A stretch of 64,000 nucleotides of DNA from the IMG/VR virus record IMGVR_UViG_3300025117_000002; one strand, 5' to 3'. Shown piece by piece: positions 1 through 64,000 of this stretch (positions within the stretch are counted from its first letter, which is position 1; every line of letters begins with the position of its first letter). Under the pieces are notes generated by a model. That model ran no database searches and was not told the DNA's origin. It was given only the letters and a program-made list of their open reading frames with translations. The position numbers and the translations under genes were made by a program. The DNA comes from a virus.

Positions 1-204
1 ATAGGCAATGGTAAGTATGGTTGACTTACCATGCCCCCTTGGTGCCAACACCAACGAACGTGGCCTTGACAATTGAAACTTTGCCCACCGAACATGAAAC
101 TCATGTAATTCATATCCCAATACTACAACTACAAACAGGAAGAAATTATTGAGCAACTGCTTAGCAGTATATTTGACTTTGACCTTTTCGGCTGTCTCTG
201 ACAT
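1..204 (-). CDS. terL: Terminase large subunit, N-terminal fragment (gene continues past the left edge)
   Basis: Not in the ORF track because there is no stop inside the window. Minus-strand ATG at 204-202, open to position 1 (68 codons): MSETAEKVKVKYTAKQLLNNFFLFVVVVLGYELHEFHVRWAKFQLSRPRSLVLAPRGHGKSTILTIAY. The LAPRGHGKST P-loop preceded by H..W..F is the usual N-terminal ATPase signature of phage TerL. Confidence 0.7.
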   Translation of the reverse strand, partial: MSETAEKVKVKYTAKQLLNNFFLFVVVVLGYELHEFHVRWAKFQLSRPRSLVLAPRGHGKSTILTIAY

Positions 205-209
205 TTAAT

Positions 210-407
210 TCAACTGGCAAACGGAGTTTGTTCAATCTCTAATTCCATAGCATCTAACCTACACCTCTCTACTGGTCTGCTAGTAAAGGTGCCATCCTCA
301 CATACAAGAATAAAATATGGAACTTTTTCTATTACTACTGTAGCAAATATTCTTCCTTTGCGTGACTCTTTTCTATCAAAAAACACAACCGTAGGTTGTT
401 TAAGCAT
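210..407 (-). CDS. Hypothetical protein (65 aa)
   Basis: ORF-track frame on the same strand as all neighbours. Its stop is 5 nt before the terL start. No recognisable motif. Confidence 0.4.
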   Translation of the reverse strand: MLKQPTVVFFDRKESRKGRIFATVVIEKVPYFILVCEDGTFTSRPVERCRLDAMELEIEQTPFAS

Positions 408-424
408 CGGACTGAACCGTCCTC

Positions 425-685
425 TCAGTATCTACCCCTGCTCAATTTAGCGGCTAATACCGCTTCAGGAGTTATTCCTCCTAATGCTGCAACACATTCC
501 ACAAACTCAGCATGCAACTGTGGAACAGTAAAAACAGGATGACCTACTTTGGTGTATCTCTGCAATACCACAAGATCACTAATAGTCATCCTACGCAATT
601 TGTACTTCCATACTTCTATTTCTTCTTCATCCAGTGGTTCTACTTGATACTGCGAGGTGCCACCCCATCGAACATCGTATACCAT
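425..685 (-). CDS. Hypothetical protein (86 aa)
   Basis: ORF-track frame, packed end to end with flanking minus-strand genes. No recognisable motif. Confidence 0.4.
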   Translation of the reverse strand: MVYDVRWGGTSQYQVEPLDEEEIEVWKYKLRRMTISDLVVLQRYTKVGHPVFTVPQLHAEFVECVAALGGITPEAVLAAKLSRGRY

Positions 686-688
686 TAG

Positions 689-952
689 TTATTTCACCTT
701 CTCCCTTGACAAAGAATTGACAGCTCTTCTTGCCAATGCTTTGTCCTGTTCTGTTGCGTCCACACTCAGCAGATACTCAAGAGCTTCCTTTAGAGAGTCA
801 CGTTCTCTCTTCAGGAGCTTAATTACCTCTACTGGATCACCTAGTCTAGTTTCAAGTCCAGCTGCATCCAACATGTTTACAACAACTCTATTAGAATTCC
901 TGTTAATACGCTGCAATTCGTCAATCTTAAGCTGACACGCTGTACAAGTCAT
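689..952 (-). CDS. Hypothetical protein (87 aa)
   Basis: ORF-track frame. An AAAAGGGG SD-like sequence lies about 10 nt upstream of the ATG. Coiled-coil-like composition. Confidence 0.4.
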   Translation of the reverse strand: MTCTACQLKIDELQRINRNSNRVVVNMLDAAGLETRLGDPVEVIKLLKRERDSLKEALEYLLSVDATEQDKALARRAVNSLSREKVK

Positions 953-1023
953 ATTTTTGTTACCCCTTTTAAGATACTCCTGTAAGGCGTACTATTCTTA
1001 CACAGGGTATTACAATAACTACT

Positions 1024-1341
1024 TTATTGTACCAATTCAAGATTACTGGTTATTACAGTAACCAATTGCAGATGAATTTCATTCCCTGCCTCGGAAGTTT
1101 CCATTCTGACAGCATATTCCAACTTATCCTTCTTGAATATCTGAAGCTCATCTTTGACACTTATAATATAAATGTCGTTAGCTTTCATCTGGTCATCTAC
1201 AGTAGATGCGTCAGTAAAATCAATACCTAAAAAAGCAAGACACTTTGTAGCCTCTTCCTGCAACATCTCACCTACAGTAGCCTGTATACGCTTCTCAAAA
1301 TCTTCTTCATCCTTCGTTATTGATCGGTACTTTGTCTCCAT
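1024..1341 (-). CDS. Hypothetical acidic protein (105 aa)
   Basis: ORF-track frame on the same strand. It overlaps the end of the upstream gene by 35 nt. Confidence 0.4.
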   Translation of the reverse strand: METKYRSITKDEEDFEKRIQATVGEMLQEEATKCLAFLGIDFTDASTVDDQMKANDIYIISVKDELQIFKKDKLEYAVRMETSEAGNEIHLQLVTVITSNLELVQ

Positions 1342-2119
1342 CTCCAGGCTCCTTTATCTCTTTGTAATCAGCATCTGTAATCTCTATAGTGCTAAGCATC
1401 ACCAAGCTTCTAGCCAGAACAGGATCAAGCTCAAGCACTACAGCTAACTCCTCAGTATCCCCACCTCCTCCACTACCTTTGATATTCTCAGTGGATTGCC
1501 CCAAGATCAACCTAGTTGCTTTTATAATACTAATCTTAGCGTTAACAAGATTATTAATATCCTGAGAACGCATCGGTAATATCTTACCATCTGACCCAGG
1601 CTCTGCTGCTCTAGTCAAATTATGTCTAATAGCAATATTCAGCTTCTCTAAGTCCTCCAAATCTGACTTATGTATCCTTGCCAGAAACTGAGCTAAGTGA
1701 GAAGCTATAGCCGGTCCTACTATCTCTTGTGCCACTCCTACCAGCTCATCATCAGAAGCTTCTTCCTCGGATACATCCCCATCTGTACGTATCTTGTCTA
1801 TTATGTCTTGTTTGAACTGCTCCTGAAAAGCAGATAGTTCCTCTTCCCACTTCTGTTCATGCCTCCAATTAATAACACTTCGCCTGGAAGCTCCTACAGC
1901 CTTGCCTATAGCCTCATCAGAGATATTACCGCCTTTAGACAAATACAAAGCCTTGGCTTTCATCTGCTTCTCAACAGCAAATCGCTTGCAGCTTGCTCCA
2001 GGTGCAAAAGGAGTAAGGTTTTCCTTGCCTCCCTTCTTCTTACGTGCCGTAATCTTCTCTTCAGGCTTAACCAAATTCTTTGCCTTGCGCTCTATATTAG
2101 CAGGATCGTTTTTGGCCAT
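1307..2119 (-). CDS. HTH DNA-binding protein; possible small terminase subunit
   Basis: 270 aa with a basic N-terminus, an HTH-like segment (GNISDEAIGKAVGASRRSVINWRHEQKWEEE) and an acidic C-terminal half. It lies a few genes upstream of terL. The small-terminase role is only a positional guess. Confidence 0.35.
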   Translation of the reverse strand: MAKNDPANIERKAKNLVKPEEKITARKKKGGKENLTPFAPGASCKRFAVEKQMKAKALYLSKGGNISDEAIGKAVGASRRSVINWRHEQKWEEELSAFQEQFKQDIIDKIRTDGDVSEEEASDDELVGVAQEIVGPAIASHLAQFLARIHKSDLEDLEKLNIAIRHNLTRAAEPGSDGKILPMRSQDINNLVNAKISIIKATRLILGQSTENIKGSGGGGDTEELAVVLELDPVLARSLVMLSTIEITDADYKEIKEPGDGDKVPINNEG

Positions 2120-2480
2120 TTCGTTTGGCTCTCCTCTCCTCCTGCTTCAACATCTCCAACATGCAACCTTGTGCATTGAATATAATAGCACAAAGCAATT
2201 CTATTTTAGTTACATGCTCTCCAGAATCTCTATCTACTACTACAGCTCCTCTATGTGCTCTCCACAGATCTATAGTGTGCCGTATCAAAGACTTTACATA
2301 CTCAGCGATAGGCATACCCTTTTGCCAGTTATCTGAGTCTCGTAACTGACCATCAGCTTGTCTGCGATGCTCATGCATGTATGCACCATACTCATGCAGC
2401 ACAGCTGGTGACAGAAACCCCTCGTAATCAAACTTGTTTATGTTACTGTTGCGTGTTGCTCCTGTCTTGAACTGTCTCAT
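2097..2480 (-). CDS. dATP/dGTP diphosphohydrolase-like protein
   Basis: 127 aa. RQFKTGATRNSNINKFDYEGFLSPAVLHEYGAYMHEH...DSDNWQKGMPIAEYVKSLIRHTIDLW resembles, from memory, the N-terminal domain of phage dATP/dGTP pyrophosphohydrolases (F.TGA.R....K.dy....SP......y...H......NW.KG.p). Confidence 0.45.
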   Translation of the reverse strand: MRQFKTGATRNSNINKFDYEGFLSPAVLHEYGAYMHEHRRQADGQLRDSDNWQKGMPIAEYVKSLIRHTIDLWRAHRGAVVVDRDSGEHVTKIELLCAIIFNAQGCMLEMLKQEERRAKRNGQKRSC

Positions 2481-3016
2481 ACCGGGAACCCTTTCATGTT
2501 TCGATATACGTCCTTCCAGTCATATGCTGCCAGGAACTCATTGTAATCAACTATCAACACGCTTCGCTTACTATCAAAGTACAGTACTGCCTTTATCTTC
2601 TGAGGTAGTACCAGAAAAGCTAACACACTATCCAGTATCAACAGTGTGTTCTGTCTGCTTCCCTTTGCTATCAACATAGGTCTTACTTTGGCTTTGTGTG
2701 CCTCGGTATGTACCTGCTCCCACCATGCCCACAATGGATTCTTTTCGTTATGAAAAGCTTTTGTGATAGATACTTCCTGGTAGTTTTTACACTCAACACA
2801 GAAGACAGATAGAAACTCCTTTACTCTCGGTGACTCTTTAGCTATGCCTAGATCACCAAACCCACACGTTGACTTACCTGTAGATGCTCTCCCCCCTGAT
2901 AAAGCTGTGCGCCACAGCAAATCCTTATCAGCCCCTGCACTGATCCACAAGGAAAGCTCTTTAGCTATTTGCCTCTCAAAAGCACTTCCTTTGGCCTTTC
3001 CAGCCCCTTTTTGCAT
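2477..3016 (-). CDS. PD-(D/E)xK nuclease, Hjc-like Holliday junction resolvase candidate
   Basis: 179 aa. KGSAFERQIAKEL...RTALSGG...FGDLGIA...VFCVECKNY gives the E...D...E.K arrangement of archaeal-type resolvases. ATGA overlap with the downstream gene. Confidence 0.5.
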   Translation of the reverse strand: MQKGAGKAKGSAFERQIAKELSLWISAGADKDLLWRTALSGGRASTGKSTCGFGDLGIAKESPRVKEFLSVFCVECKNYQEVSITKAFHNEKNPLWAWWEQVHTEAHKAKVRPMLIAKGSRQNTLLILDSVLAFLVLPQKIKAVLYFDSKRSVLIVDYNEFLAAYDWKDVYRNMKGFPV

Positions 3017-3378
3017 TAAATTGTCTCCTTGAATATGTTAATTATAATATACTCTTCAATCTGCTTTTCCAAAATCATCTGTTTGACTCTCTCCTTAGCT
3101 TCAAGGTAATGTCTATTATAAGCCTCTTCAAGCACTCGCATATCAGCTGTTACTTGGCCGGAAATCATCTCATCAATGTCATCATCCCAGGCTGTATAGC
3201 AAAATACCCCCGGTTTATCTATTTTCCATGTCACTATACCATGTTTACGCCTCCGTTCCTTTGGGATAAAAGCATTTATGGGAATAACAGTAGACTCCTT
3301 TCCAAGAAACAAAAGTATTTCTCTGAATCTTGCAATCAAGCCTGTATTAGACTTATTCTTAGCGTAATTATAACTCAT
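3016..3378 (-). CDS. Hypothetical protein (120 aa)
   Basis: ORF-track frame with a 1-nt overlap with the neighbour. No motif recognised. Confidence 0.4.
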   Translation of the reverse strand: MSYNYAKNKSNTGLIARFREILLFLGKESTVIPINAFIPKERRRKHGIVTWKIDKPGVFCYTAWDDDIDEMISGQVTADMRVLEEAYNRHYLEAKERVKQMILEKQIEEYIIINIFKETI

Positions 3379-3589
3379 TCGGTACTACCTCCGTAAAAGG
3401 TTCATACTCAACCCACCAGCGAGGATGAAACTCTTTCATAAACTTAACAAATTTTTTATACTCTTCCGCTGGTAACGGTCTACATTGTGGATCTTTATAC
3501 GGCATCCAGGTACAAGGAAGATATAGTACATATAGAAACTCCTCCTTAGGAGGAACTTCTATTATCTTCGCTTTACGTATAGGTGTCAT
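3368..3589 (-). CDS. Hypothetical protein (73 aa)
   Basis: ORF-track frame overlapping both neighbours by a few nt (coupled). Confidence 0.4.
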   Translation of the reverse strand: MTPIRKAKIIEVPPKEEFLYVLYLPCTWMPYKDPQCRPLPAEEYKKFVKFMKEFHPRWWVEYEPFTEVVPNEL

Positions 3590-3906
3590 TTAGTTTTAGG
3601 TTCCCACTTGTGAGCTTCCCCTTTATGTATTGTACGAAGCTCACCATCTACAATAACTAGGATAAAACTACCTGTTTTGTAATACTCTGCTTCCTCACAA
3701 TTATGATTAAGCAAAGTCACAACAATATACTTCTTCTTAAGAACCACAGGCTCTGCACTAGCATAAAGCTCAGTAAGTTTCTCTATTACTTTATCAACAC
3801 CATACTTGGCTCCTGTTCTTTCCTTAAACCTGAGTATCGCATGTGCGCTGATACCTTTAAGCTCAGGATTCATAACTACCCCATAATATTGCCACAATAC
3901 ATACAC
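3586..3906 (-). CDS. Hypothetical protein (106 aa)
   Basis: ORF-track frame with an ATGA-type overlap with the downstream gene. Confidence 0.4.
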   Translation of the reverse strand: MYVLWQYYGVVMNPELKGISAHAILRFKERTGAKYGVDKVIEKLTELYASAEPVVLKKKYIVVTLLNHNCEEAEYYKTGSFILVIVDGELRTIHKGEAHKWEPKTK

Positions 3907-4109
3907 TCAGTAACTGTGGTATCCACCCAGGCACCGCAAAGTCTGCACCGCTTAGGATTAGCTTTTTTCTTCTCAAAAACTCCAGCCTCTGGTTTCGGAG
4001 GCTCCTCTTCCAGCTCTACAGTCCTAATTACTTTTTTATGCCTTTTGGTTCCCATTGAGATTCCTCGGATATATATCCATATTAAGTACAGGGTAAGTTC
4101 TAGCTCCAC
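3876..4109 (-). CDS. Small zinc-ribbon protein; true start probably the internal ATG at 4055
   Basis: C-terminal CRLCGAWVDTTVTECMYCG gives two CxxC pairs. The track start is a GTG. The internal MGTKRHKK start has a GAGGAA SD about 7 nt upstream. Confidence 0.45.
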   Translation of the reverse strand: MELELTLYLIWIYIRGISMGTKRHKKVIRTVELEEEPPKPEAGVFEKKKANPKRCRLCGAWVDTTVTECMYCGNIMG

Positions 4110-4195
4110 ATCTATAACAGATGGCTAGGCTCAAATCATCCATTATACGAAGGTATCCCCTTTTACATCGTGGGCATAAGGTACCCCTTTTAACT

Positions 4196-5809
4196 TCAAA
4201 GTAATAAGCCATTCAGTTTACTCCTACCAGATCGTTTCTCTATCCAGTACACTGTATTGAACAAAGCAGAAGACTTCAATTCATCGTTGTGTGACACAAC
4301 AAAAACAGTCATCTCTTTGGCTTGATCTTGCAATACCCCAAATACCGCTTCTATATTCTCAGGCTCCAATGCATCACAAGCTTCATCCAAAATAGAGAGG
4401 TTAATAGCAGATCTAAGTCTTTCTCTTGCCAGCTGCTGAATAGCAAACATAAATGACAAGTTAATTATTCTTCGCTCTCCATTGGAACTATCTTTATATG
4501 AGTTACCTCCTTCTGAATTATACACTCTAATAGAGAACTTATCTCTCACATCACCAGATTTGAGAGTTTTATTAGGTAACAATTTAACCGATATTACACC
4601 TTCTGATATTTTATTACAGTAATACTCAAGATGTTTATTCAGTGAAGGTATAATAGCATCGAACAGAGAAGCTTTAATACCTTTAGGCCCAAATCCATCA
4701 GCAAAGAATTCAGCTACTTCAGCTTTGTCCTGATACTCCGCAAGCAATGATCTAGTTTCTACCAAAAGAATCTCAGCTTCCACCTTCTTCTGTCTTGCTC
4801 GTTCAATCATCTTATCATAGGAATTAGTACTTTCCGACAGCTCAACAATTCTCTCCCCTATTTCCTGCTGCTCCCTTTGGTTATAGTCCAAAGTACGTGC
4901 TCTAACTGCTATCGCTTTACGCAGATCTTGAAGTTCCTCTAGTAAATCATCCGTCTCTTCTTGGTAAACGAAAGGTAAACTGCTGCCACAGTATTCACAC
5001 ACGTCCTCGGCTTTTTCTGACTGTAATTTATCTAGTCTACTACGCAATTCGTCTATTTGATTCCTGTCCCTCTCCTGCTCCTTGTTTGCTTGCTTCTCCT
5101 TTATTAGACATTCCTTGAAACTTGCTTTCTCCTGATCGATACTCTGCTGTCGCTTACACTCAAAATCTTTGCAGTCTTCCATGTAAACCTGCATGTCATC
5201 GTTAAGCTCAGCTATCCGTGACTCAGTAAGCTCAATCTCCCTATTATACTGCATAATCTTTTGGGAGAACTCACTTATATCCTTCTTAACTACTTTGAGA
5301 GCTTCAGCGTACACTGTAGAATCAATAAAAGCTTCTATTAGATTCTTCTGTTCAGTGTCATCAAGAGTAACAAACGTTTTGCTTATCCCTTGTGCAAACA
5401 CTACAGAATGAGAGAACAACTTAGCATCCATACCCAACAAGCTATTAATATGCTCTTGGGTACTGTCAGTATCCCAACCACCCAAGTCAACACCATCAGG
5501 CATCTGCTTGAAGTACAGATTATTTTTATGCTCTCCATGCTTTCTGTAGCGTTCTACTACTATCTCACCATATGTTTCCTCTATTACAAGCTTAACGCTA
5601 CAATCCTTACCGGCAAAGGTACTAACTACATCATCACCCTTCTGACCCTTCAAAGTCACACCAAACAGACACCAAGTAAGAGCATCCCATATAGATGACT
5701 TACCGGCACCTACTTTGCCTAACAACAAAACAAGACCACCGGAATTTAAATTAAACTCCAAGTGGTCCCATCTTTGAAAGTTATTCAATTCAAGAGTTTT
5801 GAGTATCAT
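4196..5809 (-). CDS. sbcC: SbcC/Rad50-like recombination ATPase (T4 gp46 class)
   Basis: Walker A is GKVGAGKSSIWDALTWCLFG. There is a long central coiled coil with a CxxC zinc hook (CEYCGS), signature SNGERRIINLSF and Walker B LSILDEACDALE. Confidence 0.85.
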   Translation of the reverse strand: MILKTLELNNFQRWDHLEFNLNSGGLVLLLGKVGAGKSSIWDALTWCLFGVTLKGQKGDDVVSTFAGKDCSVKLVIEETYGEIVVERYRKHGEHKNNLYFKQMPDGVDLGGWDTDSTQEHINSLLGMDAKLFSHSVVFAQGISKTFVTLDDTEQKNLIEAFIDSTVYAEALKVVKKDISEFSQKIMQYNREIELTESRIAELNDDMQVYMEDCKDFECKRQQSIDQEKASFKECLIKEKQANKEQERDRNQIDELRSRLDKLQSEKAEDVCEYCGSSLPFVYQEETDDLLEELQDLRKAIAVRARTLDYNQREQQEIGERIVELSESTNSYDKMIERARQKKVEAEILLVETRSLLAEYQDKAEVAEFFADGFGPKGIKASLFDAIIPSLNKHLEYYCNKISEGVISVKLLPNKTLKSGDVRDKFSIRVYNSEGGNSYKDSSNGERRIINLSFMFAIQQLARERLRSAINLSILDEACDALEPENIEAVFGVLQDQAKEMTVFVVSHNDELKSSALFNTVYWIEKRSGRSKLNGLLL

Positions 5810-5810
5810 A

Positions 5811-6140
5811 TTAGATGTGATATGTCATAGAGACACCAACAAATGTCTTGGCTTGCTCTTTCAAGAAAGCATTGATCTTTGTCAAACGCAACCCACAGTC
5901 GTTAATAAAGGCAATCTTGCTTGAAAAGAACTCCTCTTCATACATGCTGCCTACTCGCATCACTTCAAAATTGGTAGGAGTTATAAGCTCCTGACCATCA
6001 TCTGACAGAAAAACAGCTCTACCTTTCTTGTCTGCTGTGTACATCGTAGGAAGTTGCTGTGCTCTCAAGGCTTTTATACTATCAACCCTGACATAGTTCT
6101 CCCCATTCTTAACTACATTGGTTGTTTTAATGTGAATCAT
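5811..6140 (-). CDS. Hypothetical protein (109 aa) between the SbcD and SbcC genes
   Basis: ORF-track frame, 1 nt from the sbcC start. No motif recognised. Confidence 0.4.
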   Translation of the reverse strand: MIHIKTTNVVKNGENYVRVDSIKALRAQQLPTMYTADKKGRAVFLSDDGQELITPTNFEVMRVGSMYEEEFFSSKIAFINDCGLRLTKINAFLKEQAKTFVGVSMTYHI

Positions 6141-6146
6141 GACTTA

Positions 6147-6371
6147 TTATCCTTTCTGTCCACCTCGCGGTTTACGCTCCCGGCTATTTTTGTGAGTTTG
6201 TCGTTTGTTCATCGGAACTGTACTCAGTGTGGCATTACAACAGTTTGAGCGCACCCCTGATTTATAGTAGTGCTTCACTTCCATCTCTTTGGCTCTGCCA
6301 CACTCATTGCAGATCACTTTGATGCTGCCATGCTGATTCAACAACTGCTTGCTATTAGTCCCTTCAGCCAT
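6147..6371 (-). CDS. Small zinc-ribbon protein (74 aa)
   Basis: CNECGRAKE...CCNATL cysteine pairs and a basic C-terminus. A strong GGAGAGGAGG SD lies upstream. Confidence 0.45.
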   Translation of the reverse strand: MAEGTNSKQLLNQHGSIKVICNECGRAKEMEVKHYYKSGVRSNCCNATLSTVPMNKRQTHKNSRERKPRGGQKG

Positions 6372-6406
6372 CTGTATTCACCTCCTCTCCTTTCTGTATA
6401 CCCCTT

Positions 6407-7444
6407 TTAATCGACTATATTTGCCTTGAGCCTATCAAATACTGAGGTAGCATACTTTAAGTATCGCTCAGGCTCTGCAATATTCTTATACCCCAAATAA
6501 GCATCCACCACCTCAATAGGCTTCTGAGCCTGTTCTACAGCTCTTAGCCGTGGTGCAAACTCCACATCTTTCACAACACGTTCTATTAGAACGTTGTCTA
6601 AATCCTCTGGAAAATCCAGCTCAGAGTTAAGCTTAAGCTTATAAAAATACTCAGGCACATAATCCTTCAAAAACCTAACTAAGCCCTTCTTATTTGGTAT
6701 TACATACTCTACAAACCAAGGAAACTCCGTAGGCACAAAAGTAGCCTTATATTTATCAGAATTGAATGTAATATCCCAAAAGCCCTTATCCTGTCCAACA
6801 TCTGCAAAAGAATGATGTAGCAGACTACCGACATAAAATACATTATTAGCCAGCAACTGAGGCTTGTGATAATGACCCATAGCTACAAACTGGAAAGCCT
6901 CTGGCTGTATCTCTTCCAGGGTTATCTCATAACCAGAAGACGAGGTGTAACCTTTGACAAGCTCAGCCCCAGCCACAGGAATATGAGCAAAAACTTGCTT
7001 TACCTTTCTGACTCTACACTCTTGAAACCACTCGACAACCTCTGCTCTGTAGTCACTATAAGGCATATACGCGATAGAATCCATAATAGTAAAATCTTCT
7101 ATTGCATCTGCATACTCTTCAACACCTCTAACAGATGTAATAGAACCTGACTTGTTAGCTTGATCATGATTACCAGCAACAATAATAACATCAAGACCTA
7201 CATTCTTCATGGTCTTTATAGAGTCACGCACTATATTATTTACTTCTACTGACAGTATTCCCCTAGAGTGAAATAGATCACCTACTATAATTACATACTT
7301 AATCTGATTAGTAACAGCATAGTCTCTTGCTTGTCCTAGACAAGAGACTATGTGCCTCACTCTATTGGTACCGAACTCTGTATCTGGATGGGAAAACTGA
7401 GAGTGCTTATGTGCATGTACATCAGCCAGAACTACTACTCTCAC
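6407..7444 (-). CDS. sbcD: SbcD/Mre11-like nuclease (T4 gp47 class)
   Basis: Calcineurin-like phosphoesterase motifs appear in order: VVLADVHAH, VGDLFHSR, AGNHDQ, MGHYHKP. Confidence 0.85.
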   Translation of the reverse strand: MRVVVLADVHAHKHSQFSHPDTEFGTNRVRHIVSCLGQARDYAVTNQIKYVIIVGDLFHSRGILSVEVNNIVRDSIKTMKNVGLDVIIVAGNHDQANKSGSITSVRGVEEYADAIEDFTIMDSIAYMPYSDYRAEVVEWFQECRVRKVKQVFAHIPVAGAELVKGYTSSSGYEITLEEIQPEAFQFVAMGHYHKPQLLANNVFYVGSLLHHSFADVGQDKGFWDITFNSDKYKATFVPTEFPWFVEYVIPNKKGLVRFLKDYVPEYFYKLKLNSELDFPEDLDNVLIERVVKDVEFAPRLRAVEQAQKPIEVVDAYLGYKNIAEPERYLKYATSVFDRLKANIVD

Positions 7445-7785
7445 GCTTTAGCCTTTCTAATCGGAAGTTTAGGTGCTACCGGGAGTTTCTTCTTTGGATT
7501 GTGTTTGGCTCTATCTTTGAACCATTCACCGTTAGGTTCTATTGCGTAGTCAGGATTATGTTCTTTTATTAAAGGCTTAACTACAGTAAACTCAACTTTC
7601 TTACCTTCATACTTCAGTACTACCACGGCACCCTTACGTTTTGAGCTATTACGAAACATCTGTGCCCTGTTCTCCACCTCTTCTACAGTGCCATCCATTA
7701 TGCCTACCATTTCTCCATCCTCATAAATACGCGCATTGCTTACTTTGCGTGTACGATCTTCGGACTTCACAGAAGATTTAGCCAT
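7441..7785 (-). CDS. Hypothetical basic protein (114 aa)
   Basis: ORF-track frame with an ATGA overlap with sbcD. Lys-rich tail. Confidence 0.4.
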   Translation of the reverse strand: MAKSSVKSEDRTRKVSNARIYEDGEMVGIMDGTVEEVENRAQMFRNSSKRKGAVVVLKYEGKKVEFTVVKPLIKEHNPDYAIEPNGEWFKDRAKHNPKKKLPVAPKLPIRKAKA

Positions 7786-7799
7786 GATAGATTCCCCTT

Positions 7800-8057
7800 T
7801 CAGTTGTCCTCTTCATAGAGGATTTCGTATGAATTATCCTCGGTGTTTACTGCTCTCTGATATATCGGAACTTTCCTCAGTGCCAACTGGAAGCACTCCA
7901 GGGTTTTACAGCCCTTCACACATTTTGGTATCTCATTAGTTTTACAAATTAAGCAAGGACTCTTAAGCGTTCTATTAAATAATCTCCTATGCTTAGCTAC
8001 ATCCTGCTGAATCTTCTCCTCAGAATCGATAACAGGTGCTTTGGCTTTTCTTCGCAT
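7800..8057 (-). CDS. Small Cys-rich protein (85 aa)
   Basis: CLICKTNEIPKCVKGCKTLEC cysteine cluster. Confidence 0.4.
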   Translation of the reverse strand: MRRKAKAPVIDSEEKIQQDVAKHRRLFNRTLKSPCLICKTNEIPKCVKGCKTLECFQLALRKVPIYQRAVNTEDNSYEILYEEDN

Positions 8058-8059
8058 GA

Positions 8060-8959
8060 CTACCTCAAATTCCTGAACGGCAGCATAAAAGCATGTAAGT
8101 TCTTCATATAACTAAAGAACTCGTATTTCATGAATGTGGCTTTCAATTCCTTCTCATCGAACCTTCCCTCATATTTTATATTATATAACTCTTCGTTGAT
8201 AAATTCAACTGAATAACGCAAATCCATCAACAAAAAATTACGAGCTACGATCTTAGTGCTACTGGCAAGTGCTTGCATTAACTTGCCTTTTTGTCCCTTA
8301 GCAACATTAATAATCTCTCTAGCTGAACCATGTTCTAATATAAGAGGTAGAACCCTACCTTCTTTAAAACCTGGAACCCCAGGTATTTCATCAGACTCAT
8401 CGCCCATTAGCACCCTGGCTTGCAAATACATATCAGGCGTAGGTACTCCAGTTAGCTCCTTAAAATTATCCAGGGTGTAGTACTTCAGAGCCATAGGACG
8501 ATAAACATGCACCTTCTTAGACACCAGTTGCAGGAAATCCTTGTCCTCAGACAGTATGACTACATCATCATCGATCTGCTTTGCTAATAGAGCAATTATA
8601 TCATCAGCCTCTATATTAGACCCTTTGTATTGATGGACTCCTGTAGCCATGATAATAGAGAACAAAGCTTTAACTTGATGATTGAACTGAGCATACTCCT
8701 CTTGCTCGGCAGGAGTATGCTCTTTCACCTTCTCTGCACGTTTCTTTTTGTAATCAGGGAAAATTATACGACGAGCCATAGGACGATCATCCCACGTCAA
8801 ATGAACTTCTGAGGCTTTGAACTTTTCTATATTACTTCGTAAAGATCGAAGCATCCCAAAGATAGTAGAGACATGCTCCCCTTTTGAAGTTGTCAACAGA
8901 GGAGTGCCTTTCCATATTCGTTTGGCAAGGTTATTGCCATCAACTATTAGAGTTGCCAC
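8060..8959 (-). CDS. 5'-3' exonuclease / flap endonuclease (Pol I N-terminal domain family, phage RNase H)
   Basis: LIVDGNNLAKRIW, SEDKDFLQLV and GDESDEIPGVPGF are the PIN-like and H3TH motifs of FEN-family exonucleases. Confidence 0.85.
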   Translation of the reverse strand: MATLIVDGNNLAKRIWKGTPLLTTSKGEHVSTIFGMLRSLRSNIEKFKASEVHLTWDDRPMARRIIFPDYKKKRAEKVKEHTPAEQEEYAQFNHQVKALFSIIMATGVHQYKGSNIEADDIIALLAKQIDDDVVILSEDKDFLQLVSKKVHVYRPMALKYYTLDNFKELTGVPTPDMYLQARVLMGDESDEIPGVPGFKEGRVLPLILEHGSAREIINVAKGQKGKLMQALASSTKIVARNFLLMDLRYSVEFINEELYNIKYEGRFDEKELKATFMKYEFFSYMKNLHAFMLPFRNLR

Positions 8960-9273
8960 GGATCAATCCCTAGCACTCTCAAAGCCGCTATGCTATAGTC
9001 TCCAGGCAGCTGAACTGGCACCTTAGAATTAGAATGATCCTTTTGTGTCATTCTATTATATAATCTACGTTGCTGCAAAGAACCATACCACCTCAAAAAC
9101 TTTGTCTTAAGAGTAGCGTCCCAGTTCTTTGCAATATACTGCATTACATAATGATCTTGAGTCATATTTTCAAACGGATCAAATAACCCTTGCCCCTCAA
9201 GATACTTACCTTGTGACAGTTCTGTTCTCAGAACCTCTCTGGCTATTGCATCTATCACAGCTCGTCTATTCAT
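8947..9273 (-). CDS. Hypothetical protein (108 aa)
   Basis: ORF-track frame overlapping the FEN start. Confidence 0.4.
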   Translation of the reverse strand: MNRRAVIDAIAREVLRTELSQGKYLEGQGLFDPFENMTQDHYVMQYIAKNWDATLKTKFLRWYGSLQQRRLYNRMTQKDHSNSKVPVQLPGDYSIAALRVLGIDPWQL

Positions 9274-9276
9274 ACA

Positions 9277-10398
9277 TCACCTCAGATTAGTATATTGCCC
9301 TAGCTTCTCAGGGTTTTCCCTAAAATACTGCTCCAACTCCTTGCGACGAAAGTTTGCCCCCTCATACAGATACCAACCACTGGTTGTCTCGCCCTCTTTG
9401 TTGCACCCAGGCTTGATAATCCCTTCCCCTCGCAGCAGATCAAAACAACCGCTAGTGTAGTCTAACCCACGATCAAAGTACAGATCAAAGGTAGTCTCTT
9501 GGAAAGGCTTGACTATCTTGTTCTTTTTGGCTTGAGCTTTGCCTCGTACTCCTATAATCGGATCATCTTTCTTAGGCTTAGGAGCACCACCTTTTTTGCC
9601 TTTGGCTTTAGCTTCTTCCTCTGGCTTCGTTTCTTCTTCCTCATCACCAGTACTGGCTGCTCTAAGCATCTCTATTATAGAAAGCCTAAGCCTGATAGAA
9701 GCCCAAAAGCCTAGAGCATCCCCTCCAGTTGTATACTCATCTGAGCCGAACATCACCCCTATCTTATGCTTAAGCTGATTGACAACTACAAAAGCCACAT
9801 TGTATTTACCTATTAGACTTGTCATCTTCCTGGCACCTACAGTAATGGCTGTAGCTTTCTCTGTTCTGTATCCACCGATATCGTCAACATCAGTGTTCTT
9901 CTCTTCCTTAGATGGAACCTGAGCAATACTATCACCAACATAGACAACATAGGCAGTAGGATCAGCCTTGAAAATATTAGACAAAGTAAACTCAGCTTTG
10001 TCCCAATAATCTTCTACAGTTTCTGAACGTGTATACAGAAGACGGTCATTATCGACCCCAGCAATCTCGCCAAAGAACCTGTCATAAGCATTCTCCATAT
10101 CATCCAAAGCTGCTATGCCACCATGCATCTGGCAATTAGCCAACAGAGCATCCACTAGAAAGCTTTTACCTACTGAATTAGCTCCATAAATCTCTATCAA
10201 CCTGCCAGATGGAGCACCTCCTCCCGTTATCTTGTCCAGCCCCCAATGTCCAAAACTTGTATGACTCTTTATAATAGCAAGATCATTACTGTTATTAAGT
10301 CTTGCCATAGAGTCTTTACCAAACTTACCTTGTACGGCCTTAACTGTACTGTCCAGCACTGCATCCAACGGATTTACGGCTTTACTCTGTCTCTTCAT
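9277..10398 (-). CDS. recA: RecA/UvsX-like recombinase
   Basis: Walker A is IEIYGANSVGKSFLV. Core strand VVYVGDSIAQ, then SIRLRLS ... KKNKIVKPF as in RecA. There is a charged insert of about 35 aa at residues ~247-281. Confidence 0.8.
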   Translation of the reverse strand: MKRQSKAVNPLDAVLDSTVKAVQGKFGKDSMARLNNSNDLAIIKSHTSFGHWGLDKITGGGAPSGRLIEIYGANSVGKSFLVDALLANCQMHGGIAALDDMENAYDRFFGEIAGVDNDRLLYTRSETVEDYWDKAEFTLSNIFKADPTAYVVYVGDSIAQVPSKEEKNTDVDDIGGYRTEKATAITVGARKMTSLIGKYNVAFVVVNQLKHKIGVMFGSDEYTTGGDALGFWASIRLRLSIIEMLRAASTGDEEEETKPEEEAKAKGKKGGAPKPKKDDPIIGVRGKAQAKKNKIVKPFQETTFDLYFDRGLDYTSGCFDLLRGEGIIKPGCNKEGETTSGWYLYEGANFRRKELEQYFRENPEKLGQYTNLR

Positions 10399-10604
10399 TC
10401 TTGCTCCTTATAATGATCTGGCTCGTCACACTTGAAATCGAACTCACTGCCAGAAAGACAGTTGCCATCTGAATCTACCAGGATAGGACCACACCCCTCG
10501 CACAGCACAGCCCACCCCATTCCAGGTTTAAGCTTCTCAGCTGTCTTAAAATCCCCTTCAGGAAAATCGTACAGCTTAGCACACTGATTACAGAACTCAG
10601 CCAT
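10395..10604 (-). CDS. Small Cys-rich protein (69 aa)
   Basis: CNQC ... CEGC ... C..S...C cysteine pairs. ATGA overlap with recA. Confidence 0.4.
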   Translation of the reverse strand: MAEFCNQCAKLYDFPEGDFKTAEKLKPGMGWAVLCEGCGPILVDSDGNCLSGSEFDFKCDEPDHYKEQE

Positions 10605-10884
10605 CTATCTTCTCCTTTCTAGTATAATATATAGCTAAAGCTGTCCATGTAGCATTACCGGCCAACAAGAACACTCCACCTACGAATGACCAGTACTGCC
10701 CCAGCGTAGGATAGTAGTAAAGGTTCCATACCCCCCACATAGAGAAAAAAGCCTGTACACTCCAGTGTACACCTCTTACTTGCTTGTCTTTTAATAGTTT
10801 CCTTACATTGAACCAGTACACAGCTCCGCCTACCAATTCAAACAATCCATTTATAGTATCGACGTTCACTTTACCCCCAAACAA
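10597..10884 (-). CDS. Small integral membrane protein (about 3 TM)
   Basis: Hydrophobic segments LFELVGGAVYWF, AFFSMWGVWNLYYY and WSFVGGVFLLAGNATWTALAIYY. The track TTG start lies inside a terminator stem, so the GTG at 10869 may be the real start. Confidence 0.45.
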   Translation of the reverse strand: MFGGKVNVDTINGLFELVGGAVYWFNVRKLLKDKQVRGVHWSVQAFFSMWGVWNLYYYPTLGQYWSFVGGVFLLAGNATWTALAIYYTRKEKIDG

Positions 10885-10917
10885 AAGGCACTAAGATGTT
10901 TAGTCCTAGTGCCTTTT
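10883..10917 (-). terminator. Rho-independent terminator after the Hc1-like gene
   Basis: AAAAGGCACTA (10883-10893) pairs perfectly with TAGTGCCTTTT (10907-10917) across a 13-nt loop. On the minus strand the stem runs into TTTTGTTTGG. Confidence 0.7.
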
Positions 10918-10940
10918 ATGGCATCTATTATACCTTGCTA

Positions 10941-11120
10941 TTACTCTTCAGCGTGACGTGTTGCAGCTACTTTCTCTCTGACTACTTGTGCAAGTCGTTT
11001 GACTTCCTGCATGTTTTTACGGAGACGAGTACCCGCTACATTGTTACCTCTGGTAAAAAACTTCTCGGCATCCTTTTTCGTTTCAACCAACAGCTTCTCA
11101 AGTGCGACAAATTCATCCAT
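10941..11120 (-). CDS. Hc1-like histone-like DNA-binding protein (59 aa; below the ORF-track cutoff)
   Basis: Hand translation: MDEFVALEKLLVETKKDAEKFFTRGNNVAGTRLRKNMQEVKRLAQVVREKVAATRHAEE. AAGGAG SD 10 nt upstream. The F..(K/R)GN..AG.R.RK...E.K.LA...R core resembles, from memory, chlamydial histone-like Hc1. It has its own terminator. Confidence 0.55.
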   Translation of the reverse strand: MDEFVALEKLLVETKKDAEKFFTRGNNVAGTRLRKNMQEVKRLAQVVREKVAATRHAEE

Positions 11121-11141
11121 GCTAAACTCTCTCCTTTTTTA

Positions 11142-12182
11142 TTATTTCTTTTTCTTTCCTGCATCTTTGCTTTTGAAGCGTTCCAAAGCAGCTTGCATCT
11201 CTTTTTCCAACTCCTCCTCAGAATCTCCACCTTCGGCATTTTTTGCCTCAGTTTCCGTTTCGGTTTCCTCCTCCAGGTCATCGCCATATTTCTCAACAAG
11301 AGCCAGAATACCCTCTTCAGTACCGTCTTCCTCAAGCCATGATGCATACAGCTTCTTGACCTTAGGAACATCCAAGGGCAACCTTTCAATGTACAGTGCA
11401 TACTTCTCTTCTGGATCTATTTTTGGCTTACGAACTAGTTTCTTCTGCTCTGGCTCTTCTTCTTTCTCTTTTTTCGCATCTTTCTTTAGAGTAGATTTTT
11501 TGGCTGTCTTTTCTTCCTCTCCCTTCCGTTCTTTGAGGATATCTTCTTTGCTCTCACCATCCAACAACCGCTCTTGCTCCTTTGCTGTAAACACCTCAGA
11601 ATAAGCTAAAGCATTCAAATCTGACAGCTTAACATCTTCCAGTTTGATTCCAAGCTTTGACGGGTTTTTACGAGCTTCAACAGAGTACTCTGTATCCAAC
11701 TTCTCACCAGTCTTTGTCACTATGAAGTCGTAGTTAAAACCTTTCTCTGCGTCAAACAAATCATCCTGATAATCAATGTGACTGAAGTACTTCAGGATTC
11801 CTTCCAGTACCTGAGGACCGTACTGCGCTACTTTGACTTTGTTGTCATTGTCCCTGTCTATTACATTGGAATAGAAACGAGTCTTTGCTCTAAGTTTACC
11901 TGCAAGATCTTTGTCTGCTTTATTCTTGGTGCCATACAGACCTTCCACCATGTCACAGAAGAAACACTCACTGCCATCGTAAGCCTTGTTACAGACAACA
12001 GCAATAGTATCTTTACCTACCTTAAAGTAGTGAAGATCAACCTCCACATACCAGTCAAGCTCCTCGTCACACAGTATACGAATGTTGTTAGGCCCATCCT
12101 GCCACTGTAGAAAATCACCGCCTCCATTTTTCTTCTTAAGTTCTGCTAGTTTTTTCTTTGCGTCTTCTACTGAGAATGCCAT
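11142..12182 (-). CDS. T4 gp32-like single-stranded DNA-binding protein
   Basis: N-terminal basic patch, an OB region with a zinc-site pattern (H in DLHYFKVG, then VVCNKAYDGSECFFC), and a very long acidic/Lys-rich C-terminal tail. It sits next to recA and the polymerase. Confidence 0.7.
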   Translation of the reverse strand: MAFSVEDAKKKLAELKKKNGGGDFLQWQDGPNNIRILCDEELDWYVEVDLHYFKVGKDTIAVVCNKAYDGSECFFCDMVEGLYGTKNKADKDLAGKLRAKTRFYSNVIDRDNDNKVKVAQYGPQVLEGILKYFSHIDYQDDLFDAEKGFNYDFIVTKTGEKLDTEYSVEARKNPSKLGIKLEDVKLSDLNALAYSEVFTAKEQERLLDGESKEDILKERKGEEEKTAKKSTLKKDAKKEKEEEPEQKKLVRKPKIDPEEKYALYIERLPLDVPKVKKLYASWLEEDGTEEGILALVEKYGDDLEEETETETEAKNAEGGDSEEELEKEMQAALERFKSKDAGKKKK

Positions 12183-12185
12183 GTG

Positions 12186-12686
12186 TTAATCTCCTTTAAG
12201 CTTTTTGATTTTGTCTGCGACTTTCTGCTTGTTTATCTTCAGATCAGCATCAAACTCAGCCCTCATATTGGAAGCGATGCTTATCAGCATATCCTTACGC
12301 TGTTCAAAGGCTTGCTTTGCTATTAGCATAAGTCCTTCGTTCTTTTTAGCATTCAAATAAGCTTCCATCTTGGCTTTATGACTAGTGAGCATCTTCATGA
12401 CTGATTCAACTCCTGCTTCAGTCATCCTGCCATATTTGTCAGTATCCCAATCTTTGCGGATCAAAGGATCAAGCCTTGCTACTTCCAGCTCAAGCTCATT
12501 CTTTGCTATTAGAGTTGCGTTCTTTGCCATCTCGCTAAGCACTGCATACCATGCGAACTGAGAAGGTTGATTGGCCAATTCCTCGTTTATTTCAGCTTTG
12601 TTTATTTCCAGGTCTTCATTTAAATCGCATTGGTAGCTCCGATCTAGTTTAATAGTAAACTTGAGAATTGCATCAATTTTTGACAT
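12186..12686 (-). CDS. Hypothetical coiled-coil protein (166 aa)
   Basis: ORF-track frame with an AAGGAG SD. Helical, charged composition. Confidence 0.4.
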   Translation of the reverse strand: MSKIDAILKFTIKLDRSYQCDLNEDLEINKAEINEELANQPSQFAWYAVLSEMAKNATLIAKNELELEVARLDPLIRKDWDTDKYGRMTEAGVESVMKMLTSHKAKMEAYLNAKKNEGLMLIAKQAFEQRKDMLISIASNMRAEFDADLKINKQKVADKIKKLKGD

Positions 12687-12743
12687 GTTGTTTCCTTTTC
12701 TCCTTAAGGATGAACTTCATACCGTTCATATTGGTATACTCCT

Positions 12744-14102
12744 TTATATGGAAAAATCTTTCAGATCAGCCCAACTTTTGTCACTAAGCTTCAAATCAGC
12801 TGCCAGAGGTACTCCCAAGTCCCAGTATATCAATGGGTTTTGAGGATTAGACATAACAGAAGTAGCCATCTCTGCTATTATATTAACTTCAGACTTATGA
12901 ACACAGAACATAATGGAGTCATGAACTGTAGCAATAATTTTTGACTTAAGCTTGTACTTATTTATTAAATCAATGAGGTTTATAATAGCACAAATTGTAT
13001 ACTGTCCTGCTGTACCTTGAATGGGCATATTCAAAGCTTGTCGTAATGCCTCATACTTTGTAAACTTCTGTGAAGAAGTTACGCCCAACAACCTTCGATA
13101 ATTACCGAACATAGTACTCACATACTTGTGTTCTGTAACAAAATCCTCTACATAATCCAAGAATACCTTAACCCCTGGCATGCTATTAAAATAGTTCTTC
13201 TTAAAGTTCTTAGCCTCCTTCTCAGTCACGCCTAAAGCCTCAGCCAAAGCCTTATCACCTTCACCGTAGATGATTCCAAAGTTAATTGTCTTTGCTGCTT
13301 TTCTCCACTTGCTGTCCTTGTCTACAATGATCCCCGGCTCAGCTATGTCAGCCATCTTCTGACCAGTAGCTAAGTGAATATCCTGACCATTCCTAAAAAT
13401 TTCTAACATTACTTCGTCTTGACAATAAGCCGCCAAGATGCGAAGCTCCATTTGAGAATAGTCTGCCTCCATTAACAGATAGTCACTGTCAAATGGTACA
13501 TACATATTCTTAATGTTAAGCATAGGATCAAAATCAAACCCTATGTCAGCAGCTTTTATGTTCTTTGGAATTTGCTGTAGATTAGGATCAAAGCAAACAA
13601 GACGACCTGTAACTGTTATCGGAAGATAAGTACTATGTATTCTCCCATCTAAACAGATATGCCCATGCACAGGTTTAATAAACATCTTGTACAGTGTGGC
13701 ATACTTCTTATGCTGATTGATAAGAGATACTATCTCATGTACATCCTTAAGCTTTGCAATAGTTTTCTTGCCAGTGCTATATCTCTTACCACTATCTGTC
13801 AGCTCCAACCCTTCTGTTGACAACCCCATCTCAGTAAAGAACAGTTCATGTATCTGATCCCCTGAATTAAGATTAAACTTCTTCTCAAGCTTTTTCTCTA
13901 CTGACAGTACTTCAGGATAACCACGAACTGCATCTTCCAACTGCGCTAGTTTCTTCTCGTAACCCTTCTCCATCATAGACAGAGTAGCTATATCAATCTG
14001 AAACCCTGACTTTTCTATACCTTGTATGGCATAGATAGCCGGAATAAACAGATGGTCATGCACCTCCTGAAAGCTATTCCTTGAAGGGAAAACATCACTC
14101 AT
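12744..14102 (-). CDS. polA: Family-A DNA polymerase, polymerase (thumb/palm/fingers) domain only
   Basis: Motif A DYSQMELRILAAY, motif B RKAAKTINFGIIYG, motif C ATVHDSIMF. It starts exactly where the thumb begins and has no exonuclease domain of its own. Confidence 0.9.
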   Translation of the reverse strand: MSDVFPSRNSFQEVHDHLFIPAIYAIQGIEKSGFQIDIATLSMMEKGYEKKLAQLEDAVRGYPEVLSVEKKLEKKFNLNSGDQIHELFFTEMGLSTEGLELTDSGKRYSTGKKTIAKLKDVHEIVSLINQHKKYATLYKMFIKPVHGHICLDGRIHSTYLPITVTGRLVCFDPNLQQIPKNIKAADIGFDFDPMLNIKNMYVPFDSDYLLMEADYSQMELRILAAYCQDEVMLEIFRNGQDIHLATGQKMADIAEPGIIVDKDSKWRKAAKTINFGIIYGEGDKALAEALGVTEKEAKNFKKNYFNSMPGVKVFLDYVEDFVTEHKYVSTMFGNYRRLLGVTSSQKFTKYEALRQALNMPIQGTAGQYTICAIINLIDLINKYKLKSKIIATVHDSIMFCVHKSEVNIIAEMATSVMSNPQNPLIYWDLGVPLAADLKLSDKSWADLKDFSI

Positions 14103-14635
14103 AACTGTACCTGAATCAACACCTCAAACCAGGAATGTACACGAACAAGACTAGGCTCCTGTACCTGTCTATTCCAAGGACGATCCATAAGAATTCTCTT
14201 CCCTGGAAAATTAATAAGATTCTTGGGATAGTCATCTATCAGCACATCACCACGTACCATATGTTTTTGACCTGTACAGATGACTCTATCTCGTCCTACA
14301 AACGGAACATGTTTATCTATCCATTCAAGCTTCTCAAAATAAGCAAAGCGTGAATCTGTAGGAGATTTTGTAACAAAATAAATATCATGCTTATCCAGAT
14401 ATAGTTGCATGAGTGCATCAACAGACTCTAAGTAAGGCTCACAATTAAGAAACAAACCTTCTACCTTGAGATAGTCGAATATCTTATTACCACACTCTGG
14501 CTTGACACACTTTGACCAATTGAAATCATTTATATCTTCTACAGTAAGACAGTCATTATAGTCTCTGTTATACATCTCAAGCCACGGCTTTTCCAACTGA
14601 GCCACTACACCATCCATGTCACATAGAATAACCAT
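14099..14635 (-). CDS. 5'(3')-deoxyribonucleotidase (HAD / NT5C family)
   Basis: MVILCDMDGVVAQ (DxDxV nucleophile motif), FVTKSP, EKLEWIDKH, GDVLIDDYPKN. ATGA overlap with the polymerase-domain ORF. Confidence 0.75.
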   Translation of the reverse strand: MVILCDMDGVVAQLEKPWLEMYNRDYNDCLTVEDINDFNWSKCVKPECGNKIFDYLKVEGLFLNCEPYLESVDALMQLYLDKHDIYFVTKSPTDSRFAYFEKLEWIDKHVPFVGRDRVICTGQKHMVRGDVLIDDYPKNLINFPGKRILMDRPWNRQVQEPSLVRVHSWFEVLIQVQL

Positions 14636-15072
14636 CAGTTACATCCTTTCCTACAATGATTTTTACGAAAGGTTTCTGTACAATAACAGCGAGACTTCTC
14701 TCTGAGCCTCTGCAACTCTGCTAGCACCTCCTCCCTTGTATTAAACAACTGTACATCTTTATGCCATAGCAGTATATTCTCTCTCCGTCCCAGCACCAAG
14801 ATCGGTATGCCTAAGCCTAAAGCTACTCCAGCCTCAACAAACTTGCCGCCAGCATAATACTCATCATCACTTATAAGCACCATAGCATCTGCTTTCTTAA
14901 CCTCTTCCGTGTCTCTTACAGCTATAGCCTCTCGCTCCTCTTCAGTGTAGTCAGCTGTACGCTTGAATACCTTGTACACCCAGGTAGAAACAATGTCAAA
15001 ACCATTGTTGTCAAGAGTACTTGCCATCATCTGAGCTTTGTCTTGCTTGCATGCTGCAACATATATCTTCAT
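14635..15072 (-). CDS. Nucleoside 2-deoxyribosyltransferase / dNMP N-glycosidase (Rcl)-like protein
   Basis: MKIYVAA start, ADAMVLISDD and GGKFVEAGVALGLGIPILVLG (conserved Glu plus a GxPV-like strand) fit the PF05014-type fold. Start and stop overlap both neighbours. Confidence 0.55.
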   Translation of the reverse strand: MKIYVAACKQDKAQMMASTLDNNGFDIVSTWVYKVFKRTADYTEEEREAIAVRDTEEVKKADAMVLISDDEYYAGGKFVEAGVALGLGIPILVLGRRENILLWHKDVQLFNTREEVLAELQRLREKSRCYCTETFRKNHCRKGCN

Positions 15073-16253
15073 ACTGTTTCCTCTCTATTAGATAATAGTG
15101 GACTAATTTTATGATCGATCCTGATAGATGCATCTGTATCTGCCGCAGCATACGGTATAAGCACCTTCCACGGTATATTCCGATACGAACCGCCACGCTC
15201 AGGATCACAGTCCTTGTGCTGTGCTTTGTACCTTTCCAACCCTTCCCAGTAACTACCCATTTCTGGACAAAACTGCCACACTAAATAGTCAAGAGCATGA
15301 GTACCTGACAATTCATTTAATAAATAAGACTTCATCATGATATCAGAAACTATGTTATTCAACCTGATTCCTTCGGCTATCTCAAACCACATCAAATCGA
15401 ACTTTGCATTCTGTAGTATCTTTCTAATATCAGACTCACATATAAGCTTCATCACTGTTTTAGCGTACTCCAGCATCTTCCCTGTAAATACCATCTCTTT
15501 GTTATAAATAGGGATGACGTATGACTCATACTCCTTGAAAGAAAACTGACAACAAACAATCTGAGCACCTTCCTTGAACGGATTAAGGCAAGAATCCTCT
15601 GTATCGACTGCTACCTCTTCCTGATCGGAGGCATAGTCTAATAGATCATCCAACTTCTTTTTAGTGTCACAGAAGACGTAGTTGACTGGCTGTTCTTCAG
15701 TAGGCATGGTACCTGTAAACTCTTTATAGAGCGTCTCCAGGTCTTTCAGAAAGGGATTCAGATAAGTGTCATCCTTTACGACCACTTCAGGGTTCAATGT
15801 AGGAACTACTGGAATACCCTCATAATCAAAGATTCGACCTCGCTTAGAGGTTATGCCTGTCTCCCCTAATACAGCCTTGAGAGCCACACCACCTAATAAA
15901 AGAATGATCTTTGGTTTGTATACTTCTATCTCTGCTAATAGATAAGGTTTGCAGGTTTTGACTTCTTTATCGGTAGGCTCTCGGTTGAGAGTTTTGTTCC
16001 ACTTCCTTTGTGTTGGCCTACATTTCACGACATAAGTATAAGCTATTTTATTAGCACTAAATCCATTACCCACCAAAGCCAGCCGCAACAGTTCTCCAGC
16101 CTCTCCAACCAGGACACCCCCACACTTATCATCAGATTCATGTGGGCAATCCCCAATCACCAACACATCTGGATTTGGCCTACCTTCTATTCTGATTCTT
16201 GGGGTTTCGCACTGAGTATGAAGAGAACAACTTTCTTCAAATTCACATTGCAT
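15069..16253 (-). CDS. Family-4 UDG-like domain fused to a DnaQ-type 3'-5' exonuclease domain (N-terminal part of the split PolA)
   Basis: UDG4-like: VLVIGDCPHESDDKCGGVLVGEAGELL ... YVVKCRP ... IILLLGGVALKAVLG. Exo I VAVDTEDS, Exo II NAKFDLMWF, Exo III YAAADTDA. It ends 30 aa after Exo III. Confidence 0.85.
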   Translation of the reverse strand: MQCEFEESCSLHTQCETPRIRIEGRPNPDVLVIGDCPHESDDKCGGVLVGEAGELLRLALVGNGFSANKIAYTYVVKCRPTQRKWNKTLNREPTDKEVKTCKPYLLAEIEVYKPKIILLLGGVALKAVLGETGITSKRGRIFDYEGIPVVPTLNPEVVVKDDTYLNPFLKDLETLYKEFTGTMPTEEQPVNYVFCDTKKKLDDLLDYASDQEEVAVDTEDSCLNPFKEGAQIVCCQFSFKEYESYVIPIYNKEMVFTGKMLEYAKTVMKLICESDIRKILQNAKFDLMWFEIAEGIRLNNIVSDIMMKSYLLNELSGTHALDYLVWQFCPEMGSYWEGLERYKAQHKDCDPERGGSYRNIPWKVLIPYAAADTDASIRIDHKISPLLSNREETV

Positions 16254-16435
16254 ATTTCACAGTCCTTAGAGACGAGACGAGGGTAAACATGCCTTAGCAT
16301 GCCTACCCCCTTATCGTTACTTATTTGCTACTACAATTTGCTGATCTTTTTCTAAATTTGACCTCTTTGTTTCACAGCAGCGATCCATCATAGATATCTC
16401 TCTTCATCTGGACTCTCCCTTTTATTAGAAGTTTT

Positions 16436-16520
16436 TTGGGTTAATGGCCATTCCGGTTAAACCTACGGCTAGGTGTTACTGCCGATCTGTGTGGCAGATA
16501 GCTTTCCGGCACTAACCCAA
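16436..16520 (-). other. Structured intergenic element (multi-hairpin, closed by an 8-bp stem)
   Basis: TTGGGTTA (16436-16443) pairs with TAACCCAA (16513-16520). Inside are hairpins CTGCC-9nt-GGCAG and ACCTA-CGGC-TAGGT (plus-strand reading; ACCTA-GCCG-TAGGT on the minus strand) and the 10-bp palindrome AATGGCCATT. Confidence 0.3.
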
Positions 16521-16525
16521 ACTAA

Positions 16526-17467
16526 TTACTTAGCTTTCGGCATCTCCAAGCTTATGATTCCAGCATTGCTGGTCACAACCTTAATCCCCCGGCTTGCAGA
16601 GTATTTTTTAACCCCTGTTGCATCTGGTGTGCTCTGAAGATGTGACAGAAAGACCTTAAAGGTACCGTAGTTATTCAGCTCATGGCACTTGAATTCTTTG
16701 GATGTGAGCTTGATAATCTGATCCACGGTATGCGTTCCTTCTTTCAACAGCTCAAAGTACCTTGCAGTCTTGCTACCGGCACGAAATCCAAATTCATCGG
16801 TAGTGGTTTTACGTGTCGATTTTTTCGGTGTTTCTGCTGCTGTATTCGCTTTCTGAGCCGGTTTCGCTTTCTTGCCCTTATCTTTCCCTTTACCCTTCTC
16901 CTTCGGAGCTTCCTGAACCTTTTTTGAAGCTTCTTTTTTAGGCACAGGTTTTTTCCCCTCTGCTTTTTTAGACTCCTCTTTCTTCACTATTTTACCCGCC
17001 TCTTTTTTGGCCGGTTTAGCTGGAGCTTTTTTAGCAGGTTTTGCAGGAGCTTTGGCTGATTTGCCTTTGCCTTTGGCCGGAACTTTGGCCGACACTTCTG
17101 GCTCAGGATCTTCCCGCTCGGTAACAACTTCAGGTTCTACCCCTGTCTCAGGTGCCAATTCTTCCCGCTCGGTAATAACCACAGGATCACCTTCCACTGG
17201 CTCATTCTTCATGATCCCTTCCAGGTAAGCATCACCTACAGGCTCTTCTGGCTTAGGCTCATCTTTTTTCTTGCCATCTTTCTTCGTAGCTTTTTCTTTC
17301 TTAGGAACTACTTTCTTCTCATCCTTCGGTGTAGGTTCACCTTTTGCTTCTTTCCATTCGTTGCAAGCTACAGAATTAGGACAAATAATACATTCTTGTT
17401 CTGCCGGATCAAACATTAGGCCAAAACAATCTTCCTTGTCATCATACATCGCTTTAAAATCAGCCAT
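16526..17467 (-). CDS. Lys/Ala/Pro-rich histone-H1-like protein with an N-terminal Cys cluster and a C-terminal globular (winged-helix-like) domain
   Basis: 313 aa. N-terminus CFGLMFDPAEQECIICPNSVAC. Centre KVPAKGKGKSAKAPAKPAKKAPAKPAKKEAGK... C-terminus FGFRAGSKTARYFELLKEGTHTVDQIIKL. AAGGAG SD. Confidence 0.5.
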   Translation of the reverse strand: MADFKAMYDDKEDCFGLMFDPAEQECIICPNSVACNEWKEAKGEPTPKDEKKVVPKKEKATKKDGKKKDEPKPEEPVGDAYLEGIMKNEPVEGDPVVITEREELAPETGVEPEVVTEREDPEPEVSAKVPAKGKGKSAKAPAKPAKKAPAKPAKKEAGKIVKKEESKKAEGKKPVPKKEASKKVQEAPKEKGKGKDKGKKAKPAQKANTAAETPKKSTRKTTTDEFGFRAGSKTARYFELLKEGTHTVDQIIKLTSKEFKCHELNNYGTFKVFLSHLQSTPDATGVKKYSASRGIKVVTSNAGIISLEMPKAK

Positions 17468-17523
17468 TGTACTTCTCCTTTTCTAATATTGTACTTCACC
17501 TTTTTAAATCACATTCCCTATTT

Positions 17524-17556
17524 ATTATAACTCCTATTTTTCAGAAGTCTTGTCAA
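17524..17556 (-). promoter_or_regulatory. Possible sigma70-type promoter for the H1-like gene (non-optimal spacing)
   Basis: The minus strand reads TTGACA (17556-17551), a 21-nt spacer, then TATAAT (17529-17524). Both hexamers are perfect but the spacer is 3-4 nt too long. Confidence 0.25.
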
Positions 17557-17565
17557 ACTTTTTTA

Positions 17566-18255
17566 TTATGCTGGAATACGATACCCCATTGTCCTCATGG
17601 ACTGACCACTGAAGTACTCGTTAACTACATCCTGTACTATGGCTTGCAGTCTCTTCTGCTTCTTGTGGAATTTATTATAAGTCCACCCTAAAAATTTAGC
17701 GATATGGCTATCTGTAGGAGCTACAGTACTTATCCCCCGCACATCAAAACCTTGCCGATGCAAATGCATCTTTCGAGTATAAGACTCCATCGCAATGTCT
17801 TCAACCTCTTTAGGCGTATCTATTAGAACATCAAATAAAACAACCAACTCAGGATCATGGCTTATCAATGACCGTATCTCTCTAATATACTCAGCCATCA
17901 TAGCCTCCTCAAAACCCTCCCCCCCAATAAGATCAAAAATATCAGTCATATCTACCACATGGTAAGCTTCAGCTACTACAGTCTCAGCTTTAGGCCCATC
18001 TTTACGCCTCTGTCTGTTATGATCCCTGTACAACTTACGAAAATGAAACTCTAATTTGCTGTGAAACATCTTGATGAACTCTTCAGGATCATCTTTTCCT
18101 TTTTTTCCAAACTCATCCAGTAACAGGGAAAAAGCTAGCCAGCCTTCACCTACAAGGTCTTGAAAATTCAGAGCATAATGGTCATCATCCCCTCGACGTG
18201 AGGCTTTTAATTTTATCAACTTACCCGCTGAATTATAAACCTCATCCCAGGTCAT
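17566..18255 (-). CDS. Sigma-factor-like transcription regulator
   Basis: DLVGEGWLAFSLLLDEF resembles sigma70 region 2.2 (DL.QEG..GL). It is followed by an aromatic/basic stretch FHFRKLYRDHNRQRR and a C-terminal HTH-like IAKFLGWTYNKFHKKQKRL. Confidence 0.4.
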   Translation of the reverse strand: MTWDEVYNSAGKLIKLKASRRGDDDHYALNFQDLVGEGWLAFSLLLDEFGKKGKDDPEEFIKMFHSKLEFHFRKLYRDHNRQRRKDGPKAETVVAEAYHVVDMTDIFDLIGGEGFEEAMMAEYIREIRSLISHDPELVVLFDVLIDTPKEVEDIAMESYTRKMHLHRQGFDVRGISTVAPTDSHIAKFLGWTYNKFHKKQKRLQAIVQDVVNEYFSGQSMRTMGYRIPA

Positions 18256-18476
18256 TGTATAAGCCCCCTTTTGTTAAAATCGTCTAAAGCCTTTTCCAAC
18301 TCACTCTCTTGAAAATAATGCCCCCAAAAGAAACCCTGATCCTGCATATTATACCCCCAGGTTACAAACTTGTTATGCCATCTGGCTAAAACCATAGTCA
18401 GATGAGAATCACCAGGATGATTACTATAAGGTTTCTCTAGCAGAATGTACTTATCGCCTCTTTCTTGTTTGTTCAC
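18252..18476 (-). CDS. Hypothetical protein (74 aa)
   Basis: GTG start with an AGGGGG SD. ATGA overlap with the sigma-like gene. Confidence 0.4.
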   Translation of the reverse strand: MNKQERGDKYILLEKPYSNHPGDSHLTMVLARWHNKFVTWGYNMQDQGFFWGHYFQESELEKALDDFNKRGLIQ

Positions 18477-18487
18477 AATAGCCCCCT

Positions 18488-18518
18488 AAAAGGGGAGCTT
18501 GCTCTAGTCAAGCCCCCC
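18488..18518 (-). terminator. GC-rich rho-independent terminator after the DUF932 gene
   Basis: The minus strand reads GGGGGCTTG-ACTAGAG-CAAGC(T)CCCC followed by TTTT. It starts about 10 nt after the DUF932 stop. Confidence 0.6.
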
Positions 18519-18527
18519 TGCTCGGCA

Positions 18528-19388
18528 TCAGTTCCCTGTTTTGATTTTCTTCATCTCTTCAGCCAAAGTCCAGAGAGCTTTGTTCAGCCGCACGTCTTCG
18601 GTAATGGAATTGACCTGACGAGTGCTCTGCCGACGAACCCTGTGAGTTTCTTCATTGAGCTTGTTATAATGCAAGCCGCCTTTGACCAAGTTTTCCTGAA
18701 TGATATTATAAGTACCCCAAAGCGTGTTCTGCTGCTCATAATCGGCTCTGCGTCGAACCTGGAGCACCTGTCCCGGCTTTACAGGAATTTCATCAAGCTG
18801 TTGCTTCCACTCTTCCAAACCCTCAGCCGGATGTTTAACGAATTTGACCATACGAGAGGCATCAGCCATCACAAGCCGTTCTTCTTCGGTCAAGTCGATA
18901 TTACGCATCTCCTGAACACTGTTGGCAAGCAGAGGAACATCCTGAATGATTGAAAAGGCACCTTCCAGTACTTCCTGTACCACGTTTTTGCTATGCATTA
19001 CGGATACCGGAGGTACGAGGTTATCGCCAACAACCAAGCCATTCTCACATACGAAACTGAACAGACCGGCCATCATTTTGTACCGGGACAAACCATCATG
19101 AGAGTTTACTATTATAATTTCAGGAGCTACAAGGTTGGAACCTGCCTGGATCATTGACAGGTTAGGGTGACGGAAACGGAGCATGTGCTTCGTGTAATCC
19201 CTGCGTCCCTCGTCCCTGGTTCTCGTCTGAGAAGCCTTGAATGGCTGAAACCCTTCGGCCAGAAGAGCGTCAAGCACTTGCACTGTAGGTATGAAGCCAT
19301 AGCGGTCACTGCGGCTTTCGTGAGGCTCAAGAGCGAAAACTGAAGGAGCTACCCTGCGGATTTCTTCCATGCTCAGTATGCGTTCCAT
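18528..19388 (-). CDS. DUF932-family protein (phage/plasmid/ICE-associated, function unknown)
   Basis: MERILSMEEIRRVAPSVFALEPHESRSDRYGFIPTVQVLDALLAEGFQPFKASQTRTRDEGRRDYTKHMLRFRHP matches my memory of the DUF932 N-terminus. It is visibly richer in G+C than its neighbours. Confidence 0.7.
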   Translation of the reverse strand: MERILSMEEIRRVAPSVFALEPHESRSDRYGFIPTVQVLDALLAEGFQPFKASQTRTRDEGRRDYTKHMLRFRHPNLSMIQAGSNLVAPEIIIVNSHDGLSRYKMMAGLFSFVCENGLVVGDNLVPPVSVMHSKNVVQEVLEGAFSIIQDVPLLANSVQEMRNIDLTEEERLVMADASRMVKFVKHPAEGLEEWKQQLDEIPVKPGQVLQVRRRADYEQQNTLWGTYNIIQENLVKGGLHYNKLNEETHRVRRQSTRQVNSITEDVRLNKALWTLAEEMKKIKTGN

Positions 19389-19433
19389 GACTTCTCCTTT
19401 CGGTTAGGTGCGTTGTGTTCCGTTGATATTTAT

Positions 19434-19461
19434 ATTATACACAACCCTCAAACCATTGCAA
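19434..19461 (-). promoter_or_regulatory. Sigma70-type promoter P2 (TTGCAA-16-TATAAT) directly upstream of the DUF932 gene
   Basis: The minus strand reads GCTTGCAAT GGTTTGAGGGTTGTG TATAATA. The -35 is at 19461-19456 and the -10 at 19439-19434. Confidence 0.55.
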
Positions 19462-19494
19462 GCATATTTCTATTATATTTTTCGGTGGGAGCAT

Positions 19495-19603
19495 AAGAGT
19501 ATCGAACTCTTATTTTTCGGTAACTTAATGGCACTCCGATGTTTAGGGTAGTAGCCTTACCTCTGTCTCTCCTGTGCCTTAATTAAGTTATGCTACCCGA
19601 AAA
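19495..19603 (-). ncRNA. Candidate structured RNA / long imperfect inverted repeat plus a T-arm-like hairpin
   Basis: 19514-19534 (TTTTCGGTAACTTAATGGCAC) pairs with 19574-19603 (GTGCC-TTA-ATTAAGTTA-TGCTAC-CCGAAAA). That is 21 bp with two bulges and a 39-nt loop. An adjacent hairpin AAGAG-TATCGAA-CTCTT (19495-19511) reads on the minus strand as AAGAG-TTCGATA-CTCTT. Confidence 0.35.
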
Positions 19604-19647
19604 GTCTTAACCTGTTAAACGAATGCTCCTCAATTGATCTTTATTCT

Positions 19648-19675
19648 ATTATAAAACCTTTGATGGATATTGCAA
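19648..19675 (-). promoter_or_regulatory. Sigma70-type promoter P1 (TTGCAA-16-TATAAT)
   Basis: The minus strand reads GCTTGCAAT ATCCATCAAAGGTTT TATAATA. It has the same 9-nt -35 context and the same spacing as P2, and starts 7 nt after the helicase stop. Confidence 0.55.
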
Positions 19676-19681
19676 GCCAAA

Positions 19682-21094
19682 TTATGCTAATTTTACCTCG
19701 AAACCTTCATTTTTCATCAGACCTATTCTAATACGAGAGTGCTCAAGTAAATACCAGTTACCAACATCCATAAAGTCATATACGACTAGCCTCATAGACT
19801 CACTAGCTCTTAGCCCCCTACCGATCCGCTGGAGCAGCCTAATACCAGACCTACCTCCTGCTGCCAAAATCAAAACTCCTATGTTAGCTATATCCACACC
19901 CTCGTCAAGAATAGTAGAGGCTATCAAAGTCTTTAAATTTCCCTGTCTGAACGCTTCAAGCCTGTCCCGGCGCTGCCTACTATCCAGAGAACCATGTACA
20001 TAATCAGCTCCTGGTATCAATTGCCGTAAATTGTGAATGTGCTGAATTTCTTTAGTAATAATTAAAACGGATTCACCTAGGCTTGCATGTCTGCTTGCTA
20101 TCTCTCTAATAGCTTCGTTACGCTCTTTACTGTTTACGATACCTCTTGAATAAGCAATATCATACTTAGATGAAAGTATATTAGGAGTATCAACTCTGAT
20201 AATACGACAGGTGGGTACAGAAGAAACCCCTCGCTGAATTAACTCATCATTGGATATGGTAAACAGCACATCCCCAAAGTATCCTATAAGCTGCATGTTT
20301 GTAACTTCATCATTCATCAGAGGAGTACCTGAAAACGCCCCTCTATATATAGCATTACTCTTTTTCAGTATAGTTTTAGCTCTATCATCAGACACATTAT
20401 GACATTCATCGAAACAAAGAACAGGAGCATTAAGCAAAGACTTGAACTCATCCTTAACCCTCCAAGTCTTCTTCTTTTTGATCCTACCTTTTGTATCTTT
20501 ACTTACAGCTGGCTCTACAACTGACTGATACATCACCACAGTAATAGACTCAGGTTTAACAATACCATCTCCTACTACTCCTACTGGTACCTGAAGTCTA
20601 TTGCTTAATCTCTCAGCTGTTTGATGCATAAGAACTTGTCTATGCAACATAATGATTGCATCCATGTTAAGCTTACGCAAAAAATCAGCCATTGCTTCAG
20701 TTTTTCCTGCGTTCGTAGCAGCCGCTATAATACCTCGTCTATACTTCAAAAGAGCAGCTACAGCATCAACTTGATAATCCCTTGGTATGACCCCATGCAA
20801 TGATTCACATATAGGCTCACCTAAGACAGGAATAGCATACATATACTCTACTACAGGCATCTTACCAGTAAACTCTATTATCTTATCGATAACCCTGGTC
20901 AATAGGCCAGAAGGAAACTTACCTGTAAGACGACTGAACATATGAGACTTGCCATCCCAAAAATGACGTTTGTATGAATCTACAAACTCACGACCTATCA
21001 CATCATAAGCAAAAGCTTCATCTAATGCTAACAGTAAGTCTGGAACATCAGTAGTAACTTTTGAGTTAGCTATATCTACTAAAATTCGTACCAT
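19682..21094 (-). CDS. Superfamily-2 DEAD/DEAH-box DNA helicase
   Basis: Motif I AATNAGKTEA, motif II FDECHNV, motif VI LQRIGRGLR, preceded by RDYQVDAV (Q-motif region). Confidence 0.8.
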   Translation of the reverse strand: MVRILVDIANSKVTTDVPDLLLALDEAFAYDVIGREFVDSYKRHFWDGKSHMFSRLTGKFPSGLLTRVIDKIIEFTGKMPVVEYMYAIPVLGEPICESLHGVIPRDYQVDAVAALLKYRRGIIAAATNAGKTEAMADFLRKLNMDAIIMLHRQVLMHQTAERLSNRLQVPVGVVGDGIVKPESITVVMYQSVVEPAVSKDTKGRIKKKKTWRVKDEFKSLLNAPVLCFDECHNVSDDRAKTILKKSNAIYRGAFSGTPLMNDEVTNMQLIGYFGDVLFTISNDELIQRGVSSVPTCRIIRVDTPNILSSKYDIAYSRGIVNSKERNEAIREIASRHASLGESVLIITKEIQHIHNLRQLIPGADYVHGSLDSRQRRDRLEAFRQGNLKTLIASTILDEGVDIANIGVLILAAGGRSGIRLLQRIGRGLRASESMRLVVYDFMDVGNWYLLEHSRIRIGLMKNEGFEVKLA

Positions 21095-21103
21095 CTATTC
21101 CTC

Positions 21104-22090
21104 TTACTGTAGCCTTATGGCATCGGTGATTATACTCGACATTGTGTTATACGTCTTTGCTCTCTTTATAATTTCTTGCATGTCCTTAAAAGAGTGATCG
21201 TTTGGATCGCCATGAGATAACAAGACTGCTCCCACTAATGCTCTTGGATTCCTATACAGAATCTCTTTGGCCAACTTGAATGTCTTGTCTTCCACCCCAT
21301 TATCCAATACAACAATAAACTCCTGCCAATTTTCTATCAACTTGTCTAACTGAGATTCTGACGCTTTATTTCCATTAATAGCTACACCGTTTAAGCCACA
21401 AGTCATTGCTGAGGCCCATCCCTCGGCTATAACTACCCGTTTAAACATACTTGCCCTGTCAAAGTTGAACAGGTACTCTGATTTTCCGTATCTGAAAGCC
21501 CCATCAGGAGGATTGAGAATTTTTAGGTCTGAGTGTATTAGATAACTCCTAGCTTGAAAGTACACTAGCTCCTTATGCTCGTAAAATGGAATAATCGCTC
21601 TACCGGCGTAGTCTCCTGAATTAGCATAACGGATATCGTACAAAGCTATTAACGAGTCGCTGAATTGTCTATTATTTAAATACCTTCTCGCTTTCTTTGC
21701 AAAAAAATCATCTGAGTCCAACGGGCTTGGGAATTGTGTTATATCAAAAGGCTCACCTTTATACGATGTTTCAATGCTTTCAACGGGTTTATCAAAGCTT
21801 AAATTAGCCAATTTATTTAATATGGCTTCTGTTGTGGCAACTGTACCCTTATAGCTTTCGTAACTGTGTAATAGATGATAGTAAGCTGCTAACTGTTGAA
21901 TAGTAGCAACGCACCCTCTTCGATGACAATAACACCAACCCCGTACTCCCTCCCTAACCACACTCTCGTTCACATACATGTGCATACCAGTGTCATTGCA
22001 CTTAAAGCAATTAATAGCAAACTCAGTATGCTTAGGAAGTGGTCTGGTTTTTACACCAATCTCATTCAATGCAAGTTTCAAAGAACTCAC
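21104..22090 (-). CDS. DNA primase (zinc-binding domain plus TOPRIM)
   Basis: CFKCNDTGMHMYVN...CYCHRRGC zinc-ribbon region. VVIAEGWASAMT (TOPRIM Glu) and IVVLDNGVEDK. It overlaps the helicase gene upstream. Confidence 0.65.
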   Translation of the reverse strand: MSSLKLALNEIGVKTRPLPKHTEFAINCFKCNDTGMHMYVNESVVREGVRGWCYCHRRGCVATIQQLAAYYHLLHSYESYKGTVATTEAILNKLANLSFDKPVESIETSYKGEPFDITQFPSPLDSDDFFAKKARRYLNNRQFSDSLIALYDIRYANSGDYAGRAIIPFYEHKELVYFQARSYLIHSDLKILNPPDGAFRYGKSEYLFNFDRASMFKRVVIAEGWASAMTCGLNGVAINGNKASESQLDKLIENWQEFIVVLDNGVEDKTFKLAKEILYRNPRALVGAVLLSHGDPNDHSFKDMQEIIKRAKTYNTMSSIITDAIRLQ

Positions 22091-23406
22091 TTCTTCTTAC
22101 CATCCTTTTTCTCATCTTTATCGAAATCAGCCCCAGTAACTTCTTCCAGAAACTTGACTCGCATAATATCATAGATGGTGCTATACAGAAGTGTTTGATA
22201 CTTCTTATCGTCCCTGTTCTTTGCCAGGAAGAGCCTTGTAAGGTCTTCCTCAGCCTCTGACTTTGTTTGACAAAGAGCAGCGATAACATCTGCTATTTTG
22301 GCCTGGGCATAAGCTTCCCCAAGGTCTTCAATTGATACGTGCTTCTTGTTAACTGCACTCTGCTTTGTTTGAGCTGCTGTCCAGATAGGAATCCCCAGCT
22401 CATCCCCTAACCCTCGTAAATCCTCAACAATCTCCTCAATCTGTATGTGTTTATCTTGTCTGGAGGACGGTTTCATAATAGAAGCATAATCAACCAGAAG
22501 CAACTCAGGTACAAAGTTTTCGAGCTTCAAAAAAGCAAGATAAGCTCTCAACTCTGCTACAGAAAGTCCCTTTGTTGGGAATTTTTCTATTACTAGATCA
22601 CAATGGTAAGCATTCTGTAAGGTAACAAGAGATTTTGCAAGCTCCTCTGAGCCTGTTTGCAGAATCGCTTTTGTTTTTCCGGTAAGATTTCGGTCATATC
22701 TAAGAGCCACCTTCTTCTTAGACATTTCCAGTGTGATATGCAGAACTTTCTTCCGCAAACGTAAGGCATTTGCACCAAAGAGCGTGAGCCAGATAGATTT
22801 GCCCACGTTGGTTGGAGCAAGAATGACACCAAGTTCCCCCGGTCCCAAGCCTCCACCGATCTTGTTATCAAAGTCAGGAAAGCCTGTTGGAATCCGTATA
22901 TCCGTATCTGGTGCATACCTTTCTCGGACATTCTTCTCATCAAAATACCTGTAAACCTCCCGCTTGAATTCGGTAACGCTAAATGCTTTCTGCAAAATTG
23001 CCTGCATTTTGTCGTATTTTCGATCTTGCCATAAATCGGCACATTCCGCAAGAGCGTTTCTTACTTCATGTGCTTTTACGAACTCACGCACCTGTTTTGC
23101 TATGAAATCCTTCTCTGGCAAAGAATCAGCAAACACATCTTCAATCATATCGAAGTATTTGACTGGATTCTTTCTCTTAACAGTCTTCAAATAGTCCTTT
23201 GTTAGCTGAGCAAGAGCCAAGGGTGTTGGAGCATCGTTAAACTCCCTGAAGTATTCCTCTGTCAGTCGCACTAAGTCTACTAGCACTTCTGAATCAAAAT
23301 ATGCAGGTTTAACAAGCTCTACTGACTGTGCCAAGAACAATCTGTCCTGTACCATAACAGACAGAATCTTCTGCTGCATGTCTATGTCAAAAGTTTCTAC
23401 ATCCAT
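22087..23406 (-). CDS. dnaB: DnaB-like replicative helicase
   Basis: Walker A GELGVILAPTNVGKSIWL and Walker B LLLVDYASIM, with an N-terminal helical domain and RecA-like C-terminal motifs (IWTAAQ). Confidence 0.85.
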   Translation of the reverse strand: MDVETFDIDMQQKILSVMVQDRLFLAQSVELVKPAYFDSEVLVDLVRLTEEYFREFNDAPTPLALAQLTKDYLKTVKRKNPVKYFDMIEDVFADSLPEKDFIAKQVREFVKAHEVRNALAECADLWQDRKYDKMQAILQKAFSVTEFKREVYRYFDEKNVRERYAPDTDIRIPTGFPDFDNKIGGGLGPGELGVILAPTNVGKSIWLTLFGANALRLRKKVLHITLEMSKKKVALRYDRNLTGKTKAILQTGSEELAKSLVTLQNAYHCDLVIEKFPTKGLSVAELRAYLAFLKLENFVPELLLVDYASIMKPSSRQDKHIQIEEIVEDLRGLGDELGIPIWTAAQTKQSAVNKKHVSIEDLGEAYAQAKIADVIAALCQTKSEAEEDLTRLFLAKNRDDKKYQTLLYSTIYDIMRVKFLEEVTGADFDKDEKKDGKKK

Positions 23407-23410
23407 AATG

Positions 23411-24148
23411 TCACAGCCCTTTCACTTCTTTAGCTACTGACAGCACTGTTTGATAGAAATCCTTATCTTTTCTCATTCTTATCAAAGGAGCTATCATATC
23501 CTCACTGAAAGCTGTGTTAGTACTGTTTATATAATTCAGAAATGTTGTATTGGTAAGCAGATAGATTGGTGACAGCATATTTTCTAACATAATCAGGAGT
23601 TGTAGTTCTGTTAGATCAGGATTAGCTTTTCGGAAGGATTCTACAGTTTCTACAGAACTTTTGAGCTGTTGAGCTATCTTGCTGCTTTCTGACTTCATGG
23701 CAGATGCAAGCATTCCAGTTTCGAGCTTCTCTTGGATGTATCTATTATAATTCTCTTCAGCCCACATGCCAGCTAGCATGTTTGGGTAAGGGTAAGTTTT
23801 TCCTCCAAAATTTCTACCTCTGAATGCCTTGAATTGAACTTCGATGTACAACTCTTCAGGATAACAGAAAGCTGACAGTAGAGCATACAAACGCTGGAAA
23901 GATTTCCAATTCTTGCTTTTTCTAGCTACGACAGGTTTAGGTGACAGAGCATGCCGGATTACTCCAGTGTATTTCAAAAACATCTTATCGTATATTATAG
24001 ACAACTTGTAGATTTCTTTTTCAGTCCCTATGAAATTTTTTTCAGACAGAGCTAAAAGCTTTTGATTTGCTTTCTCTCTAATATCAAATATTGTTTTTAC
24101 AGGTCTGACAGCTGATATGGTTTCCTTTGATTCAACTTCTAATAGCAT
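23411..24148 (-). CDS. Hypothetical protein (245 aa), first gene of the replication block
   Basis: ORF-track frame with a GAGGTAA SD. No motif recognised. Position suggests an initiator or loader, but that is a guess. Confidence 0.4.
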   Translation of the reverse strand: MLLEVESKETISAVRPVKTIFDIREKANQKLLALSEKNFIGTEKEIYKLSIIYDKMFLKYTGVIRHALSPKPVVARKSKNWKSFQRLYALLSAFCYPEELYIEVQFKAFRGRNFGGKTYPYPNMLAGMWAEENYNRYIQEKLETGMLASAMKSESSKIAQQLKSSVETVESFRKANPDLTELQLLIMLENMLSPIYLLTNTTFLNYINSTNTAFSEDMIAPLIRMRKDKDFYQTVLSVAKEVKGL

Positions 24149-24338
24149 TTGTTATTACCTCAGATTCTCAAGAAGTGGACTAAGAGAAAATTTTAATTTT
24201 CTCCCATTTTTACGAAGTAAAAATGATTGAGTACAAAGAGTATTTTAGTATAGTTATATACTATATTTTTGAGCGGATTCATAAACTGATGAATTCCTTA
24301 AGTAATAAATAACTAATATAAACATTTTTGTCGTCATG

Positions 24339-24638
24339 TTATATATTAGACTTTAGTGCGTTTAGAGCATCGGAAAGTACTATGTAATATGTTCTAATAG
24401 GAAAACCAATTCGCATGGTTCTGAGTACCTTCTTCTCTTTTAATATAATCTTTGCACGTTGTAGTTGATTGTATGAAATGTTGAGTTCATCGGTGAGATT
24501 TTTATCGGTGAATCGTGCAGGATTGCTTTTGCTTGCTCCCTCATTCAACAACTTCTGTAACAAAATTAAAGCTGAGATGTTGGATGTTACAGGGAGAATG
24601 CTTACGTCAATATGGCTAATAGATGGTTGCTTCTGCAA
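24339..24638 (-). CDS. Small winged-helix/HTH-like protein (99 aa)
   Basis: LTDELNISYNQLQRAKIILKEKKVLRTMRIGFPIRTYYIVL looks like an HTH plus a beta-wing. TTG start with an AAGGAG SD. Flanked by AT-rich spacers. Confidence 0.35.
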   Translation of the reverse strand: MQKQPSISHIDVSILPVTSNISALILLQKLLNEGASKSNPARFTDKNLTDELNISYNQLQRAKIILKEKKVLRTMRIGFPIRTYYIVLSDALNALKSNI

Positions 24639-24756
24639 TTTTTGACTCCTTCATAGTTATTTGGTGCAGACACGAAAGCCCTACAAGGTTTCTTCCCGGT
24701 AGGACTTCACATGTTATATCCTCTACAAAGGATTTACAACCTATTTTTGGATAATT

Positions 24757-24936
24757 TTACAGTTTAGGTTGCATCGGCTGGAGTTTATCCAGCAGATCGT
24801 TGATTTTCTTGATCTTTTCTTCTGGCGATTCATCGGACTTTTCCATCGTATTCATCAAGTTATTAGCAAGTTGAATAGCTGGAGGAGTTAAAACTGTGGC
24901 CAGCTGAAGGATTGCAAGTACAAGTTGAGGGTTCAT
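24757..24936 (-). CDS. Small lysis-cassette ORF (59 aa; below the ORF-track cutoff)
   Basis: Hand translation: MNPQLVLAILQLATVLTPPAIQLANNLMNTMEKSDESPEEKIKKINDLLDKLQPMQPKL. GGGAGGT SD 5-6 nt upstream. TAATG stop-start overlap with the lipoprotein gene. Hydrophobic N-terminus. Confidence 0.45.
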   Translation of the reverse strand: MNPQLVLAILQLATVLTPPAIQLANNLMNTMEKSDESPEEKIKKINDLLDKLQPMQPKL

Positions 24937-25358
24937 TATTTACCTCCCACTGGCGCTGGAGCAGTAGTACCTAGAAGAGCCAAAGTCAAGCTCTCAAGCA
25001 TCTGTTTATCTAATAGAAAGCGATTGACAGCTTCAAGGTATGCAGTATGCTTATTCGGATCATTGTTTGAAACAATCGATTCTCTCAAAGCAACAAGCAA
25101 TAGTTTGTAAGAGCCTAAAGCTTGATTGTATACCGGAGTAATCTTATTATATGTCTCTTTAGATATTTGACCGGCTGCATACAAAGATTCACAGAGAGGT
25201 GGTACTGCTTGCAAGGCCACACCCAAACTGTCAACAGTCTGTTCTGCTGCCTGTTGAGCCTGCTGTACAGGTGTAAGGCTGGAGTTACTTCCTACAGTAG
25301 CACATCCAGTAAAGACAAACAGCATCAATACTGTACACAACATAGTTAACTTTCTCAT
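24936..25358 (-). CDS. Lipoprotein (lipobox VFTGC), spanin-like position in the lysis cassette
   Basis: The signal peptide MRKLTMLCTVLMLFVFTGC-ATVGS is followed by a helical Q/A-rich region. Confidence 0.6.
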   Translation of the reverse strand: MRKLTMLCTVLMLFVFTGCATVGSNSSLTPVQQAQQAAEQTVDSLGVALQAVPPLCESLYAAGQISKETYNKITPVYNQALGSYKLLLVALRESIVSNNDPNKHTAYLEAVNRFLLDKQMLESLTLALLGTTAPAPVGGK

Positions 25359-25534
25359 TCTGGTTTGTTCTCCTTTTTGTCAGATAGTTTCTGGTACCCT
25401 AAGGCAGATATTGCGCCGATGAAAGCTGAAGCAATCATCTTCAATAGCTCCATGTTCTTGTCAGGTACTGGTACCCAAAAACTGAGTAGAGCTATTATGC
25501 ATAATGTCAGTGCAAATAGCGTGTTCGTAAGCAT
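25355..25534 (-). CDS. Two-TM holin candidate (59 aa; below the ORF-track cutoff)
   Basis: Hand translation: MLTNTLFALTLCIIALLSFWVPVPDKNMELLKMIASAFIGAISALGYQKLSDKKENKPE. It has two hydrophobic helices and a charged tail. GGGGTGA SD. ATGA overlap with the lipoprotein start. Confidence 0.55.
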   Translation of the reverse strand: MLTNTLFALTLCIIALLSFWVPVPDKNMELLKMIASAFIGAISALGYQKLSDKKENKPE

Positions 25535-25550
25535 ACCTTTCTCACCCCTT

Positions 25551-26054
25551 TCACGTTGTTAGAGAATACTCAAAGTGCATACCATCTAATCTTTTATTAT
25601 AGTCTCCTCCCCAAAAAAAGCCATGCTTGTTAGCTATCTCTATTAGAGGTCTGACTGTGCCCTTGCCGGTGGCTGGTTTAGAACCTAGAGGATTCCATTC
25701 AACATTGATATCAAAAGCTGTACCGAATGAATGGTTACTGAGTGTTTTTTCACTACCTCGGATCATACGAGGGTAGAAAGATCCTCCCCAGGTCAATACG
25801 TACTTCAGCAATCCTGCTGCTTCCCACTCAGCGAACATAGCTTTCATGGCTTCAGCAGCTTTTTTGTGCATGTAAATATCACAGCTTTTAGGAGCACCTT
25901 TAACCCCTTTAAGTTGCGGTATATCTATTAAAACAATGTTGTTCTTTATCCAATTGCCAAGAATCTGTATTTCGCCGTTTGGTTTCTTGTTGTATTTAAA
26001 ATAACCAAAAATTTTCATCCTCTCAGCGTTGGAGGTAACAGGCTTCAGTGCCAT
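25551..26054 (-). CDS. Endolysin, peptidase M15 (VanY/L-Ala-D-Glu peptidase type)
   Basis: Zinc ligand motifs SNHSFGTAFDI and DGMHFEY. Size and context fit a phage M15 endolysin. Confidence 0.8.
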   Translation of the reverse strand: MALKPVTSNAERMKIFGYFKYNKKPNGEIQILGNWIKNNIVLIDIPQLKGVKGAPKSCDIYMHKKAAEAMKAMFAEWEAAGLLKYVLTWGGSFYPRMIRGSEKTLSNHSFGTAFDINVEWNPLGSKPATGKGTVRPLIEIANKHGFFWGGDYNKRLDGMHFEYSLTT

Positions 26055-26437
26055 TATCTTCTATCCTCTATATGGTTCATATGAAAGTTTTGCTCAGCCC
26101 TCACTTCTGGAGCACCTGACTTCTCTCCTATTTTCCAATCTTTGAAATCACTGAGATGAGTTACTACCATAAAGAACATAAATATAATAGCAATCCAAGC
26201 AAATAGGTTTGCTGTGTTTTTCCTGATCCCAGGCCAGAGATTGTTCTGATCTTTAAGCTGAGCTATCTTCTCGTTTACCAGCAGAGTAGTGCTGATGTTG
26301 GCTACTGACTCTTTAATATCTTTCACATCAGATTTAATTTCGCTAATGTGCTCCTGAGTAGTTTCGCTCCAAAGCTTTAAGGTGAGCACACCCTCTTCAA
26401 GAGTCTTTATTCTTTTTTCTTCTCTGTCATCAAGCAC
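26054..26437 (-). CDS. Membrane-anchored coiled-coil protein (lysis-associated)
   Basis: 127 aa with an N-terminal coiled coil and one TM (NLFAWIAIIFMFFMVVTHL). 1-nt overlap with the endolysin start. Confidence 0.45.
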   Translation of the reverse strand: MLDDREEKRIKTLEEGVLTLKLWSETTQEHISEIKSDVKDIKESVANISTTLLVNEKIAQLKDQNNLWPGIRKNTANLFAWIAIIFMFFMVVTHLSDFKDWKIGEKSGAPEVRAEQNFHMNHIEDRR

Positions 26438-26458
26438 CCCATACTCCCTTCAAGTGAA

Positions 26459-27544
26459 TTATCTGTAACGAATACAAGGCAGCAGTGCGATATTGTGTGG
26501 TCTAGTTTCAGTTCCTCCTCCAGCTTCATCTGTCCAAGGAAGAGCATTATCCCAGTCAGTACTGTCAGTACCAGGATTAGCTAAACCATAAGCCATATTA
26601 TAACCAAAGATATGCTCAGTGTTATTACCACCACCCCAAGGCACAGTATGTTTATGTGCTTTGAAGTTATCTGTTTGTGTACCTCCAAAAGCTCTATTAG
26701 CATCTAGTCCAGTAGAGGTACCATTCCAACCACGAACAAACTGACCTTTCATATCTGGCAGATTGAATGTGGTTGTTCCATCTCCAACCCCGAACGCGGT
26801 ACCAATGGCCGCGTATAGTGTTGAATATGTGGTTCTACTGATAGCTGAACCGTCACATACAAGCCAACCAGCAGGTACAGTAGAACGAGCAAAAAAAGCA
26901 ACTTGAGCAATGTACTCAGCACTACTACCTCCCCACAGCCTACGTTTGTCTATCATCATGCTGGATACTATGTCACCACTCGCTGTTCTATTTATAATAG
27001 CTATTTGGCATACCCAGTGATATCTTTGGCTGCTGTCGGTGTAGTTTACCATGCTACCGTTATTCTCAGCTACTTTAACCGCCCAATTTAACTTGAGCCT
27101 GCAAGAAGTTCTAATGTTAAGAGTCGGATCTTTGATTTCAGGATCAGCTATGTCGTTAATTTCATCGTACCATACATCAAGATATACATTATCGATACGA
27201 GGACCACTTGGAGAAGTTAAACTAGGCTGAGAATTAGGCTGAGTAAGGTAAGTACAATCTATTGAGTTAGAAAGATACCAACCATCTAATAGATACTTAC
27301 CTGCTTTGACAGTAAAATTGTTTGCTGCTCCTGTACCTACGCAGAGAAAACCATTATCATTGGTACCATCACCAACTATCATGTAAGCTATCCTACGAAG
27401 ATAGGTAAGCTGCATTTCTTGCAAAGCATTGAACTCATCATCTGGTACAGGTACTCCCATCTCCTTAAGTACCATAAGATAGTTATCAGTCTCATCATAG
27501 CTGAAGCGAGAATAGTTGCCTGTCCAGTTAGTGCCTTTTTGCAT
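26459..27544 (-). CDS. Tail fibre protein with a C-terminal phage tail-collar domain
   Basis: TTTFNLPDMKGQFVRGW followed by a Gly-rich tip is the classic tail-collar motif (FNLPDLRG.F.RG). Confidence 0.7.
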   Translation of the reverse strand: MQKGTNWTGNYSRFSYDETDNYLMVLKEMGVPVPDDEFNALQEMQLTYLRRIAYMIVGDGTNDNGFLCVGTGAANNFTVKAGKYLLDGWYLSNSIDCTYLTQPNSQPSLTSPSGPRIDNVYLDVWYDEINDIADPEIKDPTLNIRTSCRLKLNWAVKVAENNGSMVNYTDSSQRYHWVCQIAIINRTASGDIVSSMMIDKRRLWGGSSAEYIAQVAFFARSTVPAGWLVCDGSAISRTTYSTLYAAIGTAFGVGDGTTTFNLPDMKGQFVRGWNGTSTGLDANRAFGGTQTDNFKAHKHTVPWGGGNNTEHIFGYNMAYGLANPGTDSTDWDNALPWTDEAGGGTETRPHNIALLPCIRYR

Positions 27545-27555
27545 TGTTCAATCCT

Positions 27556-28842
27556 TTATGAATGTTGTAATACAATCGGTATGTAGATCAAACTCCCTGG
27601 TGCTGTTCTCCATTGAGGGTCGTTTGTTGTCTCTCCAACAGTATTTGTGTGCAAATAACCGCTCTGTATGTAGTATACCGGAAAACACCCAGCAGCTCTA
27701 TACCTGTTAACTACATCTATTATAGCATCAATCTCTGCTTGTGAGAGTGTAGTAAGATCAATGCCATTAAACTTGATTCCAAAGGTATTTCTCAGAACAG
27801 GGTACTCATCAGTAACGTTTACTGAGTATCCTAATTGAGAGAGCATTAACTTTATAAGAGCCTTTTCATTTATTTTGATAGCTGCAATACCAGCCATTGC
27901 TCGTCTGAACAGCACAGCATCTTCTTCAGCTGTAAACCTTTGAAATCCAAAGTATTTACACCAAAGAGTAAGCCAATCGTTGTCCGATCTTCCGAAATAG
28001 ATTTCCTCCTTGCCAGCGATATAATCACTAATGTTACCCATAAGAAACTGCTCTATCGCTGAGACTATCCTACGATTAAGAGAAGTTTCATAATATACAG
28101 TACTGCTTACAATAGGACCATTGGTAAGAGTATGACTTCTCAAGTTGTTCCACTCTGTATTTATAGTCTCCACAGTGAAACCAGCATCAGAAACAAGCTG
28201 ACTAACTTCTGCTATAGTTTTATTAGCAATATCTATCTCTTTCTCTTCCTCAGGTACACGTATTATCAGAGTTTTCATGTCTGGAGATACTCTGACATGG
28301 TTTACCCTATCGTCTATTACTCTGAATATAGGAGTAGGGTAGCTATCTTTGTCAAAATAAGGAGGAAGATGCTCTACTAGATTCAGAGGACTTACAGGAT
28401 AGGTTATTGCCTGTGAGGGAGTGAGAGGTGGAGGAAGAGGTGGTTTTACTATGTCAACAGGAGCTGTGGTAGCATGCACCTGTCTTGAAGCTGGACCCTC
28501 TCCTATGTCATTCACAGCTGTCACTACATAGAAATATGTAGAGTTAGACATAAGACCTATGTGTACGTATGGGGAAGAAGCGGCTACAAGTTTGTAACCG
28601 CTCAGTGTTGTGACTCCATATATTGTTGACCAATACACATGGTAGAACATTGCCTGTGGAACAGGACTCCAAGACAGGCGTACTTGATTATTCTGACCGA
28701 TAGCACTTACGCCTAATGGAGCTACAGGAGTTCCTGTCTCAGTAGTCCAAGAGTTAAGGGTTATAGCAAAACCTGTAATAGAGTATGCAGATAGGTTCTC
28801 AGGACTTAACCTAGATCGTCCTGTTACAGTAAGTTTTCCCAT
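27556..28842 (-). CDS. Fibronectin type III domain virion protein
   Basis: QVRLSWSPVPQAMFYHVYWS ... YFYVVTAVNDIGEGPAS is an FN3 module, followed by a PPLPPP linker. Confidence 0.55.
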   Translation of the reverse strand: MGKLTVTGRSRLSPENLSAYSITGFAITLNSWTTETGTPVAPLGVSAIGQNNQVRLSWSPVPQAMFYHVYWSTIYGVTTLSGYKLVAASSPYVHIGLMSNSTYFYVVTAVNDIGEGPASRQVHATTAPVDIVKPPLPPPLTPSQAITYPVSPLNLVEHLPPYFDKDSYPTPIFRVIDDRVNHVRVSPDMKTLIIRVPEEEKEIDIANKTIAEVSQLVSDAGFTVETINTEWNNLRSHTLTNGPIVSSTVYYETSLNRRIVSAIEQFLMGNISDYIAGKEEIYFGRSDNDWLTLWCKYFGFQRFTAEEDAVLFRRAMAGIAAIKINEKALIKLMLSQLGYSVNVTDEYPVLRNTFGIKFNGIDLTTLSQAEIDAIIDVVNRYRAAGCFPVYYIQSGYLHTNTVGETTNDPQWRTAPGSLIYIPIVLQHS

Positions 28843-28843
28843 A

Positions 28844-31800
28844 TTACACCTCTGTTATAACAAGAGTGAAGAAATGATATCCATCAGCTGGATTGTTCTG
28901 TTTCAAAATATCTGCATACAACCTGATAGTTTGAGAGTATCCGTTAGAGGGAACTGGTATAGCTACGTTAGCTTCGCTTCTTGCAGTAACTGATGTAGCT
29001 TTGGTTACTCCATTATCCAGTGATAGTTTGAAGTAGTTTGTTATTACAGCATCACCATTATATTTAACAGCTCCTACTGTAACAGTATAGCTGTGAGCAG
29101 AGCCATCTTTGTTATAAATCTTGAAATCAACATAGTTGGAGAAATTTGCACTGTCTGGAATGTTAGGGAAAGCCAACGGATACTCAGACGTATACTCAGC
29201 AGCTTTATCTGCTCTCCACACTTCTATTTTCGGTGATGTATATGTACCAAAAACATGAGCACAGTAAATTGATCCACCATTAGTATTTGATAGTCTAATC
29301 CAAGTAGCCAAAGCATCATTCATACTGAATGTTGTGTAGTTAGGCGTAAGGTAAGTACCGTTATTTATTACAGTAGACCATGTTCCATCTAACCCATCCG
29401 TTGAATCAGTGGAAACTTCTATCTTAATAGATGTGCTACTCTGATTGAACTTTAATTTCATTGTATTGATAGCCACAGTACCAGGCAAATGAATCATCAA
29501 TCCTTTCCCTGTGAAATCTACAGTGTTACCTGAATATTGATCCCCATCCAAAATCTCTTCGTTACCCGCAGTCATCAAGGATTTAACCCCCGATGAGGTT
29601 GTCCACATGTAAGCAGTGCAATCATCTACACTCCACCGAAGTCTATTCTGGCCTACTCCCACAGGATCAGGGCTAGCAGCACCGAACATGTAAGCACCTA
29701 CATCCCAAATAGCCCTTGCTGTGGCCGTAACGTCTTTGGTAAATGACGTAGCACAACTTGTGCCTTTGGCTATATCAGGACTTGTAGTTTGCAGGCCAAG
29801 ATTTAGACTACTCAGGTTAGTACTTATGAAGTTAGGGTTAGCATTGATATCTAATAGAGAATGTATACCATGAGTATCAAATGCCAAAGCTTTCCAAGCA
29901 GCAAGAGTCTGAGATGCTCCTAAATAAGTTAAAGGACTTGGATTATCCGTGTAGAAGTGGTTATAATCTGACACAAAACCAGTTCCTTGACCTGTAGCTA
30001 CGTTTACCGTCTGTCTGATAGGACTTGATACACCTATCATATGAAAAAAGATGTTGTTCTTCACATCCGTTCCTGAACAATTATAAGCTCCAGCTGCTTC
30101 AAGCTTAAGTCCGTCTATCCACCCTTTCCCAGCAGACCCATAGATAGTGTTATTGTAGATACCAATGTTCTGTGGAGCTTGCAGATGAATAGCAGCTGTG
30201 CCTATGCCAGTCTGTTCCAGTCTTCCTATTAGAACGTTACTATGCACTACCCAGTTGGAAGCTGGTTTGTTGGAGTTATTCTGGAGACTGATCCCATAAG
30301 TACAATTGTCTATTATATTACCATGTACCCAACCCCACCAGCCATTATTCAGAGAACCAGCGTCTATCGGGCCTACTCCGTAAGGCACGTTAGTGTTCCA
30401 TGGAGTAGTGAGGTCTTTAACATAATTGTAACGAGTGATACTGTAGCGTAGACCGTACATCCCACTACGACAACCAGGACCAGTAATTATATTATACTCG
30501 TACAAGCAACCTTCACCACCTGGAGGAAGAGCGTTAAACCCTATGTTAGTACAGGTATTTCCAATGCAGATTGTATACATAGACCTGCCTGTATACACAC
30601 TACTCGACTTAATGTTCTCAAAAGTGTTACCGATCAGCTGTAAATATAAAGCATCTCCTACAGTATTTGCTATAGCAGCTGTAGTTACGTTGGTGTCTGT
30701 ATTACAAAGGTTAAACCTCAAGTCTTCAAATTTAATGTGGTTCTTACCATTCAGCTCTATCAGCTTGAGCTTGTCACCAGCTTCTACTGTACCGCTACCG
30801 TTTACATCACCAGTAATAGTGGCATAACCAGTACCCCATGAAGGTATAGATTTGAATGTAATTGGTCTACATATAGTGTAAGAAATAGTAGCTACAGCAT
30901 GCCCTATTCCTACGTAGTTTCTGAGAGTAAGCTGACCATTACTTGAGATTGAACTTATCTGGTGCAGACCTACTGATTCGACATAAGTATTAATCGAACT
31001 GTCAAGACTGTGCCAGATATACACATAGTCAGACGTTCTAACAGCACTTGATACAAAGGTTCCAGAGGTATCAGATAGTACTCCTGTAGAAGTTAAAGTA
31101 CCTGTAGTCCCTGAACAAACAGTAGCCCCTTCGGTTGCCATTGTTATCAGATCAGGACGATAAGTTACACCTTTTTTAAAGGTTACTGAATCCCCAGGTG
31201 TTAAGGTTGTTGAGGCAGCAATTCCTGTAGCAGCAGCATCACCAGGACAATGTTGGAAAGGAGCATCAGTAGTTTTACCTACGTTAGTATCGCTTCCTGA
31301 AACAAAATCTACGTAATAGGCAATTCCTGTAGCCTCATCTCCAGGTTCTTCGGGGTCTTCAGGGGGAGGTGGAGGCTCATCCGGTGGCACATCCACAAGC
31401 CCATACTCATTTGCCCCTATGTCATAAGTAGTGCCGGTAAAAGGATAGCCTCTACCCATATCCTTGCCTACATTGATACAAGGTGAGTTTACTTGCAGTT
31501 TGAAATCCTTGATTGAAGTATCAACATACAAAGGATTTGTGCTTAGCAAGTTATTAGCGATACTTTGGCCACTGGCACTACCAAGATTCCAGTTACTGGA
31601 GTTGTTATAGAAACAGTTATTCTGAATCTCAACACCAGCTAAACCACCTGAGTTATTACATCCTCCAGTACAGTATGTGACTATGTTATTATCAAATTTC
31701 AGGTTCTGTAGACTTGATACAGAATTACTGAAAGCAGGACCACTGTTGTTGAATGTATTATTGAATATAAGAGCTGTAGCTATAGTAACAGAACCATTAT

Positions 31801-34489
31801 TGTTAGTGAATCCAATACAAGGTGAGCCAGTGTGGCCGTCGTAGAAAGTATTATAACAGAAGATCATGTTACTGAAGTATGTAACAGGAGGATACGGACT
31901 CCACACTCTAAGACCAAAGCAGTTGTCATAGTTTGTAGTTGTGCCATAACCATATATCTTGTTTTTGTATACAGTCATCTCAGGTACAGCAAACTCATTC
32001 GCAATCATGTTTATGAGAGTGTTGTGGTGGAAGTAAAAAGCTCTCGTCCCACCCATAAGTTGACCTTTAACCAATGAGATATATCCGTTGTTGAATGTAC
32101 AGCTATACATCTCTGTGTTATTTACAAGATTCCATAGCTCAATGTTAAGCTTTTCATCCCTGCCATCCCAGCCATCGACATAAACAGTACAGTTATAAAA
32201 CTTACAGTTGTTGAGCCAGCCTGGATTGGAGAGCTTCATAGCATAACCGCCTGTACCACGCTCATCAAAAATACAATCCCGAACGATCATATCTTTCAAG
32301 CAGCTCCCACGGAAAGCAGCTGTATACTGAGAGGCATAGTCACAAGCTGTGAAATTGCAGTTATAAAGCTGACAGCCTGTTTGCCATGTAGTAGGAGGAG
32401 AGGTATCACTGACCTCACCACTCCAAGACAAGGCACCTAAAAATTCAAGACAGAAGCCAGTTCCTGAGCCACTGAAGTACTTAAAGTCGCAATCATGTAT
32501 TATAACGTTATCACGTTTCCAGAAACTCCCTACAGCAGCACATGATCTGCTGCTGGCACTAGTGCCACCCATAAACGTGATATTAGAAATATTGTGTCCA
32601 CCACTACCGTAACTGCGACAATTGAAATAGTAAGACCCTCCAACTCTACAATTTATGAAGGTAGAGGATTTTCCTGCACCTCTTACGTTGACACCGAGAG
32701 CAAGATTGCATTGGGCATAATCAGTATACGTTCCAGCAGCTACATTTATAGTGTAACCAGAGGTGGCTACAGAGCATGCTTTGGACAAAGTAGCAAACGG
32801 AGAAGCCAATGTACCTGGATTACTGTCGTTACCTGTGGTCGCTACATAATAGTTGAGAGCACTACCTCCTCCGGTAGAAGCTGTGAATGGGAACACAGTG
32901 TCATCTCCATCAGTAGGAGGAATAGGATTCATCGGTGATATTTCAGGTCCAATAGGTGGCCAATTTAGAGCCGATCCCATCCATGAAGGTTTGGCAGACA
33001 AGTACAAAGAAGCAGGAAGCTCATGTGAGTCAGTTCCATTCCAAATCACAGCGTTCTGTACACAGTTCCAATCACCGTGTCTTAAAAGTGTGTCAAAAAC
33101 GTTAGCACTATTACCAGATGCTCCGTTATCACTGTCATAAACATAACCTGTTCTGTATATACTTCTTCCACCTTCAGGTATGTCCACACCATTATACAGA
33201 ACAGCATTCTCAGAACCTTGTCCGATGATGTTACCTATGGTTGAGTAGTAACGTGAGTTGAACTGAAGCTCTATATCAAAAGCCCCACAGTTACCTGTCT
33301 GAAATCTCCTACTGTCAAGATAGATTCTATTTCTAAGAAGGACGTTATGGCTACCACTACCCCACACGTTGTCTCCAGAGAACCTTGCTTCCATGATATT
33401 ACCTTCAAACAGGTTGTATGCACAGTGTCCACCGTGTACACTCACACCGTTTGCAGCCCACCCTGAAGCACCACCAACTAAATGATGTATCCAGTTATAA
33501 CTGTAAACATTACCCATGACACAGTAAGCCATTGTAAGAGCGGGGGAGACATGATAAATGAGACTATTTTCAAGTAAACAAGAAGCCGCTGGGCCTACCC
33601 ACACTCCATATCCATTAGAGGCTCCAACCTGTTCGTGAAATGAGCAACCTCTAATGGTGGTCCTGAAGTTCCGGCGCATCCGAACCACACATGCATAGGA
33701 GTGTTTGCCCTCTACATTCAGAAGCCAACAATTGGAGGTACCCAAAAAGCCTATTACAGCAGGATCACCTGTTTCATGTTTTACTTTATCGTCTACGTTA
33801 CTTACGGTCATGTCTTCTATACCGGCGTAGATCGTAGGACTATTAAGTTTTATAACTTGTGGCACTCTAGCTGTAGAGAAGTTCCAATGTAAAGGAACGT
33901 CTAATGTAATAGTCGTTCCACTGATAGCAGTAATAGTATTTATCTGACCATTGTATCTATTACCATCTCTAGCGTTCCAAGTAGCTGTACCATTACTACC
34001 TGTATTAGTGACAGGAGGATCACCATTAGCATCCCCGATTTCGTCAAGTAGAAATATATCGCCTACTGACCAACCAGTAGCAGATGCTGTAACTATTTGA
34101 GTCGATCCTTTGGTATAGCCTGATACTACATTGATTCCATTAGCATCCTGCCACATACCATTATCAAATCCCACTATAAAATAAAGATCAGTAGCAGCAC
34201 TACCGGCTCGTAAAATAGTTGAGCCTATACCGTTTCCTCTCAGTGTTTTATTACTTGGAACTTTGATCCTGGCGTTGACATAGAAAGTTCCAGCTGCAAG
34301 CTTTACAACTTGATAAGCTGGACAGTTGGCGAGAGCGTTGGTGATTGCTGCGTAGTCAGAAGCTCCAGTGGTGTCTGTAGAGGGAGATATGGTAGTGTAC
34401 ACAGTAAGTCGTGTAGGTATTCCATTTTTAACTCCAGCGTTTCCGTTCCACGTAGAGTTTCTATTAATAGGAAGAGTATAGACAGCCAT
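28844..34489 (-). CDS. Giant (1881 aa) multi-module right-handed beta-helix tailspike/depolymerase-like protein
   Basis: There are three separate stretches of PbH1-like repeats (for example IRGCSFHEQ, IIHDCDFKYF, IQNNCFYNNSSNW, GNIIDNCTYGISLQNNS, IYNNTIYGS, VKNNIFFH). A Pro/acidic linker VPPDEPPPPPEDPEEPGDE lies at about 31335-31395, and there are beta-sandwich-like C-terminal domains. Confidence 0.7.
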   Translation of the reverse strand: MAVYTLPINRNSTWNGNAGVKNGIPTRLTVYTTISPSTDTTGASDYAAITNALANCPAYQVVKLAAGTFYVNARIKVPSNKTLRGNGIGSTILRAGSAATDLYFIVGFDNGMWQDANGINVVSGYTKGSTQIVTASATGWSVGDIFLLDEIGDANGDPPVTNTGSNGTATWNARDGNRYNGQINTITAISGTTITLDVPLHWNFSTARVPQVIKLNSPTIYAGIEDMTVSNVDDKVKHETGDPAVIGFLGTSNCWLLNVEGKHSYACVVRMRRNFRTTIRGCSFHEQVGASNGYGVWVGPAASCLLENSLIYHVSPALTMAYCVMGNVYSYNWIHHLVGGASGWAANGVSVHGGHCAYNLFEGNIMEARFSGDNVWGSGSHNVLLRNRIYLDSRRFQTGNCGAFDIELQFNSRYYSTIGNIIGQGSENAVLYNGVDIPEGGRSIYRTGYVYDSDNGASGNSANVFDTLLRHGDWNCVQNAVIWNGTDSHELPASLYLSAKPSWMGSALNWPPIGPEISPMNPIPPTDGDDTVFPFTASTGGGSALNYYVATTGNDSNPGTLASPFATLSKACSVATSGYTINVAAGTYTDYAQCNLALGVNVRGAGKSSTFINCRVGGSYYFNCRSYGSGGHNISNITFMGGTSASSRSCAAVGSFWKRDNVIIHDCDFKYFSGSGTGFCLEFLGALSWSGEVSDTSPPTTWQTGCQLYNCNFTACDYASQYTAAFRGSCLKDMIVRDCIFDERGTGGYAMKLSNPGWLNNCKFYNCTVYVDGWDGRDEKLNIELWNLVNNTEMYSCTFNNGYISLVKGQLMGGTRAFYFHHNTLINMIANEFAVPEMTVYKNKIYGYGTTTNYDNCFGLRVWSPYPPVTYFSNMIFCYNTFYDGHTGSPCIGFTNNNGSVTIATALIFNNTFNNSGPAFSNSVSSLQNLKFDNNIVTYCTGGCNNSGGLAGVEIQNNCFYNNSSNWNLGSASGQSIANNLLSTNPLYVDTSIKDFKLQVNSPCINVGKDMGRGYPFTGTTYDIGANEYGLVDVPPDEPPPPPEDPEEPGDEATGIAYYVDFVSGSDTNVGKTTDAPFQHCPGDAAATGIAASTTLTPGDSVTFKKGVTYRPDLITMATEGATVCSGTTGTLTSTGVLSDTSGTFVSSAVRTSDYVYIWHSLDSSINTYVESVGLHQISSISSNGQLTLRNYVGIGHAVATISYTICRPITFKSIPSWGTGYATITGDVNGSGTVEAGDKLKLIELNGKNHIKFEDLRFNLCNTDTNVTTAAIANTVGDALYLQLIGNTFENIKSSSVYTGRSMYTICIGNTCTNIGFNALPPGGEGCLYEYNIITGPGCRSGMYGLRYSITRYNYVKDLTTPWNTNVPYGVGPIDAGSLNNGWWGWVHGNIIDNCTYGISLQNNSNKPASNWVVHSNVLIGRLEQTGIGTAAIHLQAPQNIGIYNNTIYGSAGKGWIDGLKLEAAGAYNCSGTDVKNNIFFHMIGVSSPIRQTVNVATGQGTGFVSDYNHFYTDNPSPLTYLGASQTLAAWKALAFDTHGIHSLLDINANPNFISTNLSSLNLGLQTTSPDIAKGTSCATSFTKDVTATARAIWDVGAYMFGAASPDPVGVGQNRLRWSVDDCTAYMWTTSSGVKSLMTAGNEEILDGDQYSGNTVDFTGKGLMIHLPGTVAINTMKLKFNQSSTSIKIEVSTDSTDGLDGTWSTVINNGTYLTPNYTTFSMNDALATWIRLSNTNGGSIYCAHVFGTYTSPKIEVWRADKAAEYTSEYPLAFPNIPDSANFSNYVDFKIYNKDGSAHSYTVTVGAVKYNGDAVITNYFKLSLDNGVTKATSVTARSEANVAIPVPSNGYSQTIRLYADILKQNNPADGYHFFTLVITEV

Positions 34490-34507
34490 TTATAATCGCT
34501 CCTTTGT

Positions 34508-35614
34508 TTATCCAGCTACTATTGCCAGGGTGCCTAGAATGGCTATTTCATGTGTGCCTACTGCGATATCAGCTTGTGGAGATGATATGGTTATATCACG
34601 AACTCCAGCATTGGAATAGAAAGTATCCGCAATAAGCTTCTCGTAGTTCACCGTTTGACCAATATCAAGCTTTGAAAAATAATAACTGACAGCAGACTCT
34701 ACATAAGGTTTAACTCCGTAGAAGTCATCAGCAGTAAGAGTCAGAGTCATATCTATCGCAACAGGAGACACGGATGAAACTACTACTTTTACCCCTGCTG
34801 CTTTGTACCCTTCTATCAGTATACCATCGCTGTTGGTATAGCCGTCTATTATCTGTTGTGCTTTCGTTACAAGACCTCCAGAAGCAGTACCAGTTCCATT
34901 ATCGATGAAACAATCTACATACCCCAAGTTTGAAGGGAAATCATAAGCTTTTACTCTGATTACTCGCTCAGTAACATTACCAGCAACGTCTGTCAAAGCA
35001 GCAAGAGATGCTCCGTACTGTATAGCAGCAATGGTTCCTCTGGACAAAGAATCTATGTACTGAGTGAACCTGTAAAACAAAGATGATTGACTCTCTGTAT
35101 CTGTGCCGCCTGAAATAGCTGATGCTGTTTTTGCCCAGCTCACCCCATACATTGGATTAGTAATATTAACTGGAGTATTAGGAGAGAATATATTATAAGA
35201 TGATCCGTATGTAGTAGCAATTACGGTAACATCTATTGAGTATGTGCCTAGAGCTATTGTAGCATCAGCCAGGGTCTTGTAAGTGTTGCCTGAAGCAGCC
35301 GCTACGATTGTTCCAGCAGGTACAACCGTGTCTGTAGTCGCAGGGTTATCTCTTCCGAATGTAATCAAACCAGAAGCATATGTACCTTGTACCGGGACAA
35401 AGTTAAAAGCCGACAGTATTGATTCTTGAATCGCTTTCTGAATACCTTGCCAGAGCCGGAAGTATATTTCTTCTTCCTCCTGAGCTACAGCCTCCAGCAT
35501 ACATCGCATTACAGCTCCTACGTTGAAGTCAGTAAGCTCGTTATCTGAATAATAGATATAGTTCAGTAGACTGGCTTTCAGCAGCTCAAAGTCTTTTACC
35601 TCAAAGTTTGCCAC
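34508..35614 (-). CDS. Baseplate J-like protein
   Basis: N-terminus ...LLNYIYYSDNELTDFNVGAVMRCMLEAVAQEEEEIYFRL. Size and position beside a gp25/W-like gene fit the Baseplate_J family. Confidence 0.6.
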   Translation of the reverse strand: MANFEVKDFELLKASLLNYIYYSDNELTDFNVGAVMRCMLEAVAQEEEEIYFRLWQGIQKAIQESILSAFNFVPVQGTYASGLITFGRDNPATTDTVVPAGTIVAAASGNTYKTLADATIALGTYSIDVTVIATTYGSSYNIFSPNTPVNITNPMYGVSWAKTASAISGGTDTESQSSLFYRFTQYIDSLSRGTIAAIQYGASLAALTDVAGNVTERVIRVKAYDFPSNLGYVDCFIDNGTGTASGGLVTKAQQIIDGYTNSDGILIEGYKAAGVKVVVSSVSPVAIDMTLTLTADDFYGVKPYVESAVSYYFSKLDIGQTVNYEKLIADTFYSNAGVRDITISSPQADIAVGTHEIAILGTLAIVAG

Positions 35615-35626
35615 AATTTATCCCCT

Positions 35627-36280
35627 TTATAATATTACTTGTTGCCCTGGTATTCTGAGTGCAATAGATGTTGCAAAATTACCTATCAGTTGCAAAGCAG
35701 CAACTATTTCGATTGAATCATGTCCATCGTATTCAGCGGTCAAAGACGAGAGGGATTCTACTCGTAAGTCTTCTAATATAGTTCTTGCCGCTTCAGCTTT
35801 TATCATCTCCAGAGAAGATAGCTCACCTACCTTGCCTATGTAAGTTGGTAGTTTGGTTCCGTAATCAGGGTAGTAGTACAGCCCACCTTTCAATACCTTG
35901 AACTTATGCTGAATGGCTTGTTTTATATTAGCAGCTCCTTTGTAAGTCAGTAAATCATGTCCTTCGTTACTACCTACTATAGCAAGTTGACCATTAACTA
36001 GTCCTATATCTGTACCCATGAGTATATCAAGATAGTTTATATTACTGATGTTTCTCTCAGTGAAATATATGTTTTCGCTCTCTTCATCAGAGAATGACAG
36101 CATGATACTATCACCTGGATAGAGTACTTTACCTCCATAGTATTCACCTTGCCTACCGATGTAAGGATACTCTAAGTTGTTATCGATAGCTATCTTAACC
36201 CACACATTAGGATTAGAATAGAATCTCTTAGCAATATCTCTGAGTGAATCATTCTCTTGTATGATGTATTTTCTTATCAT
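35627..36280 (-). CDS. LysM domain fused to a gp25/GPW-like baseplate wedge protein
   Basis: LysM: YIIQENDSLRDIAKRFYSNPNVWVKIAIDNNL. C-terminal half: IKQAIQHKFKVLKGGLYYYPDYGTKLPTYIG, like gp25/W. Confidence 0.5.
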   Translation of the reverse strand: MIRKYIIQENDSLRDIAKRFYSNPNVWVKIAIDNNLEYPYIGRQGEYYGGKVLYPGDSIMLSFSDEESENIYFTERNISNINYLDILMGTDIGLVNGQLAIVGSNEGHDLLTYKGAANIKQAIQHKFKVLKGGLYYYPDYGTKLPTYIGKVGELSSLEMIKAEAARTILEDLRVESLSSLTAEYDGHDSIEIVAALQLIGNFATSIALRIPGQQVIL

Positions 36281-37407
36281 TTTATTGAGTTAAATCCTAT
36301 CTTTGTGTTGTCAGAGATTAGAGTGGTTCCGCACCCGCTGGCTTTAAGGCTTGCGATAAGTTGTTTAATACTATCGATTGACGAAGAAACAAGGTCAATT
36401 GGGAGTTTTATAAGTGTAAGTAGAGCACATTTAAGCTGTTTGTACACATTAACTAGACCGAACAACGGAGAAAGAACAGTCTTGACTGTAGTTTTAATAT
36501 CATTGATCGCGTTGTTAATAGTATTAACTGTAGTTTGCGCTATATATACCGCCTTTTGCATGTTCTTGAAGATAGTATTCTGGTACAACATCTGCTCGAC
36601 TTTATCTTTTATATCTGCGTAAGTATTACGTATTTTTGTAGGAAAGTCTGTAATAGCAGTATTATTTATTGTAGTACCTAGATAGGAGTTTAGCCCTCCG
36701 TAGTTAGCCCCGGCAGAGGTCATTAGCTCACCCATCTCATCAAGAGCTACTTTATTTCTTTTAATAGAATCTGCTACAGCTACAATCCTAATATCAGGTC
36801 TATTTACATTGTTGGCTATAGAGTCAGAAACTTTGGTGATAGTAGAGAATGGTTTTACTCCTACGAGGTTTATGTCATAGAAATAATACATAGGTCTATC
36901 GCAGGAACGTATCTTATCAGGCAGTTTAGTAGGCTCAACAAACCACCAATCCTGAAAAGTGTCAGACCAATTGATTAGAACCATCTGATTAGGCGGCTTC
37001 ATGTCCTTCAAAGCCAACACGTTTTGCTTTGCATAAGCTTCAAACAGCTCGAAAAGCAGAGCATAAGCCTGATACCCATCTAAAGCTTGCTGTCCACCCT
37101 GACCCCTGGCCATTCTAAACCCAGTATGACCTCGTATTGTCCAGGTAGGAAGACCCTCACCCCATACTTGCACAAGACCTACAGGATTAGTATCAGCATC
37201 AAAACAGATCGAAGGTGTAACTTCGCTTCTCATAGGTTGACTTCTGATAAGATCAGTAGGGTTTATCTGAAAAGTGTATGCAGGTTCACTGCTAGTCGTG
37301 ATACGAGAATCCCATCCACTGATAGGAGAACCACCACCATCAGTCACCATTATTGTAATGGTCTGTTTGGCTTGTTGTACTAAACTTTCCCTGCTTAAAC
37401 CGTTCAT
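36277..37407 (-). CDS. Baseplate-region structural protein (376 aa)
   Basis: ORF-track frame with an ATGA overlap. The call rests on position within the baseplate block only. Confidence 0.4.
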   Translation of the reverse strand: MNGLSRESLVQQAKQTITIMVTDGGGSPISGWDSRITTSSEPAYTFQINPTDLIRSQPMRSEVTPSICFDADTNPVGLVQVWGEGLPTWTIRGHTGFRMARGQGGQQALDGYQAYALLFELFEAYAKQNVLALKDMKPPNQMVLINWSDTFQDWWFVEPTKLPDKIRSCDRPMYYFYDINLVGVKPFSTITKVSDSIANNVNRPDIRIVAVADSIKRNKVALDEMGELMTSAGANYGGLNSYLGTTINNTAITDFPTKIRNTYADIKDKVEQMLYQNTIFKNMQKAVYIAQTTVNTINNAINDIKTTVKTVLSPLFGLVNVYKQLKCALLTLIKLPIDLVSSSIDSIKQLIASLKASGCGTTLISDNTKIGFNSIK

Positions 37408-37442
37408 TTTTTGTTTACCCTCTTATAAGATAATATCCTAAT

Positions 37443-38351
37443 TTACATAGAAGGAGTAGGGGGAGGTGAGTTATCATGCTGATGAAGATTGTAAGTAGCT
37501 CTCATTCCTGACATACAGAATGTTGGCATAGTTCCATTCATGTCGTACACTTGAGCCACAGCTTTTATGTCAGTATCACATAGTATATTATTAGTTGTAT
37601 GCAGTGTACCGTTGATAGTTACAGCAGTCTGTCCACCTATCCCAGTCAAATAGAAAGTAGGAGCGCTGGCTGACACGTTACCTGCGTTATCAATGCTAAG
37701 TGTCATATGTGTCCCAGTAGCAGTTTCATGATCCAAACTAATATTACCAAGAGTGTCTAATACAAGTTTTGTAGTCTTGATATCTCCAGTATGATTCTGC
37801 TTACGCTTATCTATTGCATAAGTAGAAGCACTTGCTCCCCCATTCAGCCATGTGTGGTTGATTGTAAGAGCTATAGGTTCTTCCACCCTATTAGGATAAT
37901 CTTTTACCTCTTTTTGATTGTATTTATTAGATACTCTCTGAAATCGTTTTCGAGGATTTAAAGTAGTACTAGCTCCAAGCTTAATAAAAGTACCAGAGGG
38001 GTGTGAGAATTCCACAGTACCATCTTTAAGTATCTGATGCCATACATCTGACTCATGATGAAACAGACTTCTACCAAACTCAAAAGCCTCTTTACCACAT
38101 ATATTATCACAAGGATCATGGAAACTACCTAGCCAGTAATACATGTCACCAAAGTCACCTAGTCGTATTACTATACCAGTCTCACCAACATCAGGCAGAT
38201 TTCCGCTCCTACCGTACAATGGATTAGCCCGATCATGTAGAACATGAACTTTGATCTTACCCATTGACTCACGAATAAAGACCACATCTATGCAGTCTTC
38301 ATCTGGATACTCATCATTACTTATAACTCTGGCAATAAAAGCTGATATCAT
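37443..38351 (-). CDS. Baseplate central spike / gpV-like protein
   Basis: The N-terminal OB-like region (IARVISNDEY...VVFIRE...GETGIVIRLGD) and position downstream of the hub-like gene support the call. Weak. Confidence 0.4.
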   Translation of the reverse strand: MISAFIARVISNDEYPDEDCIDVVFIRESMGKIKVHVLHDRANPLYGRSGNLPDVGETGIVIRLGDFGDMYYWLGSFHDPCDNICGKEAFEFGRSLFHHESDVWHQILKDGTVEFSHPSGTFIKLGASTTLNPRKRFQRVSNKYNQKEVKDYPNRVEEPIALTINHTWLNGGASASTYAIDKRKQNHTGDIKTTKLVLDTLGNISLDHETATGTHMTLSIDNAGNVSASAPTFYLTGIGGQTAVTINGTLHTTNNILCDTDIKAVAQVYDMNGTMPTFCMSGMRATYNLHQHDNSPPPTPSM

Positions 38352-39922
38352 TGTTGTGATAACCCCTTCAAATAGCCGTCCTTAACAGGAGCAGGTAGTT
38401 CTTCTAGTCTTTTTTGAATATCAACAGTACGAGCAAAGGCTAGTCTACTAGCTAAAGTAGTCTCAAGATTGTCTCTGTCAGCATCAAACATACCTCTTGT
38501 AAGAGTATACGTTGTAGTACTCATTCCTTGTGTGTTTATAACGTCTGTTATCCTGTTTATGTAGTATGTTTGGTCTTTTCTACCAGTAACTTCATGTGGA
38601 AGTAAATACAACTCACCTAGACCAGTTGATATTTCCAGCGGAACCACTAGAGTAGCTTGTTTATATAAATCCATACATGCATTATAACTTGCATTTCTAA
38701 GGTTCAGTTGTATTACATTGAGTAAGGTTTCATCTTTCTCTATTATCGATCCTGTAGTAAGACCAGATCTACAACGAGAGTACGATGTGAGGAGGCTTAA
38801 AGCGTTATACCCTATCCTAGTGTAGCCAAGTACATCTACAATAGTGGGTAAATTCCAATTCCACCATCTTGTAGGATCAACTTCCATGTCCAATGTAAAA
38901 ATAGTCTTTAATAAAAAAGCACTTTTACACGTTCTAAAAGCTATGGGATTGTATTTAAGCACGTTTGTCTTCAGTGAATCCCACCTGGAGCTATCAAAAG
39001 ATACACCTCCACCTGGAAGACTTACAAAATCTATATCTTTCAACCCAGCATTACTGGTTGTAAATACAGGAAACGGATTCTCTCTTGATACCAGTGTAAG
39101 ATAGAAATTCTTGCTTGCTGGTCCTGGTAGTGGCACCATTGGGCCTACAGCATCACCTGACATACCAGCCATTTGATTCTCATCTATTATATCCAAGTAC
39201 ATCTCATGCAGCCAGCCTGTCTCTCCTTGTATCTCTGCAAGTTTAGCTAAAGCAGACCAGAAATCATACATCATAGCATCTGTAATATAAGAATGTGCCA
39301 TTGTGTAAGTGAAAGGTAATATGTCCGAACAGGTATCAAAGATGTAATGCAGATAATTTCCTATAGGAGAACCCAGTAAAGTAATTGGTTTTAGCAGCTC
39401 ATATAGACCATTGTTCACGATCTTACCCATAGACAGGGAAGGTTTATCCTCCAGAGGAGCAAGGCTTTTCCAGATGCGAGTCTTAACCCCTAAACTTGAA
39501 GCCATTGGATCAGACATATTATCGAAAGCGAGTAGTGGATTAATCAAGAAAGGAAAAGCGTGACACGATAAGGTGACACTACCCTCTCCCTTCGCAGCAT
39601 CCCAAGTTTCATCTTCATTTATTTCCATAACGAACCCGAAGAACTTGGTTCTTTCGACCACCTCACTCCTGTCACCTTGACGTACCGTGATAACTACCAC
39701 GTCCATTAGTTGTATTAAATTAGCCCAGGTGTTCCCATTAGAATCTCTTTGAGGTTTAAGCACCAAGGAAGCTGTGAAGTTAGGGGTATTTATAGCTCTG
39801 TCTATCTTTACGGAAACAAAGGCAGAGGAGGGATTAAGTGCTCCGAATTCAAACCAATCATGAGCACTGTATGGACTATTACCGTTCAGTCTAAATATAT
39901 CGACCATTACACCTAGTTGCAT
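38348..39922 (-). CDS. Tail/baseplate hub-region protein (524 aa)
   Basis: It lies immediately downstream of the tape measure with a 1-nt overlap. The call is from position only. Confidence 0.35.
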   Translation of the reverse strand: MQLGVMVDIFRLNGNSPYSAHDWFEFGALNPSSAFVSVKIDRAINTPNFTASLVLKPQRDSNGNTWANLIQLMDVVVITVRQGDRSEVVERTKFFGFVMEINEDETWDAAKGEGSVTLSCHAFPFLINPLLAFDNMSDPMASSLGVKTRIWKSLAPLEDKPSLSMGKIVNNGLYELLKPITLLGSPIGNYLHYIFDTCSDILPFTYTMAHSYITDAMMYDFWSALAKLAEIQGETGWLHEMYLDIIDENQMAGMSGDAVGPMVPLPGPASKNFYLTLVSRENPFPVFTTSNAGLKDIDFVSLPGGGVSFDSSRWDSLKTNVLKYNPIAFRTCKSAFLLKTIFTLDMEVDPTRWWNWNLPTIVDVLGYTRIGYNALSLLTSYSRCRSGLTTGSIIEKDETLLNVIQLNLRNASYNACMDLYKQATLVVPLEISTGLGELYLLPHEVTGRKDQTYYINRITDVINTQGMSTTTYTLTRGMFDADRDNLETTLASRLAFARTVDIQKRLEELPAPVKDGYLKGLSQQ

Positions 39923-42900
39923 TAGCGTTTCCCGTTGGAGTTAGGCAGAGGGACAAGGTGATGCTCAAACGTTTCTTTTAGTTTGTCTCTACCTTGCTGA
40001 TTGACAGTAAAACCAGGAATACCGACATGCAAAGTGCTAATGTTGACTCCAGAGTTACCGCTGTGATTAGCATTTTGCTGCTGTTTAGCAGACTCTTCAG
40101 AAAGTCTTACTGTATTGGACTTCTCTTTCTCAATCTGCTTCTCTGTTTTTACTATCTCTTTATTGTATATTTTCTCTACTTTCTCCTGTGACTTTCTATC
40201 TACAGGAGGTGCTGAGTGCGAAGACTGTAACTGAGGCACAACAAGCTTCTCTGTTAGTTTCTCTCTGTAGACCTCTTTCTTTGCATCTTTCAGTAAGGGA
40301 AACTCTTGAGTCTTCTTATCATTTGACTTCATATTAACAGAAGAGACAGGAGTATGCGTACTCATCATGTCATAAGTGGATGTGTGTTTTTTTACAGCTT
40401 TGTTAGTCTGCTCCTCTGTCTTAGTGTTATGCTTAAAGTGTTTTTTATTATACTCATAAGCAACTTCTTGTTCTTTTTTAGTACCGTGAGTTGACATGCC
40501 ACGATTCGCTGTATTAGCTTCATTAATTTCTTGTTCTCTGCGAAGCTCCTCCTCATAGTATCCCATGATTTTAGGAACGTATTCTTGAGTCTCTTTCGGA
40601 CCTTTATGACCCTTGGCTACTTTAGCTTCATGCCCCCAATTATAAGCTCTTAATACTTTTTCAGGATCACCGTCAAATTTTTTCCAAAGGTATGCAAGGT
40701 GTTTCACTCCACCTTTAATATTTTGCGCCGGATCATTTACATCTTTGACCCCCAGCCCTTTGGCAGTCTCAGGCATGAGTTGCATAAGCCCACCAGCGCC
40801 AACTTTAGACTTGGCATCAGTCTTGAACTGACTCTCTTGTCTAATAACAGCATTAATAAAAGCCTTGGGTATTTCAGGATGTGCAGCCTGAGCCTCTGCT
40901 ACGTGCGGTTGTACAGCCTCCCAGCCTTTCTGCATCCACTTACTCATTGTGTTCCAGGCACCACTAGCTTTAGGAGCAACGTACTCGTAAGCTTTCTTTG
41001 TCTCAGGATATGTTTCCTTGACAGCCTCTTTAGTAGCAGTAGCTCCATGTTTAAGTATGTCTTTGAAAAACTCTAACGGAGGTTTGTTAGCAGAAGTTTC
41101 AAGCTTATTCATGGCTCTACCAACAGGAGTAGCCTCAGTATAAGGTTTCTCATTTGGATTAGCATTTTCTTTAGCAGAGTTACCAAAGAGTTTGTTAAGT
41201 GCATTCAGTTCAAAGTTTAGCTTTCCGATTTGCATATCAATGGTTTTGTCTAATGCAACTAATGCTCCGGTAAGCTCAACTTGATCCTTGAGGAATTTAG
41301 CTTTCTCCGACTTTTCAGCCTGTACATTGTGAGCTACGCCTTTATCAGCTGGCATTTTCTCTTGCTCACCCATAACAGCAGCTAGAGCGTCTTTATCGAA
41401 TTTACCTTGCTTGACACCCATAACAAAGTCAGCCCATTGCATCTGCTCTTTGTCGTTAAGCTCTCCACCTTTGAGCATCATCCCAAGCATGCCCTCGTTG
41501 CCCTCAAAATCTTTTATTAGCTTACTCATTGCTGGCAAAGACTGATCGCTGGTAAGTAGAGCTTGACGTTGCATCTGCATTCTTTGTGCAGGAGTCATGC
41601 CTTGATAGGTTTCCCTTGCTTTATCCATGTCACCACCATGAGTTTCAGCAAGGTTTTTAATAGCTGCTTCTTCCATATCAGGAAGCATTCCCATCATCTG
41701 CATCGACGCATAACGCTGTATGGGCATGTCGCCTAACATACCTTTTGTATTAGATAACATCTCAGCAGCACGATCACCTACAACACCGCGCATACCGGAC
41801 TTCTCGAAAGCTCTTAATTCAGCCACCATATTCTTTCCGGTGTCTTTGTAAATAGCTCCAAGATCTTTATTACCAAACTGTATTACTTTCTGTAACTGAC
41901 TGAGCCTTTCCGATCTATCAAAACCCAGCTTTGTTCCAGATACCATAGCATTCGTAAGCACAGCCAGAGAGTTCTCAGTACCAGCCCCTGTATGTGTTAT
42001 CATGCCACCTTCTTTGGCTACTGACAGAGTTTTTGCTGTCTCATCGAAGGTCATACCCTGCTTACGAGAGTACTCAGCAAGCATAGGGAGATATTTATCT
42101 CTATTAGCTCCTTCCAGATACATAGACCCTGTAGATTGAGCTAATGCCGGATACATCTGCTCCATCATTTCTTTGTCAGAGTAGATGCCTTTTTTACCTG
42201 GAGTTGTCTTTGTAGTCCAATCAGACAAGTCTTGTCCCAATCGATAACGATAAGACATTTCTTGTGACTGTTCCACATAAGATCGGGCAGGAGTTGCTTT
42301 ATCGAAAGCCCAATTCAGAGTCTTGTGCATACCAAACGCAGCAGCTCCTATTGCGGCTATAGCGGCTCCTACGGGATGCTTAGATGCAAGACCTTTAATA
42401 GAACCGGATAAGCCTGCACCAGCAGCTCCTTCAACTACTCCAGGCAAGCCTCCTCTGGCAAAGTCTTTGTAGCGTTCTAATAGAAAGCTATCCTGTTTCT
42501 TAGGCTCAAGTGGATTGTGAGGTTGCGGTCTAAGCGGATTCGGAGGAGCTGGTACAGGCGGCATGTTGATTCTACTACTGCCTGATTTAGAAGCAGACTC
42601 TAGGCGTTTCTGAGCGTCTATTACAGAATTTATATCATTCCTTGCTTTTGCGGCTTCTGCATAGTCTCGTTGCCGAAGTTGCAGTCTTTTTTCTAATAGC
42701 TGTATCTCTTTCTGTAAGGAAATGTTTGTACCAGTGGAGGCTTTAGCAGACTCAGAATAGGCATCCTTCAGATGACCTTTGATAGCATCGATCTGAAGGG
42801 TGATATCCTTCATCAAATTCTGTTGAGTACTCAGTAAAGAGTTCCAATCCTCTACATCTTTTGGGATTTCTTTATGAGCCTGAGCAATCTGTTCAATGTA

Positions 42901-42978
42901 CCTTCTTATATTATTGACAGCAGTTTCAGACGCATCATTTGATTTGAATTTGAAAACCAGATTGTTCCGACTTTCCAT
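39922..42978 (-). CDS. Tape measure protein with an embedded lytic transglycosylase (SLT) domain
   Basis: 1018 aa, long and helical. SLT motif AVIRQESQFKTDAKSKVGAGGLMQLMPETAKGLGV. It lies downstream of the chaperone pair. Confidence 0.85.
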   Translation of the reverse strand: MESRNNLVFKFKSNDASETAVNNIRRYIEQIAQAHKEIPKDVEDWNSLLSTQQNLMKDITLQIDAIKGHLKDAYSESAKASTGTNISLQKEIQLLEKRLQLRQRDYAEAAKARNDINSVIDAQKRLESASKSGSSRINMPPVPAPPNPLRPQPHNPLEPKKQDSFLLERYKDFARGGLPGVVEGAAGAGLSGSIKGLASKHPVGAAIAAIGAAAFGMHKTLNWAFDKATPARSYVEQSQEMSYRYRLGQDLSDWTTKTTPGKKGIYSDKEMMEQMYPALAQSTGSMYLEGANRDKYLPMLAEYSRKQGMTFDETAKTLSVAKEGGMITHTGAGTENSLAVLTNAMVSGTKLGFDRSERLSQLQKVIQFGNKDLGAIYKDTGKNMVAELRAFEKSGMRGVVGDRAAEMLSNTKGMLGDMPIQRYASMQMMGMLPDMEEAAIKNLAETHGGDMDKARETYQGMTPAQRMQMQRQALLTSDQSLPAMSKLIKDFEGNEGMLGMMLKGGELNDKEQMQWADFVMGVKQGKFDKDALAAVMGEQEKMPADKGVAHNVQAEKSEKAKFLKDQVELTGALVALDKTIDMQIGKLNFELNALNKLFGNSAKENANPNEKPYTEATPVGRAMNKLETSANKPPLEFFKDILKHGATATKEAVKETYPETKKAYEYVAPKASGAWNTMSKWMQKGWEAVQPHVAEAQAAHPEIPKAFINAVIRQESQFKTDAKSKVGAGGLMQLMPETAKGLGVKDVNDPAQNIKGGVKHLAYLWKKFDGDPEKVLRAYNWGHEAKVAKGHKGPKETQEYVPKIMGYYEEELRREQEINEANTANRGMSTHGTKKEQEVAYEYNKKHFKHNTKTEEQTNKAVKKHTSTYDMMSTHTPVSSVNMKSNDKKTQEFPLLKDAKKEVYREKLTEKLVVPQLQSSHSAPPVDRKSQEKVEKIYNKEIVKTEKQIEKEKSNTVRLSEESAKQQQNANHSGNSGVNISTLHVGIPGFTVNQQGRDKLKETFEHHLVPLPNSNGKR

Positions 42979-42979
42979 C

Positions 42980-43264
42980 TTATGGTTCCCCTAAAGCTGC
43001 TCTCTCTTTAGCTTCGTAATCTTCATCTATAAAAGATTCAGATTCGTCTACTACTCCTTTGCTAGCCATGTCATTTTTTATGATCCATAACATTTGTACT
43101 GAGGTTAAGTTAAGTATTTCCTCAGAGAACGGGCTTATCTTCAGTATGTCAGACACTCTCCCCTGAAGTTTCGCCTGGGTCAGTTGTAGGGTTTGTGGTA
43201 TCAGTGTCATCAGGTTGTGCTCCGTCTCCATTCTCAACCCGAAGATACCCCCGGTGAATTTCAT
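42980..43264 (-). CDS. Second tail-assembly chaperone frame (possible recoding extension of the upstream ORF)
   Basis: It overlaps the 149-aa ORF by 116 nt in the +1 frame and ends 1 nt before the tape measure start. Confidence 0.4.
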   Translation of the reverse strand: MKFTGGIFGLRMETEHNLMTLIPQTLQLTQAKLQGRVSDILKISPFSEEILNLTSVQMLWIIKNDMASKGVVDESESFIDEDYEAKERAALGEP

Positions 43265-43598
43265 ATATCACTTCAGACGGCATCTTATCTATCAAATCTT
43301 TTGTTATGTTTTTTGCCAATACTCTAAGCGTAGCGATCCCTTCAACCAGAAAAGAAGTATAGTTATCCAGACTTTCAGCAGGTATTGCTAGAAGAACTGG
43401 TTTATTGTTGAAGTCTACAATTGTTCCACGTAGTTTTGCTTCTTCTAGGCCAATTAATACCTGATCCCTGACACTTGGAAAACGCATTATAATAGAACCT
43501 TTGTATTCTTTGTTTTTAATAGTGAGGTCAAACGGTACTTCAAAGGTAAGTTCGTTTCCAGCGTTGATTTCATTCAGTGCTTTTTTTGCTTCATCCAT
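43149..43598 (-). CDS. Tail assembly chaperone (gpG-like position)
   Basis: 149 aa with an acidic C-terminus, lying between the tube and the tape measure. Confidence 0.5.
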   Translation of the reverse strand: MDEAKKALNEINAGNELTFEVPFDLTIKNKEYKGSIIMRFPSVRDQVLIGLEEAKLRGTIVDFNNKPVLLAIPAESLDNYTSFLVEGIATLRVLAKNITKDLIDKMPSEVIYEIHRGYLRVENGDGAQPDDTDTTNPTTDPGETSGESV

Positions 43599-43626
43599 TG
43601 TGTTGCTCCTTTTTGTAATAGATAAA

Positions 43627-43655
43627 GAGGAGGAGCCTGTTTATGACTCCTCCTC
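43627..43655 (-). terminator. Hairpin/partial terminator downstream of the tube gene
   Basis: GAGGAGGAG (43627-43635) pairs with CTCCTCCTC (43647-43655) across an 11-nt loop. The minus strand continues TTTATCTATT. Confidence 0.5.
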
Positions 43656-43685
43656 AAAGTGATACTAACTATGCGGTTTTACGGG

Positions 43686-44129
43686 TTAAACACCCGGAGG
43701 AAGAATCGATTTTCCGATAACATTCCTGACAATCCTGAGAGGTACGAATGTTGCTCTCTCACCAACAAAAGCGTTGGCTGTGATCGTTACAGTCGTGGAA
43801 TGCAGTGTACATCCCTGCATAATCATTACTGTGCTTCCCGAATCCTTTTCGATGATTTCGATATCGACAGGACTGATGTTGAGAACACCTTCAGAACTTG
43901 TGTCAACGTTAGCCAGAAGCTGAATGTCCCTTTTAATAAAGAACTTATCCAGTTCAAGGTTTCCTGTCCACTTCTGAGGAGTGTTCTCTACCGGAAGAAT
44001 AGAGCCGATGACATAAGCACCCTCAACACCGAAGTCTTGATTGGCTACTATGCTTCTCGCAGCTCCTACTTCCTCCCCACTCACTTTGAGCAGGATATTA
44101 TGACCTGTGGTAATAAATCCCTGTGGCAC
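43686..44129 (-). CDS. Tail tube protein
   Basis: 147 aa, directly after the sheath gene, with a strong AAAGGAGG SD. The call is from position and size. Confidence 0.55.
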   Translation of the reverse strand: MPQGFITTGHNILLKVSGEEVGAARSIVANQDFGVEGAYVIGSILPVENTPQKWTGNLELDKFFIKRDIQLLANVDTSSEGVLNISPVDIEIIEKDSGSTVMIMQGCTLHSTTVTITANAFVGERATFVPLRIVRNVIGKSILPPGV

Positions 44130-44163
44130 TGTGAAACACCTCCTTTAGTCTGTGTCTGTTATG

Positions 44164-45930
44164 TTAAACTGTCATTTTCGCTGGTTCAAGAGTACAAAGG
44201 ATTGTGATGTATGCAATCTCACCAACAGGGTGTGCTCTGAAGGATACATTCACATGGTCATAACCATCCCATTCGACCAGAAGACTGTCCCAAGCCGGAA
44301 GTACAGTTCTCTCATCGTAATCCCATACCTGAGTCAACACACCATTAGGATTCTGTGGTGTGCGTGTCAGGAGGTCAAGTTTTGCCGAAATTGCGTTTTT
44401 GATAGACAGCATGGCAAACATATCACCAACTCTGCCAATAAACGGTTTCGCAGTGTTACGAACTTCCTGACGTAGATAGTCATGGATACCCATTCCAGAC
44501 CATTTGCGATAAATCACATTGGCATCTTTCTGCCAAGTTGTGATGGACTGTACGATCTGATAGATACCATCTTCCTTCACAAAGCGAATAGGAGCTACAC
44601 CCTGTTGCAGAAGCTGTTCAACTTCAGAGTCTTTCAGGTATTTCTCCATCCCATGAGCTTTAACAGTTTTGAACGTGAGAGGAGTTTCAGGAGTACTACC
44701 AGCAGCCATACCAGCAACAGCAGCAGCTGTAAGGTACGGAGGAATCGTATCCAATAGACCAGTCAGAGCATTGACCCTTTTGATACCAGGATAAACAAGC
44801 ATAGCTCTCGGAGAACCCTGATTGATAGCTCTTGTGGTTGCCTGATCGACTGTCTCAGCAGCAGCACCACCAAAGACAAGTCTGCGCTCTCTACCAGTTT
44901 TCGGATCGGACTGAGTAGTACAATGAGCAATAGCAGCAGTATGAATAGCCTCACTGTCAGTAGCGCAGTAAACTATTTTAACATCTGTTTCAGCTTCCAA
45001 GAGAGCCAGAGCAGCAGTCCAGGCTGCTACATCAGGAGCAGAACCTTCAGAACCACCAGTAAAGTTTGCCCAGTTACTATTTGTAAAGTTTCCAGTAGGA
45101 GAAATACCGGCAGCAGCAGTACACAAAGAAGACCGAAGGTTTACCCAAGTGATAAGAGAACCAACTTCAGACGATGCTGTATACTGAGCTGTTTTAATAT
45201 CAACTTCAGTCATTGTGTCAAGCAGGATAGATGCCATGCTACCAGACCCGTACTTGTGTATATTGCATACAAGGTCTTGATGCGAGTCGAGAATCGTAAC
45301 CAGCTTAGCAATAGTATCTACTGAAGTATTGGTTACAGTATAGGTTACAAGAGGAACCCACGAACCTGTGTTAACTTCAATAAGCAATACTTTTGTACCA
45401 GTGTTAAAGCTCATTCTGGCAGCAGAAGCAGACCCTACATACTGAATCTGAAACACAGGACCGATATTGTCGTATACTTCAGAGATATCATCGGCCTGAT
45501 GGTTGATAGTGACCTTTCGGCCTACTACAGAACCAGATTCAATTTTCCGACGAAGGAAGTTAGTATGCTCACCATAGTCTTTGCCAGTAAGAGTTACCAG
45601 ACTTGTCATGTCAGAAGCTGCTCTAGCACAACCAGCGCCAGCAATACGAATAAAAGCTACTGTTCCAGCACCAGCCACGTCCGAACTCGGATCATACGCA
45701 AGCTCAGCAGCAGTTTTCAGATCGCCCCCACGAAGCAAGTTTACTGCATCCCGAAGGTTTACGACTCTTGTTACTACGTTTGGTGTCCCACCTTTGGCTT
45801 GACCAAGCATAGCCAGCACGTTAGCGGGAGATAGCCGGTTAGGTACCATGCTTGTCGCATCAACATCAGCATACGCACCAGGAATGATAATTCCCCGACC
45901 TCTGAAGTACACTCCTTTGTACACACTCAT
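44164..45930 (-). CDS. Contractile tail sheath protein
   Basis: 588 aa. N-terminus MSVYKGVYFRGRGIIIPGAYADVDATSM. The C-terminal domain and gene order (sheath, tube, chaperones, tape measure) are typical of myovirus sheaths. Confidence 0.75.
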   Translation of the reverse strand: MSVYKGVYFRGRGIIIPGAYADVDATSMVPNRLSPANVLAMLGQAKGGTPNVVTRVVNLRDAVNLLRGGDLKTAAELAYDPSSDVAGAGTVAFIRIAGAGCARAASDMTSLVTLTGKDYGEHTNFLRRKIESGSVVGRKVTINHQADDISEVYDNIGPVFQIQYVGSASAARMSFNTGTKVLLIEVNTGSWVPLVTYTVTNTSVDTIAKLVTILDSHQDLVCNIHKYGSGSMASILLDTMTEVDIKTAQYTASSEVGSLITWVNLRSSLCTAAAGISPTGNFTNSNWANFTGGSEGSAPDVAAWTAALALLEAETDVKIVYCATDSEAIHTAAIAHCTTQSDPKTGRERRLVFGGAAAETVDQATTRAINQGSPRAMLVYPGIKRVNALTGLLDTIPPYLTAAAVAGMAAGSTPETPLTFKTVKAHGMEKYLKDSEVEQLLQQGVAPIRFVKEDGIYQIVQSITTWQKDANVIYRKWSGMGIHDYLRQEVRNTAKPFIGRVGDMFAMLSIKNAISAKLDLLTRTPQNPNGVLTQVWDYDERTVLPAWDSLLVEWDGYDHVNVSFRAHPVGEIAYITILCTLEPAKMTV

Positions 45931-45934
45931 AGTT

Positions 45935-46177
45935 TTACTTTACCTCCCTCTTCCCAAATTTCTGTAGTTCGTTTTTCCATTCAGCTTCTGTTAGCCGTTT
46001 TCGACTATATTCATGTTTCATAGCCATTCCAATTAGATATTCAGAGTCTTTCAATATCGATACAAAATCAGACAGAGACATTCTTATAACTTCATCTCTT
46101 TGTATGCTCTGTGTTACTTCCACAGTCTTAACTTCTACCTCTTCCAATTTGACTTCCTCTTTCTTTTTTTCCATCAT
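45935..46177 (-). CDS. Hypothetical protein (80 aa)
   Basis: ORF-track frame just upstream of the sheath gene. Confidence 0.4.
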   Translation of the reverse strand: MMEKKKEEVKLEEVEVKTVEVTQSIQRDEVIRMSLSDFVSILKDSEYLIGMAMKHEYSRKRLTEAEWKNELQKFGKREVK

Positions 46178-46195
46178 TGTTTAGCTCCTTTATTT

Positions 46196-46810
46196 TTAGC
46201 TATTATATAAACTTAAATCGATGTTATTGATGTTTATCTCTTTTATCAAATGATCCTTACTTACTATCATAGTATCTATAACAGTAAAAGTAACGACAAA
46301 TGTTCTATAAAAGAACTCCTGTGGATATAATCGAGAGATAAGATCAAGCTCTTGCACGTTACAGTGTAAATCACTCATACCATACTGTTTAAAAGCTTCT
46401 TCATTCTGCTGGAGCAAATATCTGCATATACCAGCCAATGTATCACTGACAGTAGCGTTATCTGAAGCTGATACTATCCTACAGGTTTTATTATACAGCT
46501 TAGCCTCAAGTGTGCCTATTAAATCAGGTGCAATTTCATATCGCTCAGCCCAACCTATTGTTTCTTCATCAAAACGTTCGTCTCCAGGTGCCACGTAGAC
46601 AGAAGGAGATTGTACTGTTTCTACTGGGTATCCAGCTTTCACTTTAACAGGTTGTTTACTGTAGTATTCTATTAGTTGAGTTACATCTGAAGGCTTATAC
46701 ACATCTACCGGATAAATTTCAGGTATCAGTAGAGCTGCATCAGTATGTACTGTTACCAGTGTTTGCTGCAAAAAAGCTTGTACCAGCTTATTTACTAATA
46801 TAATACCCAT
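46196..46810 (-). CDS. Neck/tail-completion region protein (204 aa)
   Basis: Position only. Confidence 0.35.
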   Translation of the reverse strand: MGIILVNKLVQAFLQQTLVTVHTDAALLIPEIYPVDVYKPSDVTQLIEYYSKQPVKVKAGYPVETVQSPSVYVAPGDERFDEETIGWAERYEIAPDLIGTLEAKLYNKTCRIVSASDNATVSDTLAGICRYLLQQNEEAFKQYGMSDLHCNVQELDLISRLYPQEFFYRTFVVTFTVIDTMIVSKDHLIKEININNIDLSLYNS

Positions 46811-47250
46811 TATCCTTTACTCCATTCTATCTTAGCTTTTTCCCAAAAGTTATAAGGCAGTAAGCCGGGGTGAATCCAGCTCCCTGGTTTTGATTTAGAG
46901 CTTACAGTTCTTATGACTACAGTTTGCTGTGCTTCTCTAATAGGAACATTCAGATATCTGTTACCTGTTTTCGATACTTTTGCTTTAGGGCTTGCAAGCA
47001 TTCCTGGTTTCATGTCAAATGGATCAACGCCTGACTCTATAGCTGTAGCTAGCCAACCTTCAAGCCGAAAAGAAGCTTCCGTACCATGTATTACAACTGA
47101 GGTTAGAGCTGAGGTATAGATAGCTGCTGTTTCAGGAGATAGAGCCATATAAGCTAGTCTCATCATCTTTTTACGGATATCTTGAGCTGCTTGCTCCATC
47201 TGTCGAACACTAAGGCTGCCAGCATTACCAAACTCTAATGTTAGTTCCAT
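46810..47250 (-). CDS. Neck/head-tail joining region protein (146 aa)
   Basis: Position only, with 1-nt overlaps on both sides. Confidence 0.35.
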   Translation of the reverse strand: MELTLEFGNAGSLSVRQMEQAAQDIRKKMMRLAYMALSPETAAIYTSALTSVVIHGTEASFRLEGWLATAIESGVDPFDMKPGMLASPKAKVSKTGNRYLNVPIREAQQTVVIRTVSSKSKPGSWIHPGLLPYNFWEKAKIEWSKG

Positions 47251-47912
47251 TACACCATCTCGGAGTTCTTGACCTTAAATTCAAGTTTAGCTAAAGCTTT
47301 TACAGGTAATTCAACATGTTTGATAGTGGTTTGCTTTACTTTTGCCTGTGTTCCGCGTATGACGTTTGGAAAGTTGAGTATGATAAATACAGGATACGTA
47401 ATATAACGTATGCTAAAAGGCTCACGAACAGGCTTAAGCCAAGTAAATACACCATCAATAAAGCTGTAATCAGTATCCTCCACATAAACTTTATTAAAAC
47501 TCACAACCGATTCAACGTCAAGTAGTGGGTACCTGAACTTAGGTATAGTATGAAGGTCCAGTATTATTTCACTGTACACTATCTTACCATCTAATAGAGT
47601 AATCTTATCAGCAAAACCAAGCCTGTGCTTAGCGTTTGTAGTAATATACACTAAGCCAGTTGCTGTAACACCTTCCAGATCGAATAAGTAATCCTTACTC
47701 ATTCCTGTCATGATAGCTTTGATTCTTGCTGGCTCTCCTATGTAATATCTACCTGTGTTTCCGCAATGTGGACACATAAGTTGAGTCTCTCCAAGCTCAT
47801 TCGCACAAGGACAAATTTGTCCTTTATGGTGAAGCACAGAGTACCCTTTATCCTTTACCAGCTGTTCAAAGTCAACTACGTTAAAGTCAACTCTTTGGCT
47901 ATCTTTGCCCAT
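47250..47912 (-). CDS. Structural-region protein with a CxC...CxxC zinc motif (220 aa)
   Basis: ICPCANELGETQLMCPHCGNTG. The structural role is from position only. Confidence 0.35.
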   Translation of the reverse strand: MGKDSQRVDFNVVDFEQLVKDKGYSVLHHKGQICPCANELGETQLMCPHCGNTGRYYIGEPARIKAIMTGMSKDYLFDLEGVTATGLVYITTNAKHRLGFADKITLLDGKIVYSEIILDLHTIPKFRYPLLDVESVVSFNKVYVEDTDYSFIDGVFTWLKPVREPFSIRYITYPVFIILNFPNVIRGTQAKVKQTTIKHVELPVKALAKLEFKVKNSEMV

Positions 47913-47921
47913 AAATCACCT

Positions 47922-49130
47922 TTATACGCACATAAACGGTATTGGTCGCCAGTATTTCTGTATTACAGGAAGCTCCTGCTCTATCTCTTTCAAATACATT
48001 CGTAGCCTAGCACTGTAACCGGCGTTCTCAGCACTGTTTGTGGTATTAATAGATTGACTCAAACCATCAACACCGATGCTTTTACTGGCTATGGCAACAC
48101 CGCCAACCAAGTCACCAAGAATATTCAAAGGCATAAATGCTGCTTTTTTGCATATCAAAGCTCTCAGGTTGTAAGGTATTTCACCTTTAGCAAAGCCAGT
48201 TGTATAGCTCAATCGCCAGAAACCAGGAATGTTCTGAGCTTGACCATTTAGTATTGGAAGAATGCCGCCAGTGGAAGGAATCAGGAAGCTTGCAAAAGAG
48301 CTACCTCCAGGAACAAGATTGATTATTCCAGCTCTCTCTTTGAGTCTTACCCAATCCAGAGGAAATGTTATGTCATTACCATAATAACTACCTTTAATAG
48401 CAGTCACTTCACGCACAGGAAAACGTTTGGTTCTCAGATATATCCATTGCATATATTCATTTCGGATAAAATCAGCCATCTCGTTGGTTACTGTACGAGG
48501 TCTAATATCAATCCCTATTACCTGTTCCAACCAATCAAAGCCAGCTTTAATCCCTTCCCAGTAGACTCCTTCCGGTAAAGGATTTCCATTATCTTCGGTA
48601 AGGTCAAGACCGTATAGATAATTTTCTCTCAGGTACTGTGGAGTAATTTCTGTATCCAGACCAGAGGATATTATAGGAATACGGTTCCCTTCAATTCCAT
48701 TACGCGAATTATAGTAAGAGTAACTGTAAAATGTACTAGGGGTATGGGTAATGTCCTCATCTATGTATGTTGTTATGTTTCTTGTAACCATTATATCAAT
48801 AGTATCAAGTAGAGCATGCTGAGTGTAGTCAGCAGTTGTTCCAAAGTATATATTAAACTGATCGAACAAAGTTAAGGTTACTGGAGCATCTTCCTCGCAA
48901 ACATACTTTAGAGCAGGAACAACTTTAATCTGTTTGCTGTTAGTAACAGCATCTACCTCTAACATCAAAGCAGTAGGACTATTAATAGTTCCTACGACAA
49001 TTTTTGATCCTATGTTCAATCCTTCTGTAGAATTAAGATATAATATATCCGTGTTAGCTGCTACAGTTTTTGTGACCAAGAACTTAGCATAAGGTACAGT
49101 ATCAAATGCTGCCATTTGAACTAAATTCAT
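47922..49130 (-). CDS. Structural-region protein (402 aa), possible neck/adaptor
   Basis: ORF-track frame with an AAAGGGG SD. Position only. Confidence 0.35.
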   Translation of the reverse strand: MNLVQMAAFDTVPYAKFLVTKTVAANTDILYLNSTEGLNIGSKIVVGTINSPTALMLEVDAVTNSKQIKVVPALKYVCEEDAPVTLTLFDQFNIYFGTTADYTQHALLDTIDIMVTRNITTYIDEDITHTPSTFYSYSYYNSRNGIEGNRIPIISSGLDTEITPQYLRENYLYGLDLTEDNGNPLPEGVYWEGIKAGFDWLEQVIGIDIRPRTVTNEMADFIRNEYMQWIYLRTKRFPVREVTAIKGSYYGNDITFPLDWVRLKERAGIINLVPGGSSFASFLIPSTGGILPILNGQAQNIPGFWRLSYTTGFAKGEIPYNLRALICKKAAFMPLNILGDLVGGVAIASKSIGVDGLSQSINTTNSAENAGYSARLRMYLKEIEQELPVIQKYWRPIPFMCV

Positions 49131-49134
49131 GATT

Positions 49135-49458
49135 TTACCCCTTTATACCTTGTGGTTTAAGCTCTAGTTGCTCTTGAATAATCTCATCTTTGTATATTAG
49201 AGTTGCGCTTGCTACCTCAACTACTAAAATATAAGTTCCTATAGCTACATCTTCTGTAGCTGTTGGTGGAATTCTAAGCTCAAACTTTGTATTGTCTACT
49301 GACTTAGACATGTCTCCACTGGCTACTGTATTGTCTACAGTATGAATACCCAAGACTTTAACTATAGCCCACTTACCAGCCCAATCTCCTTCAAAACTAG
49401 GAACTTGTGGGGATGTAATATCCATCCCGAAGCTACACCCTTGCTTCATTCTTATCAT
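49135..49458 (-). CDS. Small beta-rich (Ig-like) structural-region protein (107 aa)
   Basis: Composition and position only. Confidence 0.35.
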   Translation of the reverse strand: MIRMKQGCSFGMDITSPQVPSFEGDWAGKWAIVKVLGIHTVDNTVASGDMSKSVDNTKFELRIPPTATEDVAIGTYILVVEVASATLIYKDEIIQEQLELKPQGIKG

Positions 49459-49658
49459 AGTATGTCCACCTCAAATGTAGTTTCTATTATCCTGTACTGA
49501 AAAGTATAAGGTACAACATAATCGAATGTCCTTAATACAGGATCAGGAAAGAACTCAGTTATTCTATCTACCAGACGAAAATTTATTTCCGTAGGAGTAT
49601 TTATAAACTCGCCACCCGCACCACTTACCTGATATAACCAATCTGGATATATACTCAT
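49455..49658 (-). CDS. Hypothetical protein (67 aa)
   Basis: ORF-track frame with ATGA overlaps. Confidence 0.35.
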   Translation of the reverse strand: MSIYPDWLYQVSGAGGEFINTPTEINFRLVDRITEFFPDPVLRTFDYVVPYTFQYRIIETTFEVDIL

Positions 49659-49858
49659 CTCTTGCTCTTTGTATTTAATATGTTGGCTACTATCTTTAGT
49701 ATAAGATGATTCACAATCTGGCTCAATTTATCTACTTGTTTAACCTTTCCCTGCTCATCTTCTCCGTATAATTTATAGTCAAAGGAGTCTACAGTATTAT
49801 CACTACTATAGACTCTTCTATTATCTTTGAGTACCTTGACTCGCATATTATGGTTCAC
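49655..49858 (-). CDS. Hypothetical protein (67 aa)
   Basis: ORF-track frame with overlaps on both sides. Confidence 0.35.
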   Translation of the reverse strand: MNHNMRVKVLKDNRRVYSSDNTVDSFDYKLYGEDEQGKVKQVDKLSQIVNHLILKIVANILNTKSKR

Positions 49859-50459
49859 TTCCTATCCTGGTCAATTTATCAGCGGATATATCGAACAACC
49901 ACAATGGAGTAATGCCATCGTCTTCATAAATTATAACAGACCTACCATCTCCTGAAACTACAGCTTTGTTTGTCTGCATCTTTCTACCTTTTGTAGCCTC
50001 AGTAAAGGCATTAGAAGCATTCAGAGAAGCTGAATTAGAGTATGTTACGGCATTACGAAGAAGTTGATCCTGTTCAGCAGAAAGCCCTGAGCCTGTAGAG
50101 GTAGTTACTATAGTCGAAGAAGCAGATTGTACTATTAGAACTTGTACTCCATCAGAGTAAGCTATAGTATCTCCATCCACTCCACCTACTAAGTTTCCTC
50201 CATAAATCCTAACAGTATATCCACCTTGAGCTGCGTCTGGAAACTTCAGCTGCCAACCCAACAAATTAAGAGTCATTCCAACAGCTATTCCACTTCCCAG
50301 GCTTTCTTTACCAGAAGCAGTGGCTATTGGCGGGTACAGGATACCTGCTTCAGAAGCTTCAATACTTCTAATGTCGTTTAGCAAAGCTTGAACATCTACA
50401 TCCACGGTATCTTGAGGAACATAGATGAACTTCTGTGCAAAATCATAAGCAAAAGCCAT
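49848..50459 (-). CDS. Structural-region protein (203 aa)
   Basis: ORF-track frame. No named motif. Confidence 0.35.
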   Translation of the reverse strand: MAFAYDFAQKFIYVPQDTVDVDVQALLNDIRSIEASEAGILYPPIATASGKESLGSGIAVGMTLNLLGWQLKFPDAAQGGYTVRIYGGNLVGGVDGDTIAYSDGVQVLIVQSASSTIVTTSTGSGLSAEQDQLLRNAVTYSNSASLNASNAFTEATKGRKMQTNKAVVSGDGRSVIIYEDDGITPLWLFDISADKLTRIGSEP

Positions 50460-50474
50460 CTTAAAGCCTCTATA

Positions 50475-51860
50475 TTATTGAACAATAGTGTCAGTAGTTC
50501 TAATAGCAGCCACAGTCAAACCTGCACTAGTTACTGTTCCAGTGTTCTCAAATGGGAGAATTGATTTTTTTCTTACTCTTGCTATCACATCAAAGTTAGA
50601 GACATAAGTAATAGCTGGACTTGAAATAGATGTGCTAGATGCTACATCGTCTATTATAGGTACATAACAAGCAGTACCTCCAGCATATTCAGATACAGCA
50701 GTCATACCTGAAAAAGTTTTTGTACCTCTATTCAAGCCAGTGTAAGTATAGCGGTCATCCCCTACTCGTAGTATTCCTGTAGTCGAAATATCAGCACCAA
50801 CTACCTCGTTAACAGTTACAGTTGTCGCAGTTCTCGAAGCGACTGTAAACTGAGATTTATTTATAGTTCCGGCAGAAGAACGAGCTACAAGCACTCTATC
50901 TCCTGATTGTACAGCTGACACTGTTACTGTCATCTGCACCGGAGGAGTTTTTGTAGTATTTGTTGCATCTATAAGAACTCTATTGTTTGGATCGCTAACA
51001 TTGGTCAGGTATATCCCTCTAGCTCCAAAGAACTTTCCGCCTGCAAATGTGCCAAAAGGAGACGCTTTAACTTCGGCATACGAAGCATTGGCTGATAGAT
51101 AAAAACGACCTTCAGTAGTTGTTCCGGTACCAACAGCACTTGTATTTTCTCTTCTTGTAATATACTTCAAATAAGTATACACATCAGCACAAGTATTACC
51201 GTTGCCATCTACAGTCACATCATAATCTTCATTTGTGCCATCACCATCCACATCAGCAGAAGCCACTCCAAAAGCTACAGTTACTCCTATTACAGACGCT
51301 CCTCCGCCATCCTCATTTGTATCCGGTGAAGTGGCTATAGGTACAGGGTTACGGCCACCTGTGGTAGGAGCTTGCAGCTTGAAATGATCGTATAAATCGG
51401 CATTGCCTACTGCGTTGTTTCGTACAAAAGCAGTAAGATACCTTGTGTCTATATCGGCTCCAGTAGCCCTCACTTTTATCAACTGATCGATATGTCCTGT
51501 AGTATACCCAGGAGCTGATGCTACAAGAGAACCATTCTGATACCAATAAACAACTGCATCTGCTTCAATAGTACCCAAAGTGTAAAAGTTAGCCCAAAGA
51601 TCATCAGTTTCATTTACTTTAATAGAACCTTGATACAAGTAACCAAGGTCAGTATCGGCATTAAATGTCCATCCATTGATAAGCTCGTACTCAGTAGGAG
51701 TGTTTGCTTTTATAGGTACGGTGTCATCCATTTGACCAGCATCATCAAATAAGTCCATAAGCCAGGAGTACAGAGCATTTACAGTGTAGCGTATGGTGCC
51801 AGTAGAATGACTGATCTTTTTAGTGGTGTAGTTTAAAGAGAAATCGTCAGAGATAGCCAT
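50475..51860 (-). CDS. Structural-region protein (461 aa)
   Basis: ORF-track frame. Thr/Gly/Val-rich beta composition typical of fibre or virion surface proteins. Confidence 0.4.
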   Translation of the reverse strand: MAISDDFSLNYTTKKISHSTGTIRYTVNALYSWLMDLFDDAGQMDDTVPIKANTPTEYELINGWTFNADTDLGYLYQGSIKVNETDDLWANFYTLGTIEADAVVYWYQNGSLVASAPGYTTGHIDQLIKVRATGADIDTRYLTAFVRNNAVGNADLYDHFKLQAPTTGGRNPVPIATSPDTNEDGGGASVIGVTVAFGVASADVDGDGTNEDYDVTVDGNGNTCADVYTYLKYITRRENTSAVGTGTTTEGRFYLSANASYAEVKASPFGTFAGGKFFGARGIYLTNVSDPNNRVLIDATNTTKTPPVQMTVTVSAVQSGDRVLVARSSAGTINKSQFTVASRTATTVTVNEVVGADISTTGILRVGDDRYTYTGLNRGTKTFSGMTAVSEYAGGTACYVPIIDDVASSTSISSPAITYVSNFDVIARVRKKSILPFENTGTVTSAGLTVAAIRTTDTIVQ

Positions 51861-51871
51861 GTTTCACTCCT

Positions 51872-54800
51872 TTAAGACGGAATTGGGTCTTGTACTTGTG
51901 AAATATATACATAAGCACCATCAGTTGTGAGGTTGCTATTTACCTCAAACGGAAGATACCTTGTTGATCCTGGTGAGTTATTTCTTACTCTTACTGTTAT
52001 TATCATACTCTCAGTAACTAGAAATCCAGAAAGAATTTGTGGGTTAGCTGAGGATACACCTGTAGCTAGTACATTAGATGGATTTGCTGCTTCAGCTATC
52101 CAGTACCTTGAACCAATTACTATATTAGCAAGAGTAATTGATACTCTTGTACCTGTTGAATCTATTATCTTACCGGAAAACGATCCTCCGTTACTCAAAG
52201 TAATAGTATTGGTAAGAGCAGATAGTATTTTTCCTTCCCCTGTTACAGCTGCACTATCTATTACAATGGAGTAGGTAGACGTATATGTTATACCATCAAT
52301 GGTACTAAAGAACTGGTCATAACTAAAGTTTTGTAACCAATTATATTGGCAGTAGTCATATAAGTCATAAATTGTATGAGCAGTTGAGACAGTAATAGTC
52401 TGTGTAATGTGATTTATGCTTATGCCTGCGTAAGCAGCCACTGTAGCTTCTACAGTTTCTGTAATATATGGATTTGTGGGTAAGTCAGTAATATCCATGA
52501 AGTATTCAAGACTTGTTTCATACAAGTCTTTTTGAATAGTGAAAGCTCTTTTACCGTATTTACCGTTACGTAGTACAAAATTTGACCATATAATATCAGC
52601 ATCCGTTCCGGTAGCATCAGTTTTTTGCATTAAACGTACCAGTAATTCTTTATAATTTTGAGTAGGTGAGATGAAATGTTCTAACTTCTGACTATCCGTA
52701 GTTGCTGAAGCACTGTCAGCAGCTACTGTTGTTCCATCATATGTTAGCTCCAAAGTTGGAAGCGTATGAACATTAGCGTAATATACGATACTTTGAATTT
52801 GAGTATCTATCGATAAATAAAATGAGTTTCCAACTACACTTCCTGTATTGATACGAAAATTTGTATCGTGTGTTTGTGTACTCTGCGTCGAGGTAGCTTT
52901 CAGTTTGTTAGGAGTTGTTTTGGTTGAAATATACTCTCCACGCGGAGTATACGTTCGGTAATCAGTTGTATCATTGTTATAATGCTTCACTTTCAGTATA
53001 AAATCAGGGTCAGTATTGGGTATTGTGTAAAAGTCTGTTGTTGGGGTAAAAAGACCAGTAGGTGAATCTAATAGAATATCTCCAGTGGCATCAGGGAAAA
53101 ATACAAAGTCTCTAGCATTGGCAACTTCATCTCCGAAAATGTTATCTTGTGCAATAACCTTGAAAGCTGAACCTTGTACTCCAAGAGCGGCTCCGCATTT
53201 ATTGAATCTGTTACCACTAAATTCTTTCAACTTGGAGGTATAAATGTTGATTGCGTAACTGTAACTGGTTGATGTTAAAGAAGACGAACCCCAAAAATCA
53301 TTGTCTTTGATTGTTGCATTGGTTCCTGATGCTTGTAAGATATAAAATCCATTTTGAAAGACGTTATTTCTAATAATAGCATTGTTACAAGTTGCCATCA
53401 AACTGTAGGACATATTTATGCCAACGCAATTTTGAACAATGAGTTGTCCACTAACACCAGCAGTATATGCTGGAATACCAGCATAGGGGGCAAGAAAGCA
53501 AGAATACACATATTCAATCAGGAACCCATTGAAAGATATGTTTGGATTACCAAGAGCCTGACTTGAACCAGCAGATGAATACACGGAATTGTGTCCAAAA
53601 TAATATTGCGAAACACCGTCAGTAGACACTGCTCCTCCACCGTTTCCGAATGAAAAAAATGTTTCGTCTATAAGACAACCTTTTATTTTTAAATTCGTCT
53701 GCCCTCTAAAGTAAAGTCCTGGCCTGTTTGTAGTATTACCTTCTATGGTCATTCCGTACTTGTATCTGACAACATAAGCTCCAGCCATACGCTTAGCAGT
53801 TGCAAGGTTTGGCGTGACTTGAATTGTTGATTTTTCCCCATCCCATGAAACGGCACTGACCGTATGCTTAGTATTTACGCCTGGACCAAAAGTATCCTGT
53901 TTGCCAATTGTTAAAATATCTCCTACTTCCACTGGCAAAGTTCCAGCAGTAACGTCTGTATCGCTGTAAATAGTATTAGCTCCGACTGCTGCATCTGCAT
54001 TGATGGTAAAGGTTTCGACTGTTGGAATTTCTCCGTAAGCGAAAATTGACATACCAGCACCACCAGCATATGCCGAAGTTCCGTTATAGATACCGCTCAA
54101 TGTTCCGACTGTTCTATTAGGAAAGCTGAGTTTACATTTTTGAGCATAAGGAATTGGAGTCGCTTCTGTGCCATACCTAATTCCGCTGTGGAATCCTAAT
54201 TGTAAAACACCATCGACAGCCAATGTGTAAGAAGTTAAAGGAGTTAAACAGATAAGATTTTCATTGAGAGACGATGTGGTGATTTGTGCAGCAGATTTAC
54301 AGATAATTAAGGCGTTTGCTTGAGCGGCATCTCCTGTACCAAGGACTCCCTTTAATGTCATGTTCTGATCGATGGTTGTTTGAGCACACAAAACCAAAGC
54401 GTCATTATCAGCTGCGGTCTGTGCAATATCTGAAATTTCCACATAAAAAGCATCGGTGGAATTAGAAGTTCTTAGTTGATGATTTCCAGTCGTGCCACCA
54501 GTTTGGTACACGGCATATCTCCAAGTACTTGCAACAGCTGTGACCGTATAACCAGTCCAAGTAAAATACAGAAAAATTGTGCTTACATTGTTTGTAGCAT
54601 TAGTAATTTCTGATGCTGTTTGCTCCTGCATTCCTCTAACCGACCACAGTGTATGTGTTCCAGATTGACTTCCAGTTGTGTTTATTGCTGTTCCTCCTGC
54701 GGTTGCAGAAAGCTGGAAAGTATTGGTTGATGAATTTACAACATAGTAAACTGTGTTTGCAGCAAGACCCCCAGGTAACGCTCCAGTTGTCGCAATAGAA

Positions 54801-55117
54801 ACTGCTTGACCATCGGAATATCCGTGAGAATTATAAGTAACAACTCCAGGAGAAGCTATGGTAATTGTGCAAGTGCCTTTGATTTCCTGTAGCGAAACAT
54901 TTAATGACCGATTTACAGTTCTTAAATTTGGACTAAGAGAAAGCACAACGCCCTGATTCTGCCTGCTTCCAGTAACGGGAGTAAACGGAATTACATGTGG
55001 AGAAGTACCAAGGCTTAAAACTGTCCCATGATTACAGCTCATATTATAAGCCTCAGCCTTCAAAAAACCATTTGTCGTTGATAGGCTGCAAGGTGCAATG
55101 TTTACAAGTACAGACAT
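51872..55117 (-). CDS. 1081-aa fibre/tailspike-like protein with a central right-handed beta-helix
   Basis: PbH1-like turns (NCVGINMSYSLMATCNNAIIRNNVFQNGFYILQASGTNATIKDNDFWGSS). The N-terminus has HGYSDGQAVSIATTGALPGGLAANTVYYVVNSSTNTFQLS, a motif common in phage fibre N-termini. Confidence 0.55.
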   Translation of the reverse strand: MSVLVNIAPCSLSTTNGFLKAEAYNMSCNHGTVLSLGTSPHVIPFTPVTGSRQNQGVVLSLSPNLRTVNRSLNVSLQEIKGTCTITIASPGVVTYNSHGYSDGQAVSIATTGALPGGLAANTVYYVVNSSTNTFQLSATAGGTAINTTGSQSGTHTLWSVRGMQEQTASEITNATNNVSTIFLYFTWTGYTVTAVASTWRYAVYQTGGTTGNHQLRTSNSTDAFYVEISDIAQTAADNDALVLCAQTTIDQNMTLKGVLGTGDAAQANALIICKSAAQITTSSLNENLICLTPLTSYTLAVDGVLQLGFHSGIRYGTEATPIPYAQKCKLSFPNRTVGTLSGIYNGTSAYAGGAGMSIFAYGEIPTVETFTINADAAVGANTIYSDTDVTAGTLPVEVGDILTIGKQDTFGPGVNTKHTVSAVSWDGEKSTIQVTPNLATAKRMAGAYVVRYKYGMTIEGNTTNRPGLYFRGQTNLKIKGCLIDETFFSFGNGGGAVSTDGVSQYYFGHNSVYSSAGSSQALGNPNISFNGFLIEYVYSCFLAPYAGIPAYTAGVSGQLIVQNCVGINMSYSLMATCNNAIIRNNVFQNGFYILQASGTNATIKDNDFWGSSSLTSTSYSYAINIYTSKLKEFSGNRFNKCGAALGVQGSAFKVIAQDNIFGDEVANARDFVFFPDATGDILLDSPTGLFTPTTDFYTIPNTDPDFILKVKHYNNDTTDYRTYTPRGEYISTKTTPNKLKATSTQSTQTHDTNFRINTGSVVGNSFYLSIDTQIQSIVYYANVHTLPTLELTYDGTTVAADSASATTDSQKLEHFISPTQNYKELLVRLMQKTDATGTDADIIWSNFVLRNGKYGKRAFTIQKDLYETSLEYFMDITDLPTNPYITETVEATVAAYAGISINHITQTITVSTAHTIYDLYDYCQYNWLQNFSYDQFFSTIDGITYTSTYSIVIDSAAVTGEGKILSALTNTITLSNGGSFSGKIIDSTGTRVSITLANIVIGSRYWIAEAANPSNVLATGVSSANPQILSGFLVTESMIITVRVRNNSPGSTRYLPFEVNSNLTTDGAYVYISQVQDPIPS

Positions 55118-55129
55118 GTTATCTGTCCT

Positions 55130-55456
55130 TTATACTCTTCCATATAATCTTTCGACGTTATACTGATACTCAGCTGTTCTTGTTCTAAGCCTACCGTCAT
55201 CGAAAGTATACGTGACAGTTAAAGCTTTAGGCTCCAACTCAAGACGATTGTTCCTGAGAGCATTAACGGAAGGAGCTATTTCTATGTTTACAATAGAAGA
55301 AAGAGGAGATATTTCTGTGTCTGCTTGTAAACGTACACCAGAGTTGATATCCGTAATACGGTAAGTGGCAGTAACCGGAGCTACTGCCACACCATTGTTA
55401 TCAAGGAACTCAATCTCTACTGTACACCCTGAATCTTGAGGTACAGTCTGAGCCAT
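55130..55456 (-). CDS. Small beta-rich structural-region protein (108 aa)
   Basis: ORF-track frame. Composition only. Confidence 0.35.
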   Translation of the reverse strand: MAQTVPQDSGCTVEIEFLDNNGVAVAPVTATYRITDINSGVRLQADTEISPLSSIVNIEIAPSVNALRNNRLELEPKALTVTYTFDDGRLRTRTAEYQYNVERLYGRV

Positions 55457-56106
55457 TACGTTACCCTCGCTTCAACCAAATTGGTTCTTCGTGTTCTACC
55501 AGCTAGTTTACCAGCTTCTACCCTTGATCTATTCTTCTTCAGTGATCTGAGCCAGTAACCTATAGTGGCATATTTGATGTTTAACTTCGTACTTACTTCC
55601 TCTTGAGACAAGCCTGATTCATAAAGTCTGACTGCCTCTTTTACATCTTCTCTATCTGATAGAGATTTACATGCATTACCGGGGATCAAATTGGTTTTAA
55701 CACTCGATTCCTTTTTCAATCTCTGTAACTCGCTCCTTACCCAAAGTCTTTTTTCTCTAATGTGAGGCATAACCTCCTGTCGAGGGTGGCCTATTGGAAA
55801 TTGTAGGGCTATTTCTACTTGAGCTTTCTTTACTATTACAAAATCTTTGATAGTGTTCAAAAAATTCAGAGCTGTTTCAGAGTAAATAGCCCAAGTATAA
55901 GAAGCTTTGCCTGCTTTTTCATAATAATGCTTAGGGAAGATGATGTTACCACCAAATCTTTCCCTAAGCATCTCCAGAACAGGTAGAGTGTTTTGCGTGA
56001 CGGTTACGGAGAGTACCATGTATTTGTTCTTCTCAGAGTGACTAACTCCTACATAACCTTCCCCATCAAAGAAACCCGCAAAATAAGCTATTAGAATATC
56101 TTTCAT
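55456..56106 (-). CDS. Free-standing LAGLIDADG homing endonuclease with a C-terminal HTH
   Basis: There is a single LAGLIDADG motif, LIAYFAGFFDGEGYVG, near the N-terminus. C-terminal VSTKLNIKYATIGYWLRSLKKN is HTH-like. Confidence 0.8.
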   Translation of the reverse strand: MKDILIAYFAGFFDGEGYVGVSHSEKNKYMVLSVTVTQNTLPVLEMLRERFGGNIIFPKHYYEKAGKASYTWAIYSETALNFLNTIKDFVIVKKAQVEIALQFPIGHPRQEVMPHIREKRLWVRSELQRLKKESSVKTNLIPGNACKSLSDREDVKEAVRLYESGLSQEEVSTKLNIKYATIGYWLRSLKKNRSRVEAGKLAGRTRRTNLVEARVT

Positions 56107-56150
56107 CTTCTATTATATCCTTTTTCAAAAAACTCAATTAAATCAATAAC

Positions 56151-56693
56151 TTAGACCCCATTAAACTGGTGATTCACAAAAACCTTCAGAGTGTCAGTAC
56201 TGGTCTTTGTAAAAGAAGCAGCAAACAGCCAGTGGCAGTGAGCCGCAGTAGGAGTTGTGATATTATCAACAACCGCACCCTCGTTAATACCAGCAGAGTT
56301 TGCTTCCGTGGTAGCGTAGGACACTCTCCAAGTAACGATATCAAGACCGGCACCAGTATTGTCAGTATCAGCGTCCCCAGTTTTCGGGTAAGTAGCATCT
56401 ACAGCTTTACCTGATCCTGCAACGAATGTAGTTACATCAGCGTCAGCTTTTGCAGGAGCTGTAGAGCCTGTACCCAGTCGCATTCCACCAGCAGCAAAAT
56501 CCTTATTGGGGGTTTGGCCACAAGCTTTTTCTGCATAGTACCTATCACCAGCATCGGTAACGATATTGGCACCAAGAATAGCAGTTTCTGTGCCATCTGC
56601 GTGTGTCAGAATGGCAACTACGTTGCACTCTCTCTCAATACCATCGGAGAAGAGCACAGATTTTCCGAAATACTCGTTTACATTGACCTTCAT
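56151..56693 (-). CDS. Virion-region protein (180 aa), strongly expressed by its SD
   Basis: AAGGAGG SD. Ala/Thr/Gly-rich beta protein. Loosely resembles the 122-aa product of 61925..62293. Confidence 0.4.
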   Translation of the reverse strand: MKVNVNEYFGKSVLFSDGIERECNVVAILTHADGTETAILGANIVTDAGDRYYAEKACGQTPNKDFAAGGMRLGTGSTAPAKADADVTTFVAGSGKAVDATYPKTGDADTDNTGAGLDIVTWRVSYATTEANSAGINEGAVVDNITTPTAAHCHWLFAASFTKTSTDTLKVFVNHQFNGV

Positions 56694-56791
56694 CTTGGAT
56701 GACCTCCTTGCGTTTGTCGCTTTTTGTTATGACTGCTACAACTTTCTCTTTGGCTCGTAATTTGTCAATCATTCGTACCTCTCTTCTAATA

Positions 56792-59700
56792 TCACTCTGG
56801 AGGCTGATTATCGTTTTTCACTTTAAACTTCGGTCGAGTCAGCCTGAAACACAGTATGAGCTTAACAAGTGGTACTACTCTTGTTATAACAAATTTCTTT
56901 CCACTTGTGATATTAATATTCACTACATCAAGTATAACCCGAAACATAGCTTTACGATACTTGATTGTTTCTTCTATATCTTGTATTGCGTTGAGAATCC
57001 TGATGTAAATAGCTGACTGTATGGTAATATCTATTAGTCTTACCTGTTCAGCTATAAGTCTTACGTAGTGCCATGCTGTTGATTTACTCTCAGAAACTCT
57101 CAATAAGTCTCCAGAGTACCGATTTATAGCCAACTGCTTCTGACTGCTATGTACTAGGTTAAGGTTGTTATTCACCACATACAACCAGTTTTTACGTACT
57201 ACTTCCACCAAATTCTCTGCTTCATCTATTATACGTTTTAGCATCAGTCTTATTTCCCTTGTTTCAGAGAGTGAGATAAAGTCACTGATAGACAGTCTAA
57301 TAGATTTAAGATGACTGATGATATCCAAATGAGTCACTATATCCCTCACCACCCTGGTCATGGAAAGCTGTTTGTAGGTGTTACCTACTATCTGTAGCAC
57401 ATGATTAATAGCTCTTCTCAAAGCTCTTGAGGTCATCCTATCTTCCACCAGAGACTCAGAATTATTTACTATCCTATTCCATGTACCTAACTTTAAGCTT
57501 TCCTCTATAAGTGACTGAACATTATCTATTACACGAAGAATAGTGTGTTTAAAATAATTACTCTCGTAAGCTTCAACCTGATCGTTTTTAATCCGCTTAA
57601 GTGCTCCTCTTCGGTGTGCTGTCTCAATATGATTCATCCAGTAGTTTACAATCTTTAGGATAGTGTGAACAAAATAATTTGTTTCTATTAGACTTACAGA
57701 CCTATTGATAACTTGCTTAATAACCTTTCTGCTAAGCCGTGTTTCAATAAGCTGCAACACTTCGTTAACGTACTGAAGGATAGTTTTCTTTCTCACTATG
57801 CTTTCAAAAGATTCTACTGTTTTATTTATTACACGATTTAGGAATCCACGTTTATATCTGGTTTCGCTTAACAGAGTAATTTCATTACTGACCCTCTTAA
57901 GAGAAAGATGATGCAATGTGTTATCTACGAAATTTAGTGTATTGTCTATTATTCGTGAAATTTTAATGTTTCTTTGAATAACCTCAACAACTTGCTGTGT
58001 ACCGTCCTGAAGAATTCTATTCAATCTCATCACTCTATGCCTAGCTTCCAGTATCGACAAAGTATCGTCGCTAAACCTACGTAAGAAGAGCTTATGAGGA
58101 TAAGTTTCCCAAAGCTGCAATACTTCAGTTTTCAATCGACGTAGTACTCTAGGTCTTAACGTAGATTCGACAAGCTGTTGAGTCTCTGTTTTAAGTCTTG
58201 TCAGGTATCTGAATCGTCTACTAACCTCAGCTACACTTTCTATATCAGCTACATTTCTCTTTAAAGCTAAGCTTTTAAGGATCGATTCTACTAAAGAAGC
58301 TACTTCAGATTTGATCCTTACCATAGTTCGGCTACGCAAAGACGACTCTACTAAGCGTAAGCTTTCATCTTTCTGCCTAATTCTACAGATCAATTTATAC
58401 TTTGTTTCAATCAGGTTTATTGTATCAGAAACAAGCTTACGCAATTGTCTTACAAAACTATGAGTCTCGACTACGGATACAACATCAGCTATTGGTTTAA
58501 GAAATCCTAATACTCTTCGTCTTGCCTCAACAAATTGCTCAACTTCTGTTTCTATAAGAGTTATCATTTTCTGTTTGACTACAGTACTTACAAGCTGAAC
58601 AGTATCTGATGCAAGTCTAACATATTTTATATTCTGGAACGTTAAATCACTTATAAAGAATGCATCTAATACCGCTCTTATTCTTCCAGTTATGTAGTTT
58701 GTTTCAGCTACTGCTTCTTCATAAGTAATAGGAGTACCGTCATCCTCATTTGTTATACTGTTACCTGTTACTTCCTCAGTTATATTATGCTGAGGAGCTA
58801 ACCTGTGAAATATAGCCTGTAAATCTTTAACTACCTTAAGCAAAAATCTCCATCCTACTATAGCTTCAACAAATTGAACTGTATTAGACACAATCCTAAC
58901 AAGCTCAGTTTCTAAAGTAGTAGCAGTAGCTGACTGAGCTTGTGTGCCAGCATTAGAAACTATAACATGATTTTGTCTTAAGGTAGGAGATACAGAAGAA
59001 GTAGCGTGTGTGCAGCTTTCAAGCTGCATTAAATGTACCTGTGAGAACGAGCCACTGTCTGTAATGTGAGCATGAGATGCATTAGCAGCAAGAATAGATA
59101 TTATAATAACGTATCCACTAACTGTATTATTTATATCACTTGTATTGGGCGAACCTACTGATCTAGCATCTACTAAAATGTCATAAGTACCAGTTTCTGT
59201 TGGAGTCCAATCCCAGTAAGCAGTAGTACCGTATGCCCTTTGAACAGAATAGCCACCACTATCCTTTTGAATAGAAAATTGATACTCATAAGGCGCAGTA
59301 CCACCTGAAGCTGTAGCATCTATTCTTACAGTTGCTCCTACATTGCTTGGAGAAGAAACATTTGGAGTAGTAATAAGACTAGTAGGTGCTAGCAGTAAAG
59401 ACAGCACGGAGACTTGCTGAGCATGAAAGCTATGATTTGTGGATAGCACATGCTCTTGTGTAAAAGTACTGTTATCAGCAAGCTGAGCATGTGCAGCACT
59501 TCCAGCTATAATAGAATATGAATCTACGAGATTCCCACCAGACCAATCATCCCATGCACCTGAGAGTCCTCCTAGATACAACCCAGGTGCTCCTCCACTG
59601 GCTATACTAGAATCAGTAATCGTGTTTGGGTCAGCAACTCCATTGTAATAAACAGTAAGAGTATTGTCGTTTACTTCAAACTTTATTACATCCCCAGGAG

Positions 59701-60049
59701 CAGAAGCTTTTGTGATAGCACCTGTTCCAAGGTATGAAAAAGAACCAGTTAACCACCTACAGAAACGAAAGGTGGTAGCTGATACCATTACACCATAAGC
59801 ATTCTTGTTGCCCTGGCATCTTACCAACAAAGCCATATAGGTAGTACTAGCAGCTATAGTAGCCTGACAGTACTGATTGGACGCAAAAGTATCAGCATTC
59901 CAGTAACAAGCATTGTCATCACCTGTTACTGTGCCTTGTACTCTGTTGCTAGTAAGCTGGCAAGCATTAAACCAGCCAGCTGTAGACCAGTTACCAGCTA
60001 TCGGATTTTCATTTACTCTATTAAAACTGTCAGAAGCAGGAAGAGCCAT
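56792..60049 (-). CDS. 1085-aa virion-module protein: lectin-like N-domain, Ig-like domain and about 30 tandem 20-residue repeats
   Basis: The repeats run from about residue 383 to 1060 and are hand-phased (see findings). Units such as LNRVINKTVESFESIVRKKT / ILQYVNEVLQLIETRLSRKV / IKQVINRSVSLIETNYFVHT follow one another without spacers. Confidence 0.6.
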   Translation of the reverse strand: MALPASDSFNRVNENPIAGNWSTAGWFNACQLTSNRVQGTVTGDDNACYWNADTFASNQYCQATIAASTTYMALLVRCQGNKNAYGVMVSATTFRFCRWLTGSFSYLGTGAITKASAPGDVIKFEVNDNTLTVYYNGVADPNTITDSSIASGGAPGLYLGGLSGAWDDWSGGNLVDSYSIIAGSAAHAQLADNSTFTQEHVLSTNHSFHAQQVSVLSLLLAPTSLITTPNVSSPSNVGATVRIDATASGGTAPYEYQFSIQKDSGGYSVQRAYGTTAYWDWTPTETGTYDILVDARSVGSPNTSDINNTVSGYVIIISILAANASHAHITDSGSFSQVHLMQLESCTHATSSVSPTLRQNHVIVSNAGTQAQSATATTLETELVRIVSNTVQFVEAIVGWRFLLKVVKDLQAIFHRLAPQHNITEEVTGNSITNEDDGTPITYEEAVAETNYITGRIRAVLDAFFISDLTFQNIKYVRLASDTVQLVSTVVKQKMITLIETEVEQFVEARRRVLGFLKPIADVVSVVETHSFVRQLRKLVSDTINLIETKYKLICRIRQKDESLRLVESSLRSRTMVRIKSEVASLVESILKSLALKRNVADIESVAEVSRRFRYLTRLKTETQQLVESTLRPRVLRRLKTEVLQLWETYPHKLFLRRFSDDTLSILEARHRVMRLNRILQDGTQQVVEVIQRNIKISRIIDNTLNFVDNTLHHLSLKRVSNEITLLSETRYKRGFLNRVINKTVESFESIVRKKTILQYVNEVLQLIETRLSRKVIKQVINRSVSLIETNYFVHTILKIVNYWMNHIETAHRRGALKRIKNDQVEAYESNYFKHTILRVIDNVQSLIEESLKLGTWNRIVNNSESLVEDRMTSRALRRAINHVLQIVGNTYKQLSMTRVVRDIVTHLDIISHLKSIRLSISDFISLSETREIRLMLKRIIDEAENLVEVVRKNWLYVVNNNLNLVHSSQKQLAINRYSGDLLRVSESKSTAWHYVRLIAEQVRLIDITIQSAIYIRILNAIQDIEETIKYRKAMFRVILDVVNINITSGKKFVITRVVPLVKLILCFRLTRPKFKVKNDNQPPE

Positions 60050-60065
60050 TGTACGTTACCTCTCC

Positions 60066-61883
60066 TTAGAAAGCAGTACCACCATCAATTCTGAAACGCT
60101 CTCCCCCTGCGTATAGGATGATATTCCTGTTACCACTTCCCGCATCCTCTATTAGAACTGTGCCGTTCATATCAGCAGAAGCTGCTGGAAGACTTGCTGT
60201 GGCTACTACTGGAGTTTTTGTACGCATAATTTCTTTCCAGTAAGTAGTTCCTTTACGAAACAGAATTCCGTCACCTTTTTCTAGCAGAGTGCTGATACCA
60301 TTCTTAAGTGCAAAATTGTTAGTACTAGTGCCATGACTTATAGTGAGGGTGCCTGTACCCCCGGTTTTCTCTATATACAAAAGTTGTCCCAACATACCAT
60401 CAGCTGCTGTAGAAAGAGTATCGTTTGTATTAGAGGCATGCTCTATTACATTTTGATGCTTTGGCCATAAAGTATCTCCACTTGCAGGACAAGCTGGTAC
60501 CCAGCCAGCAGGAGAAGTGAATATTACATGATAGTAACCATTAGCATCTGGTTCTATATTATACGTGCCTCCATAATTTTCGCCAATCTCAATACCATCA
60601 CTTGATCCACCTACAGCAATATGGCATTCTCCATTAAACCTATTGCCTTTAATACAACCAGAAGCAAAAACTGCTGTGTTCTCTATGTTGTAAGAACTTC
60701 CCCATATCAAGTTATTTTTTATATTGAAAGCATGACCATAAGAACCTTTTATTCTAATACCACATCCTTTGCCATCAGTAGCTCCTATGCCGTTGTTTTC
60801 AACGTAACAGCTTGTAATGTCAACTATGCCACAACTCTCAAATAGCATACCAGATATCTCAGGTGTGGTAGTTGTTAAGCCGTTACCTTCAAAGTTACAA
60901 GTTTCAAAAGTCCAAACTAATCCAGATTCTACACCTGAAGTATTTTTGACATGTATACCGTGTTTCTGAGACTGTCCTACTCTTACTTTCTTGAAATGAT
61001 TAATAGACATAGTGTAAGCACTCTCAATGTAAATGCCTGTGTCCTGGGAGTACATAACATCTATCTCTTCAAAGGTAAGCCAATTGAACCTATCTGAGCC
61101 GTGAATACCATGTTTAAACTCAGATATCTTGAGATGATGGTAGGTGTGCCAATCATTAAAAGTATTGTCATCAGTTCCTTTAATTCTAATAGCAGAAGAT
61201 GACGTAAAGCCATCGACATTCTTCATAAAACCGCCACCAAACTCAAAGTACATAACATGGTTATTAGTACCAGCAGAATCTACTGTTAGTACATCAGCAT
61301 CAGCATAAGGTCGTAGTGTTGCGCCGTTCAGGTTGATAATAACTTTAGCCAGAAATGCTGATCTGACAGTAAAGTTACCACGGTATACTTTAGCTTCAAA
61401 GTCAACCACTCCACCATTCGTGGTAACACAAGCTATAGCTGCGTTTATAGCAGCACTATCGTCAGTGCTGTCATCAGCAACCGCTCCCCACCAAACAGGC
61501 TCAGTTCTCCTAAGCCCTATTACAGTACCAGCTCCAGCGAATACCTGATAACTACCTGCTATTAGATGAGACGAAGGAGCAAACTCACATGTATTGGTAC
61601 TTGTAACATTGATCCTACCTGTAGGAGTCACCCAAATGTTTTTATTTACTATATAAGCATCGTCAATCTCTTGAGCATCAGACACTATCAAGAGCTTGCC
61701 ATCCAGTGTGGCATCATCAAGTGCTACAGAAAGATCAGTCACCTGTACATAGTCGAACACAAGGTCTTTAGGAGCTATTCGTCTGGTAGCAGCACCTTGT
61801 ATAATAGTCATCATGTTCTCTGTTCTATTAATAGGCAGAGTTGCAGCTTCCCTGGTTAAGACATAATCTTTGTGACTAGACAT
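60066..61883 (-). CDS. Pectate-lyase-3-like beta-helix tailspike/depolymerase
   Basis: WWGAVADDSTDDSAAINAAIACVTTNGGVVDF is the canonical start of the Pectate_lyase_3 / tailspike beta-helix. It is followed by PbH1-like turns. Confidence 0.7.
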   Translation of the reverse strand: MSSHKDYVLTREAATLPINRTENMMTIIQGAATRRIAPKDLVFDYVQVTDLSVALDDATLDGKLLIVSDAQEIDDAYIVNKNIWVTPTGRINVTSTNTCEFAPSSHLIAGSYQVFAGAGTVIGLRRTEPVWWGAVADDSTDDSAAINAAIACVTTNGGVVDFEAKVYRGNFTVRSAFLAKVIINLNGATLRPYADADVLTVDSAGTNNHVMYFEFGGGFMKNVDGFTSSSAIRIKGTDDNTFNDWHTYHHLKISEFKHGIHGSDRFNWLTFEEIDVMYSQDTGIYIESAYTMSINHFKKVRVGQSQKHGIHVKNTSGVESGLVWTFETCNFEGNGLTTTTPEISGMLFESCGIVDITSCYVENNGIGATDGKGCGIRIKGSYGHAFNIKNNLIWGSSYNIENTAVFASGCIKGNRFNGECHIAVGGSSDGIEIGENYGGTYNIEPDANGYYHVIFTSPAGWVPACPASGDTLWPKHQNVIEHASNTNDTLSTAADGMLGQLLYIEKTGGTGTLTISHGTSTNNFALKNGISTLLEKGDGILFRKGTTYWKEIMRTKTPVVATASLPAASADMNGTVLIEDAGSGNRNIILYAGGERFRIDGGTAF

Positions 61884-61924
61884 AGTTCTCCCCTTGATAG
61901 ATAAAATACCCTACACTACAGGTA

Positions 61925-62293
61925 TTATGTTGGGGCATTTATTTCTACTTTCCAACTGTTGAATGTAGCCGTATTACCTGAAGTGACAGCTTGTGAAGTA
62001 CAGGTAGTTACATACAGAAGGTTCGTAGCATCTACCAGAGCAACATGAGTGGCTGTACCGTTAGCTGTAACAGACACACCTGTTTTCTGAGCTATTGTTA
62101 CTTTCCTGCCAGAAGTGTCACCAGCAGCTTTAGTGAAGTCACCAGAAGTAAGAGTAGCTACTGCGGAAAGCCCGTAAGTAGTAACAGCTTCTGTTCTGTT
62201 GGTAGGCTGAGCACTACAGATAACCTCTCCAGTAGCCAGCGCAATTTTGTCCAGAGCACCATCTATTACAGTAGTAGAGCACCATTTAGCCAT
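61925..62293 (-). CDS. Small virion-region protein (122 aa)
   Basis: ORF-track frame. Thr/Ala-rich beta composition. Confidence 0.4.
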   Translation of the reverse strand: MAKWCSTTVIDGALDKIALATGEVICSAQPTNRTEAVTTYGLSAVATLTSGDFTKAAGDTSGRKVTIAQKTGVSVTANGTATHVALVDATNLLYVTTCTSQAVTSGNTATFNSWKVEINAPT

Positions 62294-62402
62294 TGTTTTG
62301 TTCCTCCTGCTCTTTTTGCTTTTCGTTCATGCATTCTTCTATTAGATCGACGAAATTGTCAATGTAGCTGTCATCTGGTTGAATTACTATATCAGTCATT
62401 TT

Positions 62403-62735
62403 TTACCCCAATTCAGTAAGATTAGCCTGTCCACCAGGAGTACTGATGACAGAAATTACGTCACCTACGTTTACAACCAGTCTTCGTGTTCCACCAGCAG
62501 GTACATACCCGCATACATCGCCATCCACAGTTGCAGCAGTTCCAGCAGCAGTGATCCTGTAGTATGTAGCTGCCGATACGTACAGATCAGCTATCTCGTA
62601 CTGAGTAGCTGTAAATTCAATATGGGTAGCTGCTGCCATCGTCTTCTGCTGATATATCCTTTCCCTGTACAGATGAGTAGAAAAGTAACCTGTTCGATCC
62701 TTCATTTCTGCCGACTTAGTAAGCTTGTGTTCCAT
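62403..62735 (-). CDS. Small virion-region protein (110 aa)
   Basis: ORF-track frame with a GAAGGAG SD. Confidence 0.4.
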   Translation of the reverse strand: MEHKLTKSAEMKDRTGYFSTHLYRERIYQQKTMAAATHIEFTATQYEIADLYVSAATYYRITAAGTAATVDGDVCGYVPAGGTRRLVVNVGDVISVISTPGGQANLTELG

Positions 62736-62810
62736 TGTGGTTGTTCTCCTTCATAAATACAGTGGTTGTAGAGATTCTTTCTATGAATTACATAGAAGTT
62801 TGTAGCAATA

Positions 62811-62849
62811 AAAAAGCAAGAGGACTTGTATATCACCCTCTTGCTTTTT
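62811..62849 (-). terminator. Strong rho-independent terminator after the 137-aa gene
   Basis: AAAAAGCAAGAGG (62811-62823) pairs with CCTCTTGCTTTTT (62837-62849). The minus strand gives a GC-containing stem followed by TTTTTTATT. Confidence 0.75.
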
Positions 62850-62882
62850 GTCCTCATGCACTATTCCTTTTGTGTTATTAAA

Positions 62883-63296
62883 TTAGTCCACAAGAGTAAT
62901 GGTTTCAGAAGCAGTGATGCCACCAGCTTCAACGTCAGCTACAGTACCTACAACAGTAGCTGCGATAGGAGCAGCACTAGTAAGAGCAGGTGCAGCAGCA
63001 TAGTTAGTATCAGTAACTCCCTCGTCTGCATTGAGTTTTGTAACAAGAGTGTTGAATGCAGTACGAAGAGCTGCTAGGTCATCATAGACTTTATCTGTCT
63101 CCGTTTTTATTGTTCCAATATCTGTAGCTGCTTTGTTGTGATCGGCTACAAGCAAGTTCACACCAGTTACTGAACCTATACTTGCATTGCAGTTAGTCAC
63201 CAGTGTGTTAAAAGCGTTTATCAGAGCGGCAAGCACTCCACCTTTCTCCAATGTGTTTTTTACTCTAAGTGCCATTGTGAAATATCCTCCGTACAA
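62883..63296 (-). CDS. Abundant-looking small virion protein with an internal duplication (137 aa)
   Basis: Consensus GGAGG SD, own terminator and an upstream hairpin. Two copies of LAAL(I/R)(N/T)AFNTLVT(N/K)(C/L)NA. Confidence 0.5.
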   Translation of the reverse strand: MYGGYFTMALRVKNTLEKGGVLAALINAFNTLVTNCNASIGSVTGVNLLVADHNKAATDIGTIKTETDKVYDDLAALRTAFNTLVTKLNADEGVTDTNYAAAPALTSAAPIAATVVGTVADVEAGGITASETITLVD

Positions 63297-63299
63297 TCA

Positions 63300-63331
63300 A
63301 GAGCCTTACAAGGATTAACTTATAAGGCTCT
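63300..63331 (-). other. 9-bp hairpin in the spacer upstream of the 137-aa gene
   Basis: AGAGCCTTA (63300-63308) pairs with TAAGGCTCT (63323-63331) across a 14-nt loop. No clear U-tract, so this may be an attenuator or processing site. Confidence 0.35.
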
Positions 63332-63343
63332 CGTTGTCAGTTG

Positions 63344-63655
63344 TTACGGCTTAGCCGATCTACGTGTAGGTGGCTTATCTTTTTCTTTCTCTTTTTCTTC
63401 TTTTTCCTTGTCGTTACCTTCAGGCTCTTTTATCGGTTCCTTATCGTTTTCCGGTTCTTTTACCTTTATAGGTTTCGTTACCTTCGCAGGTTCCTTTACC
63501 AGTGTGTATTCATGTGGAAGGTTATGACAGAGAGTTTCGGCGTACTCATTGTCTTCTAGCACACCGAAACCCTCTTCATCAAATTCCACAATAAACGATC
63601 CGATAATCAGTGTTTGCCCTTTTGATTTCTCACGAAAAATTTTTGCCATTGTCAA
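63344..63655 (-). CDS. Hypothetical protein with a Lys/Glu/Pro-rich tail (103 aa)
   Basis: ORF-track frame. C-terminal KEPENDKEPIKEPEGNDKEKEEKEKEKDK low-complexity tail. Confidence 0.4.
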   Translation of the reverse strand: MTMAKIFREKSKGQTLIIGSFIVEFDEEGFGVLEDNEYAETLCHNLPHEYTLVKEPAKVTKPIKVKEPENDKEPIKEPEGNDKEKEEKEKEKDKPPTRRSAKP

Positions 63656-63664
63656 TCGCTCCTA

Positions 63665-64000
63665 TTAAAAGTCTTTGACGTTGATAACACGCATCAGTTT
63701 TTTTGGTGCGAACAGCTGAGGAACACCGTACATCAGAACCATGAATCGATAGGATGGCTCAATTACTGCAAGGTCCATCTTCATGATCGGAGCAAGCTGT
63801 TTGAATACCAGGATTTCACTGTCAAACTGACCAGCAAAACAGATTGCTGTATTTGGCATAATATAGCCAGTGTAGCTGTATGTAGCACCTGTTCCACTAT
63901 TTGTCTTAAGAGTACAGACAACAGTAGCAACCAGATAGTACACTGCCCCGCCAGCTTCAGTAGCATACACATTGAAGTAGTCAGGAATAACAGTCTCAGA
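63665..64000 (-). CDS. C-terminal part of a larger virion gene running off the right edge (possibly capsid-related)
   Basis: The track starts it at a GTG (63970), but the same frame stays open to position 64000 (SETVIPDYFNVYATEAGG...). The gene is therefore truncated by the window. The capsid assignment is positional only. Confidence 0.4.
   Translation of the reverse strand, partial: SETVIPDYFNVYATEAGGAVYYLVATVVCTLKTNSGTGATYSYTGYIMPNTAICFAGQFDSEILVFKQLAPIMKMDLAVIEPSYRFMVLMYGVPQLFAPKKLMRVINVKDF

Follow-up and report, generated by a model that had tools for sequence, protein, structure and literature searches.

The four ORFs described here belong to an uncultured groundwater phage whose DNA polymerase is encoded by two separate genes, with two enzymes of deoxynucleotide-degrading type encoded between them. 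All four were confirmed at 12744..16253 on the (-) strand and are translationally coupled. Their order is UDG-like domain plus 3'-5' exonuclease, NDT/DNPH1-superfamily protein, NT5C, and family-A polymerase domain. The window is the whole 64-kb stretch that was analysed; with 16.6 kb of flanks, 80.6 kb (78%) of the ~102.8-kb genome was examined. The features of the locus are as follows:

15069..16253, (-) strand: polymerase subunit 1 gene, 394 aa, N-terminal family-4 UDG-like domain and 3'-5' proofreading exonuclease (Pfam, phrog_17)
15738..16187, (-) strand: UDG-like domain, aa 23-172 (Pfam UDG, E=1.7e-20)
15093..15680, (-) strand: 3'-5' exonuclease domain, aa 192-387 (Pfam DNA_pol_A_exo1, PF01612, E=1e-20)
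15069..15072, (-) strand: UDG-exonuclease/NDT-like stop/start overlap, ATGA (direct sequence reading)
14635..15072, (-) strand: NDT / DNPH1(Rcl) / CMP-N-glycosidase-superfamily protein, 145 aa (Pfam Nuc_deoxyrib_tr, PF05014, E=1.3e-7)
14633..14637, (-) strand: NDT-like/NT5C stop/start overlap, TGATG (direct sequence reading)
14099..14635, (-) strand: NT5C-family HAD 5'(3')-deoxyribonucleotidase, 178 aa (Pfam NT5C, PF06941, E=6.7e-46, nearly full length)
14099..14102, (-) strand: NT5C/polymerase stop/start overlap, ATGA (direct sequence reading)
12744..14102, (-) strand: polymerase subunit 2 gene, 452 aa, thumb, palm, and fingers with motifs A, B, and C (Pfam DNA_pol_A, PF00476, E=4.7e-91)

The four domain assignments of the initial annotation were upheld by a Pfam profile search of all four ORFs, and the three overlaps it reported can each be read in the sequence. 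No internal (-) strand promoter-like sites were found within the four-gene locus, and its single terminator-like hairpin is below chance expectation.

The UDG-like domain contains GDCPH at residues 34-38 in place of GEAPG, with VGEAG (49-53) and VKCRP (76-80) retained, as first annotated. Compared with the canonical motif A, GE[A/G]PG, D35 replaces Glu. Motif B is LNPE where HP is canonical, and the family-4 His is Asn (N154 in TLNPE). The best solved-structure match is the T. thermophilus family-4 UDG 1ui0 (E=5e-22), and the TIGR00758 score of 100.8 bits is below the cut-off of 125.3. The UDG catalytic motifs are variable across the clade alignment, and of the 150 representative homologues, 97 contain GExPG by a crude pattern search. 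Cys is conserved clade-wide at four positions (C3, C9, C78, and C101), presumably those of the family-4 UDG Fe-S ligands. The exonuclease match spans positions 1-172 of the 173 in the PF01612 profile and aligns with Klenow chain residues 30-144. Its motifs are Exo I (VDTED, 216-220, with D217/E219), Exo II (NAKFD, 282-286, with N282/D286), and Exo III (YAAAD, 368-372, with Y368/D372). The protein ends at residue 394, 22 residues after the Exo III Asp and not ~30 as originally counted.

The polymerase half contains motif A (DYSQMELR, 214-221), motif B (RKAAKTINFGIIYG, 267-280), and motif C (VHDS, 393-396). In alignment it corresponds to Taq 442-823 and to residues 202-584 of the Klenow chain. 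Its start therefore corresponds to approximately Klenow-fragment chain residue 202, where the polymerase domain begins. The start point is constant in the loci aligned, with an N-terminus of MSDV(F/L)PS(R/K)N or the variant RADVFPSKN. The two halves match adjacent regions of the phrog_17 profile (478-829 for the UDG-exonuclease half and 840-1235 for the polymerase half) and map contiguously on intact UDG-PolAs; on P0143, for example, they cover 1-378 and 377-826. Both are present in one chain in 132 of the 150 representative UDG-exonuclease homologues, where they meet at the exo/pol boundary. Alignment to intact PolAs and to Klenow thus places the break where it was first proposed, and both halves belong to one polymerase lineage. 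ORFs 15069..16253 and 12744..14102 are the two colinear parts of a single UDG-PolA of SPO1-like type. Among cultured phages, the polymerase half is matched best by SPO1-like phages, at ~33% identity, and 14 polymerase-only relatives were found within the clade. The five best representative homologues of the UDG-exonuclease half are 390-397 aa in length and are followed by fused proteins of 800-1370 aa; scores fall from 242 to 179 bits at this transition.

The domain order UDG, exonuclease, polymerase is that of the SPO1-like UDG-PolAs, and hundreds of fused UDG-PolAs match the UDG-exonuclease half colinearly. The present polymerase differs in being split into two genes and in its degenerate UDG motifs (D35 for Glu, N154 for His). 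PDB 9qhs, which we take to be an SP15-like UDG-PolA from cryo-EM work, is among the structure matches of the UDG-exonuclease half. Cryo-EM structures of SP15-like UDG-PolAs are available (bioRxiv 10.1101/2025.03.26.645540).

Separate exonuclease and polymerase genes, cut at the domain boundary, also occur in the S-SBP1-like T7-like cyanophages (Czernecki et al. 2023, PMC10201439) and in LUZ24-like phages, where ~10 ORFs lie between "DNA polymerase part I" and "part II" (PMC3890496). Here, too, intervening ORFs separate the halves. Unlike in either group, the exonuclease half includes a UDG domain, and the intervening genes encode recognisable nucleotide-catabolic enzymes and not small hypothetical ORFs. 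The fission seems to have arisen independently, in another PolA lineage: SPO1-like UDG-PolAs, and not T7-like phages or LUZ24, are the nearest matches from cultured phages.

The NDT-like protein scores 32.1 bits against PF05014, with a cut-off of 28.8. Foldseek searches with its AF2 model (pLDDT 84) return NDTs and DNPH1 at the top, with probability 1.00 and TM of 0.55-0.70. The NDTs include 7o62 (TM 0.70), 6evs, and 7m5h, and DNPH1 and the CMP glycosidases score about equally. The modelled fold is therefore shared with NDTs, DNPH1/Rcl (2'-deoxynucleoside 5'-phosphate N-hydrolase), and the MilB/BcmB CMP N-glycosidases (PF05014). E80, in GGKFVEAG, is predicted to be the nucleophile; its counterpart in the 7m5h alignment is the conserved NDT-motif Glu, presumably the nucleophile there. 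Among eight homologues, the N-terminal Tyr of these enzymes (Y4) is invariant and the Asp (D54) is present in seven, with Asn in one. Identity to solved superfamily members is 14-21%, and the protein differs from them in an extra Cys-rich C-terminal tail (aa 129-144), modelled at low confidence. A word-indexed search of 5.8 billion proteins returned seven homologues, and none were found among 50,697 phage records. The protein is best described, by sequence, as a small distinct subfamily. It could be a true transferase (salvage) and not a hydrolase, as the fold search does not separate NDTs, DNPH1, and CMP N-glycosidases.

The NT5C protein can be aligned with human mdN (1mh9) and with 3bwv, and its motifs are conserved in these alignments. 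The motif residues are D6/D8 (in DMDGV at 6-10), T89, K124, and D134/D135. On alignment, neither inserted enzyme has lost its catalytic residues. By tblastn, NT5C homologues are common in cultured phages, including SPbeta (YorS), KVP40-like, and GAP32-like phages, which we assume to have ordinary DNA.

The split is common to a small clade of metagenomic myoviruses at 47-79% identity. Worth noting is that the junction content varies while the split is kept. The NDT-like and NT5C pair is present at the junction only here and in a 79%-identical relative (L001-L003). The loci of six more distant relatives (L004-L009) all keep the split; L004-L007 have unrelated small ORFs at the junction, and L008 and L009 have nothing inserted. 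In L008 and L009 the stop and start of the two halves overlap, an arrangement similar to that in S-SBP1, whose fission left a new stop and start a few bases apart (PMC10201439). The fission is, by this comparison, ancestral to the clade and older than the insertion. The initial annotation, in which nucleotide chemistry was seen as built into the replicase gene by design, was in this respect an over-reading. As the pair is restricted to this phage and its 79% relative, the junction is better regarded as a permissive insertion site than as a conserved four-gene machine. Nor is the pair established as a conserved unit, since L019, the only NDT-like homologue with visible context, has no NT5C neighbour by Pfam annotation.

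Amino acid identity to the 79% relative is 49% for the NDT-like protein and 64% for NT5C, with synonymous sites saturated. Compared with L001, pN and pS are 0.37 and 0.75 for the NDT-like gene and 0.23 and 0.70 for NT5C. Both inserted genes are under purifying selection.

A YfbR-type HD nucleotidase gene (PF12917) lies directly upstream of the UDG-exonuclease gene in all six of the other relatives (L004-L009). Other genes upstream of the polymerase in these relatives are a thymidylate synthase-like (dUMP-hydroxymethylase-like) gene in all but L007, weak in L004; HMUDK (5-hmdU DNA kinase) in L005, L006, L008, and L009; and ADDT in L006 and L009. Thymidine-modification genes adjoining the polymerase have been described for the UDG-PolA group. 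In the present phage, YfbR-HD, a thymidylate-synthase homologue, HMUDK, and ADDT are absent from the syntenic position, the 64-kb window, and the 16.6 kb of flanks. The same 80.6 kb of the ~102.8-kb genome also yielded no dCTP/dCMP deaminase and no dNMP kinase. The remaining ~22 kb could hold a YfbR-type or base-modification gene.

Taken as a whole, we read the locus as a two-subunit replicase with a co-expressed dNMP-clearing module that has displaced the YfbR-type enzyme, and consider this reading reasonably probable. The replicase itself is, on the alignments above, a two-subunit version of the SPO1-like UDG-PolA. One ancestral fission at the exo/pol boundary produced a UDG-exonuclease subunit and a polymerase subunit, which may reassociate by analogy with S-SBP1. 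The junction became permissive, and in the present lineage a two-gene cassette was inserted. Being translationally coupled to both halves, the cassette should be made together with the replicase. It would irreversibly clear a deoxynucleoside monophosphate from the pool: NT5C would take off the 5'-phosphate, and the NDT/DNPH1-like enzyme would cleave or transfer the N-glycosidic bond, so that host kinases could not re-phosphorylate the nucleoside. The NDT/DNPH1-like enzyme may alternatively cut the dNMP directly. The cassette would fill the niche of the YfbR-type HD 5'-deoxynucleotidase, which all the other relatives sampled have immediately upstream of the polymerase. The complementary distribution, in only about seven lineages, has the appearance of non-orthologous displacement. 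Pyrimidine dNMPs (dTMP/dUMP) are the likeliest substrates, judging from the NT5C-family enzymes that have been characterised. As a dTMPase would be harmful without thymidine replacement, the specificity may well be broader or of another kind.

The cassette may instead serve thymidine exclusion, which we regard as unlikely. NT5C would then be a Dtm-type dTMP phosphatase, the NDT-like protein would destroy thymidine, and the DNA would contain a non-canonical pyrimidine (dU, or hmU made by genes in the remaining 22 kb), with the UDG domain catalytically disabled to tolerate it. PBS1 Dtm, also in PF06941, prefers dTMP, and experiments have established dTMP phosphatase activity for both this phage enzyme and that of DSS3_VP1 (Dtm, PF12917) (PMC12697855). 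The present NT5C belongs clearly to PF06941, as PBS1 Dtm does, and has every HAD catalytic residue, the L004-L009 enzyme shares PF12917 with the YfbR-like HD protein of DSS3_VP1, and both adjoin the replicase. Pathways to hmU classically include a dTMPase and a dTTPase (PMC8989533), T-modified phages typically have UDG-PolAs, and GDCPH and the motif B Asn stand where phiLo has its catalytic residues E53, P55, and H178. The initial annotation had likewise suggested a non-canonical base, which fits the hypermodification cassette adjoining the same polymerase in relatives but not the finding that the 80.6 kb examined contains neither its genes nor any dCTP deaminase or hydroxymethylase partner. 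No sign of unusual DNA bases was found in this 78% of the genome. Moreover, loss of the UDG motifs does not track the cassette (L004-L006 have the cassette and lack the His; L001 has the His and lacks the cassette), NT5C homologues also occur in the presumably canonical phages mentioned above, and neither PBS1 nor DSS3_VP1 Dtm is among the tblastn matches listed.

Counter-defence, also raised in the initial annotation, is quite unlikely. The pair, like T5 Dmp, would take away the dNMPs that degradation of host DNA sets free, and host systems which sense or convert dNMPs, such as Kongming (dAMP to dITP) or sensors of methylated dAMP, would stay untriggered. Both phage enzymes are predicted to convert dNMPs to deoxynucleosides. 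The insert is confined to this lineage and evolves fast (identity of 49% in the NDT-like protein vs 79% in Pol), as is typical of accessory and anti-defence genes. However, T5 Dmp is partnered with a phage dNMP kinase, the type of enzyme that triggers Kongming, and the 80.6 kb examined here showed no such kinase. T5 Dmp is also pre-early, whereas the NT5C gene sits inside the replicase operon and its coupling suggests middle-gene timing; no T5 record is among the tblastn matches listed for NT5C. T5 Dmp, a 5'-dNMP phosphatase, is needed to escape Kongming, and other phage Dmps act likewise (bioRxiv 10.1101/2024.12.20.629578); a defence system triggered by m6-dAMP has also been reported. An S-AdoMet lyase gene is present elsewhere in the same genome, an investment in anti-defence.

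Salvage, in which NT5C would make deoxynucleosides from host dNMPs, a true NDT would swap their bases, and host kinases would rebuild dNTPs, agrees with the transferase-family Pfam match, the conserved Tyr/Asp/Glu triad, and the bona fide NDTs among the best structural matches, but is very improbable given the energy wasted in dephosphorylating and re-phosphorylating dNMPs, the lack of a deoxynucleoside kinase in the 80.6 kb examined, and the near-equal DNPH1 and CMP glycosidase matches.

The dNMP-clearing module beside a two-subunit replicase remains the preferred reading. Exo/pol gene fission and UDG-PolA fusions are both already known; the nucleotide-catabolic insert is the new twist.

The four ORFs proposed in the initial annotation were all confirmed on the minus strand, and their domain assignments were upheld by Pfam profile search. 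In order of translation, they are as follows.

15069..16253, minus strand: UDG-exo ORF, 394 aa; UDG at aa 23-172 (E = 1.7e-20) and DNA_pol_A_exo1 at aa 192-387 (E = 1e-20)
14635..15072, minus strand: NDT-like ORF, 145 aa; Nuc_deoxyrib_tr (E = 1.3e-7), over the gathering score
14099..14635, minus strand: NT5C ORF, 178 aa; NT5C (E = 6.7e-46)
12744..14102, minus strand: pol ORF, 452 aa; DNA_pol_A (E = 4.7e-91)

The ATGA, TGATG, and ATGA stop/start overlaps said to join them can all be read directly in the sequence. A search of the locus for internal promoter-like sites on the minus strand found none, and the single terminator-like hairpin found there is below chance expectation.

Membership in the family A DNA polymerases was defined by motifs A (DYSQxELR), B (RxxxKxxNFGxxYG), and C (HDE/S) together with a profile score over the curated cut-off. 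The pol ORF reaches 306 bits with PF00476 (cut-off 34.3), contains motif A at positions 214-221, motif B at 267-280, and motif C at 393-396, and aligns to Taq and Klenow. Its start corresponds approximately to residue 202 of the Klenow-fragment chain, which is the beginning of the polymerase domain. The UDG-exo ORF stops 22 aa past the Exo III Asp, and the polymerase domain begins 967 nucleotides downstream of this stop, with two other genes between. Both ORFs match the same PHROG profile in adjacent stretches (UDG-exo at 478-829, pol at 840-1235). When 1.84 billion representatives were searched exhaustively with HMMER, the top five matches to the UDG-exo ORF were 390-397 aa long; below these, the score falls from 242 to 179 bits and the proteins are approximately 800-1370 aa in length. 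The pol half is also present in 132 of the 150 best UDG-exo representatives, starting where the exo-half alignment stops. In one homologous protein (P0143), for example, the exo half aligns at 1-378 and the pol half at 377-826. The split claimed at the exo/pol boundary is therefore borne out, with halves that are contiguous and colinear on intact UDG-PolAs, and an origin from unrelated polymerases is rejected by the same 132 representatives. The domain order is that of a UDG-PolA (family-4 UDG-like, 3'-5' exonuclease, and colinear PolA polymerase domains), divided over two genes instead of carried on a single polypeptide. By analogy with the AlphaFold precedent of phage S-SBP1, the UDG-exo and pol products are predicted to reassemble into one enzyme.

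UDG-PolA fusions are already well described (bioRxiv 10.1101/2025.03.26.645540; PMC10201439). Exo/pol gene fission has been reported in S-SBP1-like T7-like phages (PMC10201439), and LUZ24-like phages have a "DNA polymerase part I" (exonuclease) and a "part II" with about ten small ORFs between them (PMC3890496). The window locus resembles both in having exo and pol in separate genes, split at a domain boundary and kept in relatives, but its polymerase belongs to a PolA lineage other than that of S-SBP1 (T7-like cluster 5) and the LUZ24-like phages. Among the matches listed, the closest cultured homologues are from SPO1-like Herelleviridae and the closest metagenomic ones are fused UDG-PolAs, which points to a fission apparently independent of the S-SBP1 and LUZ24-like events. 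Fission of family A exo and pol has apparently happened more than once, here in a three-domain UDG-PolA. New to this locus are a UDG-PolA fission that leaves the UDG domain on the exonuclease subunit, and the presence of recognisable nucleotide-catabolic enzymes at a polymerase junction. It offers a natural two-subunit system for studying how UDG, proofreading, and polymerase modules cooperate.

A back-translated search with the pol half found no relatives in the viral_contigs collection, and clade relatives were then drawn from the protein database. The pol half has 14 such relatives at 47-79% identity, all of which are pol-only but one with an internal insertion. Seven junction contexts were looked at, sorted here by content.

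L001-L003 (loci of the 79%-identical relative): NDT-like and NT5C pair, as in the window
L004, L005, L006, and L007 (more distant relatives): small ORFs of 74-141 aa that have no relation to NDT or NT5C
L008 (more distant relative): no gene; ATGA stop/start overlap
L009 (more distant relative): no gene; 23-nucleotide overlap

The pol half begins at the same point in the aligned loci, with an N-terminal MSDV(F/L)PS(R/K)N or RADVFPSKN variant. As judged from these loci, the split is ancestral to the clade and the insert is not. Given the shared pol start and the variable junction content, the simplest history is one gene fission followed by repeated insertion at a tolerant junction. The junction of the split polymerase behaves as an insertion hot spot, and any gene inserted at it would be expressed together with the replicase by default. 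No mobile-element signature was found around the insert, which has no bounding direct or inverted repeats and no GC anomaly. An intein or intron was rejected because the insert consists of two ordinary genes, each translated separately.

Two other features of the relatives' loci were observed. A family of small Cys-containing ORFs is found at the junction in L004 (3275-3538), L005 (5737-5988), and L007 (2862-2957), and both full-length members end in DDIPF. The L004 pol half (P0004, 766 aa) contains an insertion of approximately 308 aa within motif B, between …KT and INFG, at about 4372-5293. This insertion terminates at …GQ before C, includes a LAGLIDADG-like segment, and probably represents an intein that carries a homing endonuclease.

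Both inserted ORFs retain the catalytic residues expected of the enzymes they were said to encode. The NT5C ORF scores 156.9 bits against a cut-off of 24.8 (PF06941) and covers profile positions 2-170 of 180. Its HAD motifs I-IV (DxDxV, T/S, K, DD) are complete at D6/D8, T89, K124, and D134/D135, and these residues align with human mitochondrial deoxyribonucleotidase (mdN). The NDT-like ORF scores 32.1 bits against a cut-off of 28.8 (PF05014). It has the features used to define the NDT/DNPH1 superfamily, which are a flavodoxin-like fold, a nucleophile Glu in G-x-x-x-E-x-G, an N-terminal Tyr, and an Asp. Neither Y4 nor E80 varies among the eight homologues, and D54 is present in seven of them (Asn in P0127). 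In the alignment with 7m5h, E80 falls on the conserved NDT-motif Glu, which we take to be the nucleophile. An AlphaFold model of the NDT-like protein, built from an alignment that excluded the L001 row, has a pLDDT of 84. Foldseek matches this model to NDTs, DNPH1/Rcl, and CMP N-glycosidases (BcmB) with a probability of 1.00; NDT and DNPH1 structures match about equally, and transferase and hydrolase are not separated.

The NDT-like subfamily is small, with seven homologues in a word-indexed search of 5.8 billion proteins and none found in cultured phages. This uncharacterised NDT/DNPH1-like subfamily is new as a partner of NT5C. No NT5C neighbour was found beside the homologue in the contig L019, the sole informative homologue context. 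Five further contigs of the window genome are 100% identical across the locus and hence give no polymorphism signal; selection was measured by divergence from L001 in place of population polymorphism. In the comparison of the window with L001, NT5C has a pN of 0.23 and the NDT-like gene one of 0.37, below a pS of 0.70-0.75 at which synonymous sites are saturated, and this indicates that purifying selection acts on both inserted genes.

The NDT-like protein ends in a Cys-rich tail, CYCTETFRKNHCRKGC (aa 129-144; window 14638-14688, minus strand), with a pLDDT below 50. P0122, a homologous protein, has a comparable Cys-containing tail, which is absent from the other homologues, including that of L001. 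The tail may be a zinc knuckle. In L019 (2458-3182), the NDT-like homologue P0124 lies directly after a DUF4406/DUF7768 gene, a second member of the NDT superfamily, in a series of small phage-like ORFs, and the pair resembles tandem paralogues.

The UDG domain of the window protein departs from an active family-4 UDG, defined by GE(A/G)PG and a motif-B His (phiLo E53, P55, H178). Its motif A is GDCPH, and in its motif B, LNPE, the catalytic His is replaced by Asn (N154). It scores 100.8 against TIGR00758 (NCBIfam), below the cut-off of 125.3. Because Pro37 is kept and the E-to-D change is conservative, the domain may have residual glycosylase activity. All eight clade members share C3, C9, C78 (VKCRP), and C101 (KTCKP), which are presumably the ligands of the family-4 UDG [4Fe-4S] cluster. 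In a crude pattern search, GExPG is present in 97 of 150 representative homologues. Within the clade, motifs range from canonical (L009, GEAPG/FHPA) to strongly degenerate (L004, GDMPG/VSPA), and this variation is unrelated to the presence of a modification cassette. It suggests a seemingly relaxed constraint on glycosylase chemistry in the split clade, with the domain itself kept. The kept domain fits a structural or template-guiding role like that proposed for N4-like enzymes. The UDG domain of SP15-like UDG-PolAs removes dU in front of the fork, and its catalytic residues are E53, P55, and H178 (bioRxiv 10.1101/2025.03.26.645540).

Upstream of the UDG-exo gene, the window differs from its more distant relatives. 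All six of these (L004-L009) have a YfbR-like HD phosphohydrolase (PF12917) just upstream. It is preceded by a thymidylate-synthase homologue, which gives no more than a weak Pfam match in L004 and was not seen in L007, where the contig end is nearby. A 5-hmdU DNA kinase lies upstream in L005, L006, L008, and L009, some loci also have ADDT, radical-SAM, GATase, or acetyltransferase genes, and hypermodification genes are variously present in L004-L006, L008, and L009. By its gene content, this region is the published thymidine-hypermodification layout, in which such genes adjoin the hydroxymethylase and phage polymerase (PMC5889632). Thymidine nucleotides are depleted by a phage dTMPase and dTTPase (PMC8989533). 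At the syntenic position, the window and L001 instead carry the gene of a Lys-rich protein, two ORFs that lack annotation (229 and 74 aa), a DUF932 gene, and helicase/primase genes. YfbR-type HD and NT5C-type nucleotidases thus have a complementary distribution beside the same polymerase, and this apparent swap is also new. It mirrors the recent finding that phage dTMP phosphatases come from both families, with PBS1 Dtm in PF06941 and DSS3_VP1 Dtm in PF12917 (PMC12697855). The PBS1 and DSS3_VP1 Dtm proteins were not among the matches listed in tblastn with the window NT5C and a relative's HD protein, and the window NT5C is linked to PBS1 Dtm at the family level only (PF06941).

The insert is proposed to act as a dNMP-clearing module in place of the YfbR-type enzyme. 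NT5C would first dephosphorylate a dNMP, and the NDT-like enzyme would then break or transfer the glycosidic bond, at which point the loss would be irreversible. This rare partner could define a new two-step route of deoxynucleotide removal. Pool hygiene, anti-defence, and base replacement were considered as purposes of the clearing, and none was chosen. A precedent for anti-defence is the T5 5'-dNMP phosphatase, which defeats Kongming by removing dAMP (bioRxiv 10.1101/2024.12.20.629578).

Flanks of 8.7 kb and 7.9 kb (16.6 kb in total) were retrieved beyond the window, so that 78% of the approximately 102.8-kb genome was covered; scans of the metagenome_contigs collection yielded no more of it. 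No cassette homologues were found in the 64-kb window and 16.6 kb of flanks by tblastn and Pfam, precomputed annotations included, and the Lee/Weigele-type hypermodification set (dUMP hydroxymethylase, 5-hmdU DNA kinase, and ADDT/aGPT-Pplase) is not present there. Pfam scans of the window found no deaminase domain, and of the dU-DNA pathway (Dcd with Dtm/Dtt) the window has a candidate phosphohydrolase alone. Among the tblastn matches listed, homologues of NT5C are also frequent in cultured phages, which presumably have ordinary DNA. Base replacement in this phage was given low weight for both reasons, the missing supplying enzymes and the cultured homologues. The non-canonical base raised in the initial annotation is thus unsupported in the examined 78% of the genome. 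This was the strongest claim made for the locus, which does not overturn current understanding.

A joint reading, considered improbable, is that the relatives' hmU/hypermodification was swapped for another thymidine-free genome (for example, dU-DNA), with the pair destroying dTMP and thymidine and the UDG disabled. If so, the destruction of dTMP and thymidine would be irreversible and the work of a previously undescribed NT5C and NDT-like pair, co-translated with a two-subunit replicase, and the catalytically disabled UDG would tolerate the substitute base.

A 127-aa ORF elsewhere in the window (2097-2480, minus strand) matches PF18909, the N-terminal domain of dATP/dGTP diphosphohydrolase, weakly and below threshold (E = 0.0017), and has no match in NCBIfam. 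If real, this would place a dNTP pyrophosphohydrolase step ahead of the NT5C/NDT-like pair.

The window phage is an uncultured tailed phage with nearly every window gene on the minus strand. Pfam identifies tail sheath and baseplate J genes in the window, and it is therefore assigned as a myovirus. No DNA-level similarity was found against 50,697 phage records, no tRNAs were found, and no Rfam family reached the gathering threshold. More than 20 contigs in groundwater and related metagenomes, 96.5-102.8 kb long, represent the same genome; ENA ERZ909573 k127_344141 and ERZ27254805 k141_400436 are examples of it in complete form (approximately 102.8 kb). Beyond the window end, the contig L017 (1-3805) encodes a portal and a major capsid protein of SU10-like type, together with an S-AdoMet lyase (anti-restriction SAMase) and a DUF7178 protein of 1923 aa. 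The window also contains an 1881-aa ORF (28844-34489, minus strand) and, among structural genes, a free-standing LAGLIDADG homing-endonuclease ORF (55456-56106, minus strand; PF00961, E = 9e-5; PF14528).

A 59-aa Hc1-type (chlamydial histone H1-like) protein is encoded at 10941-11120 on the minus strand (Pfam, E = 3e-14). The gene is kept in the same position in L001-L005 and L007, and L008 has an HU-type (Bac_DNA_binding) gene there. The protein may give a clue to the host or belong to the phage nucleoid. L002 (ENA ERZ28563683, ANAN16-1 scaffold_31) is 206,207 bp, the longest contig listed for both P0121, which is identical to the window NDT-like protein, and P0001, the 79%-identical pol. This scaffold may join two related genomes of approximately 103 kb, as a chimera or as co-assembled strains.

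Follow-up and report, generated by a model that had tools for sequence, protein, structure and literature searches.

The window, a stretch of 64,000 nucleotides from an uncultivated myovirus, carries a gene for a 1085-residue putative virion appendage protein that is largely built from 20-residue repeats (Table 1). The gene is encoded in a tail-appendage gene cluster, because it is flanked by a Phage_depo_C tailspike gene upstream and a tail-fibre-like gene downstream, and this gene order is maintained in an orthologous contig. The position among tailspikes, as given in an earlier note on this DNA, is thereby confirmed. A smaller downstream gene belongs to a family of ~190-residue proteins that co-occurs with the repeat gene: in 28 of 64 loci, a member lies no more than five genes away. 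The family has no Pfam, PHROG or PDB match; the copy in the window weakly matches phrog_4176 'tail fiber protein' (E = 0.0019). Its product is likely a partner of the repeat protein. The relatives of the tail sheath are SPO1-like phages of Gram-positive hosts.

Table 1. Repeat-protein gene, its segments and neighbouring genes in the window.
Feature	Residues	Position	Strand	Basis
Whole gene, 1085 aa	1-1085	56792..60049	(-)	ORF list; full-length orthologue; pN well below pS in all regions
N-terminal domain	1-175	59525..60049	(-)	common to relatives P0004-P0006; phrog_2804 match
First pair of ~22-23-aa 'SIxAxxAxHA...FxQxHxx' units	176-224	59378..59524	(-)	duplication with residues 317-349
Ig-like module (tentative)	225-316	59102..59377	(-)	inserted in ~22-23-aa unit array; PF07495 in relatives
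Second set of ~22-23-aa units	317-382	58904..59101	(-)	duplication score; grades into 20-aa repeat
First 20-aa-type units	383-416	58802..58903	(-)	first family-HMM match begins at residue 383
~40-residue insertion	417-456	58682..58801	(-)	interrupts array; holds acidic segment (427-456)
Main array, 25 units of 20 aa	457-956	57182..58681	(-)	lag analysis, profile matches, family HMM
Degenerate units	957-1036	56942..57181	(-)	weak profile scores only; long helices in AlphaFold run 1
C-terminal tail	1037-1085	56792..56941	(-)	last degenerate unit (1037-1056), hydrophobic stretch, basic end
Depolymerase-type tailspike gene, 605 aa, upstream		60066..61883	(-)	PF25692 Phage_depo_C, E = 2.3e-5, above cutoff
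1081-aa protein with tail-fibre-like N-terminus, downstream		51872..55117	(-)	phrog_9370 'tail fiber protein', E = 3.7e-8, residues 80-155
180-aa gene, downstream		56151..56693	(-)	member of ~190-aa family co-occurring with repeat gene
Tail sheath gene		44164-45930

Along the product, the N-terminal domain is followed by units of ~22-23 residues with the Ig-like module inserted, then by the 20-residue array and a short C-terminal tail. The N-terminal domain shares ~32% identity and 31 invariant columns with the relatives P0004-P0006; among these columns are an initial MALPA and, close to the end of the domain, a D-x-W-x-G-x-N motif. It matches phrog_2804 'virion structural protein' (E = 2.8e-4), and no baseplate-attachment domain could be recognised at the N-terminus in Pfam, PHROG and PDB profile searches. 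The earlier note had described two domains upstream of the array, a jelly-roll or lectin-like domain and an Ig-like module. The former did not find support: the N-terminal domain matches Laminin_G_3 with an E-value of 0.29 only and its PDB profile search was empty. True Laminin_G_3 domains are present in two other members of the repeat family. The Ig-like module can be kept as a tentative assignment, suggested by the PF07495 domain of two relatives (P0001 and P0003) and by matches to the Ig domains of phage decoration proteins (8zvi and 5lxk, E = 0.2-0.9; T5-type at E = 0.2). A SprB repeat also matches the module at E = 0.001, which is below the SprB cutoff. The duplicated segment that was said to bracket the module is real, as residues 176-224 and 317-349 align locally with a score of 70, compared to 28.5 +/- 5.3 (maximum 57) for 2000 shuffles. 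The bracketing segments are part of the set of ~22-23-residue units (self-similarity peaks at lag 22), and the Ig-like module sits inside this set.

The array follows a strict 20-residue period over residues ~457-1056. In the BLOSUM62 self-similarity of residues 381-1062, the top lags are 40, 60, 20, 80 and 100 (z = 11.0, 10.7, 10.6, 9.4 and 8.8, with the lag-20 scores of 200 shuffles as the null), and the best off-period lag reaches z = 3.5. With a profile built from the units, 22 units exceed the 99.9th percentile of the shuffled sequence; their spacings are 19-21 residues, or multiples when a weak unit is skipped. The ~30 back-to-back units reported earlier are thus borne out, the nine 20-mers quoted at the time lie at residues 717-896 and the acidic insert interrupting the array at residues 427-456. 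The near absence of indels was correct in part: the register is exact across residues 697-956, slips of +/-1 occur in the N-terminal half, and the last ~100 array residues are degenerate. The 'invariant' R...E ladder was overstated, since the key positions are kept in 60-80% of the 30 hand-registered units. Of these, 23 have a hydrophobic residue at position 1 and 24 an R or K at position 2 or 3; N/D/S/T/G occupies position 6 in 23 units, L/I/V/M/F position 11 in 21, and E/D position 13 in 18. The net charge of the array is +34 (R 10.2%, K 6.2%, E 6.8%, D 3.8%), and it contains only 1.3% Gly and 3.7% Ala.

The gene is real and under purifying selection. A full-length orthologue was found with 52% identity and 7 gaps in 1089 columns, and pN (0.19-0.40) stays below pS (0.55-0.88) in every region. 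Of all parts of the protein, the main array is the least conserved (45-47% identity, no length change). The highest conservation is found in the Ig-like module and the C-terminal tail (67% each), and the ~40-residue insertion (65%) also ranks above the repeats. The variation in repeat number between orthologues that had been raised earlier was not observed, as both orthologues compared (the window protein and the 52%-identical one) have the same number. Because no repeat could be detected at the DNA level (TRF), the unit count is the same at 52% identity and pN is well below pS, the array reflects structural constraint, not recent duplication.

The repeat is not confined to this protein. An exhaustive HMMER scan yielded 322 cluster representatives at E <= 1e-3 (119 at E <= 1e-10), and the best lag is 20 or 40 in 150 of the 156 family proteins that were fetched. 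The family consensus from 2216 units is LVRIINETVQISEAILRLRG, in which position 3 is R/K in 88% of the units and positions 7 and 13 are E/D in 95% and 96%, respectively; it contains three basic and two acidic positions per unit. The family was found in 62 IMG/VR loci, whereas a single genome among the 185,579 of cellular species carries it and the 50,697 genomes of cultured phages lack it altogether; it is essentially restricted to viruses, uncultivated ones. The N-terminal regions (median 313 aa) vary greatly. The C-terminal tails are short (median 44 aa) and, by eye, mostly hydrophobic-then-basic. Many members consist of little else than array and tail (stop-to-stop ORFs of ~436 aa with units at residues 45-404). 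The interest thereby shifts from a single odd protein to a viral repeat family that was previously unannotated, with at least 322 clusters in uncultivated viruses.

Pfam-A includes models for LRR, TPR, pentapeptide, hexapeptide, PbH1, choline-binding and adenovirus-shaft repeats. None of these models matches the repeat, which agrees with the earlier view that it falls outside the recognised families (LRR, TPR, pentapeptide, PbH1, choline-binding). More broadly, the repeat is covered by no named family of PHROG, Pfam or NCBIfam and by no PDB sequence family, either in the query or in 8-10 relatives; only three small PHROGs of unknown function match some relatives, and weakly. The profile and structure searches that had been proposed gave no confident placement in a known repeat fold: the best E-value is 1 in the PDB profile search with the repeat and 3e-3 (probability 0.16, TM 0.27) in the Foldseek search with the beta model described below. 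Several candidate folds were compared individually and did not match. For the pentapeptide repeat (PF00805), which has a five-residue sub-period A(D/N)LXX and would place four in a 20-residue coil, the profile self-score is lowest of all when shifted cyclically by 5 (-1.06). For a left-handed hexapeptide beta-helix (PF00132), with its period of 6/18 and [LIV]-G-x4 pattern, the 6.67-residue harmonic is weak (32 vs 539), and the Foldseek matches to LpxD and GlmU have E >= 0.1. For a PbH1/pectate-lyase-type helix, Foldseek matches to pectate lyases and tailspikes remain at E = 0.09-2 and TM <= 0.33. For the triple beta-spiral (Adeno_shaft), with its repeat of ~15 residues and invariant Gly/Pro turn, the period here is 20 instead, and lag 15 is not among the 15 best lags. 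Choline-binding/CROP repeats (PF01473) have no Pfam match in the query or 10 relatives, and F, Y and W together make up 2.7% of the unit residues.

A solenoid-like rod is the best-supported reading of the array. Val, Ile and Thr represent 31% of the family unit residues, and residues with a low helix propensity recur at fixed positions (position 6: N/D/S/G/T, 82%; position 10: N/G/S/D, 51%; position 14: S/T/G/D/N, 60%; position 20: G, 33%). Insertions in the units are tolerated after positions 17-20 only. In mean-field DCA, local coupling is strongest at separation 2, which equals or exceeds separation 1 and far exceeds 3 and 4 (mean z of 2.63 at separation 2, 0.57 at 3 and 0.25 at 4), and this order is reproduced in split halves. 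However, most of the i,i+2 covariation stems from segment 14-20, which is prone to indels and where sequence 'cassettes' could imitate the signal. With an in-register alignment, AlphaFold2 generated a strictly periodic all-beta model in which the strands of every unit (10 of 10) occupy positions 19-5 and 9-13 (pLDDT 53, pTM 0.40; the remaining four models score <= 31). The PDB neighbours of this model are overwhelmingly beta-helices and beta-solenoids (SufB/D, ice-binding protein, pectate lyase, LpxD/GlmU, tailspikes), and in BFVD two uncharacterised uncultured-phage proteins match it with probability 1.00 and TM 0.58-0.61. The unit profile reads as a palindrome around positions 10 and 20, with a score of 0.77 vs 0.55 for the 99.9th percentile of the null, and the covariation mirrors about the same centres (mean z = 2.1-2.9, top centre in both halves). 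The mirrored pairs co-vary like-with-like (R-R, K-K, D-E), pointing to a shared environment and not necessarily to contact. Same-position coupling between adjacent units is strong as well, and strongest at the Q/N of position 10. The turns of the model (6-8 and 14-18) do not coincide with the mirror centres, and the low Gly content of the window array counts against a beta rod. Of the earlier proposal of a solenoid or fibre with a new architecture, the solenoid-like rod remains the best-supported reading. The novelty of the architecture is not established, the sole periodic model being a generic beta-solenoid with a pLDDT of 53 and alpha-type structures being a competing reading. That the window protein forms a new beta-solenoid or hairpin-stack rod in a putative virion appendage, displaying the Ig-like module and the N-terminal domain, is accordingly put forward as a tentative reading, to which we give somewhat less than an even chance.

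A rather unlikely alternative is an alpha-type array, either as a homotrimeric alpha/beta coiled coil (7+7+6 = 20, with a beta-layer every 20 residues and a fibre of ~90 nm) or as stacked antiparallel amphipathic helices of ~17 residues with a turn at Gly20. By far the strongest harmonic of hydrophobicity is that of 3.33 residues (power 539, vs 129 for 2.5 and 106 for 2.2 residues), the conserved polar positions 3, 6, 7, 10, 13, 14 and 17 share a single 120-degree face on a helical wheel, and the family frequencies place hydrophobic residues at the heptad positions a, d, e and g. The pairs R3-E7 and E13-R17 have the i,i+4 spacing of a helix, but the covariation at i,i+3, i,i+4 and i,i+7 is absent (DCA). 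Gly20 and Pro18 could cap helices, whereas position 6 would fall mid-helix; the high share of Val, Ile and Thr and the scarcity of Ala also speak against helices. Hexad insertions force beta-layers, and most known beta-layers occur in phage fibre trimers (Hartmann et al. 2016, PMC4786415), for which the hexad arithmetic fits the period of 20. Nevertheless, a 7+7+6 sub-repeat is not statistically supported: the profile shifted cyclically by 6, 7, 13 or 14 scores -0.30 to -0.48, inside the range of the null. No register agrees with the beta-layer consensus [aliphatic]-A-T-K-[polar]-[DE] at more than 3 of 6 positions (best register V2-R3-I4-I5-N6-E7), and the alternative register R19-G20-L1 has a hydrophobic third residue. 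About half of the unit positions are hydrophobic, too many for a simple trimeric coiled coil. An antiparallel helical hairpin would likewise account for covariation mirrored about position 20, which a parallel trimer is not expected to give. AlphaFold run 1, which used a messy alignment, did produce helices (pLDDT 55-87) at residues ~910-1040, true repeat units included, and modelled the most regular part of the array as unstructured. Such a non-converging monomer run is expected of an obligate trimer, although helical repeat proteins are usually modelled confidently, which the array was not.

Choline-binding and CROP repeats are hairpin units of ~20 residues. The array might accordingly be a highly diverged member of a known beta-repeat family whose sequence similarity has been lost, such as choline-binding/CROP repeats, the triple beta-spiral, the left-handed hexapeptide helix or the PbH1/pectate-lyase-type tailspike helix. 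Such folds are commonly reused by phage fibres, and LpxD/GlmU, pectate lyases and tailspikes are among the structural neighbours of the model. This origin is nonetheless quite improbable: Pfam (query and 10 relatives) and NCBIfam hold no match to any candidate, the E-values and TM of the best PDB profile and Foldseek matches are poor, periods of 5, 6 and 15 are not seen, and aromatic residues are rare (F 1.8%, Y 0.6%, W 0.3%), unlike in choline-binding repeats. Just as little probability is given to the array being the working surface itself, a strongly basic rod with affinity for a polyanion such as wall teichoic acid, capsule or nucleic acid, or to a role outside a fibre, for instance as a capsid-associated or internal protein. 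The net charge, the excess of basic over acidic positions in the consensus, the members with hardly more than array and tail, the variable N-terminal regions and the Gram-positive hosts of the sheath relatives would suit a binding rod, and in a subset of viruses the gene adjoins terminase genes instead of tail genes. On the other hand, the array is the least conserved part between the orthologues, the window gene lies within a tailspike/tail-fibre cluster and the charge excess belongs to the window protein, not to the whole family.

In the preferred beta-rod reading, each unit would consist of short beta-strands joined by tight turns, and the units would stack to an elongated beta-solenoid or hairpin-stack rod. 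With one unit per 4.8 A coil, the rod would measure ~14-15 nm, or more if it were an intertwined oligomer. Arg/Lys at positions 3 and 17 and Glu at positions 7 and 13 would form lengthwise charge ladders, which could shield the hydrophobic stripes of positions 5 and 15, so that the rod stays both soluble and stiff. The rod would act as a spacer with the Ig-like module and N-terminal domain displayed at one end, while the conserved C-terminal tail would hold it in the virion or bind the conserved ~180-aa neighbour protein. The beta fold, rod shape, oligomeric state, orientation and adsorption role of the window protein are all what we infer from these data. A bolder version, which we consider unlikely, is that the 20-residue unit represents a new, obligately oligomeric and intertwined fibrous fold, with two-fold pseudo-symmetric units and continuous Arg/Glu charge ladders, beyond the reach of monomer prediction. 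Together with a dedicated partner of ~190 aa, it would then serve as a modular rod in hundreds of uncultivated viral lineages that infect bacteria and probably archaea.

Among known systems, the beta-solenoids and beta-helices (LpxA/GlmU, pectate-lyase/PbH1, ice-binding, SufB/D) share with the repeat family a strict short period within the typical coil length, in a class whose stacked units span roughly 12-30 residues, and turn-type residues at fixed positions. The strong adjacent-unit coupling at Q/N position 10 resembles their Asn ladders, and the AlphaFold model (at its pLDDT of 53) and its structural neighbours fall in this class. The family differs in having no sequence or significant structural match, in its palindromic profile and helix-like hydrophobic periodicity, and in the two nearly invariant Glu and two Arg/Lys per unit. 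Choline-binding/CROP repeats have the same unit length, and a hairpin-plus-linker unit would fit the mirrored covariation. Their long tandem arrays serve surface binding and are aromatic-rich (GW/YY), whereas the repeat family contains <3% aromatics. The triple beta-spiral (adenovirus fibre, reovirus sigma1, PRD1 P5) is likewise a viral shaft of short strand-turn-strand repeats, in which the turn has a conserved Gly and the loop varies, and an obligate trimer would explain the failure of the AlphaFold monomer; its period is ~15 residues instead of 20, and there is no Pfam match. We know of no charged ladder in triple beta-spiral shafts. With the alpha/beta coiled coils (PMC4786415), the family shares the 7+7+6 arithmetic, a heptad-like amphipathic pattern and a small-residue break every 20 residues. 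It differs by the lack of a beta-layer motif and of helical covariation, by too many hydrophobic positions and by a composition rich in beta-branched residues. In the T4 Hoc and T5 pb10 appendages no long repeat rod is found, unlike in the window protein. Its Ig-like module appears related to the Ig domains of such decoration proteins, and some family members carry ConA-like Laminin_G_3 domains. By analogy, the Ig-like and lectin-like modules of the repeat proteins likely provide weak adhesion to glycans.

The 20-residue period described in the earlier note is real. When residues 381-1062 of the repeat protein were compared with themselves (BLOSUM62), self-similarity peaked only at multiples of 20, with z values of 10.6, 11.0, 10.7, 9.4 and 8.8 at lags 20, 40, 60, 80 and 100, respectively (null: the lag-20 score in 200 shuffles). 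The best off-period lag of the same scan reached z = 3.5. Rows of 20 bring approximately residues 457-1056 into register, and the nine 20-mers that had been cut out by hand were located at residues 717-896. Scored with a profile made from the array units, 22 units exceed the 99.9th percentile of shuffled sequence; they are spaced by 19-21 residues or by multiples of 20. At the DNA level, no repeat was found in the gene by Tandem Repeats Finder, even at a score of 30. The period is thus a constraint on the protein and not the result of recent duplication. The Arg/Glu register, earlier called fixed, is well conserved without being invariant: in the window protein, R or K occupies position 2 or 3 in 24 of the 30 units and E or D position 13 in 18. 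Position 6 is N, D, S, T or G in 23 of them. Overall, the earlier observation is confirmed and extended, while its interpretation is partly supported.

Coordinates of the repeat gene, its insertion and other features of the window
Feature	Position	Strand	Remarks
Repeat gene	56792..60049	-	ORF, 1085 aa
Insertion with acidic segment	residues 417-456		~40 residues, in the repeat protein
180-aa ORF	56151-56693	-	member of the ~190-aa family
LAGLIDADG homing-endonuclease gene	55456-56106	-	C-terminal HTH; between the 180-aa and 108-aa genes
108-aa ORF	55130-55456	-	second small family (~117 aa)
Tail sheath gene	44164-45930
Lytic tail protein gene	39922-42978
1881-aa ORF	28844-34489	-	tail/baseplate region; no PHROG match

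Relatives of the array are missed by word-indexed searches. With the whole protein these returned domain relatives only, with the array alone only a truncated copy of the window protein, and with a 60-sequence profile no match. The family was recovered only when HMMER was run exhaustively with the array over 1.84 billion cluster representatives. Of these, 322 match at E <= 1e-3 (119 of them at E <= 1e-10), so that the family numbers at least 322 clusters, defined at 50% identity. Lag 20 or 40 is the strongest self-similarity in 150 of the 156 family proteins fetched. An iterated unit HMM identified 2216 units in the relatives (the window protein was left out), and 1564 successive unit spacings are exactly 20. 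The family consensus is L-V-R-I-I-N-E-T-V-Q-I-S-E-A-I-L-R-L-R-G, with R/K at position 3 in 88% of these units, E/D at positions 7 (95%) and 13 (96%), I/L/V at position 11 (89%) and G at position 20 (33%). Insertions within the unit are tolerated after positions 17-20 only. The typical layout comprises a variable N-terminal region (median 313 aa), the array and a short tail (median 44 aa). In some members the N-terminal region holds a true ConA-like Laminin_G_3 domain, and others are nearly array alone. The tails, as judged by eye, are usually hydrophobic and then basic.

This repeat matches no known family, in line with the earlier failure to recognize it. Pfam-A gave no match to the array for the query and 10 relatives, nor did NCBIfam match the array, and the PHROGs matches were marginal and confined to three small families of unknown function. 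A sequence-profile search of the array against the PDB reached a best E-value of 1, and no description of the 20-residue repeat was found in the literature. The large, virus-restricted repeat family is new.

An orthologue of 1087 aa, 52% identical over the full length, is encoded on IMGVR_UViG_3300025117_000042, a viral contig of 103.5 kb. As the alignment contains only 7 gaps in 1089 columns, the number of units is equal in both proteins; the repeat-number variation that the earlier note had proposed to look for is not seen in this one orthologue. Synonymous divergence is near saturation (pS 0.55-0.88) and pN is 0.19-0.40 in every region of the gene. The repeat gene is real and under constraint. 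Identity to the orthologue is lowest in the array (45-47%) and highest in the Ig-like module and the C-terminal tail (67%). The gene order around the repeat gene is identical in both contigs.

The duplicated segment that had been noticed on either side of the Ig-like module is significant (alignment score 70 versus 28.5 +/- 5.3 in shuffles). Both copies are part of a run of ~22-23-residue units (residues 179-224 and 317-387, self-similarity peaks at lag 22) that grades into the 20-mer. Because the module and the acidic insertion interrupt the units, both look inserted into one long repeat region. The Ig-like assignment, made from sequence, is weak but consistent. The proposed jelly-roll or lectin-like fold of the N-terminal domain was not confirmed, as Laminin_G_3 is matched at E = 0.29 and the PDB profile search gives no match. 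The first 175 residues are common to three relatives (P0004, P0005 and P0006), whose domain begins with MALPATD and carries a D-x-W-E-G-G-N-L motif near its end. In these relatives the domain is followed by 20-21-residue repeats of quite different sequence, e.g. 'DRERSGQSDAVLTTSA...' in P0006. The N-terminal domain of this type seems to pair with period-20 arrays in general.

For the distribution of the family, loci were searched with a degenerate DNA pattern of four in-phase E-x-h-x-h-x-E cores, and those with at least 5 HMM units were counted as true members. In IMG/VR the pattern matched 115 stretches, and 62 loci are true members. Among 185,579 species, with one genome each, 110 stretches were matched; the sole true member lies in the thaumarchaeal Nitrosopumilus sp. 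MAG CBDFGF010000005.1, and the other cellular matches are LRRs or low-complexity tracts. A tblastn search with the window protein and two canonical members found no repeat match in 50,697 cultured-phage genomes. From these counts, the family is in essence restricted to viruses, and so far to uncultivated ones.

Some members of the family may come from archaeal viruses or proviruses. For the window itself, an archaeal host was considered and rejected. The JGI contig Ga0103680_10000047 (103,631 bp) shares 11,187 bp with the window (46792-57978) at 100% identity, and its first 634 bp carry instead Ribosomal_L21e and RNA_pol_Rpb4 genes of the archaeal/eukaryotic type. The junction, at window 57978, falls within the repeat array and at the very end of the JGI contig, so that only a 374-aa C-terminal fragment of the protein had been called by JGI. 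Given this position, and since the tail sheath is closest to sheaths from Thermus myophages and SPO1-like Bacillus phages (29-35% identity), the rpl21e/rpoF join is a probable assembly chimera.

The fold of the array was approached by structure models, sequence statistics and covariation. Two AlphaFold monomer runs gave conflicting results, both of low confidence. The first, on a messy full-length alignment (mean pLDDT 50), placed long helices with pLDDT 55-87 at roughly residues 910-1040 and left the most regular units without any structure. The second, on a gapless in-register alignment of ten units, gave one strictly periodic, all-beta model out of five, with strands at positions 19-5 and 9-13 in every unit (pLDDT 53, pTM 0.40; the other four models at most 31). 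Its PDB neighbours are overwhelmingly beta-helices or beta-solenoids, none of them significant (best E = 3e-3, TM 0.27). The BFVD entries A0A6J5NPS6 and A0A6J5SW87 match the low-confidence beta-solenoid model with a probability of 1.00 and a TM of ~0.6; both are uncharacterised proteins of uncultured Caudovirales. As the monomer prediction did not converge, the array is plausibly an obligate oligomer.

The sequence statistics point in two directions. Composition favours beta structure: V, I and T make up 31% of the family unit residues, Ala accounts for only 3.7% of the window protein, and residues of low helix propensity cluster at unit positions 6, 10, 14 and 20. An alpha-type array would agree with the helices of the first run, with the 3.33-residue harmonic that dominates the hydrophobicity of the family units and with the conserved polar positions, which all lie on one helical face. 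However, when two- or three-unit windows (1262 to 2213 of them) were analysed by mean-field DCA, coupling at separations 3 and 4 was near background in both split halves. The local peak lies at separation 2, although it is weakened as evidence by falling largely in the indel-prone segment 14-20. The alpha/beta coiled coil of 7+7+6 residues, first suggested by the hydrophobic pattern, was downgraded on this covariation and on two further tests: the 7+7+6 sub-repeat is not significant in the unit profile, and the 20-residue unit does not match the beta-layer motif that Hartmann et al. describe (PMC4786415). On balance, an alpha-type structure appears rather unlikely. A three-sided beta-helix with faces of 7/7/6 residues, although appealing by eye, was rejected as well, since it requires the same sub-repeat and its expected corner-near pairs do not co-vary.

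The covariation is dominated by pairs i<->i+20. Pairs i<->i+40 are nearly as strong, which indicates mostly homogenization of repeats within proteins, and the former were therefore ruled out as evidence of stacking. A mirror pattern is the feature that holds up best. The unit profile reads as a palindrome about positions 10 and 20 (score 0.77 versus 0.55 at the 99.9th percentile of the null), and the strongest covariation centre, in either half and overall, is the anti-diagonal i+j' = 40 (mean z 2.65, 2.09 and 2.88, respectively). The mirrored pairs 17-3', 16-4', 15-5' and 13-7' reach z 4.0-5.3 in the full set. As they pair like with like, they suggest a shared environment about a two-fold pseudo-symmetric unit, without proving contact. 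With some reserve, we favour a beta-type stacked repeat, either a solenoid or a hairpin stack; a structure that is neither beta- nor alpha-type is unlikely.

The repeat gene lies in a myovirus structural region, with a depolymerase-type tailspike gene directly upstream and a gene for a 1081-aa protein with a tail-fibre-like N-terminus downstream. Its commonest neighbour is the ~190-aa family (28 of 64 loci). This family is well conserved, with 10 invariant columns (among them N43, Y53, A54 and a C-terminal N-H pair) and the consensus motifs NIVTDAGD-YYA and DTLKVFVNH, and has no match in Pfam, PHROG or PDB. Its members are candidates for a partner, tip or chaperone protein. In 10 loci a member of the ~117-aa family lies two to three genes downstream of the repeat gene, and in 13 others position +1 is taken by a separate ~118-aa family. 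In another subset of the viruses, the repeat gene is followed by a ~118-aa protein, a Cas4-like nuclease and terminase genes; such a nuclease adjoins the repeat gene in many IMG/VR loci. In the orthologous contig no endonuclease separates the 183-aa gene from the 108-aa gene, so that the endonuclease gene of the window seems to have entered the tail-fibre cluster recently as a mobile insertion. Throughout the window, long ORFs are almost all on the minus strand, and GC skew is strongly negative (-0.17 to -0.30) over 1-22000 (replication genes) and mostly 0 to -0.15 over 24000-64000 (structural part).

In the most economical reading, the repeats would form a stiff spacer rod in an appendage of the virion, with the N-terminal domain and the Ig-like module on display and with the ~190-aa protein and the conserved C-terminal tail serving as partners for attachment or at the tip. 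Since the array of the window protein carries a net charge of +34, it might also bind a polyanionic cell-wall polymer directly.

Tail fibres and related appendages decide the host range of phages, yet for most uncultivated phages there is no shaft structure. Here, at least 322 clusters, almost all viral, share a very regular 20-residue unit without annotation, a solved relative or a confident AlphaFold model. A new fold is rather unlikely. It would enlarge the short list of architectures known for viral fibres, and a repeat so regular, with a fixed register and charge ladders, would also be an attractive scaffold in protein design. Even for an ordinary beta-solenoid, the repeat profile would annotate hundreds of 'hypothetical' virion genes and single out the conserved ~190-aa partner for study. 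Most likely, the fold is a variation on the beta-solenoids or fibrous repeats already known from phage appendages.
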